From Antedon mediterranea (lineage: Eukaryota > Animalia > Echinodermata), in NCBI RefSeq assembly GCF_964355755.1, contig NC_092672.1:21961237-22025236 (forward strand): a stretch of 64,000 nucleotides of DNA. The letters run 5' to 3'. Both the position numbers and the translations under genes were made by a program. Shown piece after piece: positions 1 to 64,000 of this stretch (position 1 is its first letter; every line of letters begins with the position of its first letter). The notes below the pieces were generated by a model, which made no database searches, had not been told where the DNA came from, and saw only the letters and a program-made list of their open reading frames with translations.

Positions 1-878
1 TCAATATTGGCAAATTCTTCTTCTTCTTCTTCTCCGTCTTCGATTCTGAGCCTCTTTCTATTAACGCCCCTTCCGTACTGTATGGGTACAGGCTGAAAAC
101 AAAAAGAGAAAAACGGTAAAGAAAAAAGAAATAAAAGACGTTGTACAACAACAACAACAACAACAACAGTAGTAAAGAAAATAAAACGATAGTTACCTCA
201 ATAATCGAAGACTCCGCTGAATCATTAATCTCGACATTTCCTCTCAAACTCAAACATTTGGTGTGAGCACCAACACCGTACTATACAGAAAAAAAAAAAA
301 AATAAATAGATAAATTAGAAAGGAAAACGCGTATAAACCGTAAACGCAGAAACACTTTGTAAATGCCCCAATTACATAAACTACCACTTTATGAGATATA
401 CACGGTAAAAAAAAAAAATTAAAATTAAAAAAAATAAATAAATAAATTAGAAAGAAACACAAAGAAGCCGTAAAACGCTGTAAACACACGTTCGGTTACA
501 CACAATCTACTTTTTTAGAATTATACACGGTAAAATAAATATTATGTAAAAAAAATAAAATAAACAAACACTTACTTCTACGTCATCAATACGCAAATTA
601 GCCGATAGCTCCTGCACTATCTCAATAGCATTATTACAAATATCCGAAAGTGAGAGGCTATCGGCTTCAGAAACACTCTGGCTAACATCTAAATCAAGAT
701 CCTGGTCATTAAATACGAAATCTTCTAGTAGTCCAATATCGGGGATAACATCGTCGGTATCGATATTTTCGACATTATTTCGCGATAAACTAACGATAGC
801 TTCTACTGCTCTCTGGCATTCGATAAACAAGCTATCGTTAGAATCGGAAGATGATGATGATGATTCGTAATGAGCCAT
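1..878 (-). CDS. Spliced acidic protein, partial: exons 878-576, 280-197 and 92-<1 (MAHYESSSSS...IDDVE / YGVGAHTKCLSLRGNVEINDSAESSIIE / PVPIQYGRGVNRKRLRIEDGEEEEEE...)
   Basis: Three stop-free exons joined by phase-0 GT-AG introns: donors GTAAGT at 575 and GTAACT at 196, acceptors with polypyrimidine tracts at 281 and 93. Confidence 0.65.
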
Positions 879-906
879 AGTAATAAGTCTAGAATAATCA
901 GTAGGC

Positions 907-942
907 GAATGAAAAATTACCCACACTTACGCTGTTTTTATA
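907..942 (-). promoter_or_regulatory. TATA box plus initiator core promoter of the spliced gene
   Basis: Minus-strand TATAAAAA at 942-935 and Inr-like TCATTC at 912-907, about 32 nt apart, upstream of the ATG at 878. Confidence 0.55.
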
Positions 943-981
943 CCATCCCACGACACTAATTAAATTTAATAATTTATGCAA

Positions 982-1375
982 ACAAAGGTACTTAGAACTT
1001 CCTTTAGGAAATGTGTCCACTATTAAGATTGGTCAAACAGCCCTTACATAATTAGGAAGACCCTCCCACAACAGTGACCATTAGATTTAGCCTTCGACCA
1101 AACGGAAAACATGGACACAGGAAACACCTTAATTAAAACAACAAAGGGGAAAAAATTGGAGAGATGTAGTGAAAGGACAAAGGTACTTAGAACTTCCTTT
1201 AGGAAATGTGTCCGCTATTAAGATTGGTCAAACAGCCCTTACATAATTAGGAAGACCCTCCCACAACAGTGACCATTAGATTTAGCCTTCGACCAAATGG
1301 AAAACATGGACCCAGGAAACACCTTAATTAAAACAACAAAAGGAAAACATTGGAGAGATGTAGTGAAAGGACAAA
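982..1375. repeat. Tandem duplication, two copies of about 195 bp
   Basis: ACAAAGGTACTTAGAACTTCC starts at 982 and again at 1177; the copies differ at only a few positions. Confidence 0.95.
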
Positions 1376-1434
1376 TCAAAAATACGCGCCATAAAAATAA
1401 TTTATTAAACCTAAACGGGAAGCACTGCAAACAA

Positions 1435-1680
1435 TTAAAAGGAAACAACTGATTGTTTAATCAAACGCTCCATTTTCAACAAAAATTCTCTCTCCACCTC
1501 GTCTACGTACGTAAATATACAACTTGTAGGCCTATTACTCCTCTCGACTCCTTCATCTATACCCGCGGGGATAACCTCTTCGGCCTCCATGTAACGATCA
1601 TCTATATCACTGCCTGGAACAACAGTCTTCTCATCATCGCTAATTATTATAACAGTATCTGCACAACTCCCTTGCTCCAC
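1435..1680 (-). CDS. Short acidic ORF or exon, unknown function
   Basis: 81-codon open frame with protein-like composition (VIIISDDE motif). No in-frame ATG; TAG at 1686-1684 may be a splice acceptor. Confidence 0.3.
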   Translation of the reverse strand: MEQGSCADTVIIISDDEKTVVPGSDIDDRYMEAEEVIPAGIDEGVERSNRPTSCIFTYVDEVEREFLLKMERLIKQSVVSF

Positions 1681-1930
1681 GTACTAGAACATCGCGTCAA
1701 AAATTAATAATTAAGAGACAAAGAAACACCTGGCGGAAATAATAATTAAAATTGACCATCAAGAATAATAACAAGGTCAGAACGGAAACCCGAAATAATT
1801 AGATTAATTAACCTCCAGCAAGGATGATTTATAATTCATTACATAACACCACCTAAATATAAGTAAATATATTAATAAATAACGCCCCTAAACAAAGAAA
1901 GACCTTCATTAATTAAGAATAATCTAATTA

Positions 1931-2315
1931 TTATGAAACCAGGAAAAGAATGACCTTCATTAGAAACACCTGGCGGAAATTACATAACTAATACAATAAC
2001 AGGAAAAGAACGACCTTCATTAGAAACACCTGGCGGAAATTACATAACTAGTACGAAACCAGGAAAAGAACGAACTTCATTAGAAACACCTGGCGGAAAT
2101 TACATAACTAATACAATAACAGGAAAAGAACGACCTTCATTAGAAACACCTGGCGGAAATTACATAACTAGTACGAAACCAGGAAAAGAACGACCTTCAT
2201 TAGAAACACCTGGCGGATATTACATAACTATTAAAATAACAGGAAAAGAACGACCTTCATTAGAAACACCTGACGGAAACGACCTTCATTAGAAACACCT
2301 GGCGGAAATTACGTA
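1931..2315. repeat. 60-bp tandem array, about 6 units, with an alternating 9-bp variable segment
   Basis: Unit CAGGAAAAGAACGACCTTCATTAGAAACACCTGGCGGAAATTACATAACTA followed by ATACAATAA or GTACGAAAC; unit starts at 1940, 2000, 2060, 2120, 2180, 2240. Confidence 0.97.
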
Positions 2316-3060
2316 ATCAGGAAATACACCAAGGTCGGGTCTGAAGTACCTCTTTTTCTACTCATACATATTCCTGTTTTTTCTTTCAAAAGACTTTTAT
2401 TTGAAACTGACAATAATTACGTAAATAAATTATACACTTTAGGAGCATTTTGTATTTATAAAGTAAAGATATTAAGTTTATTGGAAAAAGAAAAAAAAAT
2501 CAATCTCCTACAAATGTTTAAATCTGAAAAAAAGATAAGAAATATGTAAATCTGCAGGTATACTGTATATGCTCAACCAGATTAAGGAAGAAAATATGTA
2601 AATGAGATACCATGAATGATGAATCTATTATGTTTTTTTTTTTCTTTTTTTTTTTCTTTTTTTTTTCTTGCTACTATATTGTATGTTTTGTAAATATGTA
2701 TACCTTGATGATTTGAAAACAAAAAGACAAAATGTGAAAAGCTTTTTATAGATTGATGATAAAAAAATGATGAAGGATAAGAAGGTTTAGGTTTAAGTGG
2801 TGAAGTGTTTTCATCAAAGCCTTCATATTATAGGTATATATATGTAATTTGCACATTCTCACTGCATGTGGAATTTTGAAATGATAAAATGGTTAAAAGG
2901 AAAAAAAAAATGTCTTATTTTTTTAATGGATCATTAAACATAAATGTTGTTAAATGATAATGTATGTATAAAAAAATAATAGAATAAATAATAAGTTAAA
3001 AAAAAAATTGAATGAACCCACATTAGAAAAAAAAAGTTAAATGAAACTTTGATGGGTTAT

Positions 3061-3602
3061 ACTGTAGATGCAAAAAAGGATAATCTGTTGGAAATAAATT
3101 TTGTAAACATTTAAAGATCAAAAAAATCAATGTTAAAGGATGAGGAAAATATAATGTTAACAGTAAAAAGTTAGTAAGTAACTAGTATAACAGAAAATAT
3201 GCATTGTTTAAATGAAAATATGTTTGCATAGATAAATCCAAAGAAAAATAAAATGGGACAAACCCATGGGATGGATTTATTAAGCATAAACGTATTATAA
3301 TTGTATGAAATAAATATGCATGTAGATGGAAAAAAAAAACAACTATGTAAGAAAAAATAAGCTTTGTTAATGAAAATGTGTTATTGATAATATGTATAAA
3401 AAGAGGAAACTATGTAATCAATGTGGTTAAAATAAAATAAAATTTAAGAAGTTATAGATGCAAAAAAAGGATAATCTGACGGAAATAAAAGTTTTGTAAA
3501 CATTAAAGAACAAAATATTAATATTAATGTTAAAAGATGAGAACAATATTATGTTAACAGTAAACATTTAGTAAGTAATGAGTATAACAGAGAATATGCA
3601 TT
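3061..3602. repeat. Degenerate ~390-bp tandem duplication in A-rich DNA; the second copy resumes at 13173-13300 after two insertions
   Basis: TAGATGCAAAAAAGGATAATCTG at about 3065 and 3455; AACAACTATGTAAG..AAAATAAGCTT at about 3338 and 13206. Confidence 0.75.
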
Positions 3603-4008
3603 TGTAGTGAATATTTATCTTTTAGTTGGTTTCGAGCTTTCTCAGGCGTATATCCACTCGACGTACACTGCTGTCACTGAATGATAACTCATACAAAAAG
3701 TATATTTAACTCAACTAGAACTTTTATTCCTTGTAATTCGATTAATACATCTTTCTACCACTACCAGTCAAGCCTTAATATATTCTTTATCATTTTTCCG
3801 TTTATCTACTCTGATCTTATTCTCTCTTCTCCTCTTAATATCTATTACATTCCACTTTTATACTGGACATGCAAATTTTAGGCTTCAGAGGAGGATAACA
3901 TTTTCTCTCCAAAATTTATACGATTTTGATTGGCTAATAATATAAGACGGACCTGGTCTAAAGCATCCTTCTCTAAACACAGAGAATCACAACATCAATA
4001 ATATGACA
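3603..4008 (-). repeat. 3' LTR of the Gmr1-like element
   Basis: Matches 9242-9647 with 4 substitutions seen by eye; preceded on the minus strand by PPT AAAAAGGGGAA (4019-4009). Confidence 0.97.
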
Positions 4009-4110
4009 TTCCCCTTTTTGGGAAAAAGATTGTGTCAATCTTTCCAAAAATTTAACATTTAAAACCATTTTACTTTAAACTATCTACTAATAACACCTCT
4101 ATAATATTAT

Positions 4111-6100
4111 TTATGCACGGCTTAATACATCTGCATTTCCATTTAATGATCCTTTCTTGTAAATAACTTTAAATTTATATCCTTGTAAAAACAGAGCCCA
4201 TCTCATAAGTCTAACATTGGCACCCTTCATTGAGTCCATCCATCTCAATGTCTGGTGGTCAGTATGAACTTGAAATTCACAACCATACAGATAATACTTA
4301 AGTTTATTGATAGCCAAAACAATAGAGAGGCACTCTTTTTCTGGCACAGAATATCTCTGCTCATGTACAGATAACTTTCTACTTAAGTACACAATGGGAT
4401 AATCATTACCCTCACCATCTATTTGGCTCAGCACTGCACCTATGCCATAATTTGAGGCATCGGTTTGCAATATAAACATCTTATCAAAATTTGGGGCTTT
4501 TAATACATTATCATCAGTAAGTCGTTTCTTTAAAGTTACGAAGGCATTTTCACATTGTTCATTCCACTTAACGGTATTACTTTTACTCTTTAAAGTTAAA
4601 TCAATCAATGGCTTAGCAATATCGGCATAGTTCTGTACAAATTTTCTGTAATAGCCCGTTAATCCGAGAAATGATCGGACTTGTTTCTTAGACAAAGGTC
4701 TGGGAAACTTTTCCACAGCCTCAACCTTATCAATCATGGGTCTAATTTCTCCATTACCAATCTTATGCCCCAGAAATTCTACCTGAGCATAGGCAATTTT
4801 ACATTTCAAAGGCTTTGCTGTCAATCCAGCACTACTTAATCTTTCTAATACATCATTCAAATGAAAAATATGATCTTTCCAAGTTTGACTATAAATACAT
4901 ATGTCATCTATATATGCCTTAGCATATCCCTCAGTACCTTGTAATACCTTATCCATTAATCTTTGGAAAGTACTAGAGCTATTTTGCATACCAAATGGAA
5001 GTACATTGTAATAATACTGTCCAAATTGTGTAATAAATGCTGATTTGTCTTTGGTCTTAGGATCCAGAGGCACCTGGTAAAATCCTTTAGTTAGATCTAA
5101 CGTAGTTATGTATATTGCGGATGATACCTCATCCAACATTTCGTCTATGCGAGGCATAACATAAGGGTCAAATTGTGTAGTCTTATTTAGTGATCTAAAA
5201 TCTGTCTCCATTCTAATTTGATTCTGGCCTTTCTTCAGGGCAATAATAGGTGCAGCATAGGCACTAACTGTAGGTTCTATTATACCCATAGCCAACATAC
5301 TATCTAATTCTTCTTTCAATTTACCCTTTAATGCTTGGGGCGTTCTATATGCCCTATGCCTTATAGGCATTTCACCATTAGTCTTAATTTCATGTGTCAC
5401 TAAGTGAGTTCTACCTGGTACATCCGAGAATACATTCTGTTGGTACTTTAACAATTCTGTTAATTGTTTAGTTTGTGTATCATTTAAATTACTACTAACG
5501 TTAACATCTCTCCATGTTTGTGATTGATGATAAGACAATCCTATGTCTAATTCACTATCTAACTCATTGTCATAGACTGTTTCATTTAAGTCTACTTCTT
5601 CCATCGACTGAACATTTGTTACTACATAATAACCATCTTTACTTATTTCTACTTTATCATACCATCTCTTTAACATATTAACATGTAGAATTTGTTTTTC
5701 TTTTCTTCTACCTCCTATGTATATTTCATAATTTACATCATTGACCTTTTTTGTAACAGTGAAGGGGCCTTGCCATTTACTGTCTAACTTACTATTTCCT
5801 ACTGGAAGGAATATCAACACTTTGTCCCCTTCTACAAATTCTCTATCAATAGCATTCTTGTTATAATTGTGGGACATAATTTCTTGTTGTTCAAGTTTGT
5901 TTACATTAGCATCTTTCATTAATTCCTCCATTTTTTCTCTTATGTCTAACATGTATTTGATAACATCAGTAGATGTTTCTTCATCTTCTACCCAATTACT
6001 TTTGAGTAAACTCAAGGGTCCCCTCACCTCTCTACCATAAAGCAATTTAAAAGGTGAATGGCCCGTCGCTTTACTAGGAACTTCTCTGTATGCAAACAGA
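4111..6100 (-). pseudogene. pol: pol: integrase C-terminus (GPF/Y), reverse transcriptase and RNase H
   Basis: WQGPF, LDLTKGFYQ, LPFGM, YIDD, TDAS, EKECL, TDH and ADVLSR motifs; separated from the integrase core by a frameshift in a C-run near 6103-6107. Confidence 0.95.
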
Positions 6101-7148
6101 AAGGGGGTATGTAGTTATCCCAATTTTTTCTTTGCTTAACTGTAAGTGTCCTTAGCATATTTTTCAATGTACCGTGAAATCTTTCAACAAGCCCATTGCT
6201 TTGGGGGTGGTACACTGTAGTCAATAATTGATTAATCCCCAACATACTACATATAGATTGCATAATTGAAGACATGAAATTAGTTCCTTGATCATGTACA
6301 ATCTCTTCGGGTAATCCTACTCTAGTAAAGACTTCTATTAGAGCCCTGGCTACTGTTTCAGCTCTAACATTGGGTAACGGGATAGCATCCGGATATCTCG
6401 TAGCATAGTCAATTATAGTAAGCATATATTTGTTATTACGGCTTGTTCTAGATAAGGGTCCAACAATATCTATCGCTATACGTTTAAACGGTGTACTTAT
6501 AATCGGTAATGGTATCAAAGTATGTTTCCTTTTACTTTTACCCTTATCTACCTTTTGGCATTGCTTACAGACTTTACAATAGACTACCACATCTTTAAAT
6601 ATACCTGGCCAATAGAATTGGTTCAGGACCCTACTTTTAGTTTTCTCAACACCCATGTGACCTGCAAATGGCACATTATGACCTAAGTGTAATACACCCT
6701 GTCTACACTGAGTGGGTAATACAATCTGTTCCACTTGGTTATTCTTATCTTTAATACTACTCCAATTTCTCATCAATATACCTTGTCTCATAAAGAAACA
6801 TACCCTATGCTGACCTATTTCTTCTATAGGGACTACCCTGTCAAACACTCCTTTGAGTGAGTCATCATTAGTTTGCAATTTGATCAGTTCTTGTTTAGTT
6901 AGGTTCAGCTTGTGCTGTTGTTCATAAGTTTTATGTTTGACTGTTTTATCTTTAGCTTTATCCTCATTTTCGTCAAACAAATTATTCATTTCTGTTCCAT
7001 TCATATCATCTAAACACTTAGTTTTATTTACTTTGTTGTCATTTACTACTGTTTTCAAGAATTGTACATTAGTTTCTTTAGGCGGCTCTTCTATCGGCTT
7101 AAAGTTACTATCTTTCCCTAACAATATCATTTCGTATTCTACCATCAT
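6101..7148 (-). pseudogene. pol: pol: integrase (HHCC zinc finger and DDE core), upstream of RT
   Basis: H..PFAGH...C..CQ, IDIVGPL, DQGTNF and [17 protein letters not shown] motifs. Confidence 0.95.
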
Positions 7149-7509
7149 TTTCTATTCTGGCTTGCTCCCTAGTTAGGACGAACATTTCTTTAGCCATAGT
7201 TTCCCCACAATTCTGGTCCAAATCATGACCCAATAACATGTCCCTCTGTAATCCTTCGATTACGGCTACAATCACTTTTCCTGTCACTATCTTACTTTCT
7301 ATAGCTACCTCAGCTAAGGGGACGGTAATATCGCCTCCTATACCTCTTAACGTAACCCATTTTCCTGGCAAGTAACATTTGTTAGGCACTAGACTTTCCT
7401 TAACAGCTGACTGGGTACATCCCGAGTCTCTAAGCATAGTTATATCCTGTCCTAATTTTCCTGGTATTGTACACTTCTCCATTTTATTTTCTACACTGAT
7501 TTTATTCCT
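7149..7509 (-). pseudogene. Aspartic protease domain
   Basis: LRDSGCTQS catalytic motif, LLGHD, and VLTREQAR linker; out of frame with both neighbours. Confidence 0.88.
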
Positions 7510-8700
7510 TCACATCTTAAGCCATCTTTCACATTCGGGCCCTTCTTAGTGTCACTAGTCTTTCCTTTTGCTACCATCTTAGGACAATCCCCTATTTTAT
7601 GTCCCTTCTCCTTACAATTAAAGCATAGGCCATTAATCCATTCATTTGAAGGTTCTCTCTGTTGGAAATTTCTACCATAGTTATGGAATTTGCCTCCCCT
7701 TCCGCGATACCTATTGTATCCTTGCTGCCTAGCTCCAGGGTTATTCTGAGTCGTACCATTCTTAGGTTTACTATTTTCTTGGCCCTTATAATACGTAGGC
7801 TTTTTTTCAGAATTTACGGCATTCCAATAGCCACGTCCACCTCTATTAGCTATATAATCATCGGCTATCATAGCCATATCATAGCTCTTATTTACTTGTT
7901 TATCTCTAAGATAAAGCCTCAGATCTTCAGGCATTTTATCAAGTGTCTGTTCCATTATAATTATTTCAATAATGCCTGCAGCATCATCTTCTTTTACATT
8001 AGCACATTTCATCCAACATTTTAAATAATGGGAGAGCTCATTCAGCCATTCCCTGATGGACATATCTTTAACTCTCTTTGAATTTCTAAATTTAAATCTG
8101 TAGGTCTCTGCGGACACATCATACTTTTCTAAGATTGCCTTCTTTAAGGTATCATAATCTACACATTCTTTTACGGTTAAGGATGCATATGCTGTCCTAG
8201 CTTTACCAGACAGTTCAGGTGCTAACCTAGCGGACCACGTATTCTTATCCCAACCTGTGGCTTCTGCCAAGTGTTCAAATGTTCTAAAATATATATCAAT
8301 ATCATCTGATTCCTTCAAAGTAGGAACCTTTACCTTCATTTCATCTACTATATTCCTAGCATTACTGTAGCTAGACCTATTTTCTAATTCCATCATTTTC
8401 ACTCTTTCTTGTGATTCAATTTTTCTTTTTTTTTTCTTGTTCTCAATCTGCTTCTAATCTTAATTGGTCTTGTTGTTATTGTAATTCTAACTTTTTGTTT
8501 TCGGCCTCGGCCTCGAACTTCATTCGAAAATATTTGAGCATCATATCTTTAGGCATACCGCCGGGTATTTCAGGCAAATCAATATCCCTAGCCATGTTAT
8601 CATACATTTCATTGACTTGGTCAACCATATCTTCCCTAGGCCTAGTATCTTTGTCTGACATAGTCTTATCTATATTTTTACCCGATCTTAAAGTTGTCAT
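7491..8700 (-). pseudogene. gag: Gag with SCAN-like capsid C-terminal domain and CCHC knuckle; N-terminal part has two stops and a frameshift
   Basis: YFRTFEHLA, ETYRFKFR, IIMEQTLDKMPEDLRLYL and CFNCKEKGHKIGDC; lesions at 8410-8480. Confidence 0.9.
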
Positions 8701-9227
8701 GCTAATAACAATTTTACTAATGAAATATGTAAACTTATGTATACAAAATATGTTATAAAAGTATTTGTATTACCTTGATTCCATTCAGATATGTAAAAAT
8801 ATGAAATCCACATAAATTTTTAAATGCAATACAATCTAAGACATTAATTTACTTCAAAGTCACAAACAACGTTCCAAGTTCGCTCCGTACAAAAATTTAC
8901 TTTCGAAATAAAAATTAGTTTACAAAGTCAGCTTTGCAAATCTTCTCCAAATTTACTGGGCTTCCTTCTGTTACTTCAGTCTTCTTCTTTCAGACCTCGG
9001 TGAATATATACAGTATCTCCGATGAATATCCAGCAGTCTTGAGCTCAACAGTACTTCTTCTTCGTTGTAATATCCAAACAACGCACGGTATAAAAACTGT
9101 CAGGAATCCAGATCTTCGTAACCATTTAACTTTTTGGTTACTGATTTAACAGGCCCGTAGAGTAGGCACTGTCACTTCTTCTTCTTCTTCTTCTTCTTGA
9201 TACTTAAATCATGTAAACACAAATTTT

Positions 9228-9241
9228 CACCGCTGCCACCA
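9228..9241 (-). promoter_or_regulatory. Primer binding site complementary to the tRNA-Leu 3' end
   Basis: TGGTGGCAGCGGTG immediately follows the 5' LTR on the minus strand. Confidence 0.85.
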
Positions 9242-9647
9242 TGTAGTGAATATTTATCTTTTAGTTGGTTCCGAGCTTTCTCAGGCGTATATCCACTCGA
9301 CGTACACTGCTGTCACTGAATGATAACTCATACAAAAAGTATATTTAACTCAACTAGAACTTTTATTCCTTGTAATTCGATTAATACATCTTTCTACCAC
9401 TACCAGTCAAGCCTTAATATATTCTTTATCATCTTTCCGTTTATCTACTCTGATCTTATTCTCTCTTCTCCTCTTAATATCTATTACATTCCACTTTTAT
9501 ACTGGACATGCAAATTTTAGGCTTCAGAGGAGGATAATATTTTCTCTCCAAAATTTATACGATTTTGATTGGCTAATAATATAAGGCGGACCTGGTCTAA
9601 AGCATCCTTCTCTAAACACAGAGAATCACAACATCAATAATATGACA
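9242..9647 (-). repeat. 5' LTR of the Gmr1-like element
   Basis: 406 bp, TG...CA, about 99% identical to 3603-4008. Confidence 0.97.
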
Positions 9648-9657
9648 GCATTGTTAA

Positions 9658-12600
9658 AGTTGTATTGTCCCCCAAGACATGAAAAATGAAGATCAATTAA
9701 ATCAAATTTTGAATAGACCATATTGTAGCTATAATAAAGTTGTTCACTTTCGCCGAAAAAAAATCCGAAAAAAATTATTAATTTCGCTAAGAAAAAAGCA
9801 AAATAAGTTAATCAATTTTCCCAACTTGTCAGCTCAAAATTTAGGCCGATAGAGCTAACTCATAAATATGCATGATATGTTAATGAGCATCGACACAGCT
9901 GGGATCTGATCTAACAAACATGGATGATGCACGTTGTGTACAACAACACCCAACAACATCGACGCGACTGGGGGTTTCCCCTGATCGTATGTAAAGCTAA
10001 GCTGTTAATTTGTCGGTAAGTAGGCCTAGACGGTTATTTTAAATAAATAATAATTATATATATAACGCAAACTAGACAGACGTTTGTAATAACAGGAAGG
10101 TAATTAATTAACTTAGCCTGGGATTTTTTCAGGGCTAGGCCTAGAATAATACATGATAGGCCTAGGCTAGTAGTAGTAGTAGTAGAAGAGGAGGCAGGCA
10201 GCTGGGCTGGGACAATCGGGTCTCTGCAGAAAATGCCCAGCTAGGCCCTATACATTGTACTCTTCATAGACTGGCCTAGGCTAGGCCATCAATCCGAAAA
10301 TACAGCCAGCCTGCTGTACCATATACATAATTTACAGTTGAATCTTGTTTAACTAGTTTTTATGATAAAAATAAAACAAACATTTTTTCAGGAAAAATGG
10401 TTACAATACAACTTACAAGCCTGAAGTTGAGAACCTTCCTCCAGCAGCACTGTACAAGTAGACAGAGGGGAAAAGCCAGCTTAGCCATTTTACAACACAA
10501 ACTACTGTTCTTTACCATGTAACTCTGTACTGTAGTAAGTCAAATATTTGTTTTCTCTTTATTAAGTCTTAGTTGTAATGTGTTTTACCATAGAAAGTTA
10601 GTGTACTTATTTGTCAAAGCAAGCAATTTCACTAGCCCACATTTTGCACTAAATGTGCATGATCTAGACCTATTTATAAATACCAAATTCCAGGTTTTCG
10701 TACTTTGCCGAAATTAAAAACTTTAGATTTTGTGAAATATTTAACTTATTTATACATCATTATTTAAACATTTTTATTTAAAGACGTTGAACTGATGAAG
10801 ACTGGAACAGAGGTCACATTTGTACTTCATAAAGACAACTGATGATAGACTCTGTATATGATTGGATATTGCAAGAAAAATATTTGTGATGCTGCATTCG
10901 GCCAATATGTTCCCGTTCAGCTTGTAAAATGTTGTATAATTTTTTTTATAAAGCAATAATATTTGTACAGTATATTATTTTGTAAACATAACATTCAATA
11001 AATAAAAAATACTACTACAACAGTACACAGAATAAATTCTTCAATTTTACTTACACTTCATAATGTTACTGTAAATATTACAGTGCAAAAGGAGTTAATA
11101 AAAAATATATATAGGCCTATATACAGTTACAGTATATCTTATTGAATTCCTGTATTGTTTTTTGTGTCAATTTGTCTACTAATATCAATGTGTTGATTGT
11201 GGCAGTAATTACGGCAGCTATAGTCTTCTAAGATCGCTCATATCCATTACAAAGTGTCATTTTAATAGTAAGAAATGTTTCAATAAATTGTGAATGTTGC
11301 CACTGTACGATACATTTTGTGTTTCTCACTACTTCACTTGCTCTTATTGTTCAATCAATGTTAATACCTGAAAAAAAAGAAGAAAATTGTGTCAAATATC
11401 TGCATAAAATGGTTAATTGTGCAAATGTTGATTTGAACCTATTGCATTTGATGCAGAAAATATTTTTAAAATACTGTACAGTAAACATTCAAAACAATAT
11501 TTAGATTTATTTGGTAATTTTCTCTGCAGAATAGATAGTTGAAATCCTAACAAATTAAACCAATTCATCAGGATGCAAAACAAAATTATAAAACAAAAAT
11601 ACATCCCTCCTGGTGGTGGTCTAGCCCTAGCTAGTAGTGTACTGCCTAGCCTAGGCCTACTACCTCTACTTATAGAAACAGGAGGCAGCAGTAAGGCTAC
11701 TCGAGACTGCCTGCCATGTGGTTGTGCTAGTTAGTACTACTAGTATGTAGTAGACTAGTACAGTAGCAGAAAACTCGGGCCTAGGGCCTAGGCCTGGCTA
11801 GGCCTCTCCTGCTAGCGAAACAAAAACTCACCTAACTGAATAAGATTCAACATCAAAGTTACCAACTGCAGTTCGGCGCTAGTTCCGTTTCGCACCTGTT
11901 TTTATTTCGACTTCCTTTTGACTCCAAATTGTTAAGCAACTTATTGTGAATACCACACCTTAAAATTGGGCCTCATAAGTACTTTTATGAAGAAGAGTCA
12001 CATAAAAAGTAACAAATAAATCCTTAAATTGATGATTTTACAGACATGTTTCTCGCATACCGTTCGCGAATTTAGAATAGGCCTACTCGAAGTTCAATAT
12101 TTTCGTTTCTATGGAGCACCAAAAGAGCAACAACAATAGATGGTTACAAACTCAGTGGAATGCGTCTTCTTATTATTTATTATTGAAATACACGTTTAAT
12201 TTTAATATATTTTGTCAATAAAAATGCTTTAACATTTTACTGCTAACAGTGCTGTTTTCAAATAGCAACCTACCCTAGGCCTAACTAATAGTAAGACTAT
12301 AGACTAAGAGGAATATTATTTAGGCCTAGGCCTAGATCAGGTATACCTCTACTCTACAGCATGCAGTACATGTAATATGATGATGAATTTGTCGATTTTC
12401 ATTCCTAAAAGTTCCTGCAAAAACCATGTACAGTATCAACAGTAATATTTTTGTTGCATTGACAAAAAATTGAACGTAATTTTCACCAATAAATGCATTA
12501 AATATACGCAATTTACTGAGTTTTTAGCCCTCTGTTATGATTACTCTTTTGGCGCTCCATAGAAACAACAACATTGAACATGGAGTATGCGAAATTCACA

Positions 12601-13172
12601 AACCGATGTGCGAGAAACACGTCTGTAAATTCATCAATTTAAAGGATTTATTTTTTACTTTTTGTGTGATATCCTTCGTAAAAGTATTTTTGAGGCCTAA
12701 TTCTAAGGTGTGGTACTCACGATAAAGCTACTTAACCAATTTTGAGTCGAAATAAACGACAGGTGCGAAACGGAACTAGCGCCTGCAGTTCTACTTAGTA
12801 TTCTGCTAGCTATAGTTTTCGTGTTTTCTTCAAGATCGTCTCGCGTCACTACTCGACTCTCTCTATGCATTGCTATCGTCGCGTTGTTGGCTGTTTGTTG
12901 AGAGAACCATCATCCACAAGATGTATCCATACAATATGAATATTTATGAGCTAACTCAGGTCAAGGGTTAAATTAAACCGGAACACGTTTGTCTTCCAGA
13001 CAAATAGCTTCCGGTTGGTTAATTTTTGCTTTAAATTACGATTTTCTCGAGTAAAACATTTTTTTTTTCGATCCAATTTGAGTTCAAAGTGAATAACTTT
13101 TATGTGCAATTAAAATGGCCTATTCAACAAAAATATTTTAAAAAAAAATGTTTTCAGGGGGACAATACATCT
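9658..13172. mobile_element. Kolobok-like non-autonomous DNA transposon
   Basis: TIRs AGTTGTATTGTCCCC / GGGGACAATACATCT, TTAA on both sides (9654-9657, 13173-13176), AG...CT ends; the interrupted host repeat resumes afterwards. Confidence 0.85.
11875..12783. mobile_element. Foldback MITE, Merlin-like
   Basis: TIR GGCGCTAGTTCCGTTTCGCACCTG, inverted similarity extending roughly 400 bp, perfect 8-bp TSD TGCAGTTC (11867-11874, 12784-12791). Confidence 0.85.
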
Positions 13173-13756
13173 TTAAATGAAAATGTGGTAGATGAAAAAA
13201 TCAAAAACAACTATGTAAGGAAAAAATAAGCTTGTTAATGAAAATGTGTTACAGATAATAATATGTTTAAAAAGAGGAAGCTATGTAATCTATGTTATAA
13301 TATGTAAACAAATGAATAAAACTCTTTAAATAAGTATATGTAAACAAACATTCTAAATATAATGATATGTAGGCCTATAGTGTATAGTGAAAAATATATG
13401 TAAAGAGAACAGTTGTATGGAAATAAAAGTGGGATGAACTCACATAAGATAAAAAAAAAAAAACAATGTTCATTAATTATTCTAACTAATTATTTGTATT
13501 AATATCGTAAATGATTGAACAACCGATCTGCCGATGTAGGATAATATATCATAGTAATACAATATAACCAAAACATATGAGATTTCCAAAACCTTCTGCA
13601 ATACTCATCCGGCATTATTATCAGTGTTGATCCATCTTTTACGATATGTTGTTTATGATTTAACAACGAGTTAAAACAAAACTGTTGAGTTTTTTTGTGT
13701 ATTATTGAATAGCTTTCCATTGTTTTTATGACCAAGTTGAGTTTTATTAACTTGTT

Positions 13757-14028
13757 GAGGGTATTAAGCTATTGGTTTCCAGCTGATGAGTGCAATATGC
13801 ACTCCTGCATAGACAAATGCATGTTTCGTTTTATGCAGGAGATCCAATCAATAGCCACCTCCCTAACTGTAAGGATCGAAACAGCCATAACATCATCGAT
13901 AATATTTCCAATTCAAATATTTGATAATTAATAATTTAATGTAAAATAACACTTTTTAAAAAGTAATTTTCGAACATTTTCTAAACAAATTAAATGAAGA
14001 TGATGATATGACTGTCCTGGGATAAACC
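13757..14028 (+). ncRNA. Expanded type I hammerhead ribozyme-like RNA, copy A
   Basis: Stem I CCAG(13779-82)/CTGG(14017-20); core CTGATGA-G (13783-90), C-GAAA-C (13877-82) and GTC (14014-16); stem III CAGCCAT..CATCATC / GATGATG..ATGACTG. Confidence 0.8.
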
Positions 14029-15209
14029 CGTTTCAATTTTAAAAGTGTTTTTCATTTAATTTTGTTTTCGCAATGACTCCTACAAAATATAATTATGTCT
14101 GTTTATAACGAAAGAAAGCGCAATAGGGCCTAGCCTATATGATATAGTTACGTACGTCGTATGTGTTTTTTGTTTACCGTTTATAATTACATTTTTAAAC
14201 AATAATCCTTCAAATTCTAAATAGCCTATAGGCCTATAACTTGCCTTACAAAATACTTTGTACCTTTATAATCATAAATATTCTGATCATAAATGTTCTG
14301 ATCATGTTATTTATAGTTTACCCATTAGTCTAGCCTAGCTTGTCTGTTCCTTCTTCATCCTCATTCACCTCAATTTACCGAAAATTAGGCCAAGCCTAGA
14401 GATAGGAATAGGCCTACTACTAGTAGTACTTTTCAGATGCCTGTTTACACTCATATCATAGTAGTCCGAGTTCAAGTCCTTTTTTACACAAAGCAATATT
14501 CATAATTATATTATTGAGTATGGTGGTGTATGATAAACATTTTAATAAATATATGCACAAAATAGTTTTCACATTGTGTCTGGAGAGACCAAAATAATAA
14601 TAATATATATGCCTAGGCCTAGTAAAGCTTAGTATCAAAGACCTAGTATCAAATAGGCGGAAAGAGCCTAGGCCTACGTAGGATACGCACGGGGGCGGGT
14701 GTGGTAGGCTAGCGGATGAGGAAGGGGAGGGGGAGTCTGGCAAGGCAGGCTGCTGTACCTTTTTGACTTGCAATGCAACACAAGTATGAGCTTCTAGGCC
14801 TATATATATTTCAACTAAAGGAGCTACTATGATACTATATAGGGTATAACAATAAGGTGTAATTAATAAATATTAATCACAACGAATAAATCTACAAATT
14901 TATCAAAAACACCTACGGTTTGAATGCGTTGTACGTCGCTGCTAGTAGCCGACCGGGCTAGAATTGCTGTGGTCTGGTTACAAATTTAAATCAAGGCGGG
15001 AACGAGATGCGTAAATGTCACGCGCACGCAAGTTACCATGGCGCGCTGTGTGCTATTTTCACAAGCACATTCAATTTATAATTATTTTATGATAATTAAT
15101 TACAGGCCATACTAACGTGTCTAATTACAACTCCCTGGTGCGATGCTGTTACTCTGGAGTACTAATCTTAGGCCTATGTAAAGTTAATACAAACAAAATT
15201 GTAATTTTA

Positions 15210-15698
15210 AGAGTTTTTAGTTAGGAAATCCCATTCCATAAAACAATGAATGCTTAAAGCTGTCGTCAAGACAACCATGACTTTCCCCTAGAACTTCCCA
15301 CGCCTAAAGAGTTGAGTCAGTTTCTAAATATAGATATTGGTACCTGCTCTACAGTCTACACAAATTAAAGCCGGCCGTCCGACACACCAGACCACGTGAC
15401 TGTGTCAATGAACTGAACGAGAAGACTGCTGCTGCCTTTCTATGTTGACACTTTCAGAGTTTTTACTTAGGAAATCCCATTCCATAAAACAATGAATGCT
15501 TAAAGCTGTCGTCAAGACAACCACTTTCCGCTAAAACTTTCCACGCCTAATAAGTGGCGTCAGTTTCTAAATATAGATCTTGGTACCTGCTCTATAGTCT
15601 ACACAAAGAGATGCCGACAATTAAAGTCGTCCGACAAGCAAGACCACGTGAGTCAATAAACTGAATGAGGAGATTGCTGAATTCCTTGACACTTTTAG
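15210..15698. repeat. Tandem duplication, two copies of about 246 bp
   Basis: AGAGTTTTTA.TTAGGAAATCCC at 15210 and 15456, collinear similarity through TTGACACTTT. Confidence 0.9.
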
Positions 15699-16099
15699 GC
15701 TTATAATTAATATTCGAATAATTTTGCAAGAGGGGCGTTTACTCAACGAAAGCGTTATTTTTTTGGTGTAATACCATGGTACATGTATAATCAAATAGCC
15801 CCTATGAAAAATTACAACACAATTAATATAGAAGTGACAAAACATAGTAAAACTTGTATCAATATGCTTGGTAAATTGTAGATGAATGAATTCTACTACT
15901 AAAAATAGAAATCTGTTGTAATAGAATATTGTTGTTCCCTATCCAAATAAATACGGTAATATGAAAATAATTCTTTTTCCACTATAAAATACACATAATA
16001 CACATTATATATATATATATATATTTCTTTTATTCCTGTCCATCCAAGCAGCACTTGCCAGCTTTATACTATGACGTTATCCAAATTCCTTCACTTTTC

Positions 16100-16215
16100 T
16101 GGCTGTTTTACTTTTCGTTTTGATTTAGCTTTTTGCTTTATTTTGTATCTCCATTGAGATCCAGCCACTGATACCCACAGCATTGTCATTTTTTCAGTAA
16201 TTTGCCTTTGGATTT
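16100..16215. repeat. Dispersed repeat; inverted copy at about 35080-35190 and partial copy at 36121-36180
   Basis: Shared TTTTGATTTAGCTTTTTGCTT...CCACAGCATTGTCATT sequence. Confidence 0.7.
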
Positions 16216-16760
16216 ATATATATATATATTATATATATTAAAATGACAAGTACCTTATAGAAAAACATTGTAAAAATACAAAATACCGATCATTTCCTTT
16301 TGACATTTTGGCAAATTAAAACGCCATGTTGCATTTATTATGACGGATGCAAATCAAATTGTAAACAAAATTAGGCCTACTCATAGTTTTCTCCTTTTTA
16401 GTGATTAATTGGTCAATCTCATATTGCCGTACGAAAGTCATCATTTCATTTGTCTTTTTATTATGATATCGAGATAATTGTTTTGCACCAGTTAGCAAAT
16501 TCATTTCTATATACCCGTGTAATCTTCATATTTCACTATAATAATTACCATTCTAGAATACAGCTATAACAGTCAATGAAAACATTAAAATCTTTTTCAT
16601 TTAACGTATTTAATATAAAACCTTCAAAGCACTTCAAGACGGTAGGCCTATATTCATTGCAGCAAGACACTGTTGGTTGTTGTGAACGTTCAACCTTTCA
16701 GCAACTGTAGGATTTGTCTAAACATTATTTTTAACAAATTCAATTAGTATAAAAAAACTG

Positions 16761-17015
16761 GGTTTATTCCCAGGACAGCCATCATCATCATGTGTTTTAT
16801 AATAATTGATCTTTGCTGGACACAATTCAAAAAATACCTCATAAATATTTGTTTAAATAATAGCTTATTATTGATGATGCAATGGCTGTTTCGATCCTTA
16901 ATGTTATAGGAGGTAACTATTGATCGGATCTCCTGCATGAAACGAAACATGCATTGTCTATGCAGGAGTGCATATTGCACTCATCAGCTGGTAAACCAAT
17001 AGCGTTAATACCCTC
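16761..17015 (-). ncRNA. Expanded type I hammerhead ribozyme-like RNA, copy B
   Basis: Minus strand GGTTTA-CCAG-CTGATGAG...CGAAAC-AGCCAT...ATGGCT-GTC-CTGG-GAA-TAAACC; predicted cleavage between 16774 and 16773. Confidence 0.82.
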
Positions 17016-17679
17016 AACATATTAAAACAACTCAACTTGGTTATAAACATGTTAATCGAAAGGTATGGTGTAATAAGTAAATATAGTAAGGTAAATGTGA
17101 TGATAATACGATAAGAAATCAACTCGTTGTTAGTATTACCATGGAGAAATAAGTTAGGACTCCATGGTATTACTGAAGATGAGGTGTTAAATAATGATAT
17201 AATAATGTGAATAACTATAACGATCAAAGTAGCCGTGGCGGCGCAGCAAAAGGTTTGGTACATAAAGTAAACTGTCTTTAGAATTAATACTATTGTAAAA
17301 AGGGATGCACGGCTGGTTTGATCATTGTGGTACATGTATTTAAAACAAAAAATAACTCAATTCAAATCAAAAACAACATTAAACCTATATAATAAAATAA
17401 TAACTTACCGTCTGTTACGAATTACTGTATTACCTAATGAAATGAATACACCGGCGATTTCGAAATTAAGACGCACCAATGTTACGCTAAATATTAAGTT
17501 TGTGGAAGAGTAGAGAAGTCCAAATCCCGTCTCAATGCTAAATAGATGGTCTCAACTCTCGATTACAAATCCCACTAATCGATGGAATCATTAAACAAAT
17601 CCCGCCATGATATTGCTAAATGAATTCATGCTTAGCCGATGATAGGGACAAATCCCGTCTATCCTTATCCCGTCGTAGC

Positions 17680-18098
17680 GGCGGGATCCCGAACAAAAAA
17701 ATCCTGGTTGACCGATGGGAGCCACAAACCAAATGACCGAATCCCGCCATCCCGAATTTGCGATATTTTCCCGATCCCGACGGGATGGCCGTTTATCACC
17801 GGGATCCCGTGATATCACGAATTTGCGATCTTTTCCCGATCCCGATCCCGGTGGGATGGCCGATTCTCACCGGGATCCCGTGATGTCCCGATTTTGCGAT
17901 TTTTTCCCGATCCCGATCCCGGCGGGATGGCCGATTCCCACCGGGATCCCGTGATATCCCGAATTTGCGATGTTTTCCGGATCCCGATCCCGGCGGGATG
18001 CGCGAATCCCGGTGGGATTCGGGCATCCCGGCGGGATCCCGTGACATCCCGGTGGGATCCCGGCGAGATCCCGCATTTATTTTTTATGGGGATCTGTA
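17680..18098. repeat. GC-rich array of ~70-bp units built from CGGGATCCCG/ATCCCG motifs, probably subterminal repeats of a DNA transposon
   Basis: Units begin C.CGA.TTTGCGAT at about 17751, 17817, 17887 and 17958; many palindromic GGGATCCC motifs. Confidence 0.85.
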
Positions 18099-18152
18099 AT
18101 TCAGTATCAATGGTCAAGAACGTCAACCTTATTGAAAGTTAATCATAATCAA

Positions 18153-18419
18153 TTATTTTTGAAATAGGTAAATGATCAGAGATGTCTGAATTGTAATACC
18201 TGATAAAATATCAAAATTTGTAGGCCTATAGAGTATCATGGTGTGACGTCACAATGATAGAGGGCGCTGCATGGTTGCTAGCCAAACAAAAAATGCGTTC
18301 AACGGTACTATGTTGATAAACTGTAAAGATTTGTATTTTCTAATATTTTTGAAATAGGTAAATGGTCAGAGATGTCTGAATTGTAATACCCGATAAAATA
18401 TCAAAATTGGTAGGCCTAT
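18153..18419. repeat. Direct repeat, two copies of about 75 bp
   Basis: TTTTTGAAATAGGTAAATG.TCAGAGATGTCTGAATTGTAATACC...GTAGGCCTAT at about 18156 and 18346. Confidence 0.85.
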
Positions 18420-20961
18420 GGTTTGTGTAAAAATAATCAATAAGTTCTGCATTTTTTTTTTGTAATTGTCATCAGTCGTAGGGAAAAACGTACAATAGTT
18501 GATAAGATGATATAAAAAAATTGTTAATTATGCTTATTAAATTTGATTAAAACAATAGTAAATTCTACCACAATATTACAAAATCTTCATGATTTAAATC
18601 TTGAAAACAATTAATTTATAATAACAGCAAAATGTTCCGTGTTATTGTTGACTTGTAAATAAAGCCAATTATAGTTTGTTTTATTGATTTATAAAAAGCG
18701 AATCACATATAGTTCTTTTTTCAATAATAACTGATAATATTTTGTAATAAAAAAAACAGTAATTGTGTTCTGGAATGTTCGTAACATTTTTATTTAAATA
18801 CATTATGCGTATGACAAAGATGGTGATTTGTTTTTTGATTTCTGAATCAAATAAATATTATGCAGAGCTATTTAAGTATGTCTTCACTCAGAGATGTCCA
18901 TACTGTTCTACTACTACTAGTACTTCAATTTTACTGTAAATAAGAATTTGAGTTCTCTACACTAAAGGTTATTATTCACATCAGACAGTATATAATAGTG
19001 ATACATAAGAGGCATTTAATAAGAAATCATAATCACCAGAAATAGAAAAATTAAACTTTTTGTGTACCACAATAAAAACTGTTCAATACAATTTAAAAGA
19101 TTTAATATTCCTGGAGTATTATCACAAATAGATAATCATTTAAATTTGAAGCATTCAAAATACAGTAGGAGGGTTTGTTTATAATTTTATAATTTTATTA
19201 CTTGATGGGTAGGCACCCAAAAAAATTATATAATAATGTTGTGTATGTATGCTAAAAATGCCTTAGTAAACATGTGAACTCACATGTTGTATACAAATAC
19301 TATTGGGCTACTGGTTTAAATGTTGGTTTATATCTAGTAGGACTAAATAATACAATTAATGTGCATTACTAGAGTAAGCTAAGCTACAGTAGTGGCATGT
19401 TTTGAAATTAAAATGACCATTTTGATTAACTGACATATATAAATGATGAAAGTGAAACTATTGTTTAATATTAATAGTGACTATGCGTGTATTCTATGTT
19501 ATGATTTTCTAAAAACCAAGTGATGGTTACCTCACCAATAGAGGTAGCCTAGGCCTCTAGGCTTATAATACATAGCAGACAATATTTTTGTGATGAGAAT
19601 AAATAAAATTAAAATACTTTTTGTCTTTTTCTATTTGGACATTTGGTTTAATCATAAATACATTTATAGTTCTGACTACATTACTGTAGGTGTCCTGTAA
19701 ATCATTTTGTTTTTTCCTGTTACTTAGACATTTTTTCATTCATACTTCAAATTATGTCACTGTAGTAAAAGAATTGTCATGAAAGCATGTCATCCAACAT
19801 GGAAATATTGCTGTTTTTGGACATGACATCATACCTCAGGTTTTCATAGCCATACAGCAAAGACTCTCCTAATATTAACCATGATTTGTATGGTTTCCTA
19901 ACATCTGACATACTAATGTTGTTGCACCATCTGGTAAACAATCACAATCTATATACTCAAATATTTCTTTAATATTTTTGAGCTGGGTCTTTAGGCTTTT
20001 ACTGTTTTTAATACTGTATTGGTGTTATGTGTGTCTGTTATTTTAACTCTAAGCTGTTAGTACTGTTTATGATAATATTAATAAACTCCAACAGTGTATT
20101 TTCATTTTTAAACATGTCACTAACAAAAAACCAAACTTCTTACATTTTCTTAATGAACTCAGACTGTTACAATGCTAGGGCCTCACACAATTTGTTACAT
20201 TTATTGTACCTTTCTTGCCTACCACAAGTGTCAATTGGAGTAATCCAATTGATGTATAACTTATAGTGCTCCAGCCTCTTCTTTTTAGCATTTAAACAAA
20301 ATTCCATATGTTTATTTTTTTAAGCAGACGTATATTTATTATTTATTTTATTTCTTTATTTTTGTCAAATGTTAACGTTTTATTTGAAAGAAGAAATAAT
20401 AAATGTTACTTGAAATGAAATAAATTTATAAATTACTATTATTATTAACTATGTAAAGAAAACAAATCAAATAGTTTATTCATATCAACGGTATTGCAAA
20501 ATTAAATTCAAACGCTTTATTGAGTATGACAAAAATTAATCTATTTATCAATGTTTCCTTTTTTTTTTTTAAGGTCAATTTTAGATTTTATTTTGCATGT
20601 GTTTTATGCACACATTATTATATTATAACTTATATTATCAAGGTTCTATCTTTTATTTTTAAATGAGATAAAATCCTCTGGATAGGAAATAGGGTAGAAT
20701 AAACTCTTGAGATGGTGAAAAATGTTTTGTAGAGCAAAGTTTTCAATTGTGTCTTGTTGTGAATGAATGATTTGTGGTCTTTATTTTGAATATTATATGG
20801 ATAAAGATATACAACAATTACGAAAAAAGGAGGATTATATTGGATAACAATGATCAAATAGATTATGAAGATTGTAGATTTAGGACAACTACTGTATTAC
20901 ATTACTGATTAACTTGTATTAATCATGTCATTGAATGAATGAACAACAGTGCTGGTTCAAG

Positions 20962-20982
20962 CATGGAGGTATAACCTCTATG
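20962..20982. other. P-type transposon excision footprint, 21 bp
   Basis: CATGGAGGTATAACCTCTATG flanked by perfect 7-bp repeat GTTCAAG. Confidence 0.7.
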
Positions 20983-23900
20983 GTTCAAGCCACAAAAGAG
21001 GAAAAAAAGACAGTGCTTGAACCCTAGTGCATTTAACATCGTGTATAAAACAATGAAAGAGTATAAGAGCATGATGTCAATACAGAGAAGAGATTAGTGG
21101 CTTTCTGTAGTTTGCAACGCCCTTTTCATTAATTGGGTACGCTGTGTGTTAATAGAGCATTGTCACACATTGCATACAAAAACAAGTCATGATATTATTT
21201 TATGCTCACAAAACTGAATTCAGAAGAACATCAAACATATATTTCTAAATAAAACTGAAACAAAATGAATTAGTAGTTTCTATAATTATAAATTGCTTTA
21301 AAAAATAATTTGGGATTTACACTACCCATCTGAATATCATACACCTTAATCTTAATACCTTATCAACATGAATCAGATCATTTTTATATTGTCCTTTATT
21401 AATAATTATAATATTGACAACAATTCTGATGTTTGTTCATGGTTGTGCAAAGCCATGATAAATACAATTGTCACAGCTTGAATAAGGTAACATGAAGAAA
21501 ATTAAATGAAAACCTTCCTCAATAATATTTCTCTGCTCAAATGCTGGTTTGTAATGAGTTTTTAATATTAAATGTGTCTATATAATTTATTGTTTGTTAA
21601 GTAGGTCTTTTACCACACTGGTGTTTAATGTGAAATGGTTAAATGTATTCAGAGTGAGATCTGCCAATGTAAATTATCTTAATTAAAATCATTTACATTA
21701 AAAACTTTCAATTGTATTTCTATTATATTTTATCAATTTTAAGTGCTGTTCTTAAAATACAATTGCAGTCTACAAAATCATGGAGCTATAAAGCTCAATG
21801 AGACTGAAAAACTGTTAATGTACACAGCCTATTTAATACTTAGTTGAAATGCCATTATTAGACATTTTTAATCATTGATTTATTTAGAGAAATTAATAAA
21901 ACTTCACCAGAAGTTTTAGAATGGTCATATCAGTTGTATTTTGATTATTTATACTACTATAACAATATATGTTCACATTTTGTAGTAATACACTACCAAC
22001 ATGTATAGATAGTATTTACAAAACCCATCTGAATAATTATACTACACCTTAATCTGAATACCTTATCCAACCTGAATACAGCATTTATACAGCGAATACT
22101 GTTTTGTAGTTTCATTCCATAAAACCATAATTTAACATCAAATAAATAGTCACAAAATTAAAATTAAATCTTCTTTATTTTAATAGATTCATCTCTTTGT
22201 TTTCTTTTGAAAAAGATTTTAATACACCAAAAAAAAAAAAAAAAAAAAAAAAAAAAAGCATCTACCCTGTATGTGATGATACACATGGGGTTAAATCATT
22301 TTTCTATTCGACCTATTCGCTAGGACAGAATAATCTGGATTTTTTTTTTAACTACCACACTTTATTTCAAAAGATAACATTTTTTAGCATAATTATTTTT
22401 TTTTGTAAAATGGCTGCATAATTAGTTATCCACACCTTGGAGGATAACTCCTTGTGATTGTATAAAATGATCATCAACTTTTTTTATCTGTATTATTCTT
22501 CTTTCATTCCACATTTCATAACTTCGTAAAGTTGTGCACCTACTATTTTTTTTAAACGTCAGAGTTGCGCAACATGACTTTCGCCCGATTTTATGAATTT
22601 AAATGATTGATCATAGATCAAAAAACCAAACGTCATTTTGTATTGACACTTTTTTAATTTAAGTCATATCAAGAGTCAACTTTCTATGGATTAAAAATGG
22701 CATGTTTCACAAAGTTACGCGCACAAGATTTCTTACAACCAACACCTGCACTTGCTTTAAATTAATGCGCATTCTCAGTTTGTGAACTTAATTCTCTTGA
22801 ATTTTTCATTATTTAAGCCTTAAAAGAATTGAAAAGTCAATTAAACCATATCAACTTTTATTTTAATGACTTACTGATTTTGATTTTAAATGCATTATGG
22901 CTACTCATACATGCTGATTGCATTCTTAACCCTATTTCACATTGACTATTCTTTTTATTGTACAAGTTACTAAATGTTTTAGTTTACTTAATTCACTTCC
23001 CACAACCTTAATCAATAATCACCTTGACAAATTTCAATATAAATTTACCTCCTGGTTCATCCTGTTTTTCATCACTGTTTTCCTCCTTGTACTCTATTTG
23101 CACAAACATACTTTGCCTATTATATTATTCTTAATAGTTGTTGTTTACAATAGTGATGAAAGCATTAATTTTGAAAATTTCTGTAATTTCGCGTGGAAGT
23201 AATCATATTTATCTTAATTTATGTCATGTTCATCCCACCAAAATCTGATGATGAAAACAGTTACAATGAAATTAGTACTTATGTAGAAACAAGGCTATAA
23301 AAAAAAAGGATAGATTCAGGGTTTAACAAAATATATGACATAATCAATTTTAACCGGCTGAAAACATCTATTGAAATCCTCCATACATTATGTAGAAGAG
23401 CTGACTATTGCAATATGCTTTATTAGTTGATGGCATTCCAAAAGATTGTAAGTATAATTAAGAATCATAACAACAATATGTCTGTACATATTAAGGATGA
23501 ATGTATTATAACAAATAACACATGAAGCCAACAGCAAAACGTATATACCGGTACTCATGCTTCAAATCAAAATCTATTACTTCTCGGGTTTTAGACAAAT
23601 GAAATGTTGCTCTCAACGCCCAAAACATCATCTGATAAAGAAGATGAAAAATGGAAAAATATACTAAATTATAAACCATTACATAAAATTGTTCCAACTA
23701 ACTTACAGCTGTATCTGGAAATTGAAAAATAAAAATGAATGTTATATATGTGTTATTGAAAATGAAAAGCATATGTTCTTATAATTATTGTATACATAAC
23801 AAATTATGTAAAAATATTGATAACATTTTTATAGGAATAGACAATAGCAGAAGTTCATTTAAAGAACCTCTTTAATGCATGGCTCAGATTGTCTACAGTA

Positions 23901-24594
23901 TATACATATATACAGTGCTTAAATGCTTTAAGTATCTAATACCTTGCAATTGTATATTCTTTTAACAATCGTAAATCATACAGGTTTGATAATGCATTTT
24001 TTCTCATATTTGTATAATTTTCTAACAATTTGAATAAATTAGGTGTTTATCAAGTCAATACTGTATTCAAATTTAGGAACAGCTTAATCACAAAATAATG
24101 GGATCATTGTGCACTTTGTAATATTAATAATTCATTATAATGATGTATTGATACTTTAACACTTCTTTATTGTATCTTGAACTTTGTTGTTATCATTGAT
24201 ACAATAATACATGAATCAAGTGTCAACAATTATAGAGCATTCATATTAACAGTTAATGTTGACTGATATGATTTTACTGTAACTTTCATCTCATCTTGAA
24301 AATTAAAAAAGTAAATAAAAATTAATTAAATATTAAAAATAATACAAATATAAATAAGGCTGATATTGATGATATTGATTGCAATTTGCCTAATGAGGTT
24401 TGATGATTAAAATGAGAACTCAACAGGGTGAATTTTCAATACAAGATGTAGGCCTACTGTAAGTAATAATAACCTGTCATTCTTTTAAAATACAAAATAA
24501 ATTGGCAAATTGATGGTAAATGCCACTTAGAAGAGTTTATATGAAAGTATTTGTATGATAAAATTGAATTATCATATGCATTTATTATTTTTAG

Positions 24595-24693
24595 AGTGGA
24601 TCAACACCTCTGATTGAAGCTGCATATAAAGGTTTTGATGAAGTCTGCTTGGTCCTTCTCAATAAGGGAGCTGATGTAAATCACCAAAACGAG
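24595..24693 (+). CDS. Internal exon of an ankyrin-repeat protein gene (SGSTPLIEAAYKGFDEVCLVLLNKGADVNHQNE)
   Basis: Exactly 99 bp, phase 0/0, TTTTTAG acceptor and GTACTT donor; fits the ankyrin consensus G-x-TPL-xx-AA-xx-G...LL-xx-GADVN. Confidence 0.93.
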
Positions 24694-25427
24694 GTACTTT
24701 CACACATTGTATTTCAAACATTTTTAAATATAGGTGGCCAGTACAATTAAATTAATAATTTATGTTTTGTCATTGATACTGGGATTGTAGGATAATTCAA
24801 AGTTAGTACTATTTTAAAATCTAGACTATTGGTATATTTAAATTTGTTTGAAAATGTATACCACAAATATTTGTTGACATGCACAACAAATAGTTTCTTT
24901 ATTTTGCTTTGTTATCCTATTTTGTAAAGAAATTAATCAGAGCCTTATCATTAAAAGTTTACATTATTTATATATGCATGTGTTTATTTTCACCAGTCAG
25001 AATTGCTAAATTATAGCAGGTATCCTGCTATACTTTATTTGCACAAGTAATTAGCATTGTTTACATAATAGATTAATCAACTGATAACATGTGTACTACA
25101 AGTTTTTTCAGCATATCCTAACTTCATTTCCTATTCTCCCAATGTAAAGTTTAGCAGGCTAACTCTCTCGTGACTCTGGAGAGTTTGCGGACGTGAAGCT
25201 CCATCCCTATTTTTCCAATGTAAAGTTTAGCAGGCTAACTCTCCTGACTGAGAGTTTACAGACGCAGCTCAAAGCTCATTTCATAAAGTTTAGTTTGGCA
25301 GGGCGACATGTGACATGATACTGTATTTTAATAATAATTCATTTAGAAAATAATTAATAGGAAACTTATATTTTAAAGATGTGACCTTATACCAATTCAA
25401 AATTACAATAATTACTATGTTTTGTTT

Positions 25428-26184
25428 TAAAGTTAAAATGTGTTTATCGTGGACGACGTGTGAATATGTTTTTGACCCGGGCTTCCTTGTCCTTTGTCAC
25501 TAATAATAGAGGCATATTTGCATATTTTAAAATAAATACGCAATAAAATTCATATAAATAAAAATTATATTATATAATATATATTTTATATTATTATATA
25601 TTAAAATGTATTTTATCTATTATTAAAATATTTCAAAAATAAGCTCAGATGCCGGTGGTGAGCAAAATATGCGCACTAAAAATAACTTTGGAAAACACCC
25701 ACCCTAGTTTCAAAACACGATCGCATGTCACGAGGTTAAAATAAACGCCGTGGTTAGGATTCCGACACCGGAACTCAACTGTCTACCGTTAGGGAATCCG
25801 ACACATTAAAGTTAAAATGTGTTTATCGTGGACGACGTGTGAATATGTTTTTGACCCGGGCTTCCTTGTCCTTTGTCACTAATAATAGAGGCATATTTGC
25901 ATAGTTTAAAATAAATACGCAATAAAATTCATATAAATAAAAATTATATTATATAATATATATTTTATATTATTATATATTAAAATGTATTTTATCGATT
26001 ATTAAAATATTTCAAAAATAAGCTCAGATGCCGGCGGTGAGCAAAATATGTGCACTAAAAATAACTTTGGAAAAAACCCACCCTAGTTTCAAAACACGAT
26101 CGCATGTCACGAGGTTAAAATAAACGCCGTGGTTAGGATTCCGACACCGGAACTCAACTGTCTACCGTTAGGGAATCTGACACG
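25428..26184. repeat. Near-identical tandem duplication with a 379-bp period, including the first ~60 bp of a MULE TIR
   Basis: TGTTTATCGTGGACGACG at 25441 and 25820; CGCCGTGGTTAGGATTCC at 25746 and 26125. Confidence 0.93.
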
Positions 26185-26541
26185 CTATTGCGCATGCCAA
26201 GAGCTCTGGGAAGTGAATTATAGCTTGTGCCACACACACACACCACACTACCACTGCTGCATGCTGAGAGTCGGAGTGTTAGGATTTACTGTAGCCTAGT
26301 TAGTCGTTGCGCGAGCAAGAGAGCGATGGATAAAACTTGGTCTAGGCCATACATGAATTAATAATTAAAATACGACTACGTCACGCCTTAAAATAATTAT
26401 TATGATATTAATAAGAATCAGTATCTATCTACCGTGAGAATCGTAATGCTTTAGTAGCGTTGCGACCCTGACTTCCCGAACAGTTTTTTCACATCCACGC
26501 GGTGGCTGCCGTCAACAAATTAACTTGTGATTGCATGTTAT

Positions 26542-28116
26542 CAAAGATAGTGTAGTAGGAAGATGTTACACTTCCTATTCGTTCAATGCAAATAAAAGCG
26601 AGACAACATGGAGCTAAATTTAAAGGCCGCCTCGCACGTTGAGTAGGGATACGGAAGGTTATTGTGGAAATAGGCTATATAACAGAAGAATAATATGACT
26701 GTAAAATTAAGATTTAATACGAATTAACATATAAAATGTACTGTTATCTTTATAGAAAGTGCAAATGAATCATATTTTTATGTTTTGGAATACAAATTTG
26801 TGTTTCAATTACCTGGAATTGTTTAGGTACCTGGAATTTCTACCATATTTTATTTCTTTTATTTTAATGTTTTTATTTGCAAATCAACTGAAATTTAAAA
26901 AAAATTATTATTTACATTTAATTGTTTATCATTGGACAGAGATTGACAATGTGTATGCCTATATAATAATTGATTACGTATGGTTTATTTCTAAATGGGT
27001 AATACAAGAGAATAGTAGTATGGCTTGTAATCAATCAATCAATCTTTATTGTAATAAATAATATTATACAAATAGTCGTCTATAAAAGGGGAAACATATA
27101 CAATGAATACGGTACCAGTAGGTCGCAACATTCAATAATAAGAATTTAGGACTACGGGTATGTTTTTTTTACTGAAAAAAAAAACAAGTATTGTTTTTTA
27201 TCTATTAATTTTAATAATTTAATAATAACTAATAATTATTATATTATGCTTGTAACACTCCGAACTTTGGTGCATTCTTAGTAATTTGCAATGATTATGT
27301 AATGCCTAACATTATCGATAATATTAATTATAAGCCGATGAGTTCATTAATATTGGTAAGGTATATCAAAGAAAAAAATATCCGTGGGGAGGCCTACTTT
27401 ACCCCCTTATACTACCCTTACAAAAAATGTTCTATAGAATCTATATATAGAAGTTTTAGAATTCTATATTAATCTATAGAAACAGATAATTTCTACCTAC
27501 CCCTAGAGTTTTTAGAAATTGCTGTATAGAAAATATTGAAATTGCAGAAGAATTGCTATCATTTATTTATAAATCATAATATTGTTTGCCAAACAATACT
27601 TATACTGTAAAATTTGCATTATGACTTCAGACTTGACTGGGGTTTACCAAGATGAGGAAGAGTTTTTATGGGTACGGGTTGGTTTGGGTACGGGTTGGTT
27701 TGGGTACGGGTTGGTTTGGGTACGGGTTGGTTTGGGTACGAGATGACCAGCATCCATTCATGATTGCGTCTACAGGCGCGCGTAAGCCTCCTCCTGATCC
27801 TAGCTCAGTGTTTACAGTCATGTCATTCCAAAACTCACTCCAAATAAATGTATTAACAATTAAAAAGATCCAAAAACAGTATGAAAACATCATATTAATT
27901 TTTAACTTTGTATAAAAAAAAAAAGAAAGAAGTTTGATGTTTTTTGTGGCTTATTTTTACAATTTATTGCCGAAAACACCATTTTCGTTGGGATTTGCCA
28001 TTGCGCTCCTCATGTTTCAGATTCGTCTATCCCTACTCGTTGTGAGAGGCGCCCTATCTCGAGCGGTTCTCTAATTTTTGAGCGAAGTGTAACATCTTCC
28101 TACTACACTATCTTTG
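26542..28116. mobile_element. P-like non-autonomous element
   Basis: Perfect 33-bp TIR CAAAGATAGTGTAGTAGGAAGATGTTACACTTC and 7-bp TSD ATGTTAT; the empty site is visible in the 57-kb MULE copy. Confidence 0.88.
27669..27740. repeat. 16-bp minisatellite (GGGTACGGGTTGGTTT), about 4.5 units
   Basis: Directly visible perfect tandem units. Confidence 0.95.
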
Positions 28117-28183
28117 ATGTTATGTACAGTTATAATGCGTTATATGAAATCTTTTATTTTGTACTTAAAAAATCATAAAACTA

Positions 28184-28979
28184 CCGTATATTTCGGTGTA
28201 TAAGTCGCACTTTTGACACGCAAATTTGACCTCTAAATTAAGGGTGCGTCTTATACACCGAACATAAATGCCTCACCACACAGATTGTACATATCTAGCT
28301 AAACTAGCTACAGTATACTAACACAACGGCAACCTGCTTCTGCCTAGTTTTTAAGGCATTTTAGATGATGTTATACTAAATATGATGAAAAGATTTGTTC
28401 ATTATGGAGCTGTTGTAGGCGCTCCGATAAAATTTCATTTGTAAACGTTTACGATTGGAATAGCCTAGGCTAGTATTTATTTATAGTTATACGCACGATT
28501 ACCGTACCCCCAGCGCAAGCCCTACTTGGCGGCCACATGGTGTACGGTATTAGACTAGTATATTCTCCAGGTAATTATAGCATGGACCTAGCGTACACAC
28601 TTCTCGGAAACATAGATACTAATCAAATACGATTGTCCGTGAAAACGTGCGCCCTTTCGAAATGATCGAGCGAGGCTAGCCCACACGTACGACGTACGTG
28701 TTACACACACGGTCATGCACTCGATGTTGCGGGTGCGAAACTCTTGAATAACAAGTTAGAAAGAACTTGTTGAGGCTGGGCGAGGCCGAGCCTAGGTAAG
28801 AAAAAACCTAAATAAAGGACAAAATATAACAAAATATATTATCACAATAATATTGATTACAATTTAAAAAAAAATTGTTTTGATGGAAATATAAGGTGCG
28901 TCTTATACATCGACGATATAAAAAATACCGATATTTTACTCTCAGTTAGGGCGTGCGTCTTATACACCAAAATATACGG
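28184..28979. mobile_element. Tc1/mariner (pogo/Tigger-like) MITE
   Basis: TIRs CCGTATATTTCGGTGTATAAGTCGCAC / GTGCGTCTTATACACCAAAATATACGG, TA on both sides, repeated internal GTGCGTCTTATACA motifs. Confidence 0.88.
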
Positions 28980-29204
28980 TAGTCAACTCATGTAATTATA
29001 CAATTCATAATTATATGAAGTTTATATATGAATGAAGCAACCACTTTTTAATTACAAAATAAATGTCGGATTCCCTAACGGTGGGCAGTTGAGTTCCGGT
29101 GGCGTAAAATAAAAGGTGATGCAATTATTTTGTTATCAATCAGGTTTTTTATTTATTTTATATTCCCCAAAATTTATTTTCTGCAATTAAAATTATAATT
29201 TTAA

Positions 29205-29754
29205 AGATGTATTGTCCCTTGAAACACAAAAAAATGAAGGTCAAAATATACTAAATTTTAATTGGCCATATCAAAGTAATATTAAAGTTATTCACTTTAA
29301 GTCGAAAATTCGAGCCAAAAACAACAATTTTACGTAATAACAGCTAAATTAATTTGATTACATTTCGTCTGAAAATAGTCGTGAGCGAAAGTAAACAAAG
29401 ATTTCAAACCATGAGTATACATTATGCATGATGCTAATTAGGATTGTAACTCGTCACAGTTGAGAAGGTGTTTTCACACAGATCGCGAGGAAGTTTTATG
29501 ATTTAATGCATACAGAGTAGCCAAATTAGCGCATTGTATTATAAGATATGTTTTGATCGAAAACTTTGACTGGAACTTGGAAGTCAAAGTTATTTTTTTA
29601 ACCAAAAAACGTCTGTATTTCAGTTAAATGATTTTTTTTTCGACTAATTTTTGGTGAAAGTTAATAACTATTATGATACTACAAAATGACCCACTTTTTT
29701 TCAAATTCTTTTTATTTTTATTTTTTTTTAATTTGACAAAGGGACAATACATCT
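29205..29754. mobile_element. Kolobok-like MITE related to 9658-13172
   Basis: Perfect 16-bp TIR AGATGTATTGTCCCTT with TTAA flanks and similar subterminal sequence. Confidence 0.88.
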
Positions 29755-30478
29755 TTAATAAAAATATATTTTCCGTAAAATAATCTAATTAATTTAGTAT
29801 TAGTATAAGACTAACATCAATTCTTTTCAAAACTAAACTGTTTTATTTGACATTACGTGAACCTGAAAATCGGCAACGAAATGTCAACGATGTTACACCA
29901 ATACCACACATGGATAAGTAGCCTGCTACCAAGATCGGGCCCAACGCGACAGGCCCCAGTTTTTAGGGCTTTGATGACTAGTTGACGCACGATTTTACTG
30001 ATATAGAAAAGATTATTTAAGTTCAGTTTATTAGGGTTAGATTGATTTTTAGGAGTTTAATTGATTATTTTGCGGTTAGGTCTAGGGATGGCCTAAGCCT
30101 CTCCCTATTTTATTTATGGGCCTGGCTGTCCATAGTCAGTCCTGATTGTTTTAAAAAACATGGTAACAGACCTACCTACTGGCCTAGATTTAACAAATCA
30201 AAAGACATGTCTTTTTGTTTTACCCTTTCTTTACACCACCAGTACATTTACACCACCAGTACATTTACACATTACTGATAATGATATCATCTATTATATC
30301 CTGTATAATGGTTTTCACCCATATGCCTATTCTTTTCATAGGAGTCTACATTTAACAATAGGTCTGTAGTTCATTTCCTTTAATGTTTATTGGATTCTGT
30401 TCTTTGTTCATTATATTGTCTACTACAAAATTAGCAGGCACAGAATAATAAAAACACATTCAAGTGAAAATTGTAATT

Positions 30479-30819
30479 ATATCAGGTGCTTAATTAATAT
30501 TTTGATTAATTTTCAACATGTAAATTGTCCAATTGAAATGCGTTGTTTTGTCAAATAAGTTGACTCCAGTATGTTTCCTTGTACTAATAGGCCTTTGTTA
30601 AATAATATTTATTTATTTTACTTACTCTGGAAGCACCTTCATTCAAGAAGTGTGCCACTGTTTCTAAAGTGTAGCTTCCAAATAAATTATTATATTATAT
30701 GTAAAAAAAGTGGAGTATAGTTACTTTAGGTAACTAATTATAAATGCATTCATTTTAAATGTGTTATAATTATAGCTAGAATTCTTTATTTTGTTATTTA
30801 CTTTATTAATATTAAAAAT
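30479..30819. repeat. Dispersed repeat nearly identical to 63655-64000
   Basis: ATCAGGTGCTTAATTAA...ATTAATATTAAAAATA collinear over about 340 bp with few differences. Confidence 0.93.
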
Positions 30820-30874
30820 AAACTTCCAACAGCAAGGACTTATTTAATTACTTATGTGTACACATTCAGAATAC

Positions 30875-30906
30875 CATAGATATATTATAGTGAAAATATC
30901 TCTATG
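30875..30906. other. P-type excision footprint, degenerate
   Basis: CATAGATATATTATAGT-GAA-AATATCTCTATG with imperfect flanking repeats AGAATAC/AGAATCT. Confidence 0.6.
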
Positions 30907-32603
30907 AGAATCTCTACCAACTGTACTATCTTCAGTTCAGACTAGCCAGCAAGTTTAATAGCCAACATGCATTTGAGCAGTGGGGTGTGTGTAATAATTA
31001 GAATAGCCATAAGGATATCTCAGAAAAATTAGATATTTTATCATAACTTTTTAACTACTGGACAGATTTTTTTGAAAAAAAATCTATAATAATTCTTAAA
31101 ATAATGCAAGACTATAGCAATCATGCTTAATAACGAAAAAGTTATTGTGAATATTACTGAAATTGTGTTCAGGCAGAATGAGTTTATATCACACTTCCTG
31201 TTCACCAAGATAAATTAAACAGATACGATTTTAATCCTTTTTTTCCACTTTGACTGGTGACTCTACTTGTAATGATTGTTTATTCTTACTATAGGCGCGC
31301 CTATGCGTGAACCTATTACGGTTACGGTATGCACTAAATATGTCCATCATTATGGGATTAAATATTATCCTTATTTAGGCTATTTATTAAATAATAATAT
31401 ATTACGAACTGAGGCCTACTAGATAGTAGGCCTATGTGTAGCCACAAATCGTTAAACGATATATAATTTAGTCCTACAATTTCACTGAACTCTAAGTATG
31501 TGATCGTAAAAATCATATATTTTATGATATTAATATCATAAATAATTTAATTATACAATATCAGACTAAAATAGAAGAATTTTAGTTTTGCTAAACGGTC
31601 ATAATATAGATTGAAACATAAATTAAATGTCATATACAGTAATAAAAATAAGAAATTGTGTCGTTGGAATTCTAATATACGTATATTTTTGAATATTCAT
31701 GAGAACAAATTATATAATTTTTTTCATGCGCGCACTAAAATATGATTTTAAAATAAGTTGGAGTCTTTAATATGCTACAAAATGCACTAGGGTTATTAAA
31801 TTAAAAAGTTGCTTAAACGGTAAAATTTCGATTTACCAAATGATACGTCTATGGCTTGATAAAACATATGATTAATTTGTTAGCTGGTATAAAAACTGCG
31901 ATATCTCCGTGAAAATTTACTCGATTTTTAAACGGTTTTTTCGAGAAAAAAGCTCAAAGAACAATGAACAACTGCACAAAGGTCATGCTTCACTATGATG
32001 TATTAGAAACTACTGCGCAGCCTCCGTTTACTTTTACTGAAAAAATGGTTTACAAATTGATAACTGTATTTCAAATGAAGACTATGTTATTGTTACATGC
32101 AAAAAAGCACTGAATTCAAGACTGACATTTTTGTACAGGCAGACTAACTTCTTAGATGCAAAGTAGACACTTTTATGCTCTGCAATAATTCAATGTGTTT
32201 TCGACTACTGTATGCTACATCAGTCTGGTATTCTGGTATAACTTCTCCTCAAAATAAACTGTAACCCTAAATAAAATTGTACAGTTTTTTCTTATCACCC
32301 ACTAACAATCAACCACTAATGAAACAATTTCATTAACCACTAATGTACAAAACTTCATTAAAGTAGAAAATTAGTTTAGAGTTATTTTGGAAATATTCTA
32401 TATTTTTTTGTGGAGAAAACATTTTTTAATTTGTTGAACTTCAGTTTTAATCCTATGTGTCTTTGTCAATTCTCTATATTTTTCTTCTCTGAGACAAATA
32501 TGGTACTACATTTTTCACATGTACGCTGAACTTTTATCTGTCCCACTTAATAAAGTTGAATTGTCGAGTTTGTTGAATTTAGCCTGGTTAGTGTCTGTCC
32601 ATT

Positions 32604-32639
32604 CATAGAGATATTATAGTTCACTATAATATCTCTATG
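32604..32639. other. P-type excision footprint, 17+2+17 bp
   Basis: CATAGAGATATTATAGT-TC-ACTATAATATCTCTATG flanked by perfect 7-bp TSD GTCCATT. Confidence 0.82.
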
Positions 32640-33625
32640 GTCCATTCATTCGTTAATTTAATATTTTTACAACTTTAGGACATAGTGTATAGGGTCTTTA
32701 CTTTTTATAGGGTCTATTGAACCTAGTTTGACTGTCTGTCCATCTTTCTGTTCCCAATTTTAACCTTTGGACTTAGGGTATTTAATATACAAATGCCACC
32801 TTCGGTTTTTTGCGAGTGGGAGACGTGGAGATGACAATTCACAACGAGAGTATCTCCCCAATCCTATATTAGAACAAAGTAAATTCACTTTATCTAATTA
32901 TAATTTGAGTAGAATATAAAAAATGATAATGAAATATAATGAAACACCTAACTTTTTCTTCAAATATGTTAGATACAGAGATGCTGTACTGACAGCTGTA
33001 AGTTGCTAACTTTTTTTGTGCAATTGTTGTGTATTAAAATTGATTAGGGAAAAAAGAAATCACAAAACATTTTAATCTTTTGTAGTTTATTGTAAAGAAC
33101 ATTGTTTTTATTTCATTTTCATAAATAGTAGTATACACTTACATATAAATAGAATTCAGTACCGTAATACCTAAAAACATAAGCCTACAATGTTTCAAGC
33201 AGTTATTAGGTAAGGGGAATCATTGGACAGTATTAAACAGTTAACATTAAAAAAAAAATTAAATGTATTGTATTTCGGTTCTCAAACAACAAGTGTTGTT
33301 CAGTGACTTTATAGAGATCATTACTGCTAGCTGCCAAGATATGTTTTTCTTGGTTCTGTGAGATTTTGTTTAGTACATGCTGTTGTATCTCTACACATTT
33401 CCAAACTCCTTTATTGCTTTATTAATCCTTCTAGCTTCATTTTCATTTTGTTTTTCATTTCTGTCATGGTCTGTTTAATGAATAGGAAAAAATATACCAT
33501 TTAGTGACATGATTTATATATTTATACTTTTATTGTACATGAATGTTATTAAAGTGAAATGAGGTTGGTTATTTTTTTTTAACATATGTACAAAATTGAA
33601 CTATGGTGAAATGCATGCAGTACAT

Positions 33626-33652
33626 CATAGAGATATTATAGTGAACTCTATG
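33626..33652. other. P-type excision footprint, 17+3+7 bp
   Basis: CATAGAGATATTATAGT-GAA-CTCTATG flanked by perfect 7-bp TSD AGTACAT. Confidence 0.78.
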
Positions 33653-34501
33653 AGTACATGAATGTTATTATAAAAAATGTTACACCTTTGTACCAGTAAC
33701 TTCCATAATGAATGAAGGAATGTTGAATACTTTGATTTGGGTGAGCGTGGGGCTACTGATATTTTTTACCTACAGTTAATAGTTTACTTAATATTATTTT
33801 ATTTTTATTTTTTAATTTTAGTTTATTTATATATCAACTGACAGATATGAAAACCTCCACCAAAAAGTTGATAAACATGAAACAGTAACATCTTTATCTC
33901 ATTGTAACATTCAACGGAAGCAGGTTAATAATACTGCAGTGTAATTCAGTAAACAGTACACAAAACAGTATGAATATTATTATTATAAAGTGTTGTACAT
34001 TAAACAAGCATTGCAGATTGTTTGTATATCAGAAATATGCACAAAATTAAATTATGACAAAGTGCCGGTTTAACTTGGTAACAACAGTTTCTACTATAGG
34101 CCTACAGTACGATTCCTTAATCTAATAAAACAGTGCATGAATCTTATAATGAATTGATGCACATTACACAGGAGGTGGAGGATGGGTAGGGTTAATTGAA
34201 ATAAGCACAATGGTGGTACTTACCTGACTGAATGTTGAATACTGATTGTTGAATGTGTCTCTCCTGGCGGAAGGAAACAACAATTTACAAAAGAATGCCA
34301 TAACATGTGGAATAGCGTTTCATTGTTGTTCACCTAGTTGTGTGTGTGTGTGTTATTATAAAATTTATTTTATCAAAATACTAAACCACATTAAAAATGA
34401 AATAAAAAATGTTTACATGGACATACACGAAACATTAATATTTATTAGGGCGTCATTCTTTCACCCACTAACAAGTTTTACAATAATAAACCTTTTTTCT
34501 C

Positions 34502-34504
<3 letters not shown>

Positions 34505-34538
<34 letters not shown>
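34505..34538. repeat. (CT)n microsatellite
   Basis: About 17 perfect CT units. Confidence 0.97.
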
Positions 34539-34542
<4 letters not shown>

Positions 34543-35841
34543 ATGTGACTTATCTCCAACTTTCCATACAGAAAATCTTACGATTACAAAATTGATGACC
34601 GGATGAGCACCGACTGATTACATTTCCATCTGATAATTAAGACACTGTCTAAAAGTTAAAACATTGAAGTATAGATAAGTAAACAAAGATTTTGGTTAAG
34701 TTTAATTTAGTAGTCAAACCATTATTTATCCAACGAGAGTTGGCGGACAAACAAACATAACTCGAATCCTAGATTTCCAACTTTCAAAACATAACAAATA
34801 TTCTAGTGGTTAAACTGTTGTTATGTTAGTGGTAATGTATTACATTATTGTTAATGCTATATTAGTGGTTAATTTTTGTTATAAATGTGTCATTTTAACA
34901 GAACAAATACCCAGAGATACATTATAGCATTTATGTTATAAGAGTTCAGTTAATAGTCCTATTTTGATATTTGTGTCTTTTTTGTTTTCATTAATTCTAA
35001 AAGCAAGTAATATAATTTAAAATACAAATTGCAGAGTTGTAAAATAAATGTTTCAAACATGCAGTTGCAAATAAAAAAAAGGAAAATTACTAAAAAATAA
35101 TGACAATGCTGTGGGTGGCTAGATCTCAATGGAAATAAAATAAGCAAAAAGCTAAATCAAAAGTAAGTAAAAGTTAAAACAGCCAGACATTTTAATATAG
35201 ATATCTTCTCTATTGTTTGTGTGTAAATGGACATTTATTTATGTTTTGTTAATATTTTTTAATTATATGTCAGTCACATATTTTCCATCCTCATGTTTGG
35301 TGTAGGACATTAAAACTGCATTCATTGTAATATTTTGTGAGCTTTCAAAGCCTGTTCTTTAATATCAGTTCAAACTTGAGAACAACAACCTGGTTGAATA
35401 TTCTAGCACTCTAATATTGTTCAATGTTTTTAATGTCTTGATTTGTGATGAAAGGAATGTTTGATAGTTGGTCTTAACAGTGGCAGATCCAGAGGGAGAA
35501 AGTAAAGTACTTTCAATTCATTAATTAAAACACATTTTTTTAGTGCCGTGCTAATTTAGTCTTTATTAGAGAATGCCATTGCTGTTGCTGTCGTCACACA
35601 AAATTATTGTTATGGGTGTTTAGCTAAGTGGTATGACACATGTTCTTTTGCTGCCTAGCTAGATAATTCTGAAGAATATTATCAGCCTAGACAAAGAGCG
35701 CACAGGGGAAATATTTGAACACTCTTTTACCCAAGCGATTCCTATACTGTAATTTGAAAACAGTCCTGATGGTCTCTCCAAAACATGGGAGAGTTTGTGT
35801 GTTTGAAAATTACTGAAAAGATGTTCAATTGCATTTTTTTA

Positions 35842-36036
35842 TTACTAAACCCTGCAACCAGTGCATCAGCAGAGCGAGAACATTTAGCTCTGGAGACTGT
35901 AAAAGATTATCTTTGAGGTACCATAATGGAAGATCGACTAAATGCATTGTTATTGATGTTTGTTCATCAGGACATTAAACTTAATTACGATGTCATTATT
36001 CTTAAGTATGTGAATATGTATCCCCGCTGGATGAAG
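35842..36036 (+). pseudogene. hAT transposase C-terminal dimerisation-domain relic
   Basis: PATSASAEREHLALETVKDYL*GTIMEDRLNALLLMFVHQDI matches the hATC pattern; candidate hAT end CAGTGGCAGATCC at 35478. Confidence 0.8.
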
Positions 36037-37199
36037 TATGTAGGCCTATTTTTATTTAGTAAATTTACAGCATTGTTATTACATGTTATTGTTAAGATAA
36101 TAAAATTAATAAGCAGTATAGAGATTCAGCCACTGATTACCACAGCATTGTCATTTTTTAGTAATTTTCCTTTTGACCTTTTTTATAAGATATAGGCCTA
36201 TAAGCCTAAAGCCCTAAAACGCGCTCTTTCACTATGTATTATTTAACATAACTATAGGGCAACATGTTAAATTTGAAGTCGCATCATATTTTTAAGGTAG
36301 TTTATAGTTAGGTAGTTTGTTCGGCCTGCTCATCACGAGACGGGAGTCGGCTGATTTGGCGTATGCCTGGAAGACACGACTTGTACTACTGATTGTATTT
36401 TATTTAGAAAGATATTTAAGACCTGTTGTGTGATGACAATGTGTTAAATTAGGTCTATAGACCCTCGTAGGGAAATGCGATCATCATCATGAATCATGGT
36501 GATAAGGATGGCGATGGCAGGTGCTTTGGTATTAGCGATCATGTGACATTGACAATGACCTGATCGCGTTCTAAAATTGAAACAGTTTATAATTTGTGAC
36601 ATGAAAGGCATGCAACGGTATCCATGGTTGACTGACTTCTGCGTCTCGCGTCGCCACTTCGAAAGCTCACTATTACCGTAGCGGAAGTACCTTTATCAGG
36701 GAATTCCCCCAGATTGTCGCATTGAACGTGTGTTTACCAGCGGAATAAGTAGACTACGATCTTTTTACCAATTGTTAACACTCTATGGGAGTGTCATTTC
36801 CGCGGCCAACTATAGGTGCCATTTATCATAAATTTTACGTGCGAGAATACAATTTCCAACCGTCTAGTGGTGTCATTTAACAAAATTTGCTTCACCTTAG
36901 GTCCCACCTGTGCCTCATGTAATTGGTGACTGGTTGCGTCCCCCTTTACTAGAAGGCTGGATCCGCCCTTGTTTATGATGAGCAACAATGCCTGTTTTCT
37001 GTGTGGTGGAATTAAAAAGAAATAAATATGATTGCAACTTCATTCTCCTTTACACACCTTGAAATTAAATTGCATAAATGAATTATTAAATATCAAAATG
37101 AATAATATTAAACATAATGTTAGTCCATCATGTACTTCATATTTCATATCATAAAATGCTACCAGGCACTAATAATAGAATTAGAAGCCAGGCATATAC

Positions 37200-39222
37200 G
37201 AGTGTTGACAAAGTGCGAGGCAGCGAGGCAAGCGAGGCATGCCAAATATTTGTGCGAAGCATCATGTTATCATTTCCAAAAGTGCGAGGCATGCGAGGCA
37301 TATAGTTTACAATTTCAAAAAGGTGCGAGGCATATCTTAACGTGCTATTATGCTATATTATAGGCCTATAATAATCAATCGATACAAGCGTATCTAAATA
37401 GATTCGTGTATACACTCATCATGTTATTTATTTTTATGTAACGATTGTTTTTTCATTCAAGTCATATCGTGTCAAATTTTACTTTTACAAAAGTGCCCAA
37501 ACTACGGTGAACGACAGTCTTCAACTTTCGATAAACAATAATTGTTATAGCGACACACTCATCAAATGATTGCAATGTTTGTTGGCATTTCGAGCGTGTT
37601 CACTCACATGTCTCTCGAACATAGCAGAGTGAAAATAATATTTTGTCACACCCCTGCGCCTAGATCCGGTAGACCCGAGAGATGGAAAATTCCTCTTTAC
37701 TATTTAGCAGGTAGCGGAATGATTCAGCCCTCAGCTCAGAGGATTGTGGTGCATTCCCCTACTATAGCACGTGGTTTCAGCAGCAACGCACAGACTTCTC
37801 TCTGAGCGGCGTGCCAAAGACATTTTTGACATTCCATTCTCTAGGAACAACACGTGTACCTCTCTCGCAAATAAGGTGAACAGCGATTGCCAGGACAAGT
37901 TCAATAACTGGCGGTGAATAAAAGGTAACTGATATGGCGATCCAATAACATGCCGCAAAGGAAAAAATTGCAACAGAATTCTGGAGCGCGTGTGAAAAAA
38001 GACTTATGTCCGACAATTGCAATACTAGGCCTAAAATTAAACTTTAGCTAATATGCTTAGCCCTAACCTAAATAAAAGGCCTATGTAGAAAATAATTTAA
38101 TCAATTTTGATATAATAATAATTGGTGTAATATTTAATAATGATACACTATTCCTGTTTTAGTAAGCTAGGTATATTACGAACGATTTTTATTTATTGTT
38201 GTCCATGTACGTACTAATAAACCTGGCGCTAGTTTCCTTCGCTTGTATTTTTACTCCAAATTTGATAACTAACTTTATCGTGTGAATACCACACCTTAGA
38301 AGTATACCTCATGAGTACTTTAATGAAAGAATCACATAAAAAGTGACAAATAAATCCTTAAATTAATGATTTTATATGCGTGTTTCTCGCACACTGTTCG
38401 CGAATTTCACTTATTCAATGTTCAATATTTTTGTTTCTATGGAGCGCCAAAAGAGCAACGATAATGGAGGACTAAAACTCAGTGGAATGCGTCAATTTCT
38501 CATGCATTTATTGGTGAAAAACACGTTTTATTTCAATATATTTGTTAATTTGTCAATAAAAATGCGGTAATATGTTACTGCTGATACTGTTCTGTTTTCA
38601 AAGAATAATAATCGATCCTAAATCAACATCGCTACCTAGTCCAGACCTAGGACATCCTACTAAGGATATTATGATGAATTTTTATATTTTATTCTTTAAA
38701 AGGTTAACGAAACCGTGTACATTATCAACAGTAACATTTTTCCTTACTGACAGTGACAAAATCTATTGAAATTGTACTTGATTTTCACCAAATAATGCGT
38801 TAAATATAAATGGATTCCACAGAGTTTTTAGCCCTCTAATTAATTTTGCTCTTTTGGCGTTCCATAGAAACCAAAATATTGAACATTGAGTGTGCGAAAT
38901 GCGAGAAAAACAACGTCTGTAAAATCACCAATTTAATGGATTTATTGTTACTTTTATGTGATTTACTACTAATTCTAAGCTGTGGTATTCAGGATAAAGT
39001 TGGTTAAAATACAAGGCAGGTGCAAAAGGAAACTAGCCTAGCGGGCCTAGGCCTAGGCTACTTCAATTTCGGTGATTTCCTGCCTTGCAATTTTGAGAAA
39101 TGATAAAATGATGCCTCGCATTTTTTGATGATGGTAAAACGATGCCTCGGATAAATTTCTGACTTGCCTCGCATGCCTTCCCTGCCTCGCGTGCCTCGCT
39201 GCCTCGCACTTTGTTACTACCC
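37200..39222. mobile_element. MULE-like non-autonomous element with GCGAGGCA subterminal repeats
   Basis: Inverted ends G.GT..T.ACAAAGTGCGAGGCAGCGAGGCA and perfect 9-bp TSD GGCATATAC (37191-37199, 39223-39231). Confidence 0.88.
38225..39038. mobile_element. Second, more degenerate copy of the Merlin-like foldback MITE
   Basis: GGCGCTAGTTTCC start and collinear similarity to 11875-12783 (TGTGAATACCACACCTTA, TTTCTATGGAGC.CCAAAAGAGCAA). Confidence 0.8.
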
Positions 39223-40799
39223 GGCATATACAGTAGGCACATTGGTGGGCTGGTTTGTCCTGTCACATCTGGACCGAATCGTCCTGAATTCAACTAGTTA
39301 TAGTAGCCTAGGCCTAGTAAGTAACGTAATGCTAAACCTAACCTAGTGTTAATTACATGCATTTTGGTGTTTAAAGCTTATTTTTGGCAAGATCGGCGTG
39401 CATGAGTTAGAAACATGAACCAACCATACTATCTCTCAATATTTGCTAGCGATGACCTCTATGTGATTTGATTGTGACGCAAGATTTATCGAATGCAGCA
39501 TTTGATAATTTGCAAAAAAATTGGTCTAAAAAAAACTACATTATTCGTAAAAATGTGCCGTTCTAACATCGCTTAATAAATAAAAGGAACTAAAAGGTGT
39601 CCCAGCTCAAACGGCGCTAGCGGTTTTATTATATTAGGAGAAGATAGAGTAAATAGGCTTAATTGGTTATTGATTAGGCCAAATAAAACCTCCTTTTTAA
39701 TAAACTTTTTTTTGTAAAGTTGCCCAAGAAATACCACTGAAAATTTTTTACTTTTATAAATTGCTAAATTGTGTGTGCGGCCAAATATTATTTGAAAGGT
39801 GTTAAAACCCATTTCTAGACTGGTATGGATATCGTGCATGAAACTACCCCTACAGCATCGCAAAGAAGAATATTAATTATGATTTTATATCATTAAGTAT
39901 GTCACGGCAACATTGCCAGTGGGTTTGGTGTGTTGTGGAGGGTGGACTCAAGACAAGAATAATATACATATAAAACACTATAATATTATATGTCCAGATT
40001 ATCTACAGGTGAATTATCTTCATGAGTCCATTTCCAATTTTACGTCAAAATACAGCACTCTTTGTTCATGTCACTCCCATATTTCCACTCCATCTTATCC
40101 ATAATTTCTTCGGTGATTTCTCTGATGTTTTCTAAGCTTAATCTTCTTAATTTGGCACTTCTCTATTCTCAAGTGGCACTGTAACACAGACAAATATTAC
40201 CATAGTATACAGTTCATTTACAGTACCCTATAACATTCATTAGACCAACAATCTATTTTATAAATATAACTATTCAACTTACAATGCAGCCTAAATCATT
40301 ACTCGTACGCAAATCCCAATTTCATTGTCTTATGGTGACAATGCTCACTCGCTCCCCGTTGTCTACAAAAAGACTGTATGCGCTACTCCGCAGTCTACAT
40401 AAAACATCGTTATTCAAATAATTTGCTCATTACCATAATTATAGAGATCACCTGTTGGATTATTATTATTTTGTGACAAAGTAGTCAAATTTTGAAAATC
40501 ATTTTTCACAGTTTAAACTTTTTAATCAAAAATACTATGTAGAAATTTTGTCATCAGTGACTTAACTATCAATACTGTGCAACTCCTTTTCATAACTTTC
40601 TCACTTGGGTTCACTTCCAGGATTCAACATTTTTTTAAATTACTACTTTTGTGAAATATGGTGAGGGACCTAAATGATTAATCTCTACAAAACATTGAGT
40701 AACTCTTTTAGAACAATTCTGTCCTTAACATTTTATAGTATGCAAATACAGGTTCCTGGCAAAGCAGCATAAAAGTGGACGTAGTTGTGCAAACATTAA

Positions 40800-41270
40800 G
40801 GAGGTTTCGCAACACGGTTATGTCACACAAAATTATCGGTTTTCATAAGCCAGTACAAATCTGTTTCGCATGGCAACAAAATATTGAGGGCGCCATCCAA
40901 AATATGACTGCTGTAAATTTGAATGAAATGCAGGTACATGTTTCAATGGTTGCCTATAGGCCTAGTGTAGCGAGAGAGGACTTTAAAAACTGCTATTTAT
41001 CAAAATTAACTTGGCATTTTTACTAAATTACTTTCAATAAATTATATATAATTATATTATAATCATGAATCATTTTTTATTCAATGCAAAGCGTGCAAAA
41101 TAGATAAAAAACTATGACTGATGATTTTAAGCTATACTCGTTTTTTAGTTACGAATATGACTGGTGATATTCGTCAACACAAATACGCTTTACGAATATC
41201 AGATCAAAGGTTTAACAAATGTATGACCTATCCGTTTTCGTTATCGTATTCGTAAGGTTGCGAAACCTCC
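40800..41270. mobile_element. PIF/Harbinger-like MITE
   Basis: Perfect 14-bp TIR GGAGGTTTCGCAAC / GTTGCGAAACCTCC; TAA on the left, TSD not clean on the right. Confidence 0.55.
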
Positions 41271-44200
41271 ATATTATTGGTGCCATCATATATCAACATC
41301 TTTATAGGCTATGTAGAATCTGTAGCAAAACTAGCATCGATATGGCTTTTAATCCAATACTATAAAATGAAAATAGAGAATATTTAATAATATTCTTAAT
41401 GAATCACAGGATCAAGTGTAAAATTGTATTCAGAGATTTATGGAAAATTATGGTTTCAATTAATGTTTACCCAATTTGTAATAATAACGCTATTAAACAA
41501 AATAGGGTGAAGTTTGAACAACTTAGTGTATAAGTCCTTTTTATACTGTATTCTAATTGATACTATTGTACCACGTCACAATGTTAGCAAACTCCCTGCT
41601 TTGTAGCCATACTACAGTTTTTTCATGAACATTTTCTGATTTTTGTAATACCAATATAAACATGGTCAATTTATTTCATCTAATAGAGATCAATGAAAAA
41701 ATTAAAATAAAGATCTAAAACAACAGATGATCACATTTGTTGATTTTAAATTGTCTGCTTTACGGCATATTTAACTGTCTACTGACTGCATATTTAAACA
41801 TTGATGATTGTTAGAATTCGAATTATTCTGCACTCAGATCTTTAAATCACTGGTGCTTAACTTGTACATATACTTTACAGTGGAAACAGGATGCTAATTT
41901 ATCAACTTATATTATCTCTAAAATACTTTGATAACAAGTAGTATATCAACACTGAAATATTATGAAGAGGGAAGCTTGAATCATTCCAAAATAAGGATAG
42001 GCTGCTGTGTAGTGTTCATATGACATGTTCAGTTTTGAAAATAGTAAATAATAAAACCTTACTTTCTGTCTATAATAGCATTACTCGTAATCATCATTAG
42101 CAAGTAAGGAGAAAAGAGGGACTTATACCTTCATTTTAAAATTAGTTTGTCATATATCTATATATATACAGCCATGAAAAATAGGAATACCAATACCCAA
42201 AAATACAAAAAGATGGGATTTGTAATTTAATGAATAGAGCACGCAAACAGACAGAAACCATTTTTGTTTTTGGTTATGCATTTTGTTTAATACAATTCAA
42301 TACCCACATTCTGGATTTCTGTAGTACATTTATCTTTTCAGTTCATATTTTATGCATACAAAATTGAGAACCACCAATTCATCACCATTTCCACTTACAT
42401 TAAAGCAATAATTAGTATTATAGTATTTTGTTATGATGAACTATTATAATTTTATTTAAAGCAATTTCAGATAAAAGCTATGCATAGAAATCTTTTGAAT
42501 TGCAATAAATAAACACATGACCTTTTTCTACGACAATTAAAAAAAGCATTATAGTGAACAAAAACTATGATTGTATTGTTTTTCTTGAAAAATCAGTAGA
42601 TCAGAAATATTTAAAAAACAATGATGAAAATGAAGTTGCAACAATTTGAATATCATTTATTAGTATAGGAATGTACAAAAGCCTTAAACTCATACTTACA
42701 GTGAGAGCTCACACATTTCATTTTACATACACATGCACTTGAAAATAAAAGTTACACAATGATGGCACATTATCATCAAAACAAATGTAAATGTACTTTA
42801 CATTAATTGTTTCTCCACTTAACTGTTTTCACATATTATCATTTATCATTTATATGGGACTGTTTTGTACTACAATTCTTTATGCTGTTATCAAAATGAC
42901 TTTATACTATACTGCAATATTTACATTAATCTTCTGTTCTGGTAAAGTAGACCCTATCATAGAGGCTTACACTATGTATATCAAGGTCTACTCACCCTAA
43001 TTTGGCCAACATTTTCGGCAGTTAGAAATGTATTGGCCACGAAATATTAATTACATTACTCAAAATTTGCGACACCTTAATTCTGTAGTATTTGTCCATA
43101 GTATTTCAAGAACGAATTCTGCTCATTATAATATTTTTAATTCATTTCCACGTCTGTTCATAACTTGCCTCCAAATGTTAAAGATAGTCTAGTTTTTTCC
43201 CTTTCTTCATTTATATATTCACTTATTTTAAACTGTTTTTCTGTATTTAAGTTTATTTAATTTTTACACTTTAGGGGGTCAGATAGTCACTTGATAGTGT
43301 TTTGTTTCACTTTTTGACGATCCCGTCTACCCCCTAAAGTGCTCTGTACCTTGTGATTTTTATTATTTATAAAACACGAAATAAATTAAATGCATAGATT
43401 ATAAATAATTACAATATTGTTTATCATGTGGATGGACGATTGTGTTTATAACACTTTGATTAACCCCACACCTCATAGGATACATACAGTACAAAACAAT
43501 TACGGCCTAGACTCTGCTTCTACAGATCATTTATTCAGACTATTCAGGCCACTGGTTCTTTCTAAGCATGCACAATACAATTGTGTCATCATCTCCAATG
43601 AATCCCTTGCTTACAAGTAATCAAAGTGGTGGTGAAGCAGGTTGATTTGACAGGTTTCCATGTTATTTCATTGCCCCTTGCTTAGTCTCAGTAATATTTA
43701 TTAGTACGTTAACACAACTTCTGTAACACAAGGCAAACTAGTGCTGGTCTATTGATACTAACACTAAGGAATCTTCTGACAGACTTATAGCTGGTTTATA
43801 TCCATTGTTAATCTAATTTATTTTAATTCTGAATTGTTTGACTTGGCATAACCATCTGGTATGCAAATAACCATCTGGTATGCAAACACAACAATCAAAG
43901 GCAGTGTCCTCATTATCACATTACCTCTACAAATTGTTGTACTTTATTATTAGGAATTTAAAAGAGAAATAAATGTTACCTTTGAGTTTGATTTTTAAAT
44001 TACAGTATAACAAAGTTTTCTGAGAATAAGAACATGATATTTGGTATGATAATTATCTATACTAGATGGTCGTGCCCACAGATGGTTCTCGAATACATAA
44101 TAATTTCAGCGTTAAAAAACTGGTGATTTCAAATGTACGTACAATAATACATGTCGTTTACAGGAACGAATAAATAGACACTGATTTATGTACTCAACTA

Positions 44201-46219
44201 AAATTAGCACCCTGAGAATTACAATTTTTAAATATATTAAATATATTCTTTCTCCATTTAGTAACGAAATATTAATTGTTTACATGTTTTACAAATAATA
44301 TATTACTAAACACAGTAAAACATTGCTTTGTAATACTTTGTTGAAACTATCACCATCCTAGTCGATTGAAATAGTACAGTACATGTAACGATACATCACT
44401 GCGACGTGTATGTTTATATAATGTAAAACAATTTGTGAAAACCACCTCTATTCGGGGAAAATCATAAAATCGATTTAATCGTCAAATAAAAATTAAATTA
44501 TCTAACTCAACTTTATTAGTAGGCCTAATGGTTTAAGTTGATCATTGACACTATTTTAACTAAAATAAATACCGGTAACTTAAATTTAAAGTTTAGTTAG
44601 CAAAGTTCAAAAGGATGAACTAAAACACCTAATAAAAACCATAAAAGAGGCTATATGAGGATGCTTGTTTTTCTTGTCTTATCATTATTGAATGAATGTT
44701 ATTGAATTGAATTCACAGCCTACATATACAATAATATACAATAATGACAAAATGTGATGTTTTAATTAAGTTTAACTAAAAATGGAAAACTACAATGTGT
44801 ATTCCATGCGTACTGTACACCCATTTTTTATTGTTGCAAAGTTTCAAAATGACGCAATGAACTTTACTCCGTCCATTTGATTGAATGTTAAATTGACCAA
44901 ATGTAAGTCCCGATAATGAACAGAACAGAGTATGCTCAGTATACTGTGCATAAGCATGCGCAGATTAATATGTTGTGTAGATTACCGTCCCCCTTCGTCT
45001 ACCGTCCTGTCATAATGTCACTAGTAGGTTTTATTGTAAATTAACAGCACACTACGTGCAACAGCTAATACAGTAGTACTAATCATTGTCAGTATTTTCA
45101 TTTTTGTTGTAAATGTATAGTTAACAGAGACCTCTTAGAATCAGGCTTCTGAGTCATGTCAGTCATACATTCTACTCATTCACCCTTTACCAAAAATTTG
45201 GGATTTTTAAAATGTCTTTCTTTCCATCATATATATTCATTTAGGACTGACAATTTCATTCTTATAGTTTCATTCTACTGTAAAACAATAATACTCTCAT
45301 TGTCATTACATTCAGCCTCTTACATTAACATTCAAATTAATTCAGAATAAACACATTTGGATGATGAAGCCTAAAAAAAAAAAAACCAGAATAACTAAAA
45401 GACAAATAAATTTTGATTTTTATATACATTACTTATACTACCTTTTATAGGTATAAAACATACAGTGCTAGTTAAAGGGGATTCTGGGTTTAAAATTGCT
45501 TTTAAATATCGTTTATTTATTAAATAACAAATATTATAACAATAGACATGTCAGAATGAAGAAGTAATAATGAGAAATTAAAAAAATTAATTTCATATAC
45601 ATTTTAGTTTAAAAAATTCATGCAAATTCTGTTTTTCAGCAGCTTAGGGAAGCTCATTAATATTCATGAGATATTCACAAAATCACGTCATCAGTGGATT
45701 CCAAACTTGCGACGTCATGTACGTTGTGTTTGTTGACTAATTTACATCTCTCTCCCTTGTCAAACGACGACCACCCGATCATTGTGAAATACATTTTTTG
45801 TAGATTTTCTAAGCTAGGCCTAAGTGTAATAACAGTAGCATATATTTATTTGACATTTAATGAAATACAAAATTTAGTACAGATCATGGAGTCATAAATT
45901 ATACTATTTTTATACCTCTATAGCAGGGAATAATTTCGCCAGTGTAGCATAGCAAAAAGCTATACAAAACAACCTTAGATTTGATTTGATTTGATTTATT
46001 TCGGCATCAGTACATAAAATATCACAGACATACAATTAAAATTGACAAATATAAAAATACCAATATAAAACAAGGATGCCAAGGATAACTCATAAAAGTC
46101 CTCTACGGACTTGTTTCCAATGAGGTCCTTTGAAAGAACAGCAAAAAAGACAAACAAAGCAACATAAAAAAATGACAAAAAACAGCAAAAAGGACAATCG
46201 AAAAAAGAAGAAGCGCTAA

Positions 46220-46539
46220 TTAAATAGTTTCTAGAGCTAGTGAACGTTCCTGTAGATACTTTTTAACTTTACTTTTAAAACAACAAACAGTTTGTGATTC
46301 CTTAATGTTAATTGGTAAATTATTCCATTCTTTAATAGCATTGTAAAAAAAGGTCACATGTGCCATTGGCTTGATAGTTGGGATTCTAAAATTAAAATTG
46401 CATCCCCTAGTATTGTAATTATGACTGTCTGAAATTCTAATAAAACGATTGCATAAACAAGGTGGACAACAATGATTATATATTTTAAAAACATGACAGA
46501 CTCTAAGAAATTCGACACGGTCTTGAACTTTTAACATAC
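46220..46539 (-). pseudogene. LINE ORF2 C-terminal segment
   Basis: MLKVQDRVEFLRVCHVFKI...HNYNTRG...FFYNAIKEWNNLP..IK; in frame with 52770-51336 once the Gypsy and one TSD copy are removed. Confidence 0.9.
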
Positions 46540-46840
46540 TGTAGAGGCAATTTGCATATGTGTTAGCAGGTGTAACGAACGGCATGCAAACCTTTTTATT
46601 CTTTGTCTCTCTCTCTCAACTACCGACCGTCGAACAAGCAGGACGTATTTATTTTACTTACCGTTGTATGTTAACACAAGGAACTTTGCGTATCCTGTAC
46701 ATGTACAGAAGAAACCATTATTATTGGAATATATTATGTGTATATAATTACGGAGCCAAGTATAAGAAGTTACTAATGATATTTGAACCCAATGCATGCT
46801 CTCACAACACAGTATAGTGGGTAAGTTGGATCTCACTAAA
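46540..46840 (+). repeat. 5' LTR (TG...AA)
   Basis: Differs from the 3' LTR by 2 substitutions and one CT unit, counted by eye. Confidence 0.96.
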
Positions 46841-46841
46841 G

Positions 46842-46859
46842 TGGTGACCCCGACGTGAT
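46842..46859 (+). promoter_or_regulatory. Primer binding site, tRNA-Trp
   Basis: TGGTGACCCCGACGTGAT, the 18-nt complement of the tRNA-Trp 3' end. Confidence 0.93.
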
Positions 46860-46991
46860 CTAACGAGAGTGCTTGGAATATTTAAATATTTTTTCTTCGT
46901 CGTTGTTGCAAGATTACTTTGAGTTGTCGTTGTTTGATACGTGAATGGAATTATGGCGAGACCTTCTCCGGGAAGAGCTACACCGATCAAA

Positions 46992-47804
46992 ATGGCCGCT
47001 AGAATGAATGAGGCACCACCTGTGGCGGCTGCTGTAAGTTTAAAATTGCCGCCATTTTGGCCGAATGACCCACTTATTTGGTTTGCGCAAGTGGAGGCTC
47101 AGTTTGTTACCAGAGGAATTACGGCTGAGGAAACAAAGTATTCGTATATAATTGCTTCTTTGCCGCCTAATATCGCACAGGAGGTTCGGGATTTATTGCT
47201 AAGCCCTCCATACCAGAGACCATATACCCATTTGAAATCGGAATTGGTTAAAAGGACATCCGTGTCGGAGCAAAAGCGTCTTCATCAGTTGTTAACAACG
47301 GAAGAATTAGGTGATCGCAAGCCTAGTCAGTTACTACGCAAGATGTACCAATTGCTGGGGGATCGTGATTTAGAGAAATCCATCCTGAAACAGTTGTTTG
47401 TGCAAAGATTGCCTACTAATGTTCAATTGATATTAGCGTCCACCCGTGAAGATATGGACCTTTCAGATCTGGCAGCGTTGGCCGATAAAATTTTGGAAGT
47501 TTCTCCACCACCACCTACTATTGCCACGACAATTAAGGATACGGGTGCACGCGCAACGTCAGACGAATTAAGAGAATTGAGAGCTGAGGTTAGTAAGTTG
47601 ACCAGCCTCGTTTCTTCCTTGGCGAAACAAGTCAGAGGCAGAAGCCGTAGTAAACAACGTGAAAGCCGAAAACGCTCGCCCTCTGCTACATCTAATGATG
47701 GTTTATGCTGGTATCATCATCGATATGGTAACAAGGCACATAAATGTAATTCACCATGCTCTTTTTCCTCACAGAAGGCGGGAAACGACCAAGCCAGCGA
47801 CTAG
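46992..47804 (+). CDS. gag: Gag, CsRn1 type
   Basis: [31 protein letters not shown] and [18 protein letters not shown] (CHCC) motifs. Confidence 0.94.
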
Positions 47805-47845
47805 AGACGGCGACAGCTGCTGGCGTTGGTGAAGGTAGTCGTCTA
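47780..47845 (+). promoter_or_regulatory. -1 ribosomal frameshift signal
   Basis: Slippery heptamer G GGA AAC in Gag phase (47780-47786) in the gag/pol overlap, followed by stem CCAAGCCAGC / GCTGGCGTTGG. Confidence 0.85.
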
Positions 47846-50800
47846 TTTTTTATTTCTGATCGTACTTCGGGACTTAGATTCTTAGTTGACACTGGAGTGG
47901 AGGTTAGCGTGTTACTTCCATCAATGACAGACAAGTTGCACCGGAAAACTGACTTTGTATTGCAAGCAGTAAACAAATCTACAATATCTACTTATGGGGA
48001 GCGTTCCTTAACAGTTGATTTTGGATTTCGACGCACGTATAGGTGGATATTTACTGTTGCTGATGTGCCTAATGCGATTATTGGGGCCGATTTTTTACGA
48101 CGTTTTGGTTTAATTGTGGACTTAAAAAATCGCCAACTTGTCGATGCTACTACTAGTATCAGTGTCAAGGGAATAGAATGTACCCTAGCATCACTTAGTC
48201 CGGTCTTTCCGACCCCAAAAGTAAATCCTCCTTTTCAGGAAATATTAAACAAATATAAAACGATTACCAAACCATGTTTTCGTAATGGAAGCGTGAAACA
48301 TAATGTTACACATCAGATAAATACAAATGGGCTGCCAGTTTGTGCCAGACCTCGCCGATTGTCTTCTGAGAAATTGAAAATTGCACGGGCTGAATGTGAT
48401 CATATGTTACAATTAGGAATTATACGGCCCTCAGATAGTAACTGGTCGTCGCCGCTACACATGGTGCCTAAAGGAACAACAGGTGATTGGAGGCCATGTG
48501 GGGACTACCGAGCGTTAAATAATGTGACTGTTCCAGATATGTACCCCATCCCTCACATTCATGACTTTACCGCGACTCTCTCGGGTTGCAAGATTTTTTC
48601 TAAGATAGATTTGGTACGTGCATATCATCAAATACCCGTCGAACCTAAAGACATTTCAAATACCGCTATTACTACGCTGTTTGGCATGTTCGAGTTCTTA
48701 AGAATGCCATTTGGTCTTCGAAATGCGGCACAGTCATTTCAGCGTTTTATTGACCAGGTGTTGCGGGGTATGAATTTCGTGTATGCTTACATTGATGACT
48801 TACTTATTGCCAGCATGGATACTGCTGAACATGAATTGCATCTTCAGGCACTTTTTAAACGTCTCGATGAATTTGGTATCATTGTTAATCCGTCCAAGTG
48901 TGTATGGGGTGTGTCTTCACTACAATTTTTAGGTCATCAAATTAACGAGTTTGGGATACAGCCATTGCGTTCCAAGGTTGAGGCAATTGAACAGTTTCCA
49001 GTACCAGATACTGTGCGTAAATTACGTGAGTTTCTGGGATTAATTAATTTCTACAGACGGTTTATACCTAGATGTTCGGATTTGATTCATCCATTAACTG
49101 ATTTACTTGTCGGTAAACCTAAAAAGGCGATTGAACTATCTCCGACGGAAATTGAATCGTTCAACAAGGTCAAGTATGCACTCGTCGAATCAACTCTTCT
49201 AGAACATCCACATCCTGACGCTGCATTGTGTTTAATGGTAGATGCGTCCAATTGCGCTGTAGGTGGTGTGTTGCAACAAATGGTAGCAGGGATTTGGCAT
49301 CCACTTGCATTTTTTTCCCGACGTCTAAATCCGGTGGAAAGGAGATATAGTACTTTTGGACGGGAATTACTAGCTACCTATCTTGCAGTTAAGCATTTTC
49401 GCCACGTTCTAGAAGCTAGAACATTTTATATCTTAACTGACCATAAACCTTTAACACACGCATTACGTTCCAGCGCAGATCGATATTCGCCGCGAGAGAT
49501 ACGTCACTTAGACTACGTCTCACAGTTTACCACGGACATTCGACACGTCAAGGGTAGCGAGAATACCGTAGCAGACGCACTGTCACGTATGGACTTGAAT
49601 GCAGTGTCAGCTTCATCGGAGCTTTCTATTGATTATGACGTCATGGCTAGGCACCAGCAAAAAGATGCGGAGTTGCTCGAACATCAGCATAAGTCTGTTT
49701 TCAAGTTGAGAGACGTACCGATAGCGACTAGCGGCGGTACTATTGTATGCGATGTCACCACTGGTAATCATAGACCATTCGTGCCCAAAGGTATGCGTAG
49801 GTTAGTGTTTGACTCTTTGCATTCACTTTCTCATCCAGGGATTCGAGCTTCACTAAAATTAATCGCTTCACGGTATGTTTGGCCTGGTATGAACAGTGAT
49901 GTGCGGACATGGGCTAAGTGTTGTTTAAAATGCCAGAAGAATAAGGTTCATCGCCACACTGTGACACCATTAGGTACGTTTGCGACGCCCGACATAAGAT
50001 TCGACCACGTCCACATAGACTTGGTAGGACCACTACCTGTATCGGATGGTTATACTTACCTACTCACATGTATCGATCGCTTTACAAGATGGCCAGAGGC
50101 CATATCAATCACCAATATTACCGCTGAAACTGTAGCCAAAGCGTTTGTCACTGTTTGGGTATCCAGATTCGGTGCGCCATCCACCATCACTACAGACCGT
50201 GGTCGTCAGTTCGATTCGGCACTATTCACCGCCCTATCTAACATGTTGGGCACAAAACGCATTCGAACAACATCTTACCATCCTATGTCAAATGGATTAG
50301 TTGAACGTTTTCACCGCCAATTAAAGGTTTCGCTTAAGGCTCAAGATGATCCTCAGAAGTGGAGTGAAACTTTACCTTTAGTTCTTCTGGGTCTCCGGAC
50401 AGCGGTCAAAGTTGATTTAGGCTGTTCTTCATCGGAACTGGTGTATGGAGCAACCCTGAAACTTCCAGGGCAGTTTGTCGCGCCTACTGATATCGCCTCA
50501 CATGAGCCTGCGAATTACGTACATAGATTGCAAAGACACATGCAGAATATTCGACCAGTGCCAACACGAGCGAATCAACGCACCGCACAAATCCACGATT
50601 TGCGTGAATGTACTCACGTGTTTGTTCGTTGCGATAGCGTAAACAAACCTCTTCAGTCTCCTTACAATGGGCCATTTAAAGTTTTAAACAGAACTGACAA
50701 ATACTTTGTTTTGAGCATCGCAGGTAAACATGAAACTGTTAGTTTGGACAGACTAAAAGTCGCCTATGTAAATAATGGTAAAGCTATTAACAACTTTCCA

Positions 50801-50935
50801 GAATCGTCAAGGCAACCGGAAGCAGGGCTTTCCCCAACCGCAAGTGCTATTCCAGTCGCACCTCCACCACGGCAAACGCGTAGCGGACGACATGTACACT
50901 GGCCACGTAAGCTTGCAGATTATGATTGCGGTTGA
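47786..50935 (+). CDS. pol: Pol polyprotein PR-RT-RH-IN, expressed via -1 frameshift
   Basis: [37 protein letters not shown] and YNGPF motifs; no stops. Confidence 0.96.
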
Positions 50936-51036
50936 AGAAATTCTGTTAGTTTATTGTGCTGGAAGTTTTATACTAGAATCATTTTTTTTTATTCATCGCT
51001 CACTAACATTTCATTTGCGATCTAGAGGGGAGCTGA

Positions 51037-51335
51037 TGTAGAGGCAATTTGCATATGTGTTAGCAGGTGTAACGAACGGTATGCAAACCTTTTTATTCTT
51101 TGTCTCTCTCTCAACTACCGACCGTCGAACAAGCAGGACGTATTTATTTTACTTACCGTTGTTTGTTAACACAAGGAACTTTGCGTATCCTGTACATGTA
51201 CAGAAGAAACCATTATTATTGGAATATATTATGTGTATATAATTACGGAGCCAAGTATAAGAAGTTACTAATGATATTTGAACCCAATGCATGCTCTCAC
51301 AACACAGTATAGTGGGTAAGTTGGATCTCACTAAA
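51037..51335 (+). repeat. 3' LTR (TG...AA)
   Basis: Ends CTCACTAAA, followed by TSD ATAC at 51336-51339. Confidence 0.96.
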
Positions 51336-52770
51336 ATACCAACGTCGTTTAGCTGAGATTGACCAACATGAGATCGGGAACCTAACTTTTTTATAAAACG
51401 AACCATTTTGTTTTGAGTCGTTTGTAATTTTGATTTTAAATTTTTATTTACCGTAGAAGACCATGAGCAAACCGAATAATCGAACATCGGTTGGATTAAA
51501 GCAAAACTAAGAATTTTGCGACAATGTGAATTAAGAAATGATGATTGTCGGTACAGAAATTTCAGTCTGCCGTTTGCTTTGTTTATAACAGAGCGGGCAA
51601 TGACGTCTCCTGATACATTTTGGTCAATCTCAATACCTAGATATTTGATAGATTTTGATCCATTTATAGTCGTTCCAAAGCAATCAATATAGAATTCGTT
51701 TACTTTGCTTAATCTACGTTTAGAACCAAACAGGATGCATTCGGTCTTACCCATATGAAGCGAAAGTTGATTGTCGATCAGCCAATTATTGCATGATATG
51801 AGATTGTTTTGGAGTTTAGATTGGATTGCGATTGGATCTTTATGGGAGTAAAAAATTGCACAATCGTCAGCGTACAAAACAACTTTACAATCACTTTCGA
51901 TACTAGATGGTAGGTCATTCACGTAAATAAGAAACAAGAGAGGACCCAAAAGGCTACCCTGGGGGACTCCACATCCAATCTCAATAGAGTTCGATTTGGT
52001 ACCTTTAATATCGACAATCTGATTTCGCCCAGACAGGTACGCTTGAAACCAACCGATAGACCGGCATCCTAGATACTTAAGTTTTTTACACAAAATATCA
52101 TGATTGACCGAGTCAAAGGCCTTTTGGACATCGAGTAAAACCATACCCGTAAATAAACCATTTGACATTTGAACTCTAATGTGATCTCTAAGATGGATAA
52201 GACATGTGTCGGTAGAAAATGATCTACGAAAACCGGATTGATGATCGAAGATAAGTTGATTCCTTTCAAGGTAATCGGAAACTTGTATATATACCACCTT
52301 CTCCAGAATTTTCGAAACTGAGGAGAGAATGCTTATAGGTCTGTAATTGTTAGCCTCAGTTCTGGAATTCTTTTTATGAAGGGGCGTGACTTTTGCGAGT
52401 TTAAAATCCGAGGGAATACGTTCGTATTTAATGGAAAGGTTAATTATATGTGTTATTGGTATTTTAATATTAGGAGCTCCGTCTCTAAAAAAATTTGCAG
52501 GAATCTGATCAAGGCCTACACTTTTAGATGGGTTGAGATTTCTCAATTCCTCTTCGATAAGGCTCTCGTCAATTTCTTCGAGAGAAAAACCAGAAACATG
52601 TTTGATTTTGCTATTATAGTAATTTTTAAAGGCATTCGAACCCACACTAAAAAGGTTACTGGGAGAAGGCAATTTCTTCATTAAATCGGAAGCAATATTT
52701 GCGAAGTATTTATTGAAATAATTTGAAACTTCGCTTTCATTATGGCAAAGATTCCCATTAACATCTAACG
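51336..52770 (-). pseudogene. LINE ORF2 reverse transcriptase segment
   Basis: NYRPISIL, QSGFR, DVQKAFD, GVPQGS, YADD and KYLG motifs; no endonuclease domain (5' truncated). Confidence 0.95.
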
Positions 52771-54440
52771 TGCAAAAAATACAATACAAAACTATGTTCT
52801 TGACTAAAAAATCAGTTTGATTAGCAATTTTGCTAAACAAAATTTTCAAATGAAATTTTTCCCTGCTATAGTACAGATCGTATTCGGCTTCACGTACTAG
52901 CCTAAATCATTTTTTTTATGGGTGAGAGCCATTCTGACTAGGGATTCCATGCCACAATGGATGGCTATGTTAAAACATGGGGCCTACGGGCCTAGCTAGC
53001 CTACTAAACGATTGGCCCATAAATAACAAAACTCAGTGGATTCCAAACCCATCCTATCAACCAAACTCAATAATAAACAATATAACCTAAAACGTTCTAC
53101 AAAATCGGCTGTAAATATTGAGGCAAAACAAGGTCCGATTGCCGTCCGCACGTATAGTGGCTCGATCGTCTAGTAGGCTTAAAATAGTTTACTCTCCTAA
53201 AAAGCGGAAGCTGCATCAAGCAAGTAGACCTAGTAGGAAGGAGACCTAGCCGATCCGGCCCAGTTAAAAATTGAGCTAGCTAGTGTAGTAGACCCTATGC
53301 GAATTGATACTACCAGTCCTTTTACTAGGCTACACTTGTTAAAATTAGCAATACTTATGTTTACAAATATTCCAACTCTCTCATTCGAGCTATATTATCT
53401 ATACCATTCAGGTAGGTCGAATCGACCTTCAATCAAATACTGTACATCGTTCATGTTGTGATTATAGACGGGGTATACTTGACCCGACCAGTTTGGTATT
53501 GTATACTGTATCTGCTTATCACGTGACGATGCCAGGAATGGGCAGAGAGCACGTTTATCGTCTCGCTCAGAAGGAATGTACAGACGTTACGCTTCATTGA
53601 TTTTTAAGGGTTTTTCCCTATTGTCAGTGCGAAAATCGGCAAACGTAAACTGAATCTCCAAATGATTTTACACAATTGTGATGAATTTTCATAGAAAATT
53701 GACATTATAATAGGGAAGACCGACTAAAATTACATCAGATAAGCATAATTTTACAAAAGTAATTGATATGGTTAATGATAACGAGTCGTCGGAAGATCGA
53801 CCATTTCACAAATTTTCCTATTCTGTAACAGTGTCATATCGCCGTAGCTTCACTTCACAGCCTTCATTCTGCTTCACCGCTCACTTTATAATAAGTGAAA
53901 CTTTTACCGTTCAAGAGACAAACAATTATATTTTATTTTTTACTATTCATTTTAAACCCGGAACCCCGCTTTAAAAGTAAATAATAGTCAACCAGAAATA
54001 AAACTTGGTTTACTAAAGCTTTGGTTGCCAACGCAATGTAGGCGCTACGCAAGTGAGTTGACCAATAACAAGCAACAGTTCCAATAATCCATCACATTGT
54101 GATTGGTCAATTTGCTTGATTTAATTTACAAAAAAATTGGATAGACTACAGACAAATGGACAGACTAAATGTTGGGACAAACAAACTTATTACATGCAAT
54201 TATTACTCAGTAATCACCTCTGTAGTCCCATGGGTACTCTTTTAAATAGTTATTGATTACAGTGCCTTAAAATATTCTTTAAATAATAATTGTGTAAATG
54301 AATTTGACCAGAACCTTTACCATGCCAATCCATATCAATACTTTGAGTTACAATTGTAGATAATATATTGATAATGATATTCATTTGTAGCTATACACTA
54401 GGCTTCATTATCTCTTAAGATTAATAGAGTATGCGTATTC

Positions 54441-56170
54441 AGCAGTATGATCATACCATACCTCCATGATCATACACACTGTTTATATTTTGTGTGGTGT
54501 AACGAGTACAGGGGTAGGCCTATAGCTACAGCAGTAGGTCATAATCACTGTTTATATTTTATGTGGTGTAGTAGGTACAGTGGTAGGCCTATACTACAGC
54601 AGTATGATCATAATTACTGTTTATATTTTATGTGGTGTAGTAGGTACAGTGGTAGGGGTTCCTATACTACAGCAGTATGATCATACTCACTGTTTATATT
54701 GTATGTGGTGTAGTAGGTATGTCACGATAAATATGGTCCGGGGCCAAAATCGGTCCGGCCGGACCAGTTTTGGCTCTAAAATTGTGGCCAAAAGCAGTCC
54801 GCCACTGCCAAAATCGGTCCGGGCTTTTCTTCTGTCGATTTTAATTGAATTACTAGGCCTATGATGCTGTTTTAAAGTTGTTTATGGTTAGAAAAATATC
54901 CCATGATATATATTAGTAAGTTATCTTGTCGGATAAATACTATAAATAAATCTTTTTTATCTAAAAACATGACTTAGGTGTTCACTCATATTTCGGCCTG
55001 CCACACACTCACATGAACGGGTATGAGACGCTGATATTGCCAGCTAGATTTTATTTATGATTGAGGCATTTTTCCTTCCTCAGCCTAATCAATATTGGAT
55101 AATTGTTTTATAATAATTGTATTGAATTGATATATTGATTGATTAACCATAAATAATTAATAAATTAAATTGTTTTTAACATCCATCATGGGGAAACGAA
55201 GATGTTAAAAAAGAAAAAAATGGATTAAAAACAGGCAGAGATACATATTGTATACAAAAAGCTTAACAATTAGTATTAATTATTGATGAGTTACTACTAG
55301 TACTAATAATGATAATAAAAAAAACAGGCTTAATTTATAATATTAAAATAACAAATAAATCCCCGTAGTTTTCAATAATGACTAATCATGGCCTTTTTTT
55401 TAATGATATATACATTATGACTCATTTTGCGCACCATATATTTGTAAGACCGGACCATATTTGGCGGCCAAAAACAGTCCTACTGCCCGGACCGATTTTA
55501 TCCAGGCCGGACCAGTTGTGGCGGCCAAAATTGGTCCGGCCGGACAGGTTTTGGCAGCCATAAATGGTCCCCCGGACTGATTTTGGCAGCCAAAACTGGT
55601 CCGCCGGACCGATTTTGGCCCGGACTGATTTTGGTGTGACAGGTACAGGGGTAGTCCTATACTACAGCAGTATGATCATACTCACTGTTTATATTTTATG
55701 TGGTGTAGTAGGTACAGTGGTAGGGGTTCCTATACTACAGCAGTATGGTCATAATCACTGTTTATATTTTGTGTGGTGTAGTAGGTACAGTGGTAGGGGT
55801 TCCTATACTACAGCAGTAGGTCATAATCACTGTTTATATTTTGTGTGGTGTAGTACGTACAGGGGTAGGCCTATAGCTACAGCAGTAGGTCATAATCACT
55901 GTTTATATTTTGGGTGGTGTAGTAGGTACAGGGGTAGGCCTATAGCTACTGCAGTATGATCATAATCACTGTTTATATTTTATGTGGTGTAGTAGGTACA
56001 GTGGTAGGGGTTCCTATACTACAGCAGTATGATCATACTCACTGTTTATATGTTATGTGGTGTAGTAGGTACAGTGGTAGGGGTTCCTATACTACAGCAG
56101 TATGGTCATAATCACTTATAGAGCTGGAAATCATTCAAATATACACACTGTTTATATTTTGTGGTGCAAT
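54441..56170. repeat. 58/59-bp minisatellite array, about 13 units, split by a MITE
   Basis: Unit CAGCAGTATGATCATA.TCACTGTTTATATTTT.TGTGGTGTAGTAGGTACAG.GGTAGG..CCTATACTA at 54441-54719 and 55642-56170. Confidence 0.95.
54720..55641. mobile_element. Ginger-like MITE
   Basis: TGTCAC...GTGACA ends, 4-bp TSD GGTA, subterminal CCGGACC/GGTCCGG/TTGGC..CCAAAA repeats. Confidence 0.8.
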
Positions 56171-57026
56171 GGGTACAGTAGTATGGCTGCATCAGTGTGA
56201 TCATACTCACGTAGGGCTGGAAATTAAAAGTATGGTAGTATATGTGACCTGTTTTTAGTCTAGTTGACAAAGTTATTGAACTTGATTCTTCATTATGTAA
56301 ACATTTAAATATTTGAATTAATACTAAAGATTTCTTAAAACAATAATTGCATTGCTCCGATACTATCAAGCAGTGATACGACCAGTTCTCGAATATGCCT
56401 GTGCTGTTTGGTCCCCGAGTTTATCTAAAGCACAATCTGACCGAATCGAACATGTCCAAAGAAGAGCGTGTAACATAATATACCCCGATGGTACCTCGTA
56501 TGCTGATACCCGCAGATACCTTAACATCATCACTCTATCTGAACGCCGCGAGAAGTTGTCAAGAAAATTCTTTGATAAAATGAAAAAAGAAGATCATATA
56601 TTATACTCTCTCTTACCTAAACCTCCCACACACAACCATCAGCTCCGACGCGTAGATCGTTCACCCTCTTTAAAGTCCGGACACAACTCACAAAAAACTT
56701 TCCACGGAGTTTTCAATGATTGGTGAATGATCATAAACTGAGTTATGATAAGCAAATTGTGAACCCTTTTTGGTTTGTGCATGGAGAAATCAGTTAGGAA
56801 GGAGTAACATCAAAGAATACATCAAACGAATAGGCCACCCCGCCGCTAATTGGATTATCTGACTGTTACGTTACATTTAATTGCCGTTGATCTGTCGCTT
56901 GTTAGATTTGAGCATGCGCATATCCATTGCTTTCCTGTGACGCGTCATCAAGCGAGACTCGTTGTTGTTGATGATCACACACACGCGGCGACCATACAGT
57001 ACACACACAGCAGAAGAATAATTATA

Positions 57027-57791
57027 CGCCGTGGTTAGGATTCCGGCACCGGAACTCAACTGGCCAGCGTTAGGGAATCCGACACGCTATTGCGCATGCC
57101 CAGAACGAGGTAATTGGCGACTCTATACTTATCATCAACAGTGATGGGTCATTTCATAGCTGCGCCACAGCGAAGAACTATAGCCTAGCCTAGATGCCTA
57201 CTGATACGGGATCCACTAATAGTAAATACTAGGCTAGGCCTACCAGTTAGACGTGACCAGTGGGCCTATTTATTTTGTAATTAAAAAGTGGTCGCTTCAT
57301 TCATATTTATAAACTTCATATATTTATGAATTATATAATTACATGACTAGTTTTATGATTTTTCATGTACAAAATAAAAGATTTCATATAACGCATTATA
57401 CTGTACATAACATGCAATAACAAGTTGATTTGTCGACGGCAGCCACCGCGTGGATGTGAAAAAACTGTTCGGGAAGTCGGGGTCGCAACGCTAAAAACAG
57501 CATTGTGATTCTTAGATAGGTACTGATACTTATTAATATCATAATAATATTTTAACGCGTGGCGTAGTCCTATTTTAATTATTAATTCATGTATGGCCTA
57601 GCTAGGCCAAGTTTCATCCATCGCTCGCGCTAGGCTACAGTAAATCTCGATAACACTCCGACTCTCGGTGCTGTGGTGTGTGGCACATTAAGCTATAATT
57701 CACTTCCCAGAGCTCTGGGCATGCGCAATAGCGTGTCGGATTCCCTAACGGTGGGCAGTTGAGTTCCGGTGCCGGAATCCTAACCACGGCG
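57027..57791. mobile_element. MULE-like MITE
   Basis: About 75-bp TIRs starting CGCCGTGGTTAGGATTCCGGCACC; perfect 9-bp TSD ATAATTATA. Confidence 0.92.
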
Positions 57792-57841
57792 ATAATTATA
57801 CCACATTCGATACATTTTATTTACGCGTTTTATTTATCATT

Positions 57842-60595
57842 ATGGATTTTTATGAATTGGAGGACGAATTGGAACCCGGAATTCTAGAGGAATTGAAGTT
57901 TGCCAGCGAACATGAAGACCTGGAAAATGGTATGCTAGGTTAAAACTAGGCATTGCATTTAAGTTTAGTAGCTAGGCTAGTAGGCCTAGTTACCTGAACC
58001 TCTTCTCTTTTAAAGTGGAGCTCCACCCAGAAAATTACTATTTTTCATACATTTCAACTATTATTTAAAAATATCATCCCTTATACTTCATATTTTTTTG
58101 AATTTTTTTTCAATGAGTACGATTTTCTTGAAAATCACGCCTTTTTGCGTTTTGGGGGGATACCTTGTAATTTCCTATTCTTTTACATGCAAAAGGGGGG
58201 TATATTTGAATAATCCTAAAAAATTCATTTCTTCACCAAAAAAAAAATGTAAAATGTATATTTATGTAATTTTTCCAGATCTTTCTATTTCTGGTATTTA
58301 TCACGTATACATTGCGCAATTTTGCGTAAATAGACACTTTCCCCCGTTCGGGTCCAATTGGGTTTTTTATTTTGCTAGGGAGTCCGATCACGTGACATTT
58401 TTTACAATCACACTACTGCAGCTGGCGATCTGTTATTTTGTCGCGATGTTATTTTTGACGGGCGAAAAGTATATTAAAACATTCTGAATGTGACCCTATT
58501 ATGTTTCACAGTGTAATAATGTGATTATGAGACTATTACTAAAATGTCAAATTTAACGAGATTTGAGAAAGATGTGGCTATATATTCAATAAAGCTAGGC
58601 CTAGGCCTACTACTAGAGTGTAGGTATGTACCGATGCTGCTTAGTGGCTTGGCCTCTAGCTAGGCTAGGCTGACAGCAGTGAAGTTTGTTTTGCTGTCAC
58701 CCGACCTTGGCCTACCCATGGGCCATGATAGGGTGCCTGGATAGTTGCTTTTCAGTCAGGTCTAAGCTTGCACATCGCTTTACTATTCTTTACTACTCTT
58801 GTTCTGTATAGGATTTTGTGTTTCACAATTCTTAATATGCGAGAAAACCCAGGAACGATAAATGGGGCGAAACGACCATGCCTCTAGACAAAAATTCAAG
58901 GCTAGCTAGGCTGAGCAGACAGCTTAGCTAGGCCTAGCCCTAGCTTAAAGTTAAAAGCAATCTGATAAGATTATAATGGCTAATGCTGTTGTTGTACAGT
59001 GAAAATCATGAGGTTACATGTAAATTATACTGACATTCTTATCGGAAATATTACTTAGGCCTAAACAAATCGTATTAATTGTGTGTATAAAATTTATTCC
59101 CCATTTTTCGACACATAATTTACCAAAGGGAAGAAATTTCCACAATGCGTTGACCAGCGACTAAAACGCGTCAGTCGCTAAGTGTAACGCGTTTCGCGAC
59201 GTATTGTAAACTAATAACCCCTAAGTTACTGAAAAACTGTAATTTGTTAAAAAACACTATTTTCTGACCGATTTTTTAGAAATGAGTTTTTGGAAAATAT
59301 TTCCATATTTTTCCTGGTTTTTTTTATGTAATCACTTTCAATTAAACATACTTAAACATAATATAAGCTGAGAAAGTCTGAGTGTAGCTCCACTTTAAAG
59401 AGGCCTCGTCTGCCCCGGCCCACTCTAGGCTGTCTACACGACCGAGTTGAATGTAACAACGATAATTCTGAATTCGGTCGTCCTCTGTAGGCTAGGTAGT
59501 ATTTTTGTAGTTTTTCTGTCTGTACGCCAAAAATTAGCCGCCCGATTTATTGATAGGTCTAGCTAGGCTAGGTAGGGCCCTATCTATCCATCTATAGGAG
59601 GCCTAGGCCTAATAGTAATATATCATTAATTTTATTGCACAATCATCAATAATGCATCATTCATATTATTATATTAATTATGAAGGCACGATTATCATCT
59701 GATGCAACCAACTCATCTATGACCTTGTCAAGACCTCAAACCATTAGTATTTACACAGGAGTCTGTATTTTTTAGATAAATTATTATTTTTCATTCTTAT
59801 AGGACAACATGAGTTAATTTTCAATTTTATTATGCTATTTAGGTATGGATGTTAGTGTAGGCATACATCCAACTACTATTACCGCAACCCATCAGAAGAA
59901 GGAAGTGTCAACAAACCCAGCCAAAAACCAATCAAGGAAAAAGAGTAAGGATTTTGAATGAATGATAACATTTTATTTTGAACATTTCATCTTTACTATA
60001 TTAAATGCATTCTCATCATTTATTAAAACTGTTGTATGCTCAATAATCTTTCTTTTCTGTATTTTCAGGATAATTCGGTACGTTGCCGGATATGTGCCTT
60101 ATGCGCTTGTGAAAAGATTTCAAAAGGGTAAAAGTAGTACTGCCAGAGCTTACTGTGATGTGCTCACTAAGTGGCAAGTGTGTAGTACCAACGTAACTCA
60201 TTCCTTCTACGACTATTCCAAAGAATGGATCGACAAACAAAATAGATCAGGCTTGTTTGTTGTTGATGACGATGTATATCTGTTTTTTTGGAAGCGTTGA
60301 AATAGAAATAAGGCAGCATTTAGCTACAGATAAACTTAATATGATGTTAAATAGTAACTATCTGGCTGATTTGTATGACCGTATTTTCAATAAGGAGAAT
60401 GTTCAAACTTTCTGGTGCAGAATAACCAGAGATAAACTAGGTGACAATGCTTCTGCTCAATTATTACAAATTGTAGTTAGATACTGGTTGAAAATCAGAG
60501 CTAATGCATTCCTCAAGGTATACTTGAATTTAAAGAAGGAAAGCGGCAAAGTTTCAAAAAAGGGTGAAAAATCTCTCAGAAAAGAATTGTTGTAA
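57842..60595 (+). pseudogene. Second gene of the P-like element, resembling the P-transposase C-terminal domain (exons 57842-57929, 59843-59944, 60069-60595; frameshifted)
   Basis: GT-AG exons; IIRYVAGYV...WIDKQNRSGL...LLQIVVRYWLKIR...KSLRKELL; extra T in the T-run near 60283-60289 and a phase break in exon 2. Confidence 0.7.
58014..59394. mobile_element. Kolobok-like MITE in intron 1 of the P-associated gene
   Basis: TIRs AGTGGAGCTCCACCCAG / CTGAGTGTAGCTCCACT with TTAA flanks. Confidence 0.85.
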
Positions 60596-60753
60596 TGTTG
60601 GCTCTAGTATGATTAAATATATACTGTTTTGTATTTTTTTGTGTGTGTGATGAAATAAATAACGACAATAGCTAAATTAAATCTCAATTGTATTTTCGTT
60701 GGTTCTGAAAAGAACCGTTTGGTTTGAAAAAGTTTGCTGATCATAAATATCAT

Positions 60754-61043
60754 TTATGCATTTGGTGTCTTCTTCCTTTGAAGAGGTGAGTCATCAATAG
60801 TTTGGTCAACAATTTGGCTGCGGCAGTTGCCTCTCCTGGATGCCTTGGAACAGTTCGCAGCTACATACAGTGCATGCATATTGTGGCCAAACTGCATTGA
60901 TGTTGGGTTTGTGTTACTTCCACCACATCCTCTCTGTTTACTGAAGTACCGTTCTAACGGATCTTGATTATACTTCGCACTTAGAACACACTCTACCCCT
61001 GGCAGGTCCAGTAATTTTTTAGTCAACTCTACAAACGAATTAA
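60754..61043 (-). pseudogene. Last exon of a P-element/THAP9-type transposase (RNase H catalytic E region)
   Basis: Acceptor CAG at 61046-61044; NSFVELTKKLL...LSAKYNQDPLERYFSKQRGCGGSNTNPT...RGNCR; upstream exons not found. Confidence 0.88.
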
Positions 61044-63654
61044 CTGTTGATGGCAAAGAATAAAAAATTAATATACTTATTATTAATTAATTAATATACT
61101 TTGTCACTCTTGTGATGTCAGAACTTTTGATTAATTATTAAACAAGTCAGCTGTAAAAAAAACCAAATGTCCTAGTAGTAGTACTATCTAGGCTATAGCT
61201 AACTAAAAATAAATACAGTACCTATTTTTTTTTATTGTTAATGTTGTTGAACATAGCCTAACCCAGTATAATTATGTCCTAGGCCTAGATAGTAGTATTG
61301 CTATTTTTGGCATACCCTAGGTGTGGTAGATTAACATTACCTCTATGATAAATAGTACATAGAACAATAGGTAGGTCTAGCCTAGTAGGACTAGACCCTA
61401 GCTATGAGTCGAGTACTTAGTCCTAGTACGTCTTTTACGACATTTCGCGTAGTGATTAGGATGGTGTCCTAGTACATAAGTTCATGCTCTTGGTTTATTG
61501 TGTCATGAAAATAAATAATATATAATTACATATTATAATTAACAACACAGCAAAGGAAAGTAGTAATATTTAATAATGTAATTGTTTTTAATCTTTCGAG
61601 GAAAAAATTCAGTGCACTCATAATTTTTCTCGCCGCGTGTAGGCCTACCACGTAAAGTCACGTTGTCCTCTCTCAGGACTAATTAATAGTAATAACATTC
61701 TTCGAATGAGGTTAAATAAATATTATTTTTTATTTACTAATCTTTTAATATCATATTTTATTGAATTTTACAATGTTAATACACAAAATATTTTACTAAA
61801 AAACGTGATTTTATGTAATTATTTTACCGAAAAATGGAGTAAGCCTACCTAGGCCTAGGCCTAGGCCCTAGTTGTTTATGTCATTTTTGGCTAAAAACGA
61901 TCACTTTCGGTGATGTTTTATATTTTGGAATCTACAAGCCAGATTTTCACAATTATTTCTTTCATTATAATATTTAATAATATATATACTAAAAACCATG
62001 ATATATAAACTTTTGAATGTACATCGATCCCTAATATAAATTGAACGAGCACCGGCGAAAGTTAGCATTTGGCGTTCCAAAAAAAATAACGTTTTTCTGG
62101 TGGCGGCTCAACTTGTCGGCGGCTCAACTTGGCCTAATCCAGTAGTAGCTGGCCTACGAAAGTAATTGTTTTATGGCTAATGTTAGTTATTATTTATTGG
62201 TTTAAGACCTAGCCTAAATTAAACATCGAAACAATAACTAGGCTTAGACCTAAGTAATACAACGATCGGTGGACCAAAATAACTACGACCGGTGGAACTA
62301 CCGAACTAACTCCGGCTATTCGGTTCGGCGGTCGGATAGATTCGATGCTTTTCAATTCGTTGTACGCCAGCCGGACACCATCGGAAAGTGTCATGCAACG
62401 CATCAAATGAAAGCTACAGCTTTCCTTTATTCATATAACTTAAAACTCCAGTACAAAGGGAAATTATTAAAATACGTGTTTGTTTCGTTGTTATATTCAA
62501 AATAATGGAATACTTACAATTGATGAAACAAGTAGTTATATTTGGTTGATTTTATTGATTTAATGACTGGTACGTTCGCAAAAAAATTCGGAATCCGAAT
62601 ACATAAAACACGCATGTGAATCCTTGCTGACAATTAACTGCGCATATGCAATGTGTTTTTTGTTCGTATTTATGTACTCCACTGTTAGTTAGAACGGGGA
62701 ATAGGGGTTGCTACTTAGCGGCGAGGAGCCTTGTGTGTAAGGAGATCGAACCGAGATAACACGGCGGGCGGTCGCAGTGCAATTTAATAGGAGTCATTTG
62801 ACCATGTAATGTGCTTAATTGGATTAAAATCCATGCATTACATCGATGTTACTCCTTCCTAACTGATTTCTCCATGGTTTGTGTTACTGGATGTACTATG
62901 ATGGCCATTGAAAGACTGATTTGTGGACTATGATATATTTTAGTATTACTTGTTTGGACTGTGTTATACTATGTTTTTTTTATATATATTTACTATTATA
63001 TTTATGTCAACTTCATCACTGTTTACTTGATGCAATAAAGGAAATAAATAATAATAATAATAATAATAATTGCAAATGAAAAGATGCTGATTTTTCTAAA
63101 TGTCAGGCCTTCTATCTGATGGTTTGTATCCTAATATAATTGTTTGGCGATTTTTTCAATTTCATTTTATAACTTGATACAACTAATTTCAACATTTGCT
63201 CTTCTAGTACTCCTTTTTAATTTTATCTGAATTGTTCACATTCCTCAAATATGTATCATGGATGTTCAAAGGAGACTTTAATACCATATAACCATAACAT
63301 CTTTATTATAGGCCTAATAGAGAGTTTGTTTACATTTAATTATCGTAGGAGGAGATAGGAAAATGCGAAGTGTCCTCGTATTATTGTCTGCAGGTATTTT
63401 TCAAATTGGACATCCATTAGACAGTGTATACCACGATCGGAAAACACCCCTATTTGGGGCAAATCGTTGAACCTAAATTCGTTTTAATCGTCAATAACTA
63501 ATTATCTAACTTAATTTAATTAGTAAACAGGGTTACATCAGGTGGTTAAAATCAGTACCGAAAGTACGAACCAACTTTACATACCATCGAGTAAACATTC
63601 TAGAAATAACGCGCGATTTACCGAATTTTGCCCTTACGTAAATTTATATATAGA

Positions 63655-64000
63655 TATCAGGTGCTTAATTAAAATTTTGATTAATTTTCAACATTTGTCC
63701 AATTGTCCAATTGAAATGCGTTGTTTTGTCAAATAAGTTGACTCCAGTATGTTTCCTTGTACTAATAGGCCTATTGTTAAATAATATTTATTTATTTTAC
63801 TTACTCTGGAAGCACCCTTCATTCAAGAAGTGTGCCACTGTTTCTAAAGTGTAGCTTCCAAATAAATTATTATATTATATGTAAAAAAAGTGGAGTAAAG
63901 TTACTTTAGGTAACTAATTATAAAGGCATTCATTTTAAATGTGTTATAATTATAGCTAGAATTCTTTATTTTGTTATTTACTTTATTAATATTAAAAATA
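63655..64000. repeat. Dispersed repeat nearly identical to 30479-30819
   Basis: Direct collinear match running off the window end. Confidence 0.93.

Follow-up and report, generated by a model that had tools for sequence, protein, structure and literature searches.

Hammerhead-type units in the window

Two related units of the hammerhead type lie in the window, the whole stretch of 64,000 nucleotides that was analysed. They stand about 3 kb apart in inverted orientation, each as a single unit, and units of this family measure 260-275 nt. Their parts are as follows.

13754-14029 (+): copy 1 unit, hammerhead in type I order
13754-13778 (+): 5' leader of copy 1; its P0 strand 13757-60 can pair with 13858-61 and its P1 strand 13768-77 with 13846-55
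13779-13782 (+): 5' strand of stem I (CCAG), placed by folding
13783-13789 (+): core segment C3-A9 (CUGAUGA); its last GA competes with GA 13839-40 for UC 13803-04
13790-13802 (+): inserted hairpin A, of 5 bp (7 bp at most, when the register slides); stem the same in both copies
13803-13840 (+): inserted hairpin B, with an 8-bp base and a variable distal part
13841-45 (GAUCC) and 13873-77 (GGAUC) (+): the helix modelled as the true stem II; its loop has 27 nt, the first 10 of them complementary to the leader
13878-13881 (+): core segment G12-A15.1 (GAAA), placed by the core pattern
13881-97 and 13999-14015 (+): stem III, about 14 bp, with an AU-rich, unconserved loop of 101 nt
14016 (+): C17, with the cut predicted on its 3' side from hammerhead geometry
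14017-14029 (+): 3' strand of stem I (CUGG, 14017-20) and conserved tail to AAACCC, the predicted released fragment
17018-16760 (-): copy 2 unit, hammerhead in type I order, with the same parts as copy 1
17018-16992 (-): leader of copy 2
16991-88 and 16773-70 (-): stem I of copy 2
16987-81 (-): core CUGAUGA of copy 2
16980-68 and 16967-31 (-): hairpins A and B of copy 2
16930-26 and 16897-93 (-): modelled stem II of copy 2
16892-89 (-): GAAA of copy 2
16774 (-): C17 of copy 2

Both copies contain every nucleotide of the catalytic core (C3 U4 G5 A6 N7 G8 A9, G12 A13 A14, the A15.1-U16.1 pair and H17) in type I order, and each has a stem I of 4 bp, a stem III of about 14 bp and the cleavage site GUC. 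Cleavage in hammerheads takes place 3' of C17. An earlier, sequence-only reading of this DNA had described a complete core at both loci, about 88 nt between CUGAUGA and GAAA and an AU-rich stem III loop of about 100 nt. These points were confirmed, with 88 nt measured for the first distance (13790-13877) and 101 nt for the loop of copy 1.

A permissive search pattern for type I, made up of a stem I of 4 bp, CUGANGA, a helix of 4 bp that runs up to GAAA, a stem III of 3 bp and UH, matched three times in the real window, two of the matches being the copies, compared to seven matches in 300 resampled 64-kb windows. The third match, at 35669, was discarded as a chance event, as it has no partner copy and sits in an apparent hAT transposase remnant. 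Folding of the whole units gave z-scores of -3.4 and -2.4 for the two copies. The comparison with Rfam hammerhead models suggested in the sequence-only reading produced no match at gathering score in the window, nor at E <= 10 over positions 13000-18000, as is expected because the inserts are this long; that region is also without any other credible Rfam family. A covariance model built on the two sequences matched five times in the window, namely at the two copies, on their two reverse strands and once at E 2.6, and thus revealed no third copy there.

Stem II, the inserted hairpins and the leader

Without the leader, both copies reach their lowest energy as a full hammerhead with a five-way junction composed of stem I, hairpin A, hairpin B, the GAUCC/GGAUC helix and stem III. 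Under these conditions, the pairing probability of stem I is 0.96 in both copies, and that of stem II is 0.98 in copy 1 and 0.66 in copy 2. The GAUCC/GGAUC helix stops right at G12 and opens with a G-C pair, as stem II does. Moreover, the first 10 nt of its loop (13846-55) are complementary to 13768-77, the strand leading into stem I. The pairing between leader and loop II begins at the distal end of both stem I and stem II, and a second short helix (13757-60 with 13858-61) is possible after P1. The calculated duplex energies, -18.1 kcal/mol in copy 1 and -15.0 kcal/mol in copy 2, were matched by 23 and 54 of 5000 loop shuffles, respectively.

Since the third hairpin adjoins GAAA directly and its loop pairs with the strand into stem I, it is, on the folding models, an ordinary stem II; in other words, stem II is kept and not replaced. 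Likewise, the helix between leader and loop II is, as modelled, a stem I-II pseudoknot like that of other hammerheads. The sequence-only reading, which had overlooked this pairing and also the conserved upstream block described below, proposed instead that three abutting hairpins form a three-helix domain in place of stem II, with none of them acting as stem II. The three hairpins are indeed present and abut with zero unpaired bases between them, and the part of the proposal that falls is the replacement, as the third hairpin has both the position and the tertiary contact of stem II, leaving A and B alone as unusual. A domain of that kind would agree with register 1, in which the G that follows CUGAUGA belongs to another helix than the C that precedes GAAA, and with chrysovirus hammerheads, which cut slowly with a helix II of 1 bp or none, but it leaves unexplained a hairpin that reaches G12 directly, starts with the usual G-C and pairs through its loop with the stem I strand; it is regarded as highly improbable.

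With stem II present, the unusual part is therefore the 51-nt insert composed of A and B (13790-13840). The gap from CUGAUGA to stem II is 51 nt in every register of both copies, where a direct junction would allow at most 1-2 nt. The oddity of these units is predicted to consist of two extra hairpins plugged between CUGAUGA and stem II.

The exact site of the insert depends on the register of the junction. GA 13788-89 and GA 13839-40 are each able to pair with UC 13803-04, and a 2-nt slide gives three positions for the insert: behind A9, behind G8 or behind U7. The folds of the three registers lie within 0.4 kcal/mol of one another (-39.5, -39.4 and -39.1 in copy 1; -33.9, -33.8 and -33.5 in copy 2). 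The A9-G10.1 linkage is weakly favoured as the insertion site because the first GA (13788-89) has no variant among the 38 variant rows from sequencing-run contigs, the second GA varies (G13839 is changed in a low-depth contig) and a one-base insert is known at this linkage in a viroid. De la Pena and Flores reportedly described, in 2001, a CChMVd (+) hammerhead with a natural extra A between A9 and G10.1. It shares with the present units a natural insertion at the favoured linkage and differs from them in its length, 1 nt as opposed to 51.

Nested folding with the leader included, a procedure in which pseudoknots cannot be scored, yields probabilities of 0.0 for both stems I and II in copy 1, outcompeted by the leader, and has the leader displace both stems in roughly half of the copy 2 ensemble. 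The leader could therefore inhibit instead of assist. In copy 1, pairing of the leader at the expense of stems I and II gives a fold that lies 2.9 kcal/mol below the hammerhead; in copy 2 the order is reversed, with the modelled hammerhead lower in energy. Additionally, a duplex between the 3' tail and the leader is possible (-9.8 and -9.1 kcal/mol in copies 1 and 2), in competition with P1 and P0.

These energies bear on the possibility that the units are switches or scaffolds, in which the RNA is made and its fold selected, with cutting poor or dependent on a cue because the core is kept inactive by the paired leader and the sliding insert. Such a role would account for the lower leader-paired fold of copy 1; the 10-bp P1 together with P0 would need to thread loop II, and three registers of equal energy would dilute any one active state. 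It is weakened by the fact that the pseudoknot lies beyond the scoring of nested folding, by copy 2, for which the hammerhead fold is the lower one, and by the agreement of 18 of 19 columns in the cleavage triplet and the 3' strand of stem I, on the far side of an unconserved loop of 100 nt. Such a role is considered quite unlikely, and an insert or leader that keeps the core off would be the main risk to the reading of the units as active ribozymes.

Conservation between the copies and in sequencing-run contigs

The two copies are identical at 134 of 147 columns of the 5' domain and at 18 of 19 columns of the 3' end, as compared to 46/102 in the stem III loop, 51/129 far upstream and 53/123 downstream, which bears out the earlier statement that core and helices are nearly invariant and loops are not. 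Differences occur at 2 of 93 core or paired positions versus 11 of 54 elsewhere (p 3e-4, a value inflated by the drawing of the modelled pairs on the same sequences). None of the 26 positions in the stems of A and B differs between the copies. All modelled pairs (40/40) are kept in both, the two changed pairs being one-sided wobbles in P1, and between the two copies no pair is changed on both sides. As the pairs were drawn on the same sequences and no two-sided change occurs, the pattern is one of conservation, not covariation.

The inverted arrangement of copies only 3 kb apart and the lack of two-sided covariation would also suit a neutral relic, in which recent duplication or gene conversion has kept an old duplicate similar and the RNA is under no selection. 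Such a process would hardly produce an identity that passes from 91% to 45% and back to 95% at helix borders within 280 nt, nor changes that shun paired positions, and a neutral origin is given very little credence. Both copies are, as judged from their sequence, real hammerhead-type RNA under selection.

Variant contigs came from four runs, which represent three samples and three studies (runs X1 and X3 derive from one sample). The runs indexed as containing the sequence belong to one organism label, apart from a small low-coverage run, and none of them is listed as RNA. Nine of the 38 variant rows fall in loop III, eight in unpaired loop II and five in distal B, the rest being scattered. A single row concerns the 15 core positions (register 1 numbering), namely G5>A in one decayed-looking contig. 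Pairing is preserved by C>U in stem II and, if the 3' partner is unchanged, by C>U in stem I. U13803>G, found in a contig class with a depth of 58 of 410 in X1, breaks the perfect junction. The changes G13839>A, G13838>A, A13833>C, G5>A and C13779>A, which break pairing or core, each occur in single low-depth contigs.

Copy number and genomic context

In run X1, depth reaches 309 in the contig over 16926-17024, 168 in that of the copy 1 type and 103 in that of a second copy 2 type, with single-locus contigs at 32-42; the corresponding values in run X5 are 62, 40, 29 and 12-22. Run X5 was treated as DNA, as its coverage extends over every one of the 30 bins into which the 4.7-kb stretch was divided, and its depth ratios resemble those of X1, a DNA-type run. 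The ratios over single-locus depth, about 3-9, correspond to a copy number of about 10 or fewer and point to approximately 4-9 intact copies, contig depth being a rough guide only. Some contigs hold the leader only, or a broken core, next to unrelated flanks, and these are read as decayed copies. Thus, the search for more copies suggested in the sequence-only reading found intact and decayed ones in the run contigs and none further in the window. A depth of about three times the single-locus value is also seen in contigs from the region upstream of copy 1, 14960-15242 and the region downstream of copy 2, and the inverted pair appears to have been duplicated as a block of about 4 kb. Several copies have these flanks of about 4 kb in common, which indicates segmental duplication.

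No tandem array of the unit was found in the window. Among the 72 stop-free frames of at least 48 aa in the 9.6-24 kb region, none matched a reverse transcriptase (RT) or GIY-YIG domain, and five weak, unrelated matches remained below the cut-off. There is no clear target duplication either, the flanks having only 7-nt AT-rich words in common. Because there is no tandem array and no RT or endonuclease remnant in the 72 frames, a mobile RNA is not indicated, and a small gene family fits better. The earlier suggestion of an unusual family belonging to a mobile RNA or gene class is thereby narrowed: a multi-copy structured family unlike the usual metazoan forms stands, and the mobile RNA is left without array or RT remnant.

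These data also bear on the case for a low-copy non-autonomous retroelement, either SINE-like or the end of a LINE or Penelope element, whose ribozyme would prepare the RNA end for a borrowed RT and whose conservation would reflect selection for mobility. Dispersed, truncated and decayed copies with unrelated flanks are what such an element leaves behind, the units contain Pol III box-like words, and metazoan type I hammerheads come mostly from retroelements. On the other hand, array, RT remnant and clear target duplication are all missing and the copy number is low; the flanks of about 4 kb common to several copies point to segmental duplication; the upstream block is shared; and the loops are wholly different with ends that are near identical. 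A retroelement origin is therefore considered unlikely, and the small gene family remains the preferred reading.

Exact-pattern scans were extended to other collections, with no stretch and then eight stretches found in viral contigs, 18 in metagenome contigs and none in prokaryote genomes. The 26 viral and metagenome loci were read as chance matches, and none of them fits the two-sequence covariance model at E <= 1.

Transcription signals

Conservation between the copies starts about 45 nt upstream of the leader. The features found there are listed below.

13709-13753 (+): conserved upstream block of copy 1, with 36 of 48 columns identical and, some 29 nt ahead of the leader, a TATA-like word
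17019-17066 (-): upstream block of copy 2
13661-13672 (+) and 17132-17121 (-): a 12-nt word common to both upstream regions, with spacing that differs by 21 nt

The upstream block is also kept by diverged copies in other contigs, and a promoter can be inferred there. The 12-nt word has only these two matches in the window at up to one mismatch; the signal is weak, as 9 of 100 shuffles give at least two matches, and a distal promoter word or a relic of duplication is possible.

Pol III signals were sought with A- and B-box patterns that represent consensus sequences. A B-box-like word occurs at 13874-82 in copy 1 and at 16896-88 in copy 2 (the pattern appears once per 6400 nt in the window), and this match is mostly dictated by the hammerhead core. 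An A-box-like word is present in copy 2 only, at 16998-88, 20 nt after G17018 (one occurrence of the pattern per 1333 nt), with copy 1 one base off. A T7 run at 16757-16751 (-), directly after the conserved 3' end of copy 2, is a possible terminator, and internal T4-T6 runs are found in both units, at 13829, 13953 and 16834. Transcription of the units by Pol III is taken as a lead only, and it is disfavoured by the internal T4-T6 runs, the imperfect A box of copy 1 and the core-fixed B box. No tRNA genes were found, and a sigma-70 promoter scan, irrelevant here, gave matches at chance level only.

Comparison with known hammerheads

The strand between CUGAUGA and stem II is treated as uninterruptible by Eckert 2023 (PMC10085705), according to which no insert longer than 2 nt was known at this place. 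A one-nucleotide insert after core A6 leads to low activity. Variants with additional helices or other permutations do exist according to PMC13725137, which cites Weinberg 2015, Eckert 2023 and Forgia 2023, and the Weinberg variant is identified as the PK hammerhead in PMC11300833. The published full text searched yielded no natural hammerhead in which helices separate CUGANGA from stem II, an earlier report in Weinberg 2015 or in supplements being possible. The two-hairpin core insert thus appears to be a hammerhead build undescribed in print.

The closest likeness lies in the pseudoknot hammerheads of Perreault 2011 (PMC3088659), where a stem I-II pseudoknot is given for about 40% of hammerheads and is needed for speed. 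These RNAs have, like the present units, a full core, a Watson-Crick helix between loop II and the stem I strand, and a long stem III. The pseudoknot tested there has 6 bp, whereas 10 bp and a second short helix are modelled here, and the core variants in the sections devoted to them are single-nucleotide changes, in contrast to a 51-nt two-hairpin insert in an animal-type genome. In the PK hammerhead (Zhan et al. 2024, PMC11300833), an extra helix and a pseudoknot are likewise located near the core; the pseudoknot there replaces helix II and helix IV is on the helix I side, whereas helix II is kept here and two hairpins lie in the core strand. The non-circularly permuted hammerheads of Eckert et al. 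2023 (PMC10085705) illustrate that the core tolerates odd wiring, and they differ in that the block order here is ordinary type I (C-G-S) with the break inside block C.

Metazoan non-LTR retrozymes, as presented in Cervera and de la Pena 2020 (PMC7229834), are also type I, found in animal-type genomes, a few hundred bases in unit length and low in GC. They form head-to-tail arrays, hundreds to thousands of motifs and circles, in contrast to the single units on opposite strands and about 10 copies or fewer found here. Retrozymes are recognised by repeats of 150-450 bp that follow one another head to tail and carry a hammerhead each, where the window has two single copies on opposite strands, an arrangement that allows no unit-length circle. 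Hammerheads of Penelope-like elements (PLEs) resemble the units in type I order, in inverted arrangements and, in fungal and protist forms, in a large helix III (PMC4209133; Craig et al. 2021, PMC8557442). Cervera and de la Pena 2014 (PMC4209133) and PMC8557442 depict the metazoan PLE hammerheads as minimal, with little or no helix III, placed in pLTRs by an RT gene, while here no such gene was found in 72 frames. A short or absent helix III marks PLE and LINE hammerheads, and stem III has about 14 bp in the present units.

Proposed role and mechanism

A small multi-copy family of stand-alone RNA genes, whose transcripts would cut themselves after C14016 or C16774 to set their own 3' end, is given a slightly better than even chance on the modelled structures. 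Cleavage at the predicted site, taken by itself, is probable. The full proposal, put forward tentatively and somewhat doubtful when all its parts are taken together, is that of a dedicated class of animal small-RNA genes, with an active hammerhead, a two-helix side arm sliding by two bases, a leader threaded through loop II, and self-cleavage that would mature the 3' end of an undescribed RNA of 250 nt.

Transcription would start near G13754 and G17018, behind the conserved upstream block, from a Pol III or snRNA-type promoter. During synthesis, the leader would pair with loop II and join stem I to stem II, in the way that the pseudoknot of other hammerheads does. Hairpins A and B, which abut each other and stem II, may stack into a single side arm that traverses the core strand, with A9-G10.1 as the likeliest crossing point; the geometry of a perfect helical junction suggests that stem II would then remain stacked beneath G12-A9. 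Branch migration by 2 nt could let either GA act as G8-A9 and in this way tune the rate. In the proposed folding order, the leader would settle onto loop II, then stems II, III and I would close, and the RNA would be cut after C17.

In hammerhead chemistry, G12 acts as the base and the 2'-OH of G8 as the acid. The long stem III would let a single copy cut in cis, with release of a tail of about 13-20 nt, and the product would be an RNA of 245-263 nt with a 2',3'-cyclic phosphate. Pairing between tail and leader may tether the substrate strand before the cut and would be displaced afterwards. One cut per transcript would yield no retrozyme-type circle. Since loop III is free to change, the role of the RNA would rest on the conserved 5' domain.

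Significance

Hammerhead searches assume that CUGANGA abuts stem II, which makes RNAs of such a build invisible to Rfam models and descriptor scans. If the unit cuts, a whole layer of natural hammerheads may have been missed, and the core would have an unused insertion point for engineering. In its active and threaded form, the structure would break the rule that CUGANGA runs straight into stem II and would provide a new docking site at the core. The sliding junction offers a clean test of which GA acts as G8-A9. Additionally, a low-copy, conserved and non-tandem hammerhead unit would be a candidate domesticated ribozyme gene, and it bears on the question of what role hammerheads have in animals outside mobile elements.

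Other features of the window

Several other interpretations of the two loci were rejected. Pfam hints of FAST_1 and RAP between the copies are below the cut-off, on opposite strands and in stop-filled frames. A C/D-box snoRNA reading of CUGAUGA and AUGAUGA has no Rfam match, and these words are explained by the core and stem III. A telomerase template in loop II is not kept by copy 2. Sliding folds between the copies, the units aside, gave z < -3 in only three windows, which correspond to AT-rich repeats or to a hairpin upstream of copy 2. This strong hairpin (17133-17166, window z -3.7) is absent from the deeper paralogous contig.

The surroundings of the units contain further structures. At 13915-14380, an X1 contig of depth 16 links 13914 to 14381, a join that would delete the cleavage site of copy 1 and that may be false, its short side having 27 letters. 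The segment 14750-15240 is multi-copy, with CpG-rich, promoter-looking words; it is present in all three covered runs, its depth in X6 exceeds that of the ribozyme, and it gave neither a fold signal nor a protein match. A tandem duplicate of about 245 bp, 83% alike, lies at 15206-15679, with one copy skipped in other contigs, and a degenerate GC-rich tandem repeat at 17749-18100 adjoins copy 2.

The window as a whole is AT-rich and full of retroelement remains, and TAGGCCTA occurs 52 times in it, compared to 0.6 expected from base composition, features that suggest an invertebrate such as an echinoderm. A Gypsy-type LTR retrotransposon, recognised by motifs, occupies 3603-9647 (-), with several broken frames and 406-bp LTRs that are 99% alike. 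A second Gypsy-type element at 46540-51335 (+) has long open gag and pol frames and 301-bp LTRs that are 98.7% alike, and it is followed by a LINE RT fragment at 51149-52906 (-). Related MITE-like elements with long inverted arms are found at 11864-12790 and 38246-38963. Finally, a histone 3' stem-loop match at 60675-60721 (-) reaches 34.7 bits in Rfam (cut-off 34) and has a U-A pair at a place where the consensus is presumably C-G. It lies about 30 nt after the stop of the frame 60754-61086, which is read as a remnant of a P-element/THAP9-like transposase, with no histone gene nearby.

Follow-up and report, generated by a model that had tools for sequence, protein, structure and literature searches.

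The window, that is, the whole 64,000-nt stretch of DNA analyzed, contains two copies of a repeat, and we hold it a slightly better than even bet that the copy on the plus strand (copy A) carries a complete, discontinuous type I hammerhead ribozyme, that cleavage after C14016 is likely, that a pseudoknot between loop II and the leader is likely to aid it, and that the choice of a CUC trinucleotide between two GAG partners is no regulated switch but a loose sliding equilibrium that arises from an insert of 51 nt. Both copies have the core letters, stems I–III and the GUC site, as well as the complementarity of leader and loop and the GAG repeat that encloses the insert. Selection for cleavage very probably acted on this sequence. 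With its core at 13783–13881, the hammerhead is a larger object than the span 13757–13877 picked out in an earlier, sequence-only reading, which ended at 13877 and so left out 13878–14029, where stem III, the predicted cut and the 3′ half of stem I lie.

An 8-bp hairpin in the leader of copy A (13733–13754) is predicted in A only (p 0.98, against 0.00 in B), where it masks the outermost leader/loop complementarity. It is followed by the 5′ strand of an outer pseudoknot segment, GAGGG (13757–13761), whose register is ambiguous, the partner being either 13858–13861 or 13861–13864, and by the leader strand of the main pseudoknot helix (13768–13774), which is contiguous with the 5′ strand of stem I (13775–13782). 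Stem I has a distal part, 13775–13778 with 14024–14027, and a proximal part, in which CCAG at 13779–13782 pairs with 14017–14020. The catalytic stretch CUGAUGA (13783–13789), C3 to A9 in the conventional numbering of the hammerhead core, runs into the first GAG (13788–13790). The other half of the core, G12-A13-A14-A15.1 (GAAA, 13878–13881), lies 88 nt away at the head of the segment that holds the 5′ strand of stem III (13878–13897). Stem III, a 15-bp stem formed by 13881–13897 and 13999–14015, had a probability near 1 in both copies by nested folding. Its AU-rich, unconserved loop of about 100 nt (13898–13998) is identical between A and B in 46 of 102 columns, and is swapped for other sequence in one contig of sequencing run X6. 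The last segment (13999–14029) comprises the 3′ strand of stem III, the GUC triplet (14014–14016) and, directly after it, the partner of CCAG in the 3′ strand of stem I, with the predicted cut between 14016 and 14017. A competing hairpin at 14017–14030 sequesters the 3′ strand of stem I (p 0.89–1.00 in nested folds) and has an A at 14030 in most of the sequencing depth. In the tail (14031–14086), other family members could be aligned to about 14086.

A descriptor for stem III, GUH and stem I, derived from the two 5′ strands, had two fits in 128,000 nt, one in A and one in B, which identifies each as a complete type I hammerhead sequence. CUGAnGA and GAAA occur in order in A and in B, and stem III, with its A15.1–U16.1 pair, is followed by H17 and then by stem I, which closes on the strand before C3. 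Known alignments have no more than 1–2 nt between CUGAnGA and the adjacent stems, as described in PMC10085705; by that rule, stem II does not join A9 and G12 directly here. The mode of working would be that of a pseudoknotted type I hammerhead, but since the continuity of stem II fails, the sequence is best filed as a variant. Rfam gave no hammerhead match in the window at the gathering threshold and none in 13300–17400 at E-values up to 10, as expected from the long insertions; nor did any other family of relevance come up.

The interruption is the insert (13790–13840 in what we call register 1), which is made up of hairpin IIa (13790–13802) and hairpin IIb (13803–13840), has a GAG direct repeat on its flanks and includes the CUC at 13802–13804. 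Stem II is predicted to be a 5-bp helix (13841–13845 with 13873–13877) closing a 27-nt loop II (13846–13872), so that the segment 13841–13877 would start with G13841, the predicted partner of C11.1 (13877), standing in as G10.1, and the two hairpins would be extruded between it and A9. We consider this insert at A9/G10.1, rather than the pseudoknot or a switch, to be the unusual feature of this hammerhead. Penelope-type hammerheads keep one conserved extra base between positions 9 and 10.1 (PMC4209133). A literature search, which covered mainly the text of open-access papers, returned no report of a natural multi-way junction or long insert at A9/G10.1. Such an insert could cripple the core.

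Copy B lies on the minus strand at 16755–17066, with the leader strand at 17003–16997, the core at 16987–16981, the insert at 16980–16931, stem II formed by 16930–16926 and 16897–16893, the loop strand of the pseudoknot at 16922–16916 and the predicted cut between 16774 and 16773. These two copies, the only ones in the window, are 3.2 kb apart on opposite strands and converge. They are 87% identical over 202 nt of the core region, and conservation in both copies is therefore weak evidence. Identity nevertheless tracks the structure: it amounts to 93–100% in the core, insert and stem II (identical columns: stem I and core 14/15, insert 49/51, stem II and GAAA 14/14) and to 78% in the 3′ strand piece (25/32), but drops to 45% for loop III and to 26% for the 3′ flank (8/31). 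A CpG-rich, promoter-like stretch lies between the converging copies at 14900–15060, and a 246-nt tandem duplication occupies 15199–15679. A strong 14-bp hairpin upstream of copy B (17174–17132, minus strand) is absent from A.

The sequence-only reading had paired the leader with the loop of the third hairpin, and it had the positions right: GCUAUUGG at 13768–13775, UCAAUAGC at 13848–13855, GAGG at 13757–13760 and ACCUC at 13857–13861. Copy B retains every pairing that was named, with a G–U at the outer end of the main helix. This helix comprises seven Watson–Crick pairs, 13768–13774 with 13849–13855, and adjoins stem I in both copies; running from loop II to an extension of stem I, it falls within the class of Perreault et al. 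(2011), which calls for at least four such pairs. The loop strands together span 13849–13861, the outer one being 13858–13861. For the GAGG/CCUC piece, a rival register (13758–13761 with 13861–13864) was favored in A, with p 0.97 versus 0.02. All 11 pseudoknot pairs are kept in the two-copy alignment, one of them changed on one side (G–C/G–U) and none on both sides.

How far this complementarity exceeds chance depends on what is counted. A contiguous helix this strong adjoining stem I arose in 99 (A) and 72 (B) of 10,000 shuffled loops, and with other 20-mers of the window in the place of the leader, a helix of the same strength was found in 460 (A) and 434 (B) of 25,592 cases. When the position was left free, the energy of the whole duplex was matched by 179 (A) and 234 (B) of 5000 shuffles. 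An 8-bp run alone appeared in 936 (A) and 1649 (B) of 5000, and the length of the helix is thus unremarkable by itself. The complementarity is above chance, modestly. Invariance of the six inner loop positions of the pseudoknot would be expected by chance in 21% of cases. The only pseudoknot change in the contig tables described below is the G–C/G–U one, and a loose end seen in two X6 contigs has two leader-strand changes with no matching loop-strand change listed; for the most part, the tables do not let changes in the two strands be linked.

Free RNA in nested models formed the leader/loop helix and no stem I; the probability of stem I was at most 0.10 in either copy, the 3′ hairpin out-competing it, and in copy B the leader/loop helix itself ranged from p 0.01 to 0.57 in longer contexts. 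With stems I, II and III forced, the ensemble lay 4.0 kcal/mol (A) and 4.7 kcal/mol (B) above the free one. The pseudoknot helix runs on from stem I without a gap and crosses stems I and II a single time, and stacking in its seven pairs is worth −10.9 (A) and −10.0 (B) kcal/mol before any pseudoknot penalty, which could offset the cost of the ribozyme frame. About 40% of hammerheads are predicted to use a stem I–II pseudoknot contact, and in one of them the pseudoknot was demonstrated by mutation and rescue (PMC3088659). The proposal that the pseudoknot supplies the stem I–II contact is likely, given its known-class position, its above-chance complementarity and the energy offset; that no pair is changed on both sides leaves it short of proof. 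We think it probable that the leader/loop pseudoknot forms and activates. Taken alone, it would be a further example of an already known contact.

The CUC pairings also exist as the sequence-only reading described them, in both copies: CUC (13802–13804) can pair with GAG at 13788–13790 or with GAG at 13839–13841, all correctly placed, and branch migration is a fair description of the choice between them. The two GAGs form a direct repeat on either side of the 51-nt insert, and whichever of four registers is used to excise the insert, the remainder is one and the same canonical core with a 5-bp stem II. Owing to this repeat, the core sequence is identical in all four registers, so that CUC only swaps one set of G8, A9 and G10.1 for a second set and shifts the point at which the insert exits. 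Registers 1–3 lay within 1 kcal/mol of one another in both copies, at 20 and 37 °C and with the Turner 1999 and 2004 parameters. Register 0, in which a single G13790–C13877 pair closes a four-way junction, was 6–10 kcal/mol worse in nested models, which have no coaxial or tertiary terms. With stems I–III held, CUC paired with G8 in 19–20% and with A9 in 54–55% of the ensemble; with the frame held, G13790–C13802 had p 0.99 and G13841–C13877 p 1.0. Register 1, in which G8 and A9 are unpaired and the insert bulges out between A9 and G10.1, is thus predicted for about 45% of molecules, and the predicted penalty of CUC sliding is about two-fold, as for a soft equilibrium rather than a switch.

Two inhibitory roles have to be weighed against this soft equilibrium. 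In the switch proposed by the sequence-only reading, CUC would hold G8 and A9 and keep the ribozyme off until branch migration moved it to the second GAG. Apart from the presence of both pairings in both copies, this gains from the absence of any substitution row at CUC and the first GAG in the contigs aligned on 16885–17032, from a prior of about 0.01 for an exact CUC at that spot, and from folding during transcription, where capture of G8 in copy A is near-complete until hairpin IIb has been made (p 0.98 at 13810, 0.01 at 13845). That capture, however, is confined to the stage before hairpin IIb is finished, when transcription still has about 170 nt to go to the cleavage site. The second GAG, when displaced, restores the same core sequence, a branch migration of three steps should equilibrate fast, and the GAG repeat can be accounted for by how the insert arises. 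Mutually exclusive folds, one of them coreless, as in a riboswitch, were not found; the registers are near-isoenergetic in two parameter sets, each leaves the full core sequence, G8 is captured only about 20% of the time, and no ligand or protein input is evident. The on/off part of the claim is not supported, and we consider such a switch quite unlikely. The other role is that of a clamp, in which the leader/loop helix, extended to 10 bp and with its outer segments, would take up the distal strand of stem I and make loop II too rigid for stems I and II to close. Nested folding of A gave the 10-bp form a probability of about 1.0 and left stems I and II with about 0; the complementarity spans most of loop II, beyond what the pseudoknot could hold, and the instability of the B helix in longer contexts belongs beside these observations. 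Crossing helices, however, cannot coexist in nested models, and the evaluated frames of stems I and II without the clamp scored lower (−46.0 versus −42.4 in A, −50.7 versus −43.7 in B). In three hammerheads that were tested, the pseudoknot helix forms ahead of the remaining assembly (PMC3088659), and the helix here adjoins stem I, as expected for an activating contact; an inhibitory clamp is unlikely, if less so than the switch.

Two further alternatives are that the repeat is a dead relic or that the insert gates splicing. Parts of the region were contained in ten sequencing runs, representing two organism labels and two unlabelled samples; runs X1–X4 may derive from the organism of the window itself. 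On 13600–14100 we aligned 31 contigs from X1, 19 from X5, 40 from X6 and 37 from X7, with the summed depth peaking at about 13720–13900, read depth on contigs not being equal to copy number and the contigs of X5, a putative RNA run, mirroring those of X1. The hammerhead repeat is plainly multi-copy in both organism labels. On 16885–17032, X1 gave 23 contigs and X6 gave 27, while X9, with one contig of depth 2, and X10, with none, were not used. Contigs had been filtered before the variant tables were made, and changes closer than about 30 nt to the end of a contig or of the reference are almost absent from them, which leaves the leader strand poorly covered on 16885–17032. There were 20 substitution rows at 19 of the 82 positions from 16915 to 16996: eight at unpaired positions, four that keep or restore a pair, and eight that would break one if the partner were unchanged. 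Seven of these last eight occur in one to three low-depth contigs, one such contig belonging, by its depth, to the subfamily without a leader strand; the eighth, at 16992, occurs in 11 contigs together with a change at 16990, and as we read the pair of changes, with the partner out of view, it would lengthen proximal stem I to 5 bp. The stretch 16957–16989, which matches the core, has no substitution row, and N7, which we take to be the one free position of the core, is changed in one loose end. Loop IIa tolerates an extra base among the contig variants.

If the rearrangement that put the insert into the core had killed the ribozyme, the similarity between copies would reflect recent copying only. 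The lack of a precedent for the insert and the weakness of stem I fit this reading, as do loose ends at 16986 (two X1 and three X6 contigs, thus in both organism labels) that lack the pseudoknot strand of the leader, the 5′ strand of stem I and C3. These copies form a subfamily of natural dead copies that is usable as a neutral control for covariation. Against a relic, identity in loop III has dropped to 45% while the cleavage-site strand beyond it was kept, one X6 contig keeps both strands of stem III around a different loop, and the insert-bearing core is near identical in the two organism labels; we therefore regard a dead relic as very improbable. The splicing alternative places a 3′ splice site in the insert: with an upstream donor joined to 13838/13839, the RNA would lose its leader and its core's 5′ half and escape cleavage, whereas unspliced RNA would be cut. 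Splice motifs were scored against the general splice-site consensus. In both copies, an acceptor-like motif (13824–13838 in A) runs right up to the second GAG, and in copy B a consensus donor lies 475 nt upstream of the acceptor, in a module at 17403–17433 (minus strand, GT at 17408) that is recognized again in X1 and X5 contigs. The intron end of Drosophila virilis Penelope maps into its hammerhead (PMC4209133), and Penelope-type repeats carry 5′ introns (PMC8557442). Both motifs, however, were picked out post hoc by a crude pattern that matched 131 acceptors and 8 donors in 128,000 nt; the donor module was not found upstream of A, at 17290 another acceptor-like site is closer to the donor, there is no downstream ORF, and the acceptor, a sequence motif only, is buried in the stable hairpin IIb. 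A splicing gate is improbable. Equally improbable is a broader scheme of an active hammerhead whose catalytic strand is broken by a 51-nt module from the opposite strand of a minimal hammerhead, in which either GAG serves the core, a 3′ splice site is hidden, and sliding of the junction decides between splicing (escape) and cutting.

Returning to the pseudoknotted hammerhead with its sliding insert, we envisage that the leader/loop helix and the insert would fold first, and that stems II, III and I would close about 160 nt later, the pseudoknot stacking on stem I and making up for the weak stems. The slide of CUC onto A9 and G8 might lower the rate by no more than a few-fold. Once the RNA is cut, the 3′ product would be freed by the hairpin at 14017–14030. 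All 5 bp of this hairpin are present in B and, across three runs, in most of the depth, and it may be a better candidate for control than the CUC choice. The role would be transcript processing of a Penelope-like element, of which these copies may be the 5′-truncated ends. In copy B, a hairpin at 16773–16758 (minus strand) has the polyadenylation signal AAUAAA in its loop, 5 nt past the predicted cut and followed by a U-run; A has GAUAAA.

The insert may itself derive from a hammerhead. On the minus strand, 13802–13828 reads as C11.1-GAAAC followed by a palindromic loop, GUC and one arm of a stem I, as in a minimal hammerhead without a CUGAnGA of its own, and hairpin IIa with CUGAUGA provides the matching 5′ half. 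In its letters the insert looks like a rearranged minimal hammerhead, a resemblance noticed post hoc. The antisense half-hammerhead pattern occurs in five places in 128,000 nt, two of them copies A and B. A template switch at the shared GAG would yield the GAG repeat as a by-product.

Several other structures considered for the insert and its surroundings were set aside. For a second working hammerhead on the minus strand, both CUGAnGA and a partner for stem I are missing from their places. A 49-nt mini-intron, by which the insert would be removed, would need a donor far from the splice-site consensus. A look-alike of a telomerase template in loop II of A is not kept in B. A 7-bp pairing of 13822–13828 with 13877–13883 (−6.3 kcal/mol as an isolated duplex) was absent from the listed helices, and one of its bases varies in five contigs.

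As the host element, a truncated end of a Penelope-like element seems rather probable by analogy, based on the scattered copies, the opposite-strand pair, the tail of about 70 nt past the cut and the intron signals. Of the features expected of dispersed copies, those seen are multiple copies, which can be aligned up to some 70 nt beyond the cut, and a pair on opposite strands. No ORF with reverse transcriptase and GIY-YIG domains was found adjacent to the copies among the 15 of 21 ORFs of at least 110 aa scanned in the window; the domains in the scanned ORFs were those of a gypsy-type reverse transcriptase, a non-LTR reverse transcriptase and a transposase only. In X1 and X5 contigs, a stretch resembling the 17433–17403 module directly follows the leader, which suggests a longer, modular or partly tandem element. 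Scans beyond the region gave no further elements of this kind: three scans of viral contigs returned 6, 0 and 2 loci, and the eight examined lacked the rest of the element, while one scan of metagenome contigs returned 51 loci, none aligning beyond the pattern and the best two covering 23–30 nt.

With the Penelope pseudo-LTR hammerheads described by Cervera and De la Peña (2014, PMC4209133), the present sequence shares the type I order, scattered single copies, opposite-strand pairs, material between positions 9 and 10.1, a short stem I and intron signals nearby. The animal members in that account are minimal, with a palindromic stem III and one bulged base, and fungal and protist members have a large helix III; the hammerhead here, in contrast to the animal members, has a 15-bp stem III, would be capable of acting as a monomer and carries 51 nt at the bulge site. 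The pseudoknotted type I ribozyme in the intron of human C10orf118, as presented in PMC3088659, has the same type I order, a full consensus core and a Watson–Crick stem I–II pseudoknot in place of the loop–loop contact, with a helix that can pre-form. It is a single conserved intronic site, whereas the present hammerhead is a multi-copy repeat with 7 bp and an outer segment, a 27-nt loop II, a loop III of about 100 nt and the 51-nt double hairpin at A9/G10.1. The eight Naiad cases labeled HHR_half_core by Craig et al. (2021, PMC8557442) likewise have core halves beyond the spacing of standard descriptors; theirs are described as 35–50 nt apart, to either side and with no fold assigned, whereas ours are 88 nt apart, with complete stems and what would be a defined fold. 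A 20-nt stretch of the core was not found in supplement file 1 of that paper.

The pistol-like PK hammerhead of Zhan et al. (2024, PMC11300833) also has its active frame held by a pseudoknot, which by that description takes the place of helix II; the present sequence has a helix II and its pseudoknot comes on top of it, which ruled out that assignment. The discontinuous Clec2 hammerhead assembles in the same way across a long unconserved loop, but as reported in PMC6765202 and PMC6155905 it is of type III, has its insertion in helix I, lies in an mRNA 3′ UTR and has no core insertion. Non-LTR retrozymes (PMC7229834, 10.64898/2026.07.22.740005) are similarly non-coding animal repeats with type I hammerheads and a link to Penelope; theirs are described as head-to-tail tandem units, whereas the window held two solitary copies, 3.2 kb apart on opposite strands, and no tandem. 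If the present hammerhead cleaves, it would break the rule of at most 1–2 bases between CUGAnGA and stem II, and it would stand for a class that standard descriptors and Rfam models miss, with core halves 88 nt apart and a 100-nt loop III. At A9/G10.1, whole RNA domains would then have a natural place to dock, which could serve in building sensor ribozymes, and such sequences might account for some of the unassigned half-core motifs in Penelope-like elements.

The surroundings are eukaryotic and repeat-rich, with gypsy-type and non-LTR reverse transcriptases, a transposase remnant and a histone-type stem-loop. An LTR retrotransposon at 3603–9541 (minus strand) has LTRs that are 99% identical, a SCAN-domain gag and an integrase upstream of the reverse transcriptase, an order that we take to be Gmr1-like. 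A second gypsy-type element (46595–51335, plus strand), with LTRs 97% identical and a long pol ORF, is flanked by a fragment of a non-LTR reverse transcriptase (51149–52906) and a further piece of one (46220–46615), which suggests a nested insertion. The histone 3′ stem-loop match (60675–60721, minus strand; 34.7 bits against a threshold of 34) lies just downstream of the transposase-like remnant (60754–61086) and not of a recognized histone ORF. Tandem arrays occupy 1858–2337 (60-nt units with an open frame), 17590–18140 (71-nt units) and 54470–56175 (units of about 73 nt).

What the first reader, a model, noticed from the sequence alone, without database searches (positions are those of the whole stretch)
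56780..62876. P-like transposon whose transposase appears split into two convergent genes
Seen: within 32-bp TIRs and a 7-bp TSD, the minus-strand transposase exon stops about 70 aa after the QDPLERYF catalytic motif (stop at 60754). A separate plus-strand spliced gene ends 158 bp away (60595) and encodes RYVAGYV...WI...NRSGL...YWLKIR. Established: in canonical P/THAP9 transposases a YIAGY...RGGL-type domain follows the catalytic core in the same polypeptide, and Drosophila P has an 8-bp TSD. Inference: this lineage encodes the C-terminal domain as an independent subunit in tail-to-tail layout, reminiscent of two-gene ProtoRAG and Kolobok elements.
Basis: partly seen in the sequence, partly recalled or inferred. 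Interest (0 to 1): 0.75.

Follow-up and report, generated by a model that had tools for sequence, protein, structure and literature searches.

The report
Two-gene P transposon, split transposase
This is a broken copy of an animal jumping-gene lineage whose cutting enzyme stops short of its usual DNA-contacting tail domain, while a second, facing gene in the same element encodes a protein predicted to fold like that tail, which likely acts as a separate subunit of the enzyme.

Summary
Confirmed: perfect 32-bp TIRs, a 7-bp TSD, a transposase exon ending 70 aa from QDPLE, and a convergent gene ending 158 bp away. The window copy is dead: about 2.8 kb of transposase and about 150 codons of gene 2 are missing, and gene 2 has a frameshift. 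The layout is not a local inversion. A 4380-bp contig from another organism label spans both genes in the same order, and 15 of 18 related metagenome families show a convergent transposase. The C-terminal half of a gene-2 homolog model matches the Drosophila P transposase CTD (rank 1 of 48,161 chains, Z 10.9). Gene 2 is more than a detached CTD: it adds a conserved helical domain of about 150 aa and sometimes a PHD finger, and it is under purifying selection. The closest full-length transposases (sea stars) carry a RAG1-type N-terminal zinc domain instead of THAP. A subunit role is inferred, not shown. The 7-bp TSD is known from Galileo and 1360. Ten literature searches found no description; Repbase was not searchable. 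This scan has noted the same architecture on other DNA (7 earlier findings).

The parts
56773..56779 (+). Left 7-bp target-site duplication GTTTGTG
   Evidence: empty-site joint in contigs
56780..56811 (+). Left terminal inverted repeat, 32 bp
57027..57791 (.). Nested MITE-like insert with 78-bp inverted repeats; outer limits uncertain
   Evidence: I1; relatives at 25737-29107; contigs skipping about 56960-57863
57842..57929 (+). Gene 2 exon 1 (ATG, acidic N-terminus; donor GT at 57930)
   Evidence: 58-62% identical to the N-termini of P0004 and P0008; splice site
58014..59394 (.). Nested non-autonomous element in intron 1, TTAA-flanked with AG...CT ends (Kolobok-like)
   Evidence: skipped in contigs of X1, X5, X7; ends; Kolobok features from PMC9587614
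59843..59944 (+). Gene 2 exon 2 (predicted; low-complexity basic linker; keeps phase 1)
   Evidence: AG/GT sites and phase; inferred, no homology hit
60069..60595 (+). Gene 2 last exon, remnant. About 150 codons of the helical domain are deleted after 60069, there is an extra T at 60283-60289, and the rest encodes the P-CTD-like half
   Evidence: homolog model matches 6p5a_B
60596..60753 (.). 158-bp spacer between the two stop codons
60754..61043 (-). Transposase last exon: QDPLE catalytic motif plus a short basic tail, no CTD
61162..61168 (.). Deletion point: a 4380-bp contig of run X5 carries 2761 further letters here, likely the transposase body
   Evidence: table 5
61419..62140 (.). Nested repeat insert, absent from the X5 contig
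   Evidence: table 5
62845..62876 (-). Right terminal inverted repeat, 32 bp
62877..62883 (+). Right 7-bp target-site duplication GTTTGTG
17140..17166 (.). 27-bp mini derivative of the same family with its own 7-bp TSD GTATTAC

Best explanation
This is a deleted, non-autonomous copy of a P-superfamily DNA transposon lineage with two convergent genes: gene 1 encodes a transposase that ends just after its RNase H core, and gene 2 encodes a separate protein whose C-terminal half is predicted to have the fold of the P transposase CTD and likely completes the transpososome in trans. Shown: the ends, the TSD, the layout across many families, the lack of a CTD in the transposase, the CTD-like fold of gene 2 and its purifying selection. 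Inferred: the CTD half docks between the RNase H and GTP-binding domains as in the fly complex and contacts transposon ends and target DNA with its basic last helix. Also inferred: the extra helical domain of about 150 aa holds gene 2 on the transposase in place of the covalent linker, and the variable N-terminal modules (acidic tract, PHD, C2H2) tune chromatin contact. This copy would move only with proteins supplied by intact copies, through its intact TIRs.
For: (1) Full-length transposases P0001 (864 aa) and P0002 (922 aa), 61-62% identical to the window exon, carry RNase H N, GBD and RNase H C domains and end 68-69 aa from QDPLE. Their profile aligns with 6p5a_A up to residue 563 of 569 with only about 30 positions left, and gene-2 profiles give no convincing hit in them (best whole-protein E 0.092 among 5 sequences). 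(2) A 72-aa piece of gene 2 finds 319 proteins; of the 149 examined, lengths are 84-535 aa and 0 match a transposase HMM. (3) The model of homolog P0016 (pLDDT 90.6) matches 6p5a_B at Z 10.9, rmsd 2.7, 115 of 118 residues, rank 1 of 48,161, next best 7.7. 6p5a_B is also the top PDB sequence hit, with both motifs colinear (E 0.098). PF12596 Tnp_P_element_C is the most frequent Pfam match, 11 of 110 members, all weak. (4) Of 31 metagenome loci, 21 have a convergent transposase, 2 a same-strand last exon and 8 none, 7 of these 8 with under 500 bp downstream; by family that is 15, 1 and 2 of 18. (5) L011 is a 4877-bp element with both ends, related CAT-starting TIRs and a 7-bp TSD. (6) A. planci LOC110988468 (transposase) and LOC110988470 (gene-2 homolog) both lie on a 398,091-bp contig. 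(7) A contig of run X5 bridges both gene ends and 2761 further letters; the extra T is absent in X5 and X8, and gene 2 continues past the deletion point in X5, X7 and X8. (8) Gene-2 dN/dS is 0.18-0.20 in the 4 of 6 pairs with finite dS, and the two genes co-diverge (Mantel rho 0.59, p 0.0003, 11 pairs). (9) In the fly structure the CTD hangs on a flexible disordered linker and packs against another subunit (PMC7776569), so a split there is structurally plausible.
Against: Z 10.9 is under the tool's own caution line of about 13 for helical bundles, Foldseek found no match at E <= 0.001, and the sequence hits are below threshold. The homology rests on several weak to moderate lines converging on a target named in advance. 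The fold was modelled on homolog P0016 (41-45% identical to the window pieces), not on the broken window gene. Co-divergence is expected from physical linkage alone, and the Patiria pair is only known to share a contig length. One family (L002/L003) has the last transposase exon on the same strand, and L018 of that family shows none in 1574 bp. Five of 16 loci have tails outside 70-77 aa (33, 59, 93, 159, 159; likely frameshifted). Only 150 of the 319 gene-2 hits were visible. The N-terminal half of gene 2 has no known counterpart in the P transposase.
Confidence: 0.72

Rival explanations
1. Gene 2 is a regulator or targeting factor rather than an obligatory subunit: the short transposase works alone using its conserved basic tail, and the CTD-fold protein binds ends or chromatin to restrain or steer it.
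For: Gene 2 carries variable chromatin-type modules (PHD-like in 6 of 149; C2H2 in 5 of 110) and a large domain with no P counterpart. The fly element makes a truncated repressor protein. The transposase tail is conserved and basic.
Against: The CTD makes many contacts with transposon and target DNA in the fly complex, and the transposase has no copy of it elsewhere. The gene has been kept beside the transposase in 15 of 18 families.
Confidence: 0.18
2. The two-gene state is ancestral and the single-chain fly-type transposase arose by fusion, so this is not a fission. This changes the history, not the mechanism.
For: The two-gene form is old and diverse: gene-2 homologs diverge to about 20-30% identity and occur in echinoderms and amphioxus. 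The fly CTD is joined only by a disordered linker.
Against: Single-chain forms are the described state in flies and vertebrates. No rooted tree could be built here because no canonical P sequence was available as a stored protein.
Confidence: 0.25
3. The two genes are joined by trans-splicing into one conventional transposase mRNA.
For: Opposite-strand trans-splicing exists in animals (Drosophila mod(mdg4); recalled, not from a call).
Against: The catalytic QDPLE, the tail and the stop lie in one exon, so splicing to gene 2 would drop the catalytic glutamate. Gene 2 has its own conserved start exon, and NCBI annotates standalone proteins for both genes.
Confidence: 0.03
4. The layout is a local inversion or assembly artefact of one ordinary P copy.
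For: The window copy is heavily rearranged, and L002/L003 show that copies can be rearranged near the last exon.
Against: The same layout appears in contigs of other organism labels and in 21 of 31 metagenome loci. Both genes have their own ends, and gene 2 has about 150 extra conserved residues.
Confidence: 0.01

Closest known systems
Drosophila melanogaster P element and its 751-aa transposase (PDB 6P5A/6PE2)
   Same: RNase H core split by a GTP-binding insertion (profile E 1.3e-17 to 6p5a_A); CTD fold present in the element; TIR of about 31-32 bp starting CAT.
   Different: The CTD is on a separate convergent gene with an added helical domain; the TSD is 7 bp rather than 8; the nearest full-length relatives have no THAP domain but a RAG1-type N-terminal zinc domain.
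Galileo and 1360 (Hoppel/ProtoP), P superfamily
   Same: 7-bp TSD (PMC3698922 passages); P-type transposase.
   Different: Described as intronless, with no second gene in the passages read; this lineage has introns and two genes. The phylogenetic relation was not tested.
ProtoRAG / RAGL transposons (RAG1L and RAG2L)
   Same: Two convergent genes inside TIRs (PMC7204232 abstract). The catalytic gene of the sea-star relatives begins with the RAG1 N-terminal zinc domain (motifs of PMC1131882; Atlas TM 0.70-0.75 to predicted RAG1 fragments). The second gene can carry an acidic tract and a PHD finger.
   Different: The catalytic core is P-type, not Transib/RAG1; the TSD is 7 bp versus 5 bp for Transib; the gene-2 core is all-helical and CTD-like, not a kelch propeller (the RAG2 propeller is recalled). 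The likeness is shared modules and layout, not membership.
Kolobok Kol0 (transposase plus KolX)
   Same: Two-protein DDE transposon; shares the C/DxxH signature group with P.
   Different: TTAA TSD; KolX has a cysteine-rich ballast fold and is an accessory protein, not a piece of the transposase.

Membership tests
P superfamily (broad) | TIRs with a 7- or 8-bp TSD | tested here: met
   32-bp TIR and 7-bp TSD; mini copy; L011; size range from PMC3698922
P superfamily (broad) | P-type DDE RNase H core with DxxH signature | tested here: met
   FDEMK, SDGA, DVPHL and QDPLE in P0001 and P0002; PF21787 and PF21789. The window copy retains only the QDPLE exon.
P superfamily (broad) | GTP-binding insertion domain | tested here: met
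   PF21788 at E 2e-14 and 8e-13 in the full-length relatives; deleted in the window copy
P superfamily (broad) | GTP-dependent cut-and-paste activity | not testable with these tools
   needs biochemistry
Canonical P element / THAP9 family | N-terminal THAP domain | tested here: not met
   no THAP match at E <= 1 in P0001 or P0002; a RAG1-type zinc domain is there instead. The N-terminus of the window's own family could not be read.
Canonical P element / THAP9 family | CTD in the same polypeptide as the catalytic core | tested here: not met
   stop 68-77 aa from QDxxE in the window, P0001, P0002 and 11 of 16 loci
Canonical P element / THAP9 family | 8-bp TSD | tested here: not met
   7 bp in three insertions
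Galileo / 1360 | Transposase groups with Galileo or 1360 in a tree | not tested
   no such sequences could be fetched
ProtoRAG / Transib | RAG1/Transib-type catalytic core | tested here: not met
   the core matches the P transposase; the only RAG1 hit is to the N-terminal domain
ProtoRAG / Transib | 5-bp TSD | tested here: not met
   7 bp here; 5 bp per PMC8355894
ProtoRAG / Transib | Second gene is RAG2-like (kelch propeller; fold recalled) | tested here: not met
   the model of the gene-2 core is all-helical and matches the P CTD
Kolobok | TTAA TSD and RR...YY ends | tested here: not met
   the host element has CA...TG ends and a 7-bp TSD; only the nested insert at 58014-59394 fits

The most novel reading that the evidence does not exclude
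A widespread animal lineage runs an obligate two-subunit P transposase built on the ProtoRAG plan. The catalytic subunit is headed by the RAG1-type zinc domain, and the convergently encoded partner supplies the DNA-binding CTD, a new helical docking domain and, in some families, an acidic tract and a PHD finger that steer insertion by reading chromatin. That would be an independent route to a RAG1/RAG2-like two-gene recombinase and a candidate carrier of the RAG1 N-terminal domain.
Probability: 0.25. Interest if true: 0.87.

Novelty: new variant of a known kind. Interest (0 to 1): 0.7.

Why it matters
P transposases are described as single polypeptides. A lineage that keeps the CTD as its own gene, across families about 25% identical, is a natural dissection of the enzyme. 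It makes the role of the CTD in end pairing and target capture directly testable, and it suggests a two-component transposase that is off until both parts are present, with a swappable targeting subunit. It also assigns a likely origin to hundreds of 'uncharacterized' invertebrate proteins, and it places the RAG1 N-terminal zinc domain on a P-type transposase in an element with a RAG-like two-gene layout, which bears on how RAG1 acquired that domain.

Tried and rejected
Complex prediction of the A. planci pair (P0002 400-922 with P0012 200-535) gave no verdict: score 0.00, alignments not used, partner fold uncertain; it is not counted for or against binding. No RNA holder was listed for the stretch, and run X13 (RNA is only a guess) had no cover over most of gene 2's last exon; neither says anything about expression. 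Word-indexed protein searches with the two gene-2 pieces for longer proteins found nothing (weak evidence). Foldseek against PDB gave no match at E <= 0.001. The full-length gene-2 profile gave only designed helical proteins in PDB. The Atlas gave nothing usable for P0016. The N-terminal helical half of gene 2 had no clear fold match (best Z 7.4), which does not show a new fold; it was not folded alone. Viral contigs held no relative. No whole genome is held for the window, so copy number and intact copies in this genome could not be counted; contig depths are not copy numbers. P0003 (4171 aa, repetitive) was dropped from the 150 gene-2 hits as spurious. Rejected: the 7-bp TSD as a novelty, a local inversion, and Kolobok or ProtoRAG membership. 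A rooted tree against canonical P, Galileo and THAP9 was not built, so the direction of the split is open.
Full report
Observation. The element runs from 56780 to 62876, with perfect 32-bp TIRs and a 7-bp duplication GTTTGTG, at the 3' side of a decayed LINE-like frame. Contigs from runs X1, X5 and X13 join the two flanks without it, so the insertion site is real. The TIR pattern occurs 3 times in the window against 0 in 100 shuffles; the third match is a 27-bp mini copy at 17140-17166 with its own 7-bp TSD. The minus-strand exon matches PF21789 and the end of fly P transposase chain A, and it stops 70 residues from the Q of QDPLE; the plus-strand gene stops 158 bp away.

State of this copy. 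It is dead. Only the last transposase exon remains: a 4380-bp contig of run X5 (organism B) covers the end of gene 2, the spacer and the transposase exon, then carries 2761 letters that the window lacks at 61162-61168. Gene 2 has a start exon at 57842-57929, a predicted exon at 59843-59944 and a last exon from 60069. Homologs have about 150 more conserved residues at that point. Contigs of X5, X7 and X8 leave the window sequence at 60069 on both sides, with letters that read in frame like the homologs (my reading of 30-letter loose ends). The extra T at 60283-60289 is absent in X5 and X8 but present in X1, which may be the window's own sample. Three nested repeats fill the rest.

The transposase lacks a CTD as a family trait. 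The two full-length relatives found, from Patiria miniata (864 aa) and Acanthaster planci (922 aa), are 61-62% identical to the window exon. They hold RNase H N, GTP-binding and RNase H C domains with the catalytic motifs intact, and they end 68-69 aa from QDPLE. Their profile aligns with 6p5a_A to residue 563 of 569, leaving about 30 positions, whereas the fly protein is 751 aa long. Gene-2 profiles find nothing convincing inside them. In metagenome loci the tail is 70-77 aa in 11 of 16; the other five are 33, 59, 93, 159 and 159 and are likely frameshifted.

Gene 2 is a standalone family. A 72-aa piece retrieves 319 proteins at E <= 0.001, of which 150 were listed. After dropping one repetitive 4171-aa hit, the 149 are 84-535 aa long and none matches a transposase HMM; Pfam found no RNase H or GBD family in the 93 scanned. 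Named members come from crinoids, sea stars, sea urchins and amphioxus. The closest (69-75% on the piece) are from the crinoid Anneissia, so the host is likely an echinoderm (inference). Of 64 apparently complete members, 50 have 120 or more residues before the CTD-like part. PHD-like fingers occur in 6 of 149.

Its C-terminal half looks like the P CTD. The AlphaFold model of homolog P0016 is confident (pLDDT 90.6) and all-helical. Against 48,161 solved chains the best match is 6p5a_B, the fly CTD: Z 10.9, rmsd 2.7, 115 of 118 residues, model range 153-319; the next row has Z 7.7. A profile of the C-terminal half also ranks 6p5a_B first among 177,635 PDB sequences, with the YxAGY and GGL motifs colinear (E 0.098), and PF12596 is the commonest weak Pfam match (11 of 110). 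Against this, Foldseek found nothing, and Z under about 13 can be reached by helical bundles. I accept the homology because three methods point to the one target named in advance. The N-terminal helical half has no clear match.

The layout is conserved. Of 31 metagenome loci found with gene 2, 21 have a transposase on the opposite strand just downstream. Of these, 17 were found by tblastn with P0002 alone, 19 at a looser cut-off, and 21 with an HMM partly built from these loci. Two have the last exon on the same strand, and 8 show none, 7 of them with under 500 bp downstream. Grouped at 80% identity this is 15, 1 and 2 of 18 families. The same-strand family is internally inconsistent: L005 and L018 diverge from L002 and L003 at that junction, so it is likely a rearranged copy. 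L011 is a 4877-bp element with both ends, CAT-starting TIRs and a 7-bp TSD. Gene 2 is under purifying selection (dN/dS 0.18-0.20 in 4 pairs, 2 more saturated; transposase 0.10). The two genes co-diverge (rho 0.59, 11 pairs), which linkage alone could explain.

Mechanism. [quoted passage not shown] The simplest reading is that the gene-2 protein fills that place in trans and that its extra helical domain replaces the linker as the means of attachment. These steps are inferred. I put the two-gene architecture at about 0.95 and the subunit role at about 0.7; a purely regulatory role is the main rival. Whether the state arose by fission or is ancestral was not tested.

The sea-star transposases have no THAP domain. 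P0002 carries the first RAG1 N-terminal motif given by Kapitonov and Jurka 2005 exactly and the second with two conservative changes (PMC1131882 passages). The profile weakly hits a solved RAG1 N-terminal chain (E 0.48). The Atlas places P0002 residues 55-160 with RAG1_imp_bd clusters (feature score 0.95; TM 0.70-0.75 to predicted RAG1 fragments) and shows a 59-member, mostly echinoderm cluster with this domain plus P domains. With a convergent partner that can carry an acidic tract and a PHD finger, some members resemble ProtoRAG in plan while using a P core. The metagenome transposases L006 and L008 start differently, and the N-terminus of the window's own family could not be read, so this holds for the nearest relatives only.

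Known or new. It works like a P element and meets the broad P-superfamily tests, but it fails three features of the canonical P/THAP9 family and is neither ProtoRAG nor Kolobok. The 7-bp TSD is shared with Galileo and 1360 (PMC3698922 passages). Ten full-text searches listed no paper whose title or abstract start describes a two-gene P element. I read passages only of PMC7776569, PMC1131882, PMC3698922, PMC7204232, PMC8355894, PMC10824691 and PMC9587614, and no supplements. Repbase Reports, Dfam and subscription journals are not held and could contain a prior annotation. Earlier notes of this scan report the same architecture in other genomes (seen after my reading was formed); they are not independent support.

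Verdict. A real, likely undescribed variant of the P superfamily, seen here in a decayed copy. Interest 0.70.

Noticed in passing
window 58014-59394: Non-autonomous element with TTAA flanks and AG...CT ends, Kolobok-like, nested in intron 1 of gene 2 and skipped in contigs of three runs.
   Followed up: partly
window 57027-57791 and 25737-29107: MITE-like family with 78-bp inverted repeats, several related pieces in the window.
   Followed up: no
window 17140-17166: A 27-bp derivative made almost only of TIR sequence, with a clean 7-bp TSD; possibly a very small mobilized unit or a deletion relic.
   Followed up: partly
L002:2408-2800 and L003:2793-3176: The last transposase exon lies on the same strand just after gene 2, with a splice acceptor; L005 and L018 of the same family diverge at that junction.
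   Followed up: partly
P0001 and P0002, first 160 residues (relatives, not in the window): P-type transposases headed by a RAG1-type N-terminal zinc domain instead of THAP.
   Followed up: yes
window 4114-8453 (-), 46938-50932 (+), 51152-52906 (-), 56328-56726 (+): Two Gypsy-like gag/pol regions, a LINE reverse-transcriptase frame and a LINE 3' fragment, judged by eye from translations.
   Followed up: no
window 55589-56210 and 1954-2289: Minisatellite arrays: about 70-73-bp units near the element and a repeat-coded frame near the window start.
   Followed up: no
window 59650-61410 versus runs X5, X7, X8: Runs under two other organism labels hold the coding region with few differences from the window; these could be close relatives or recent transfer, not resolved.
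   Followed up: no
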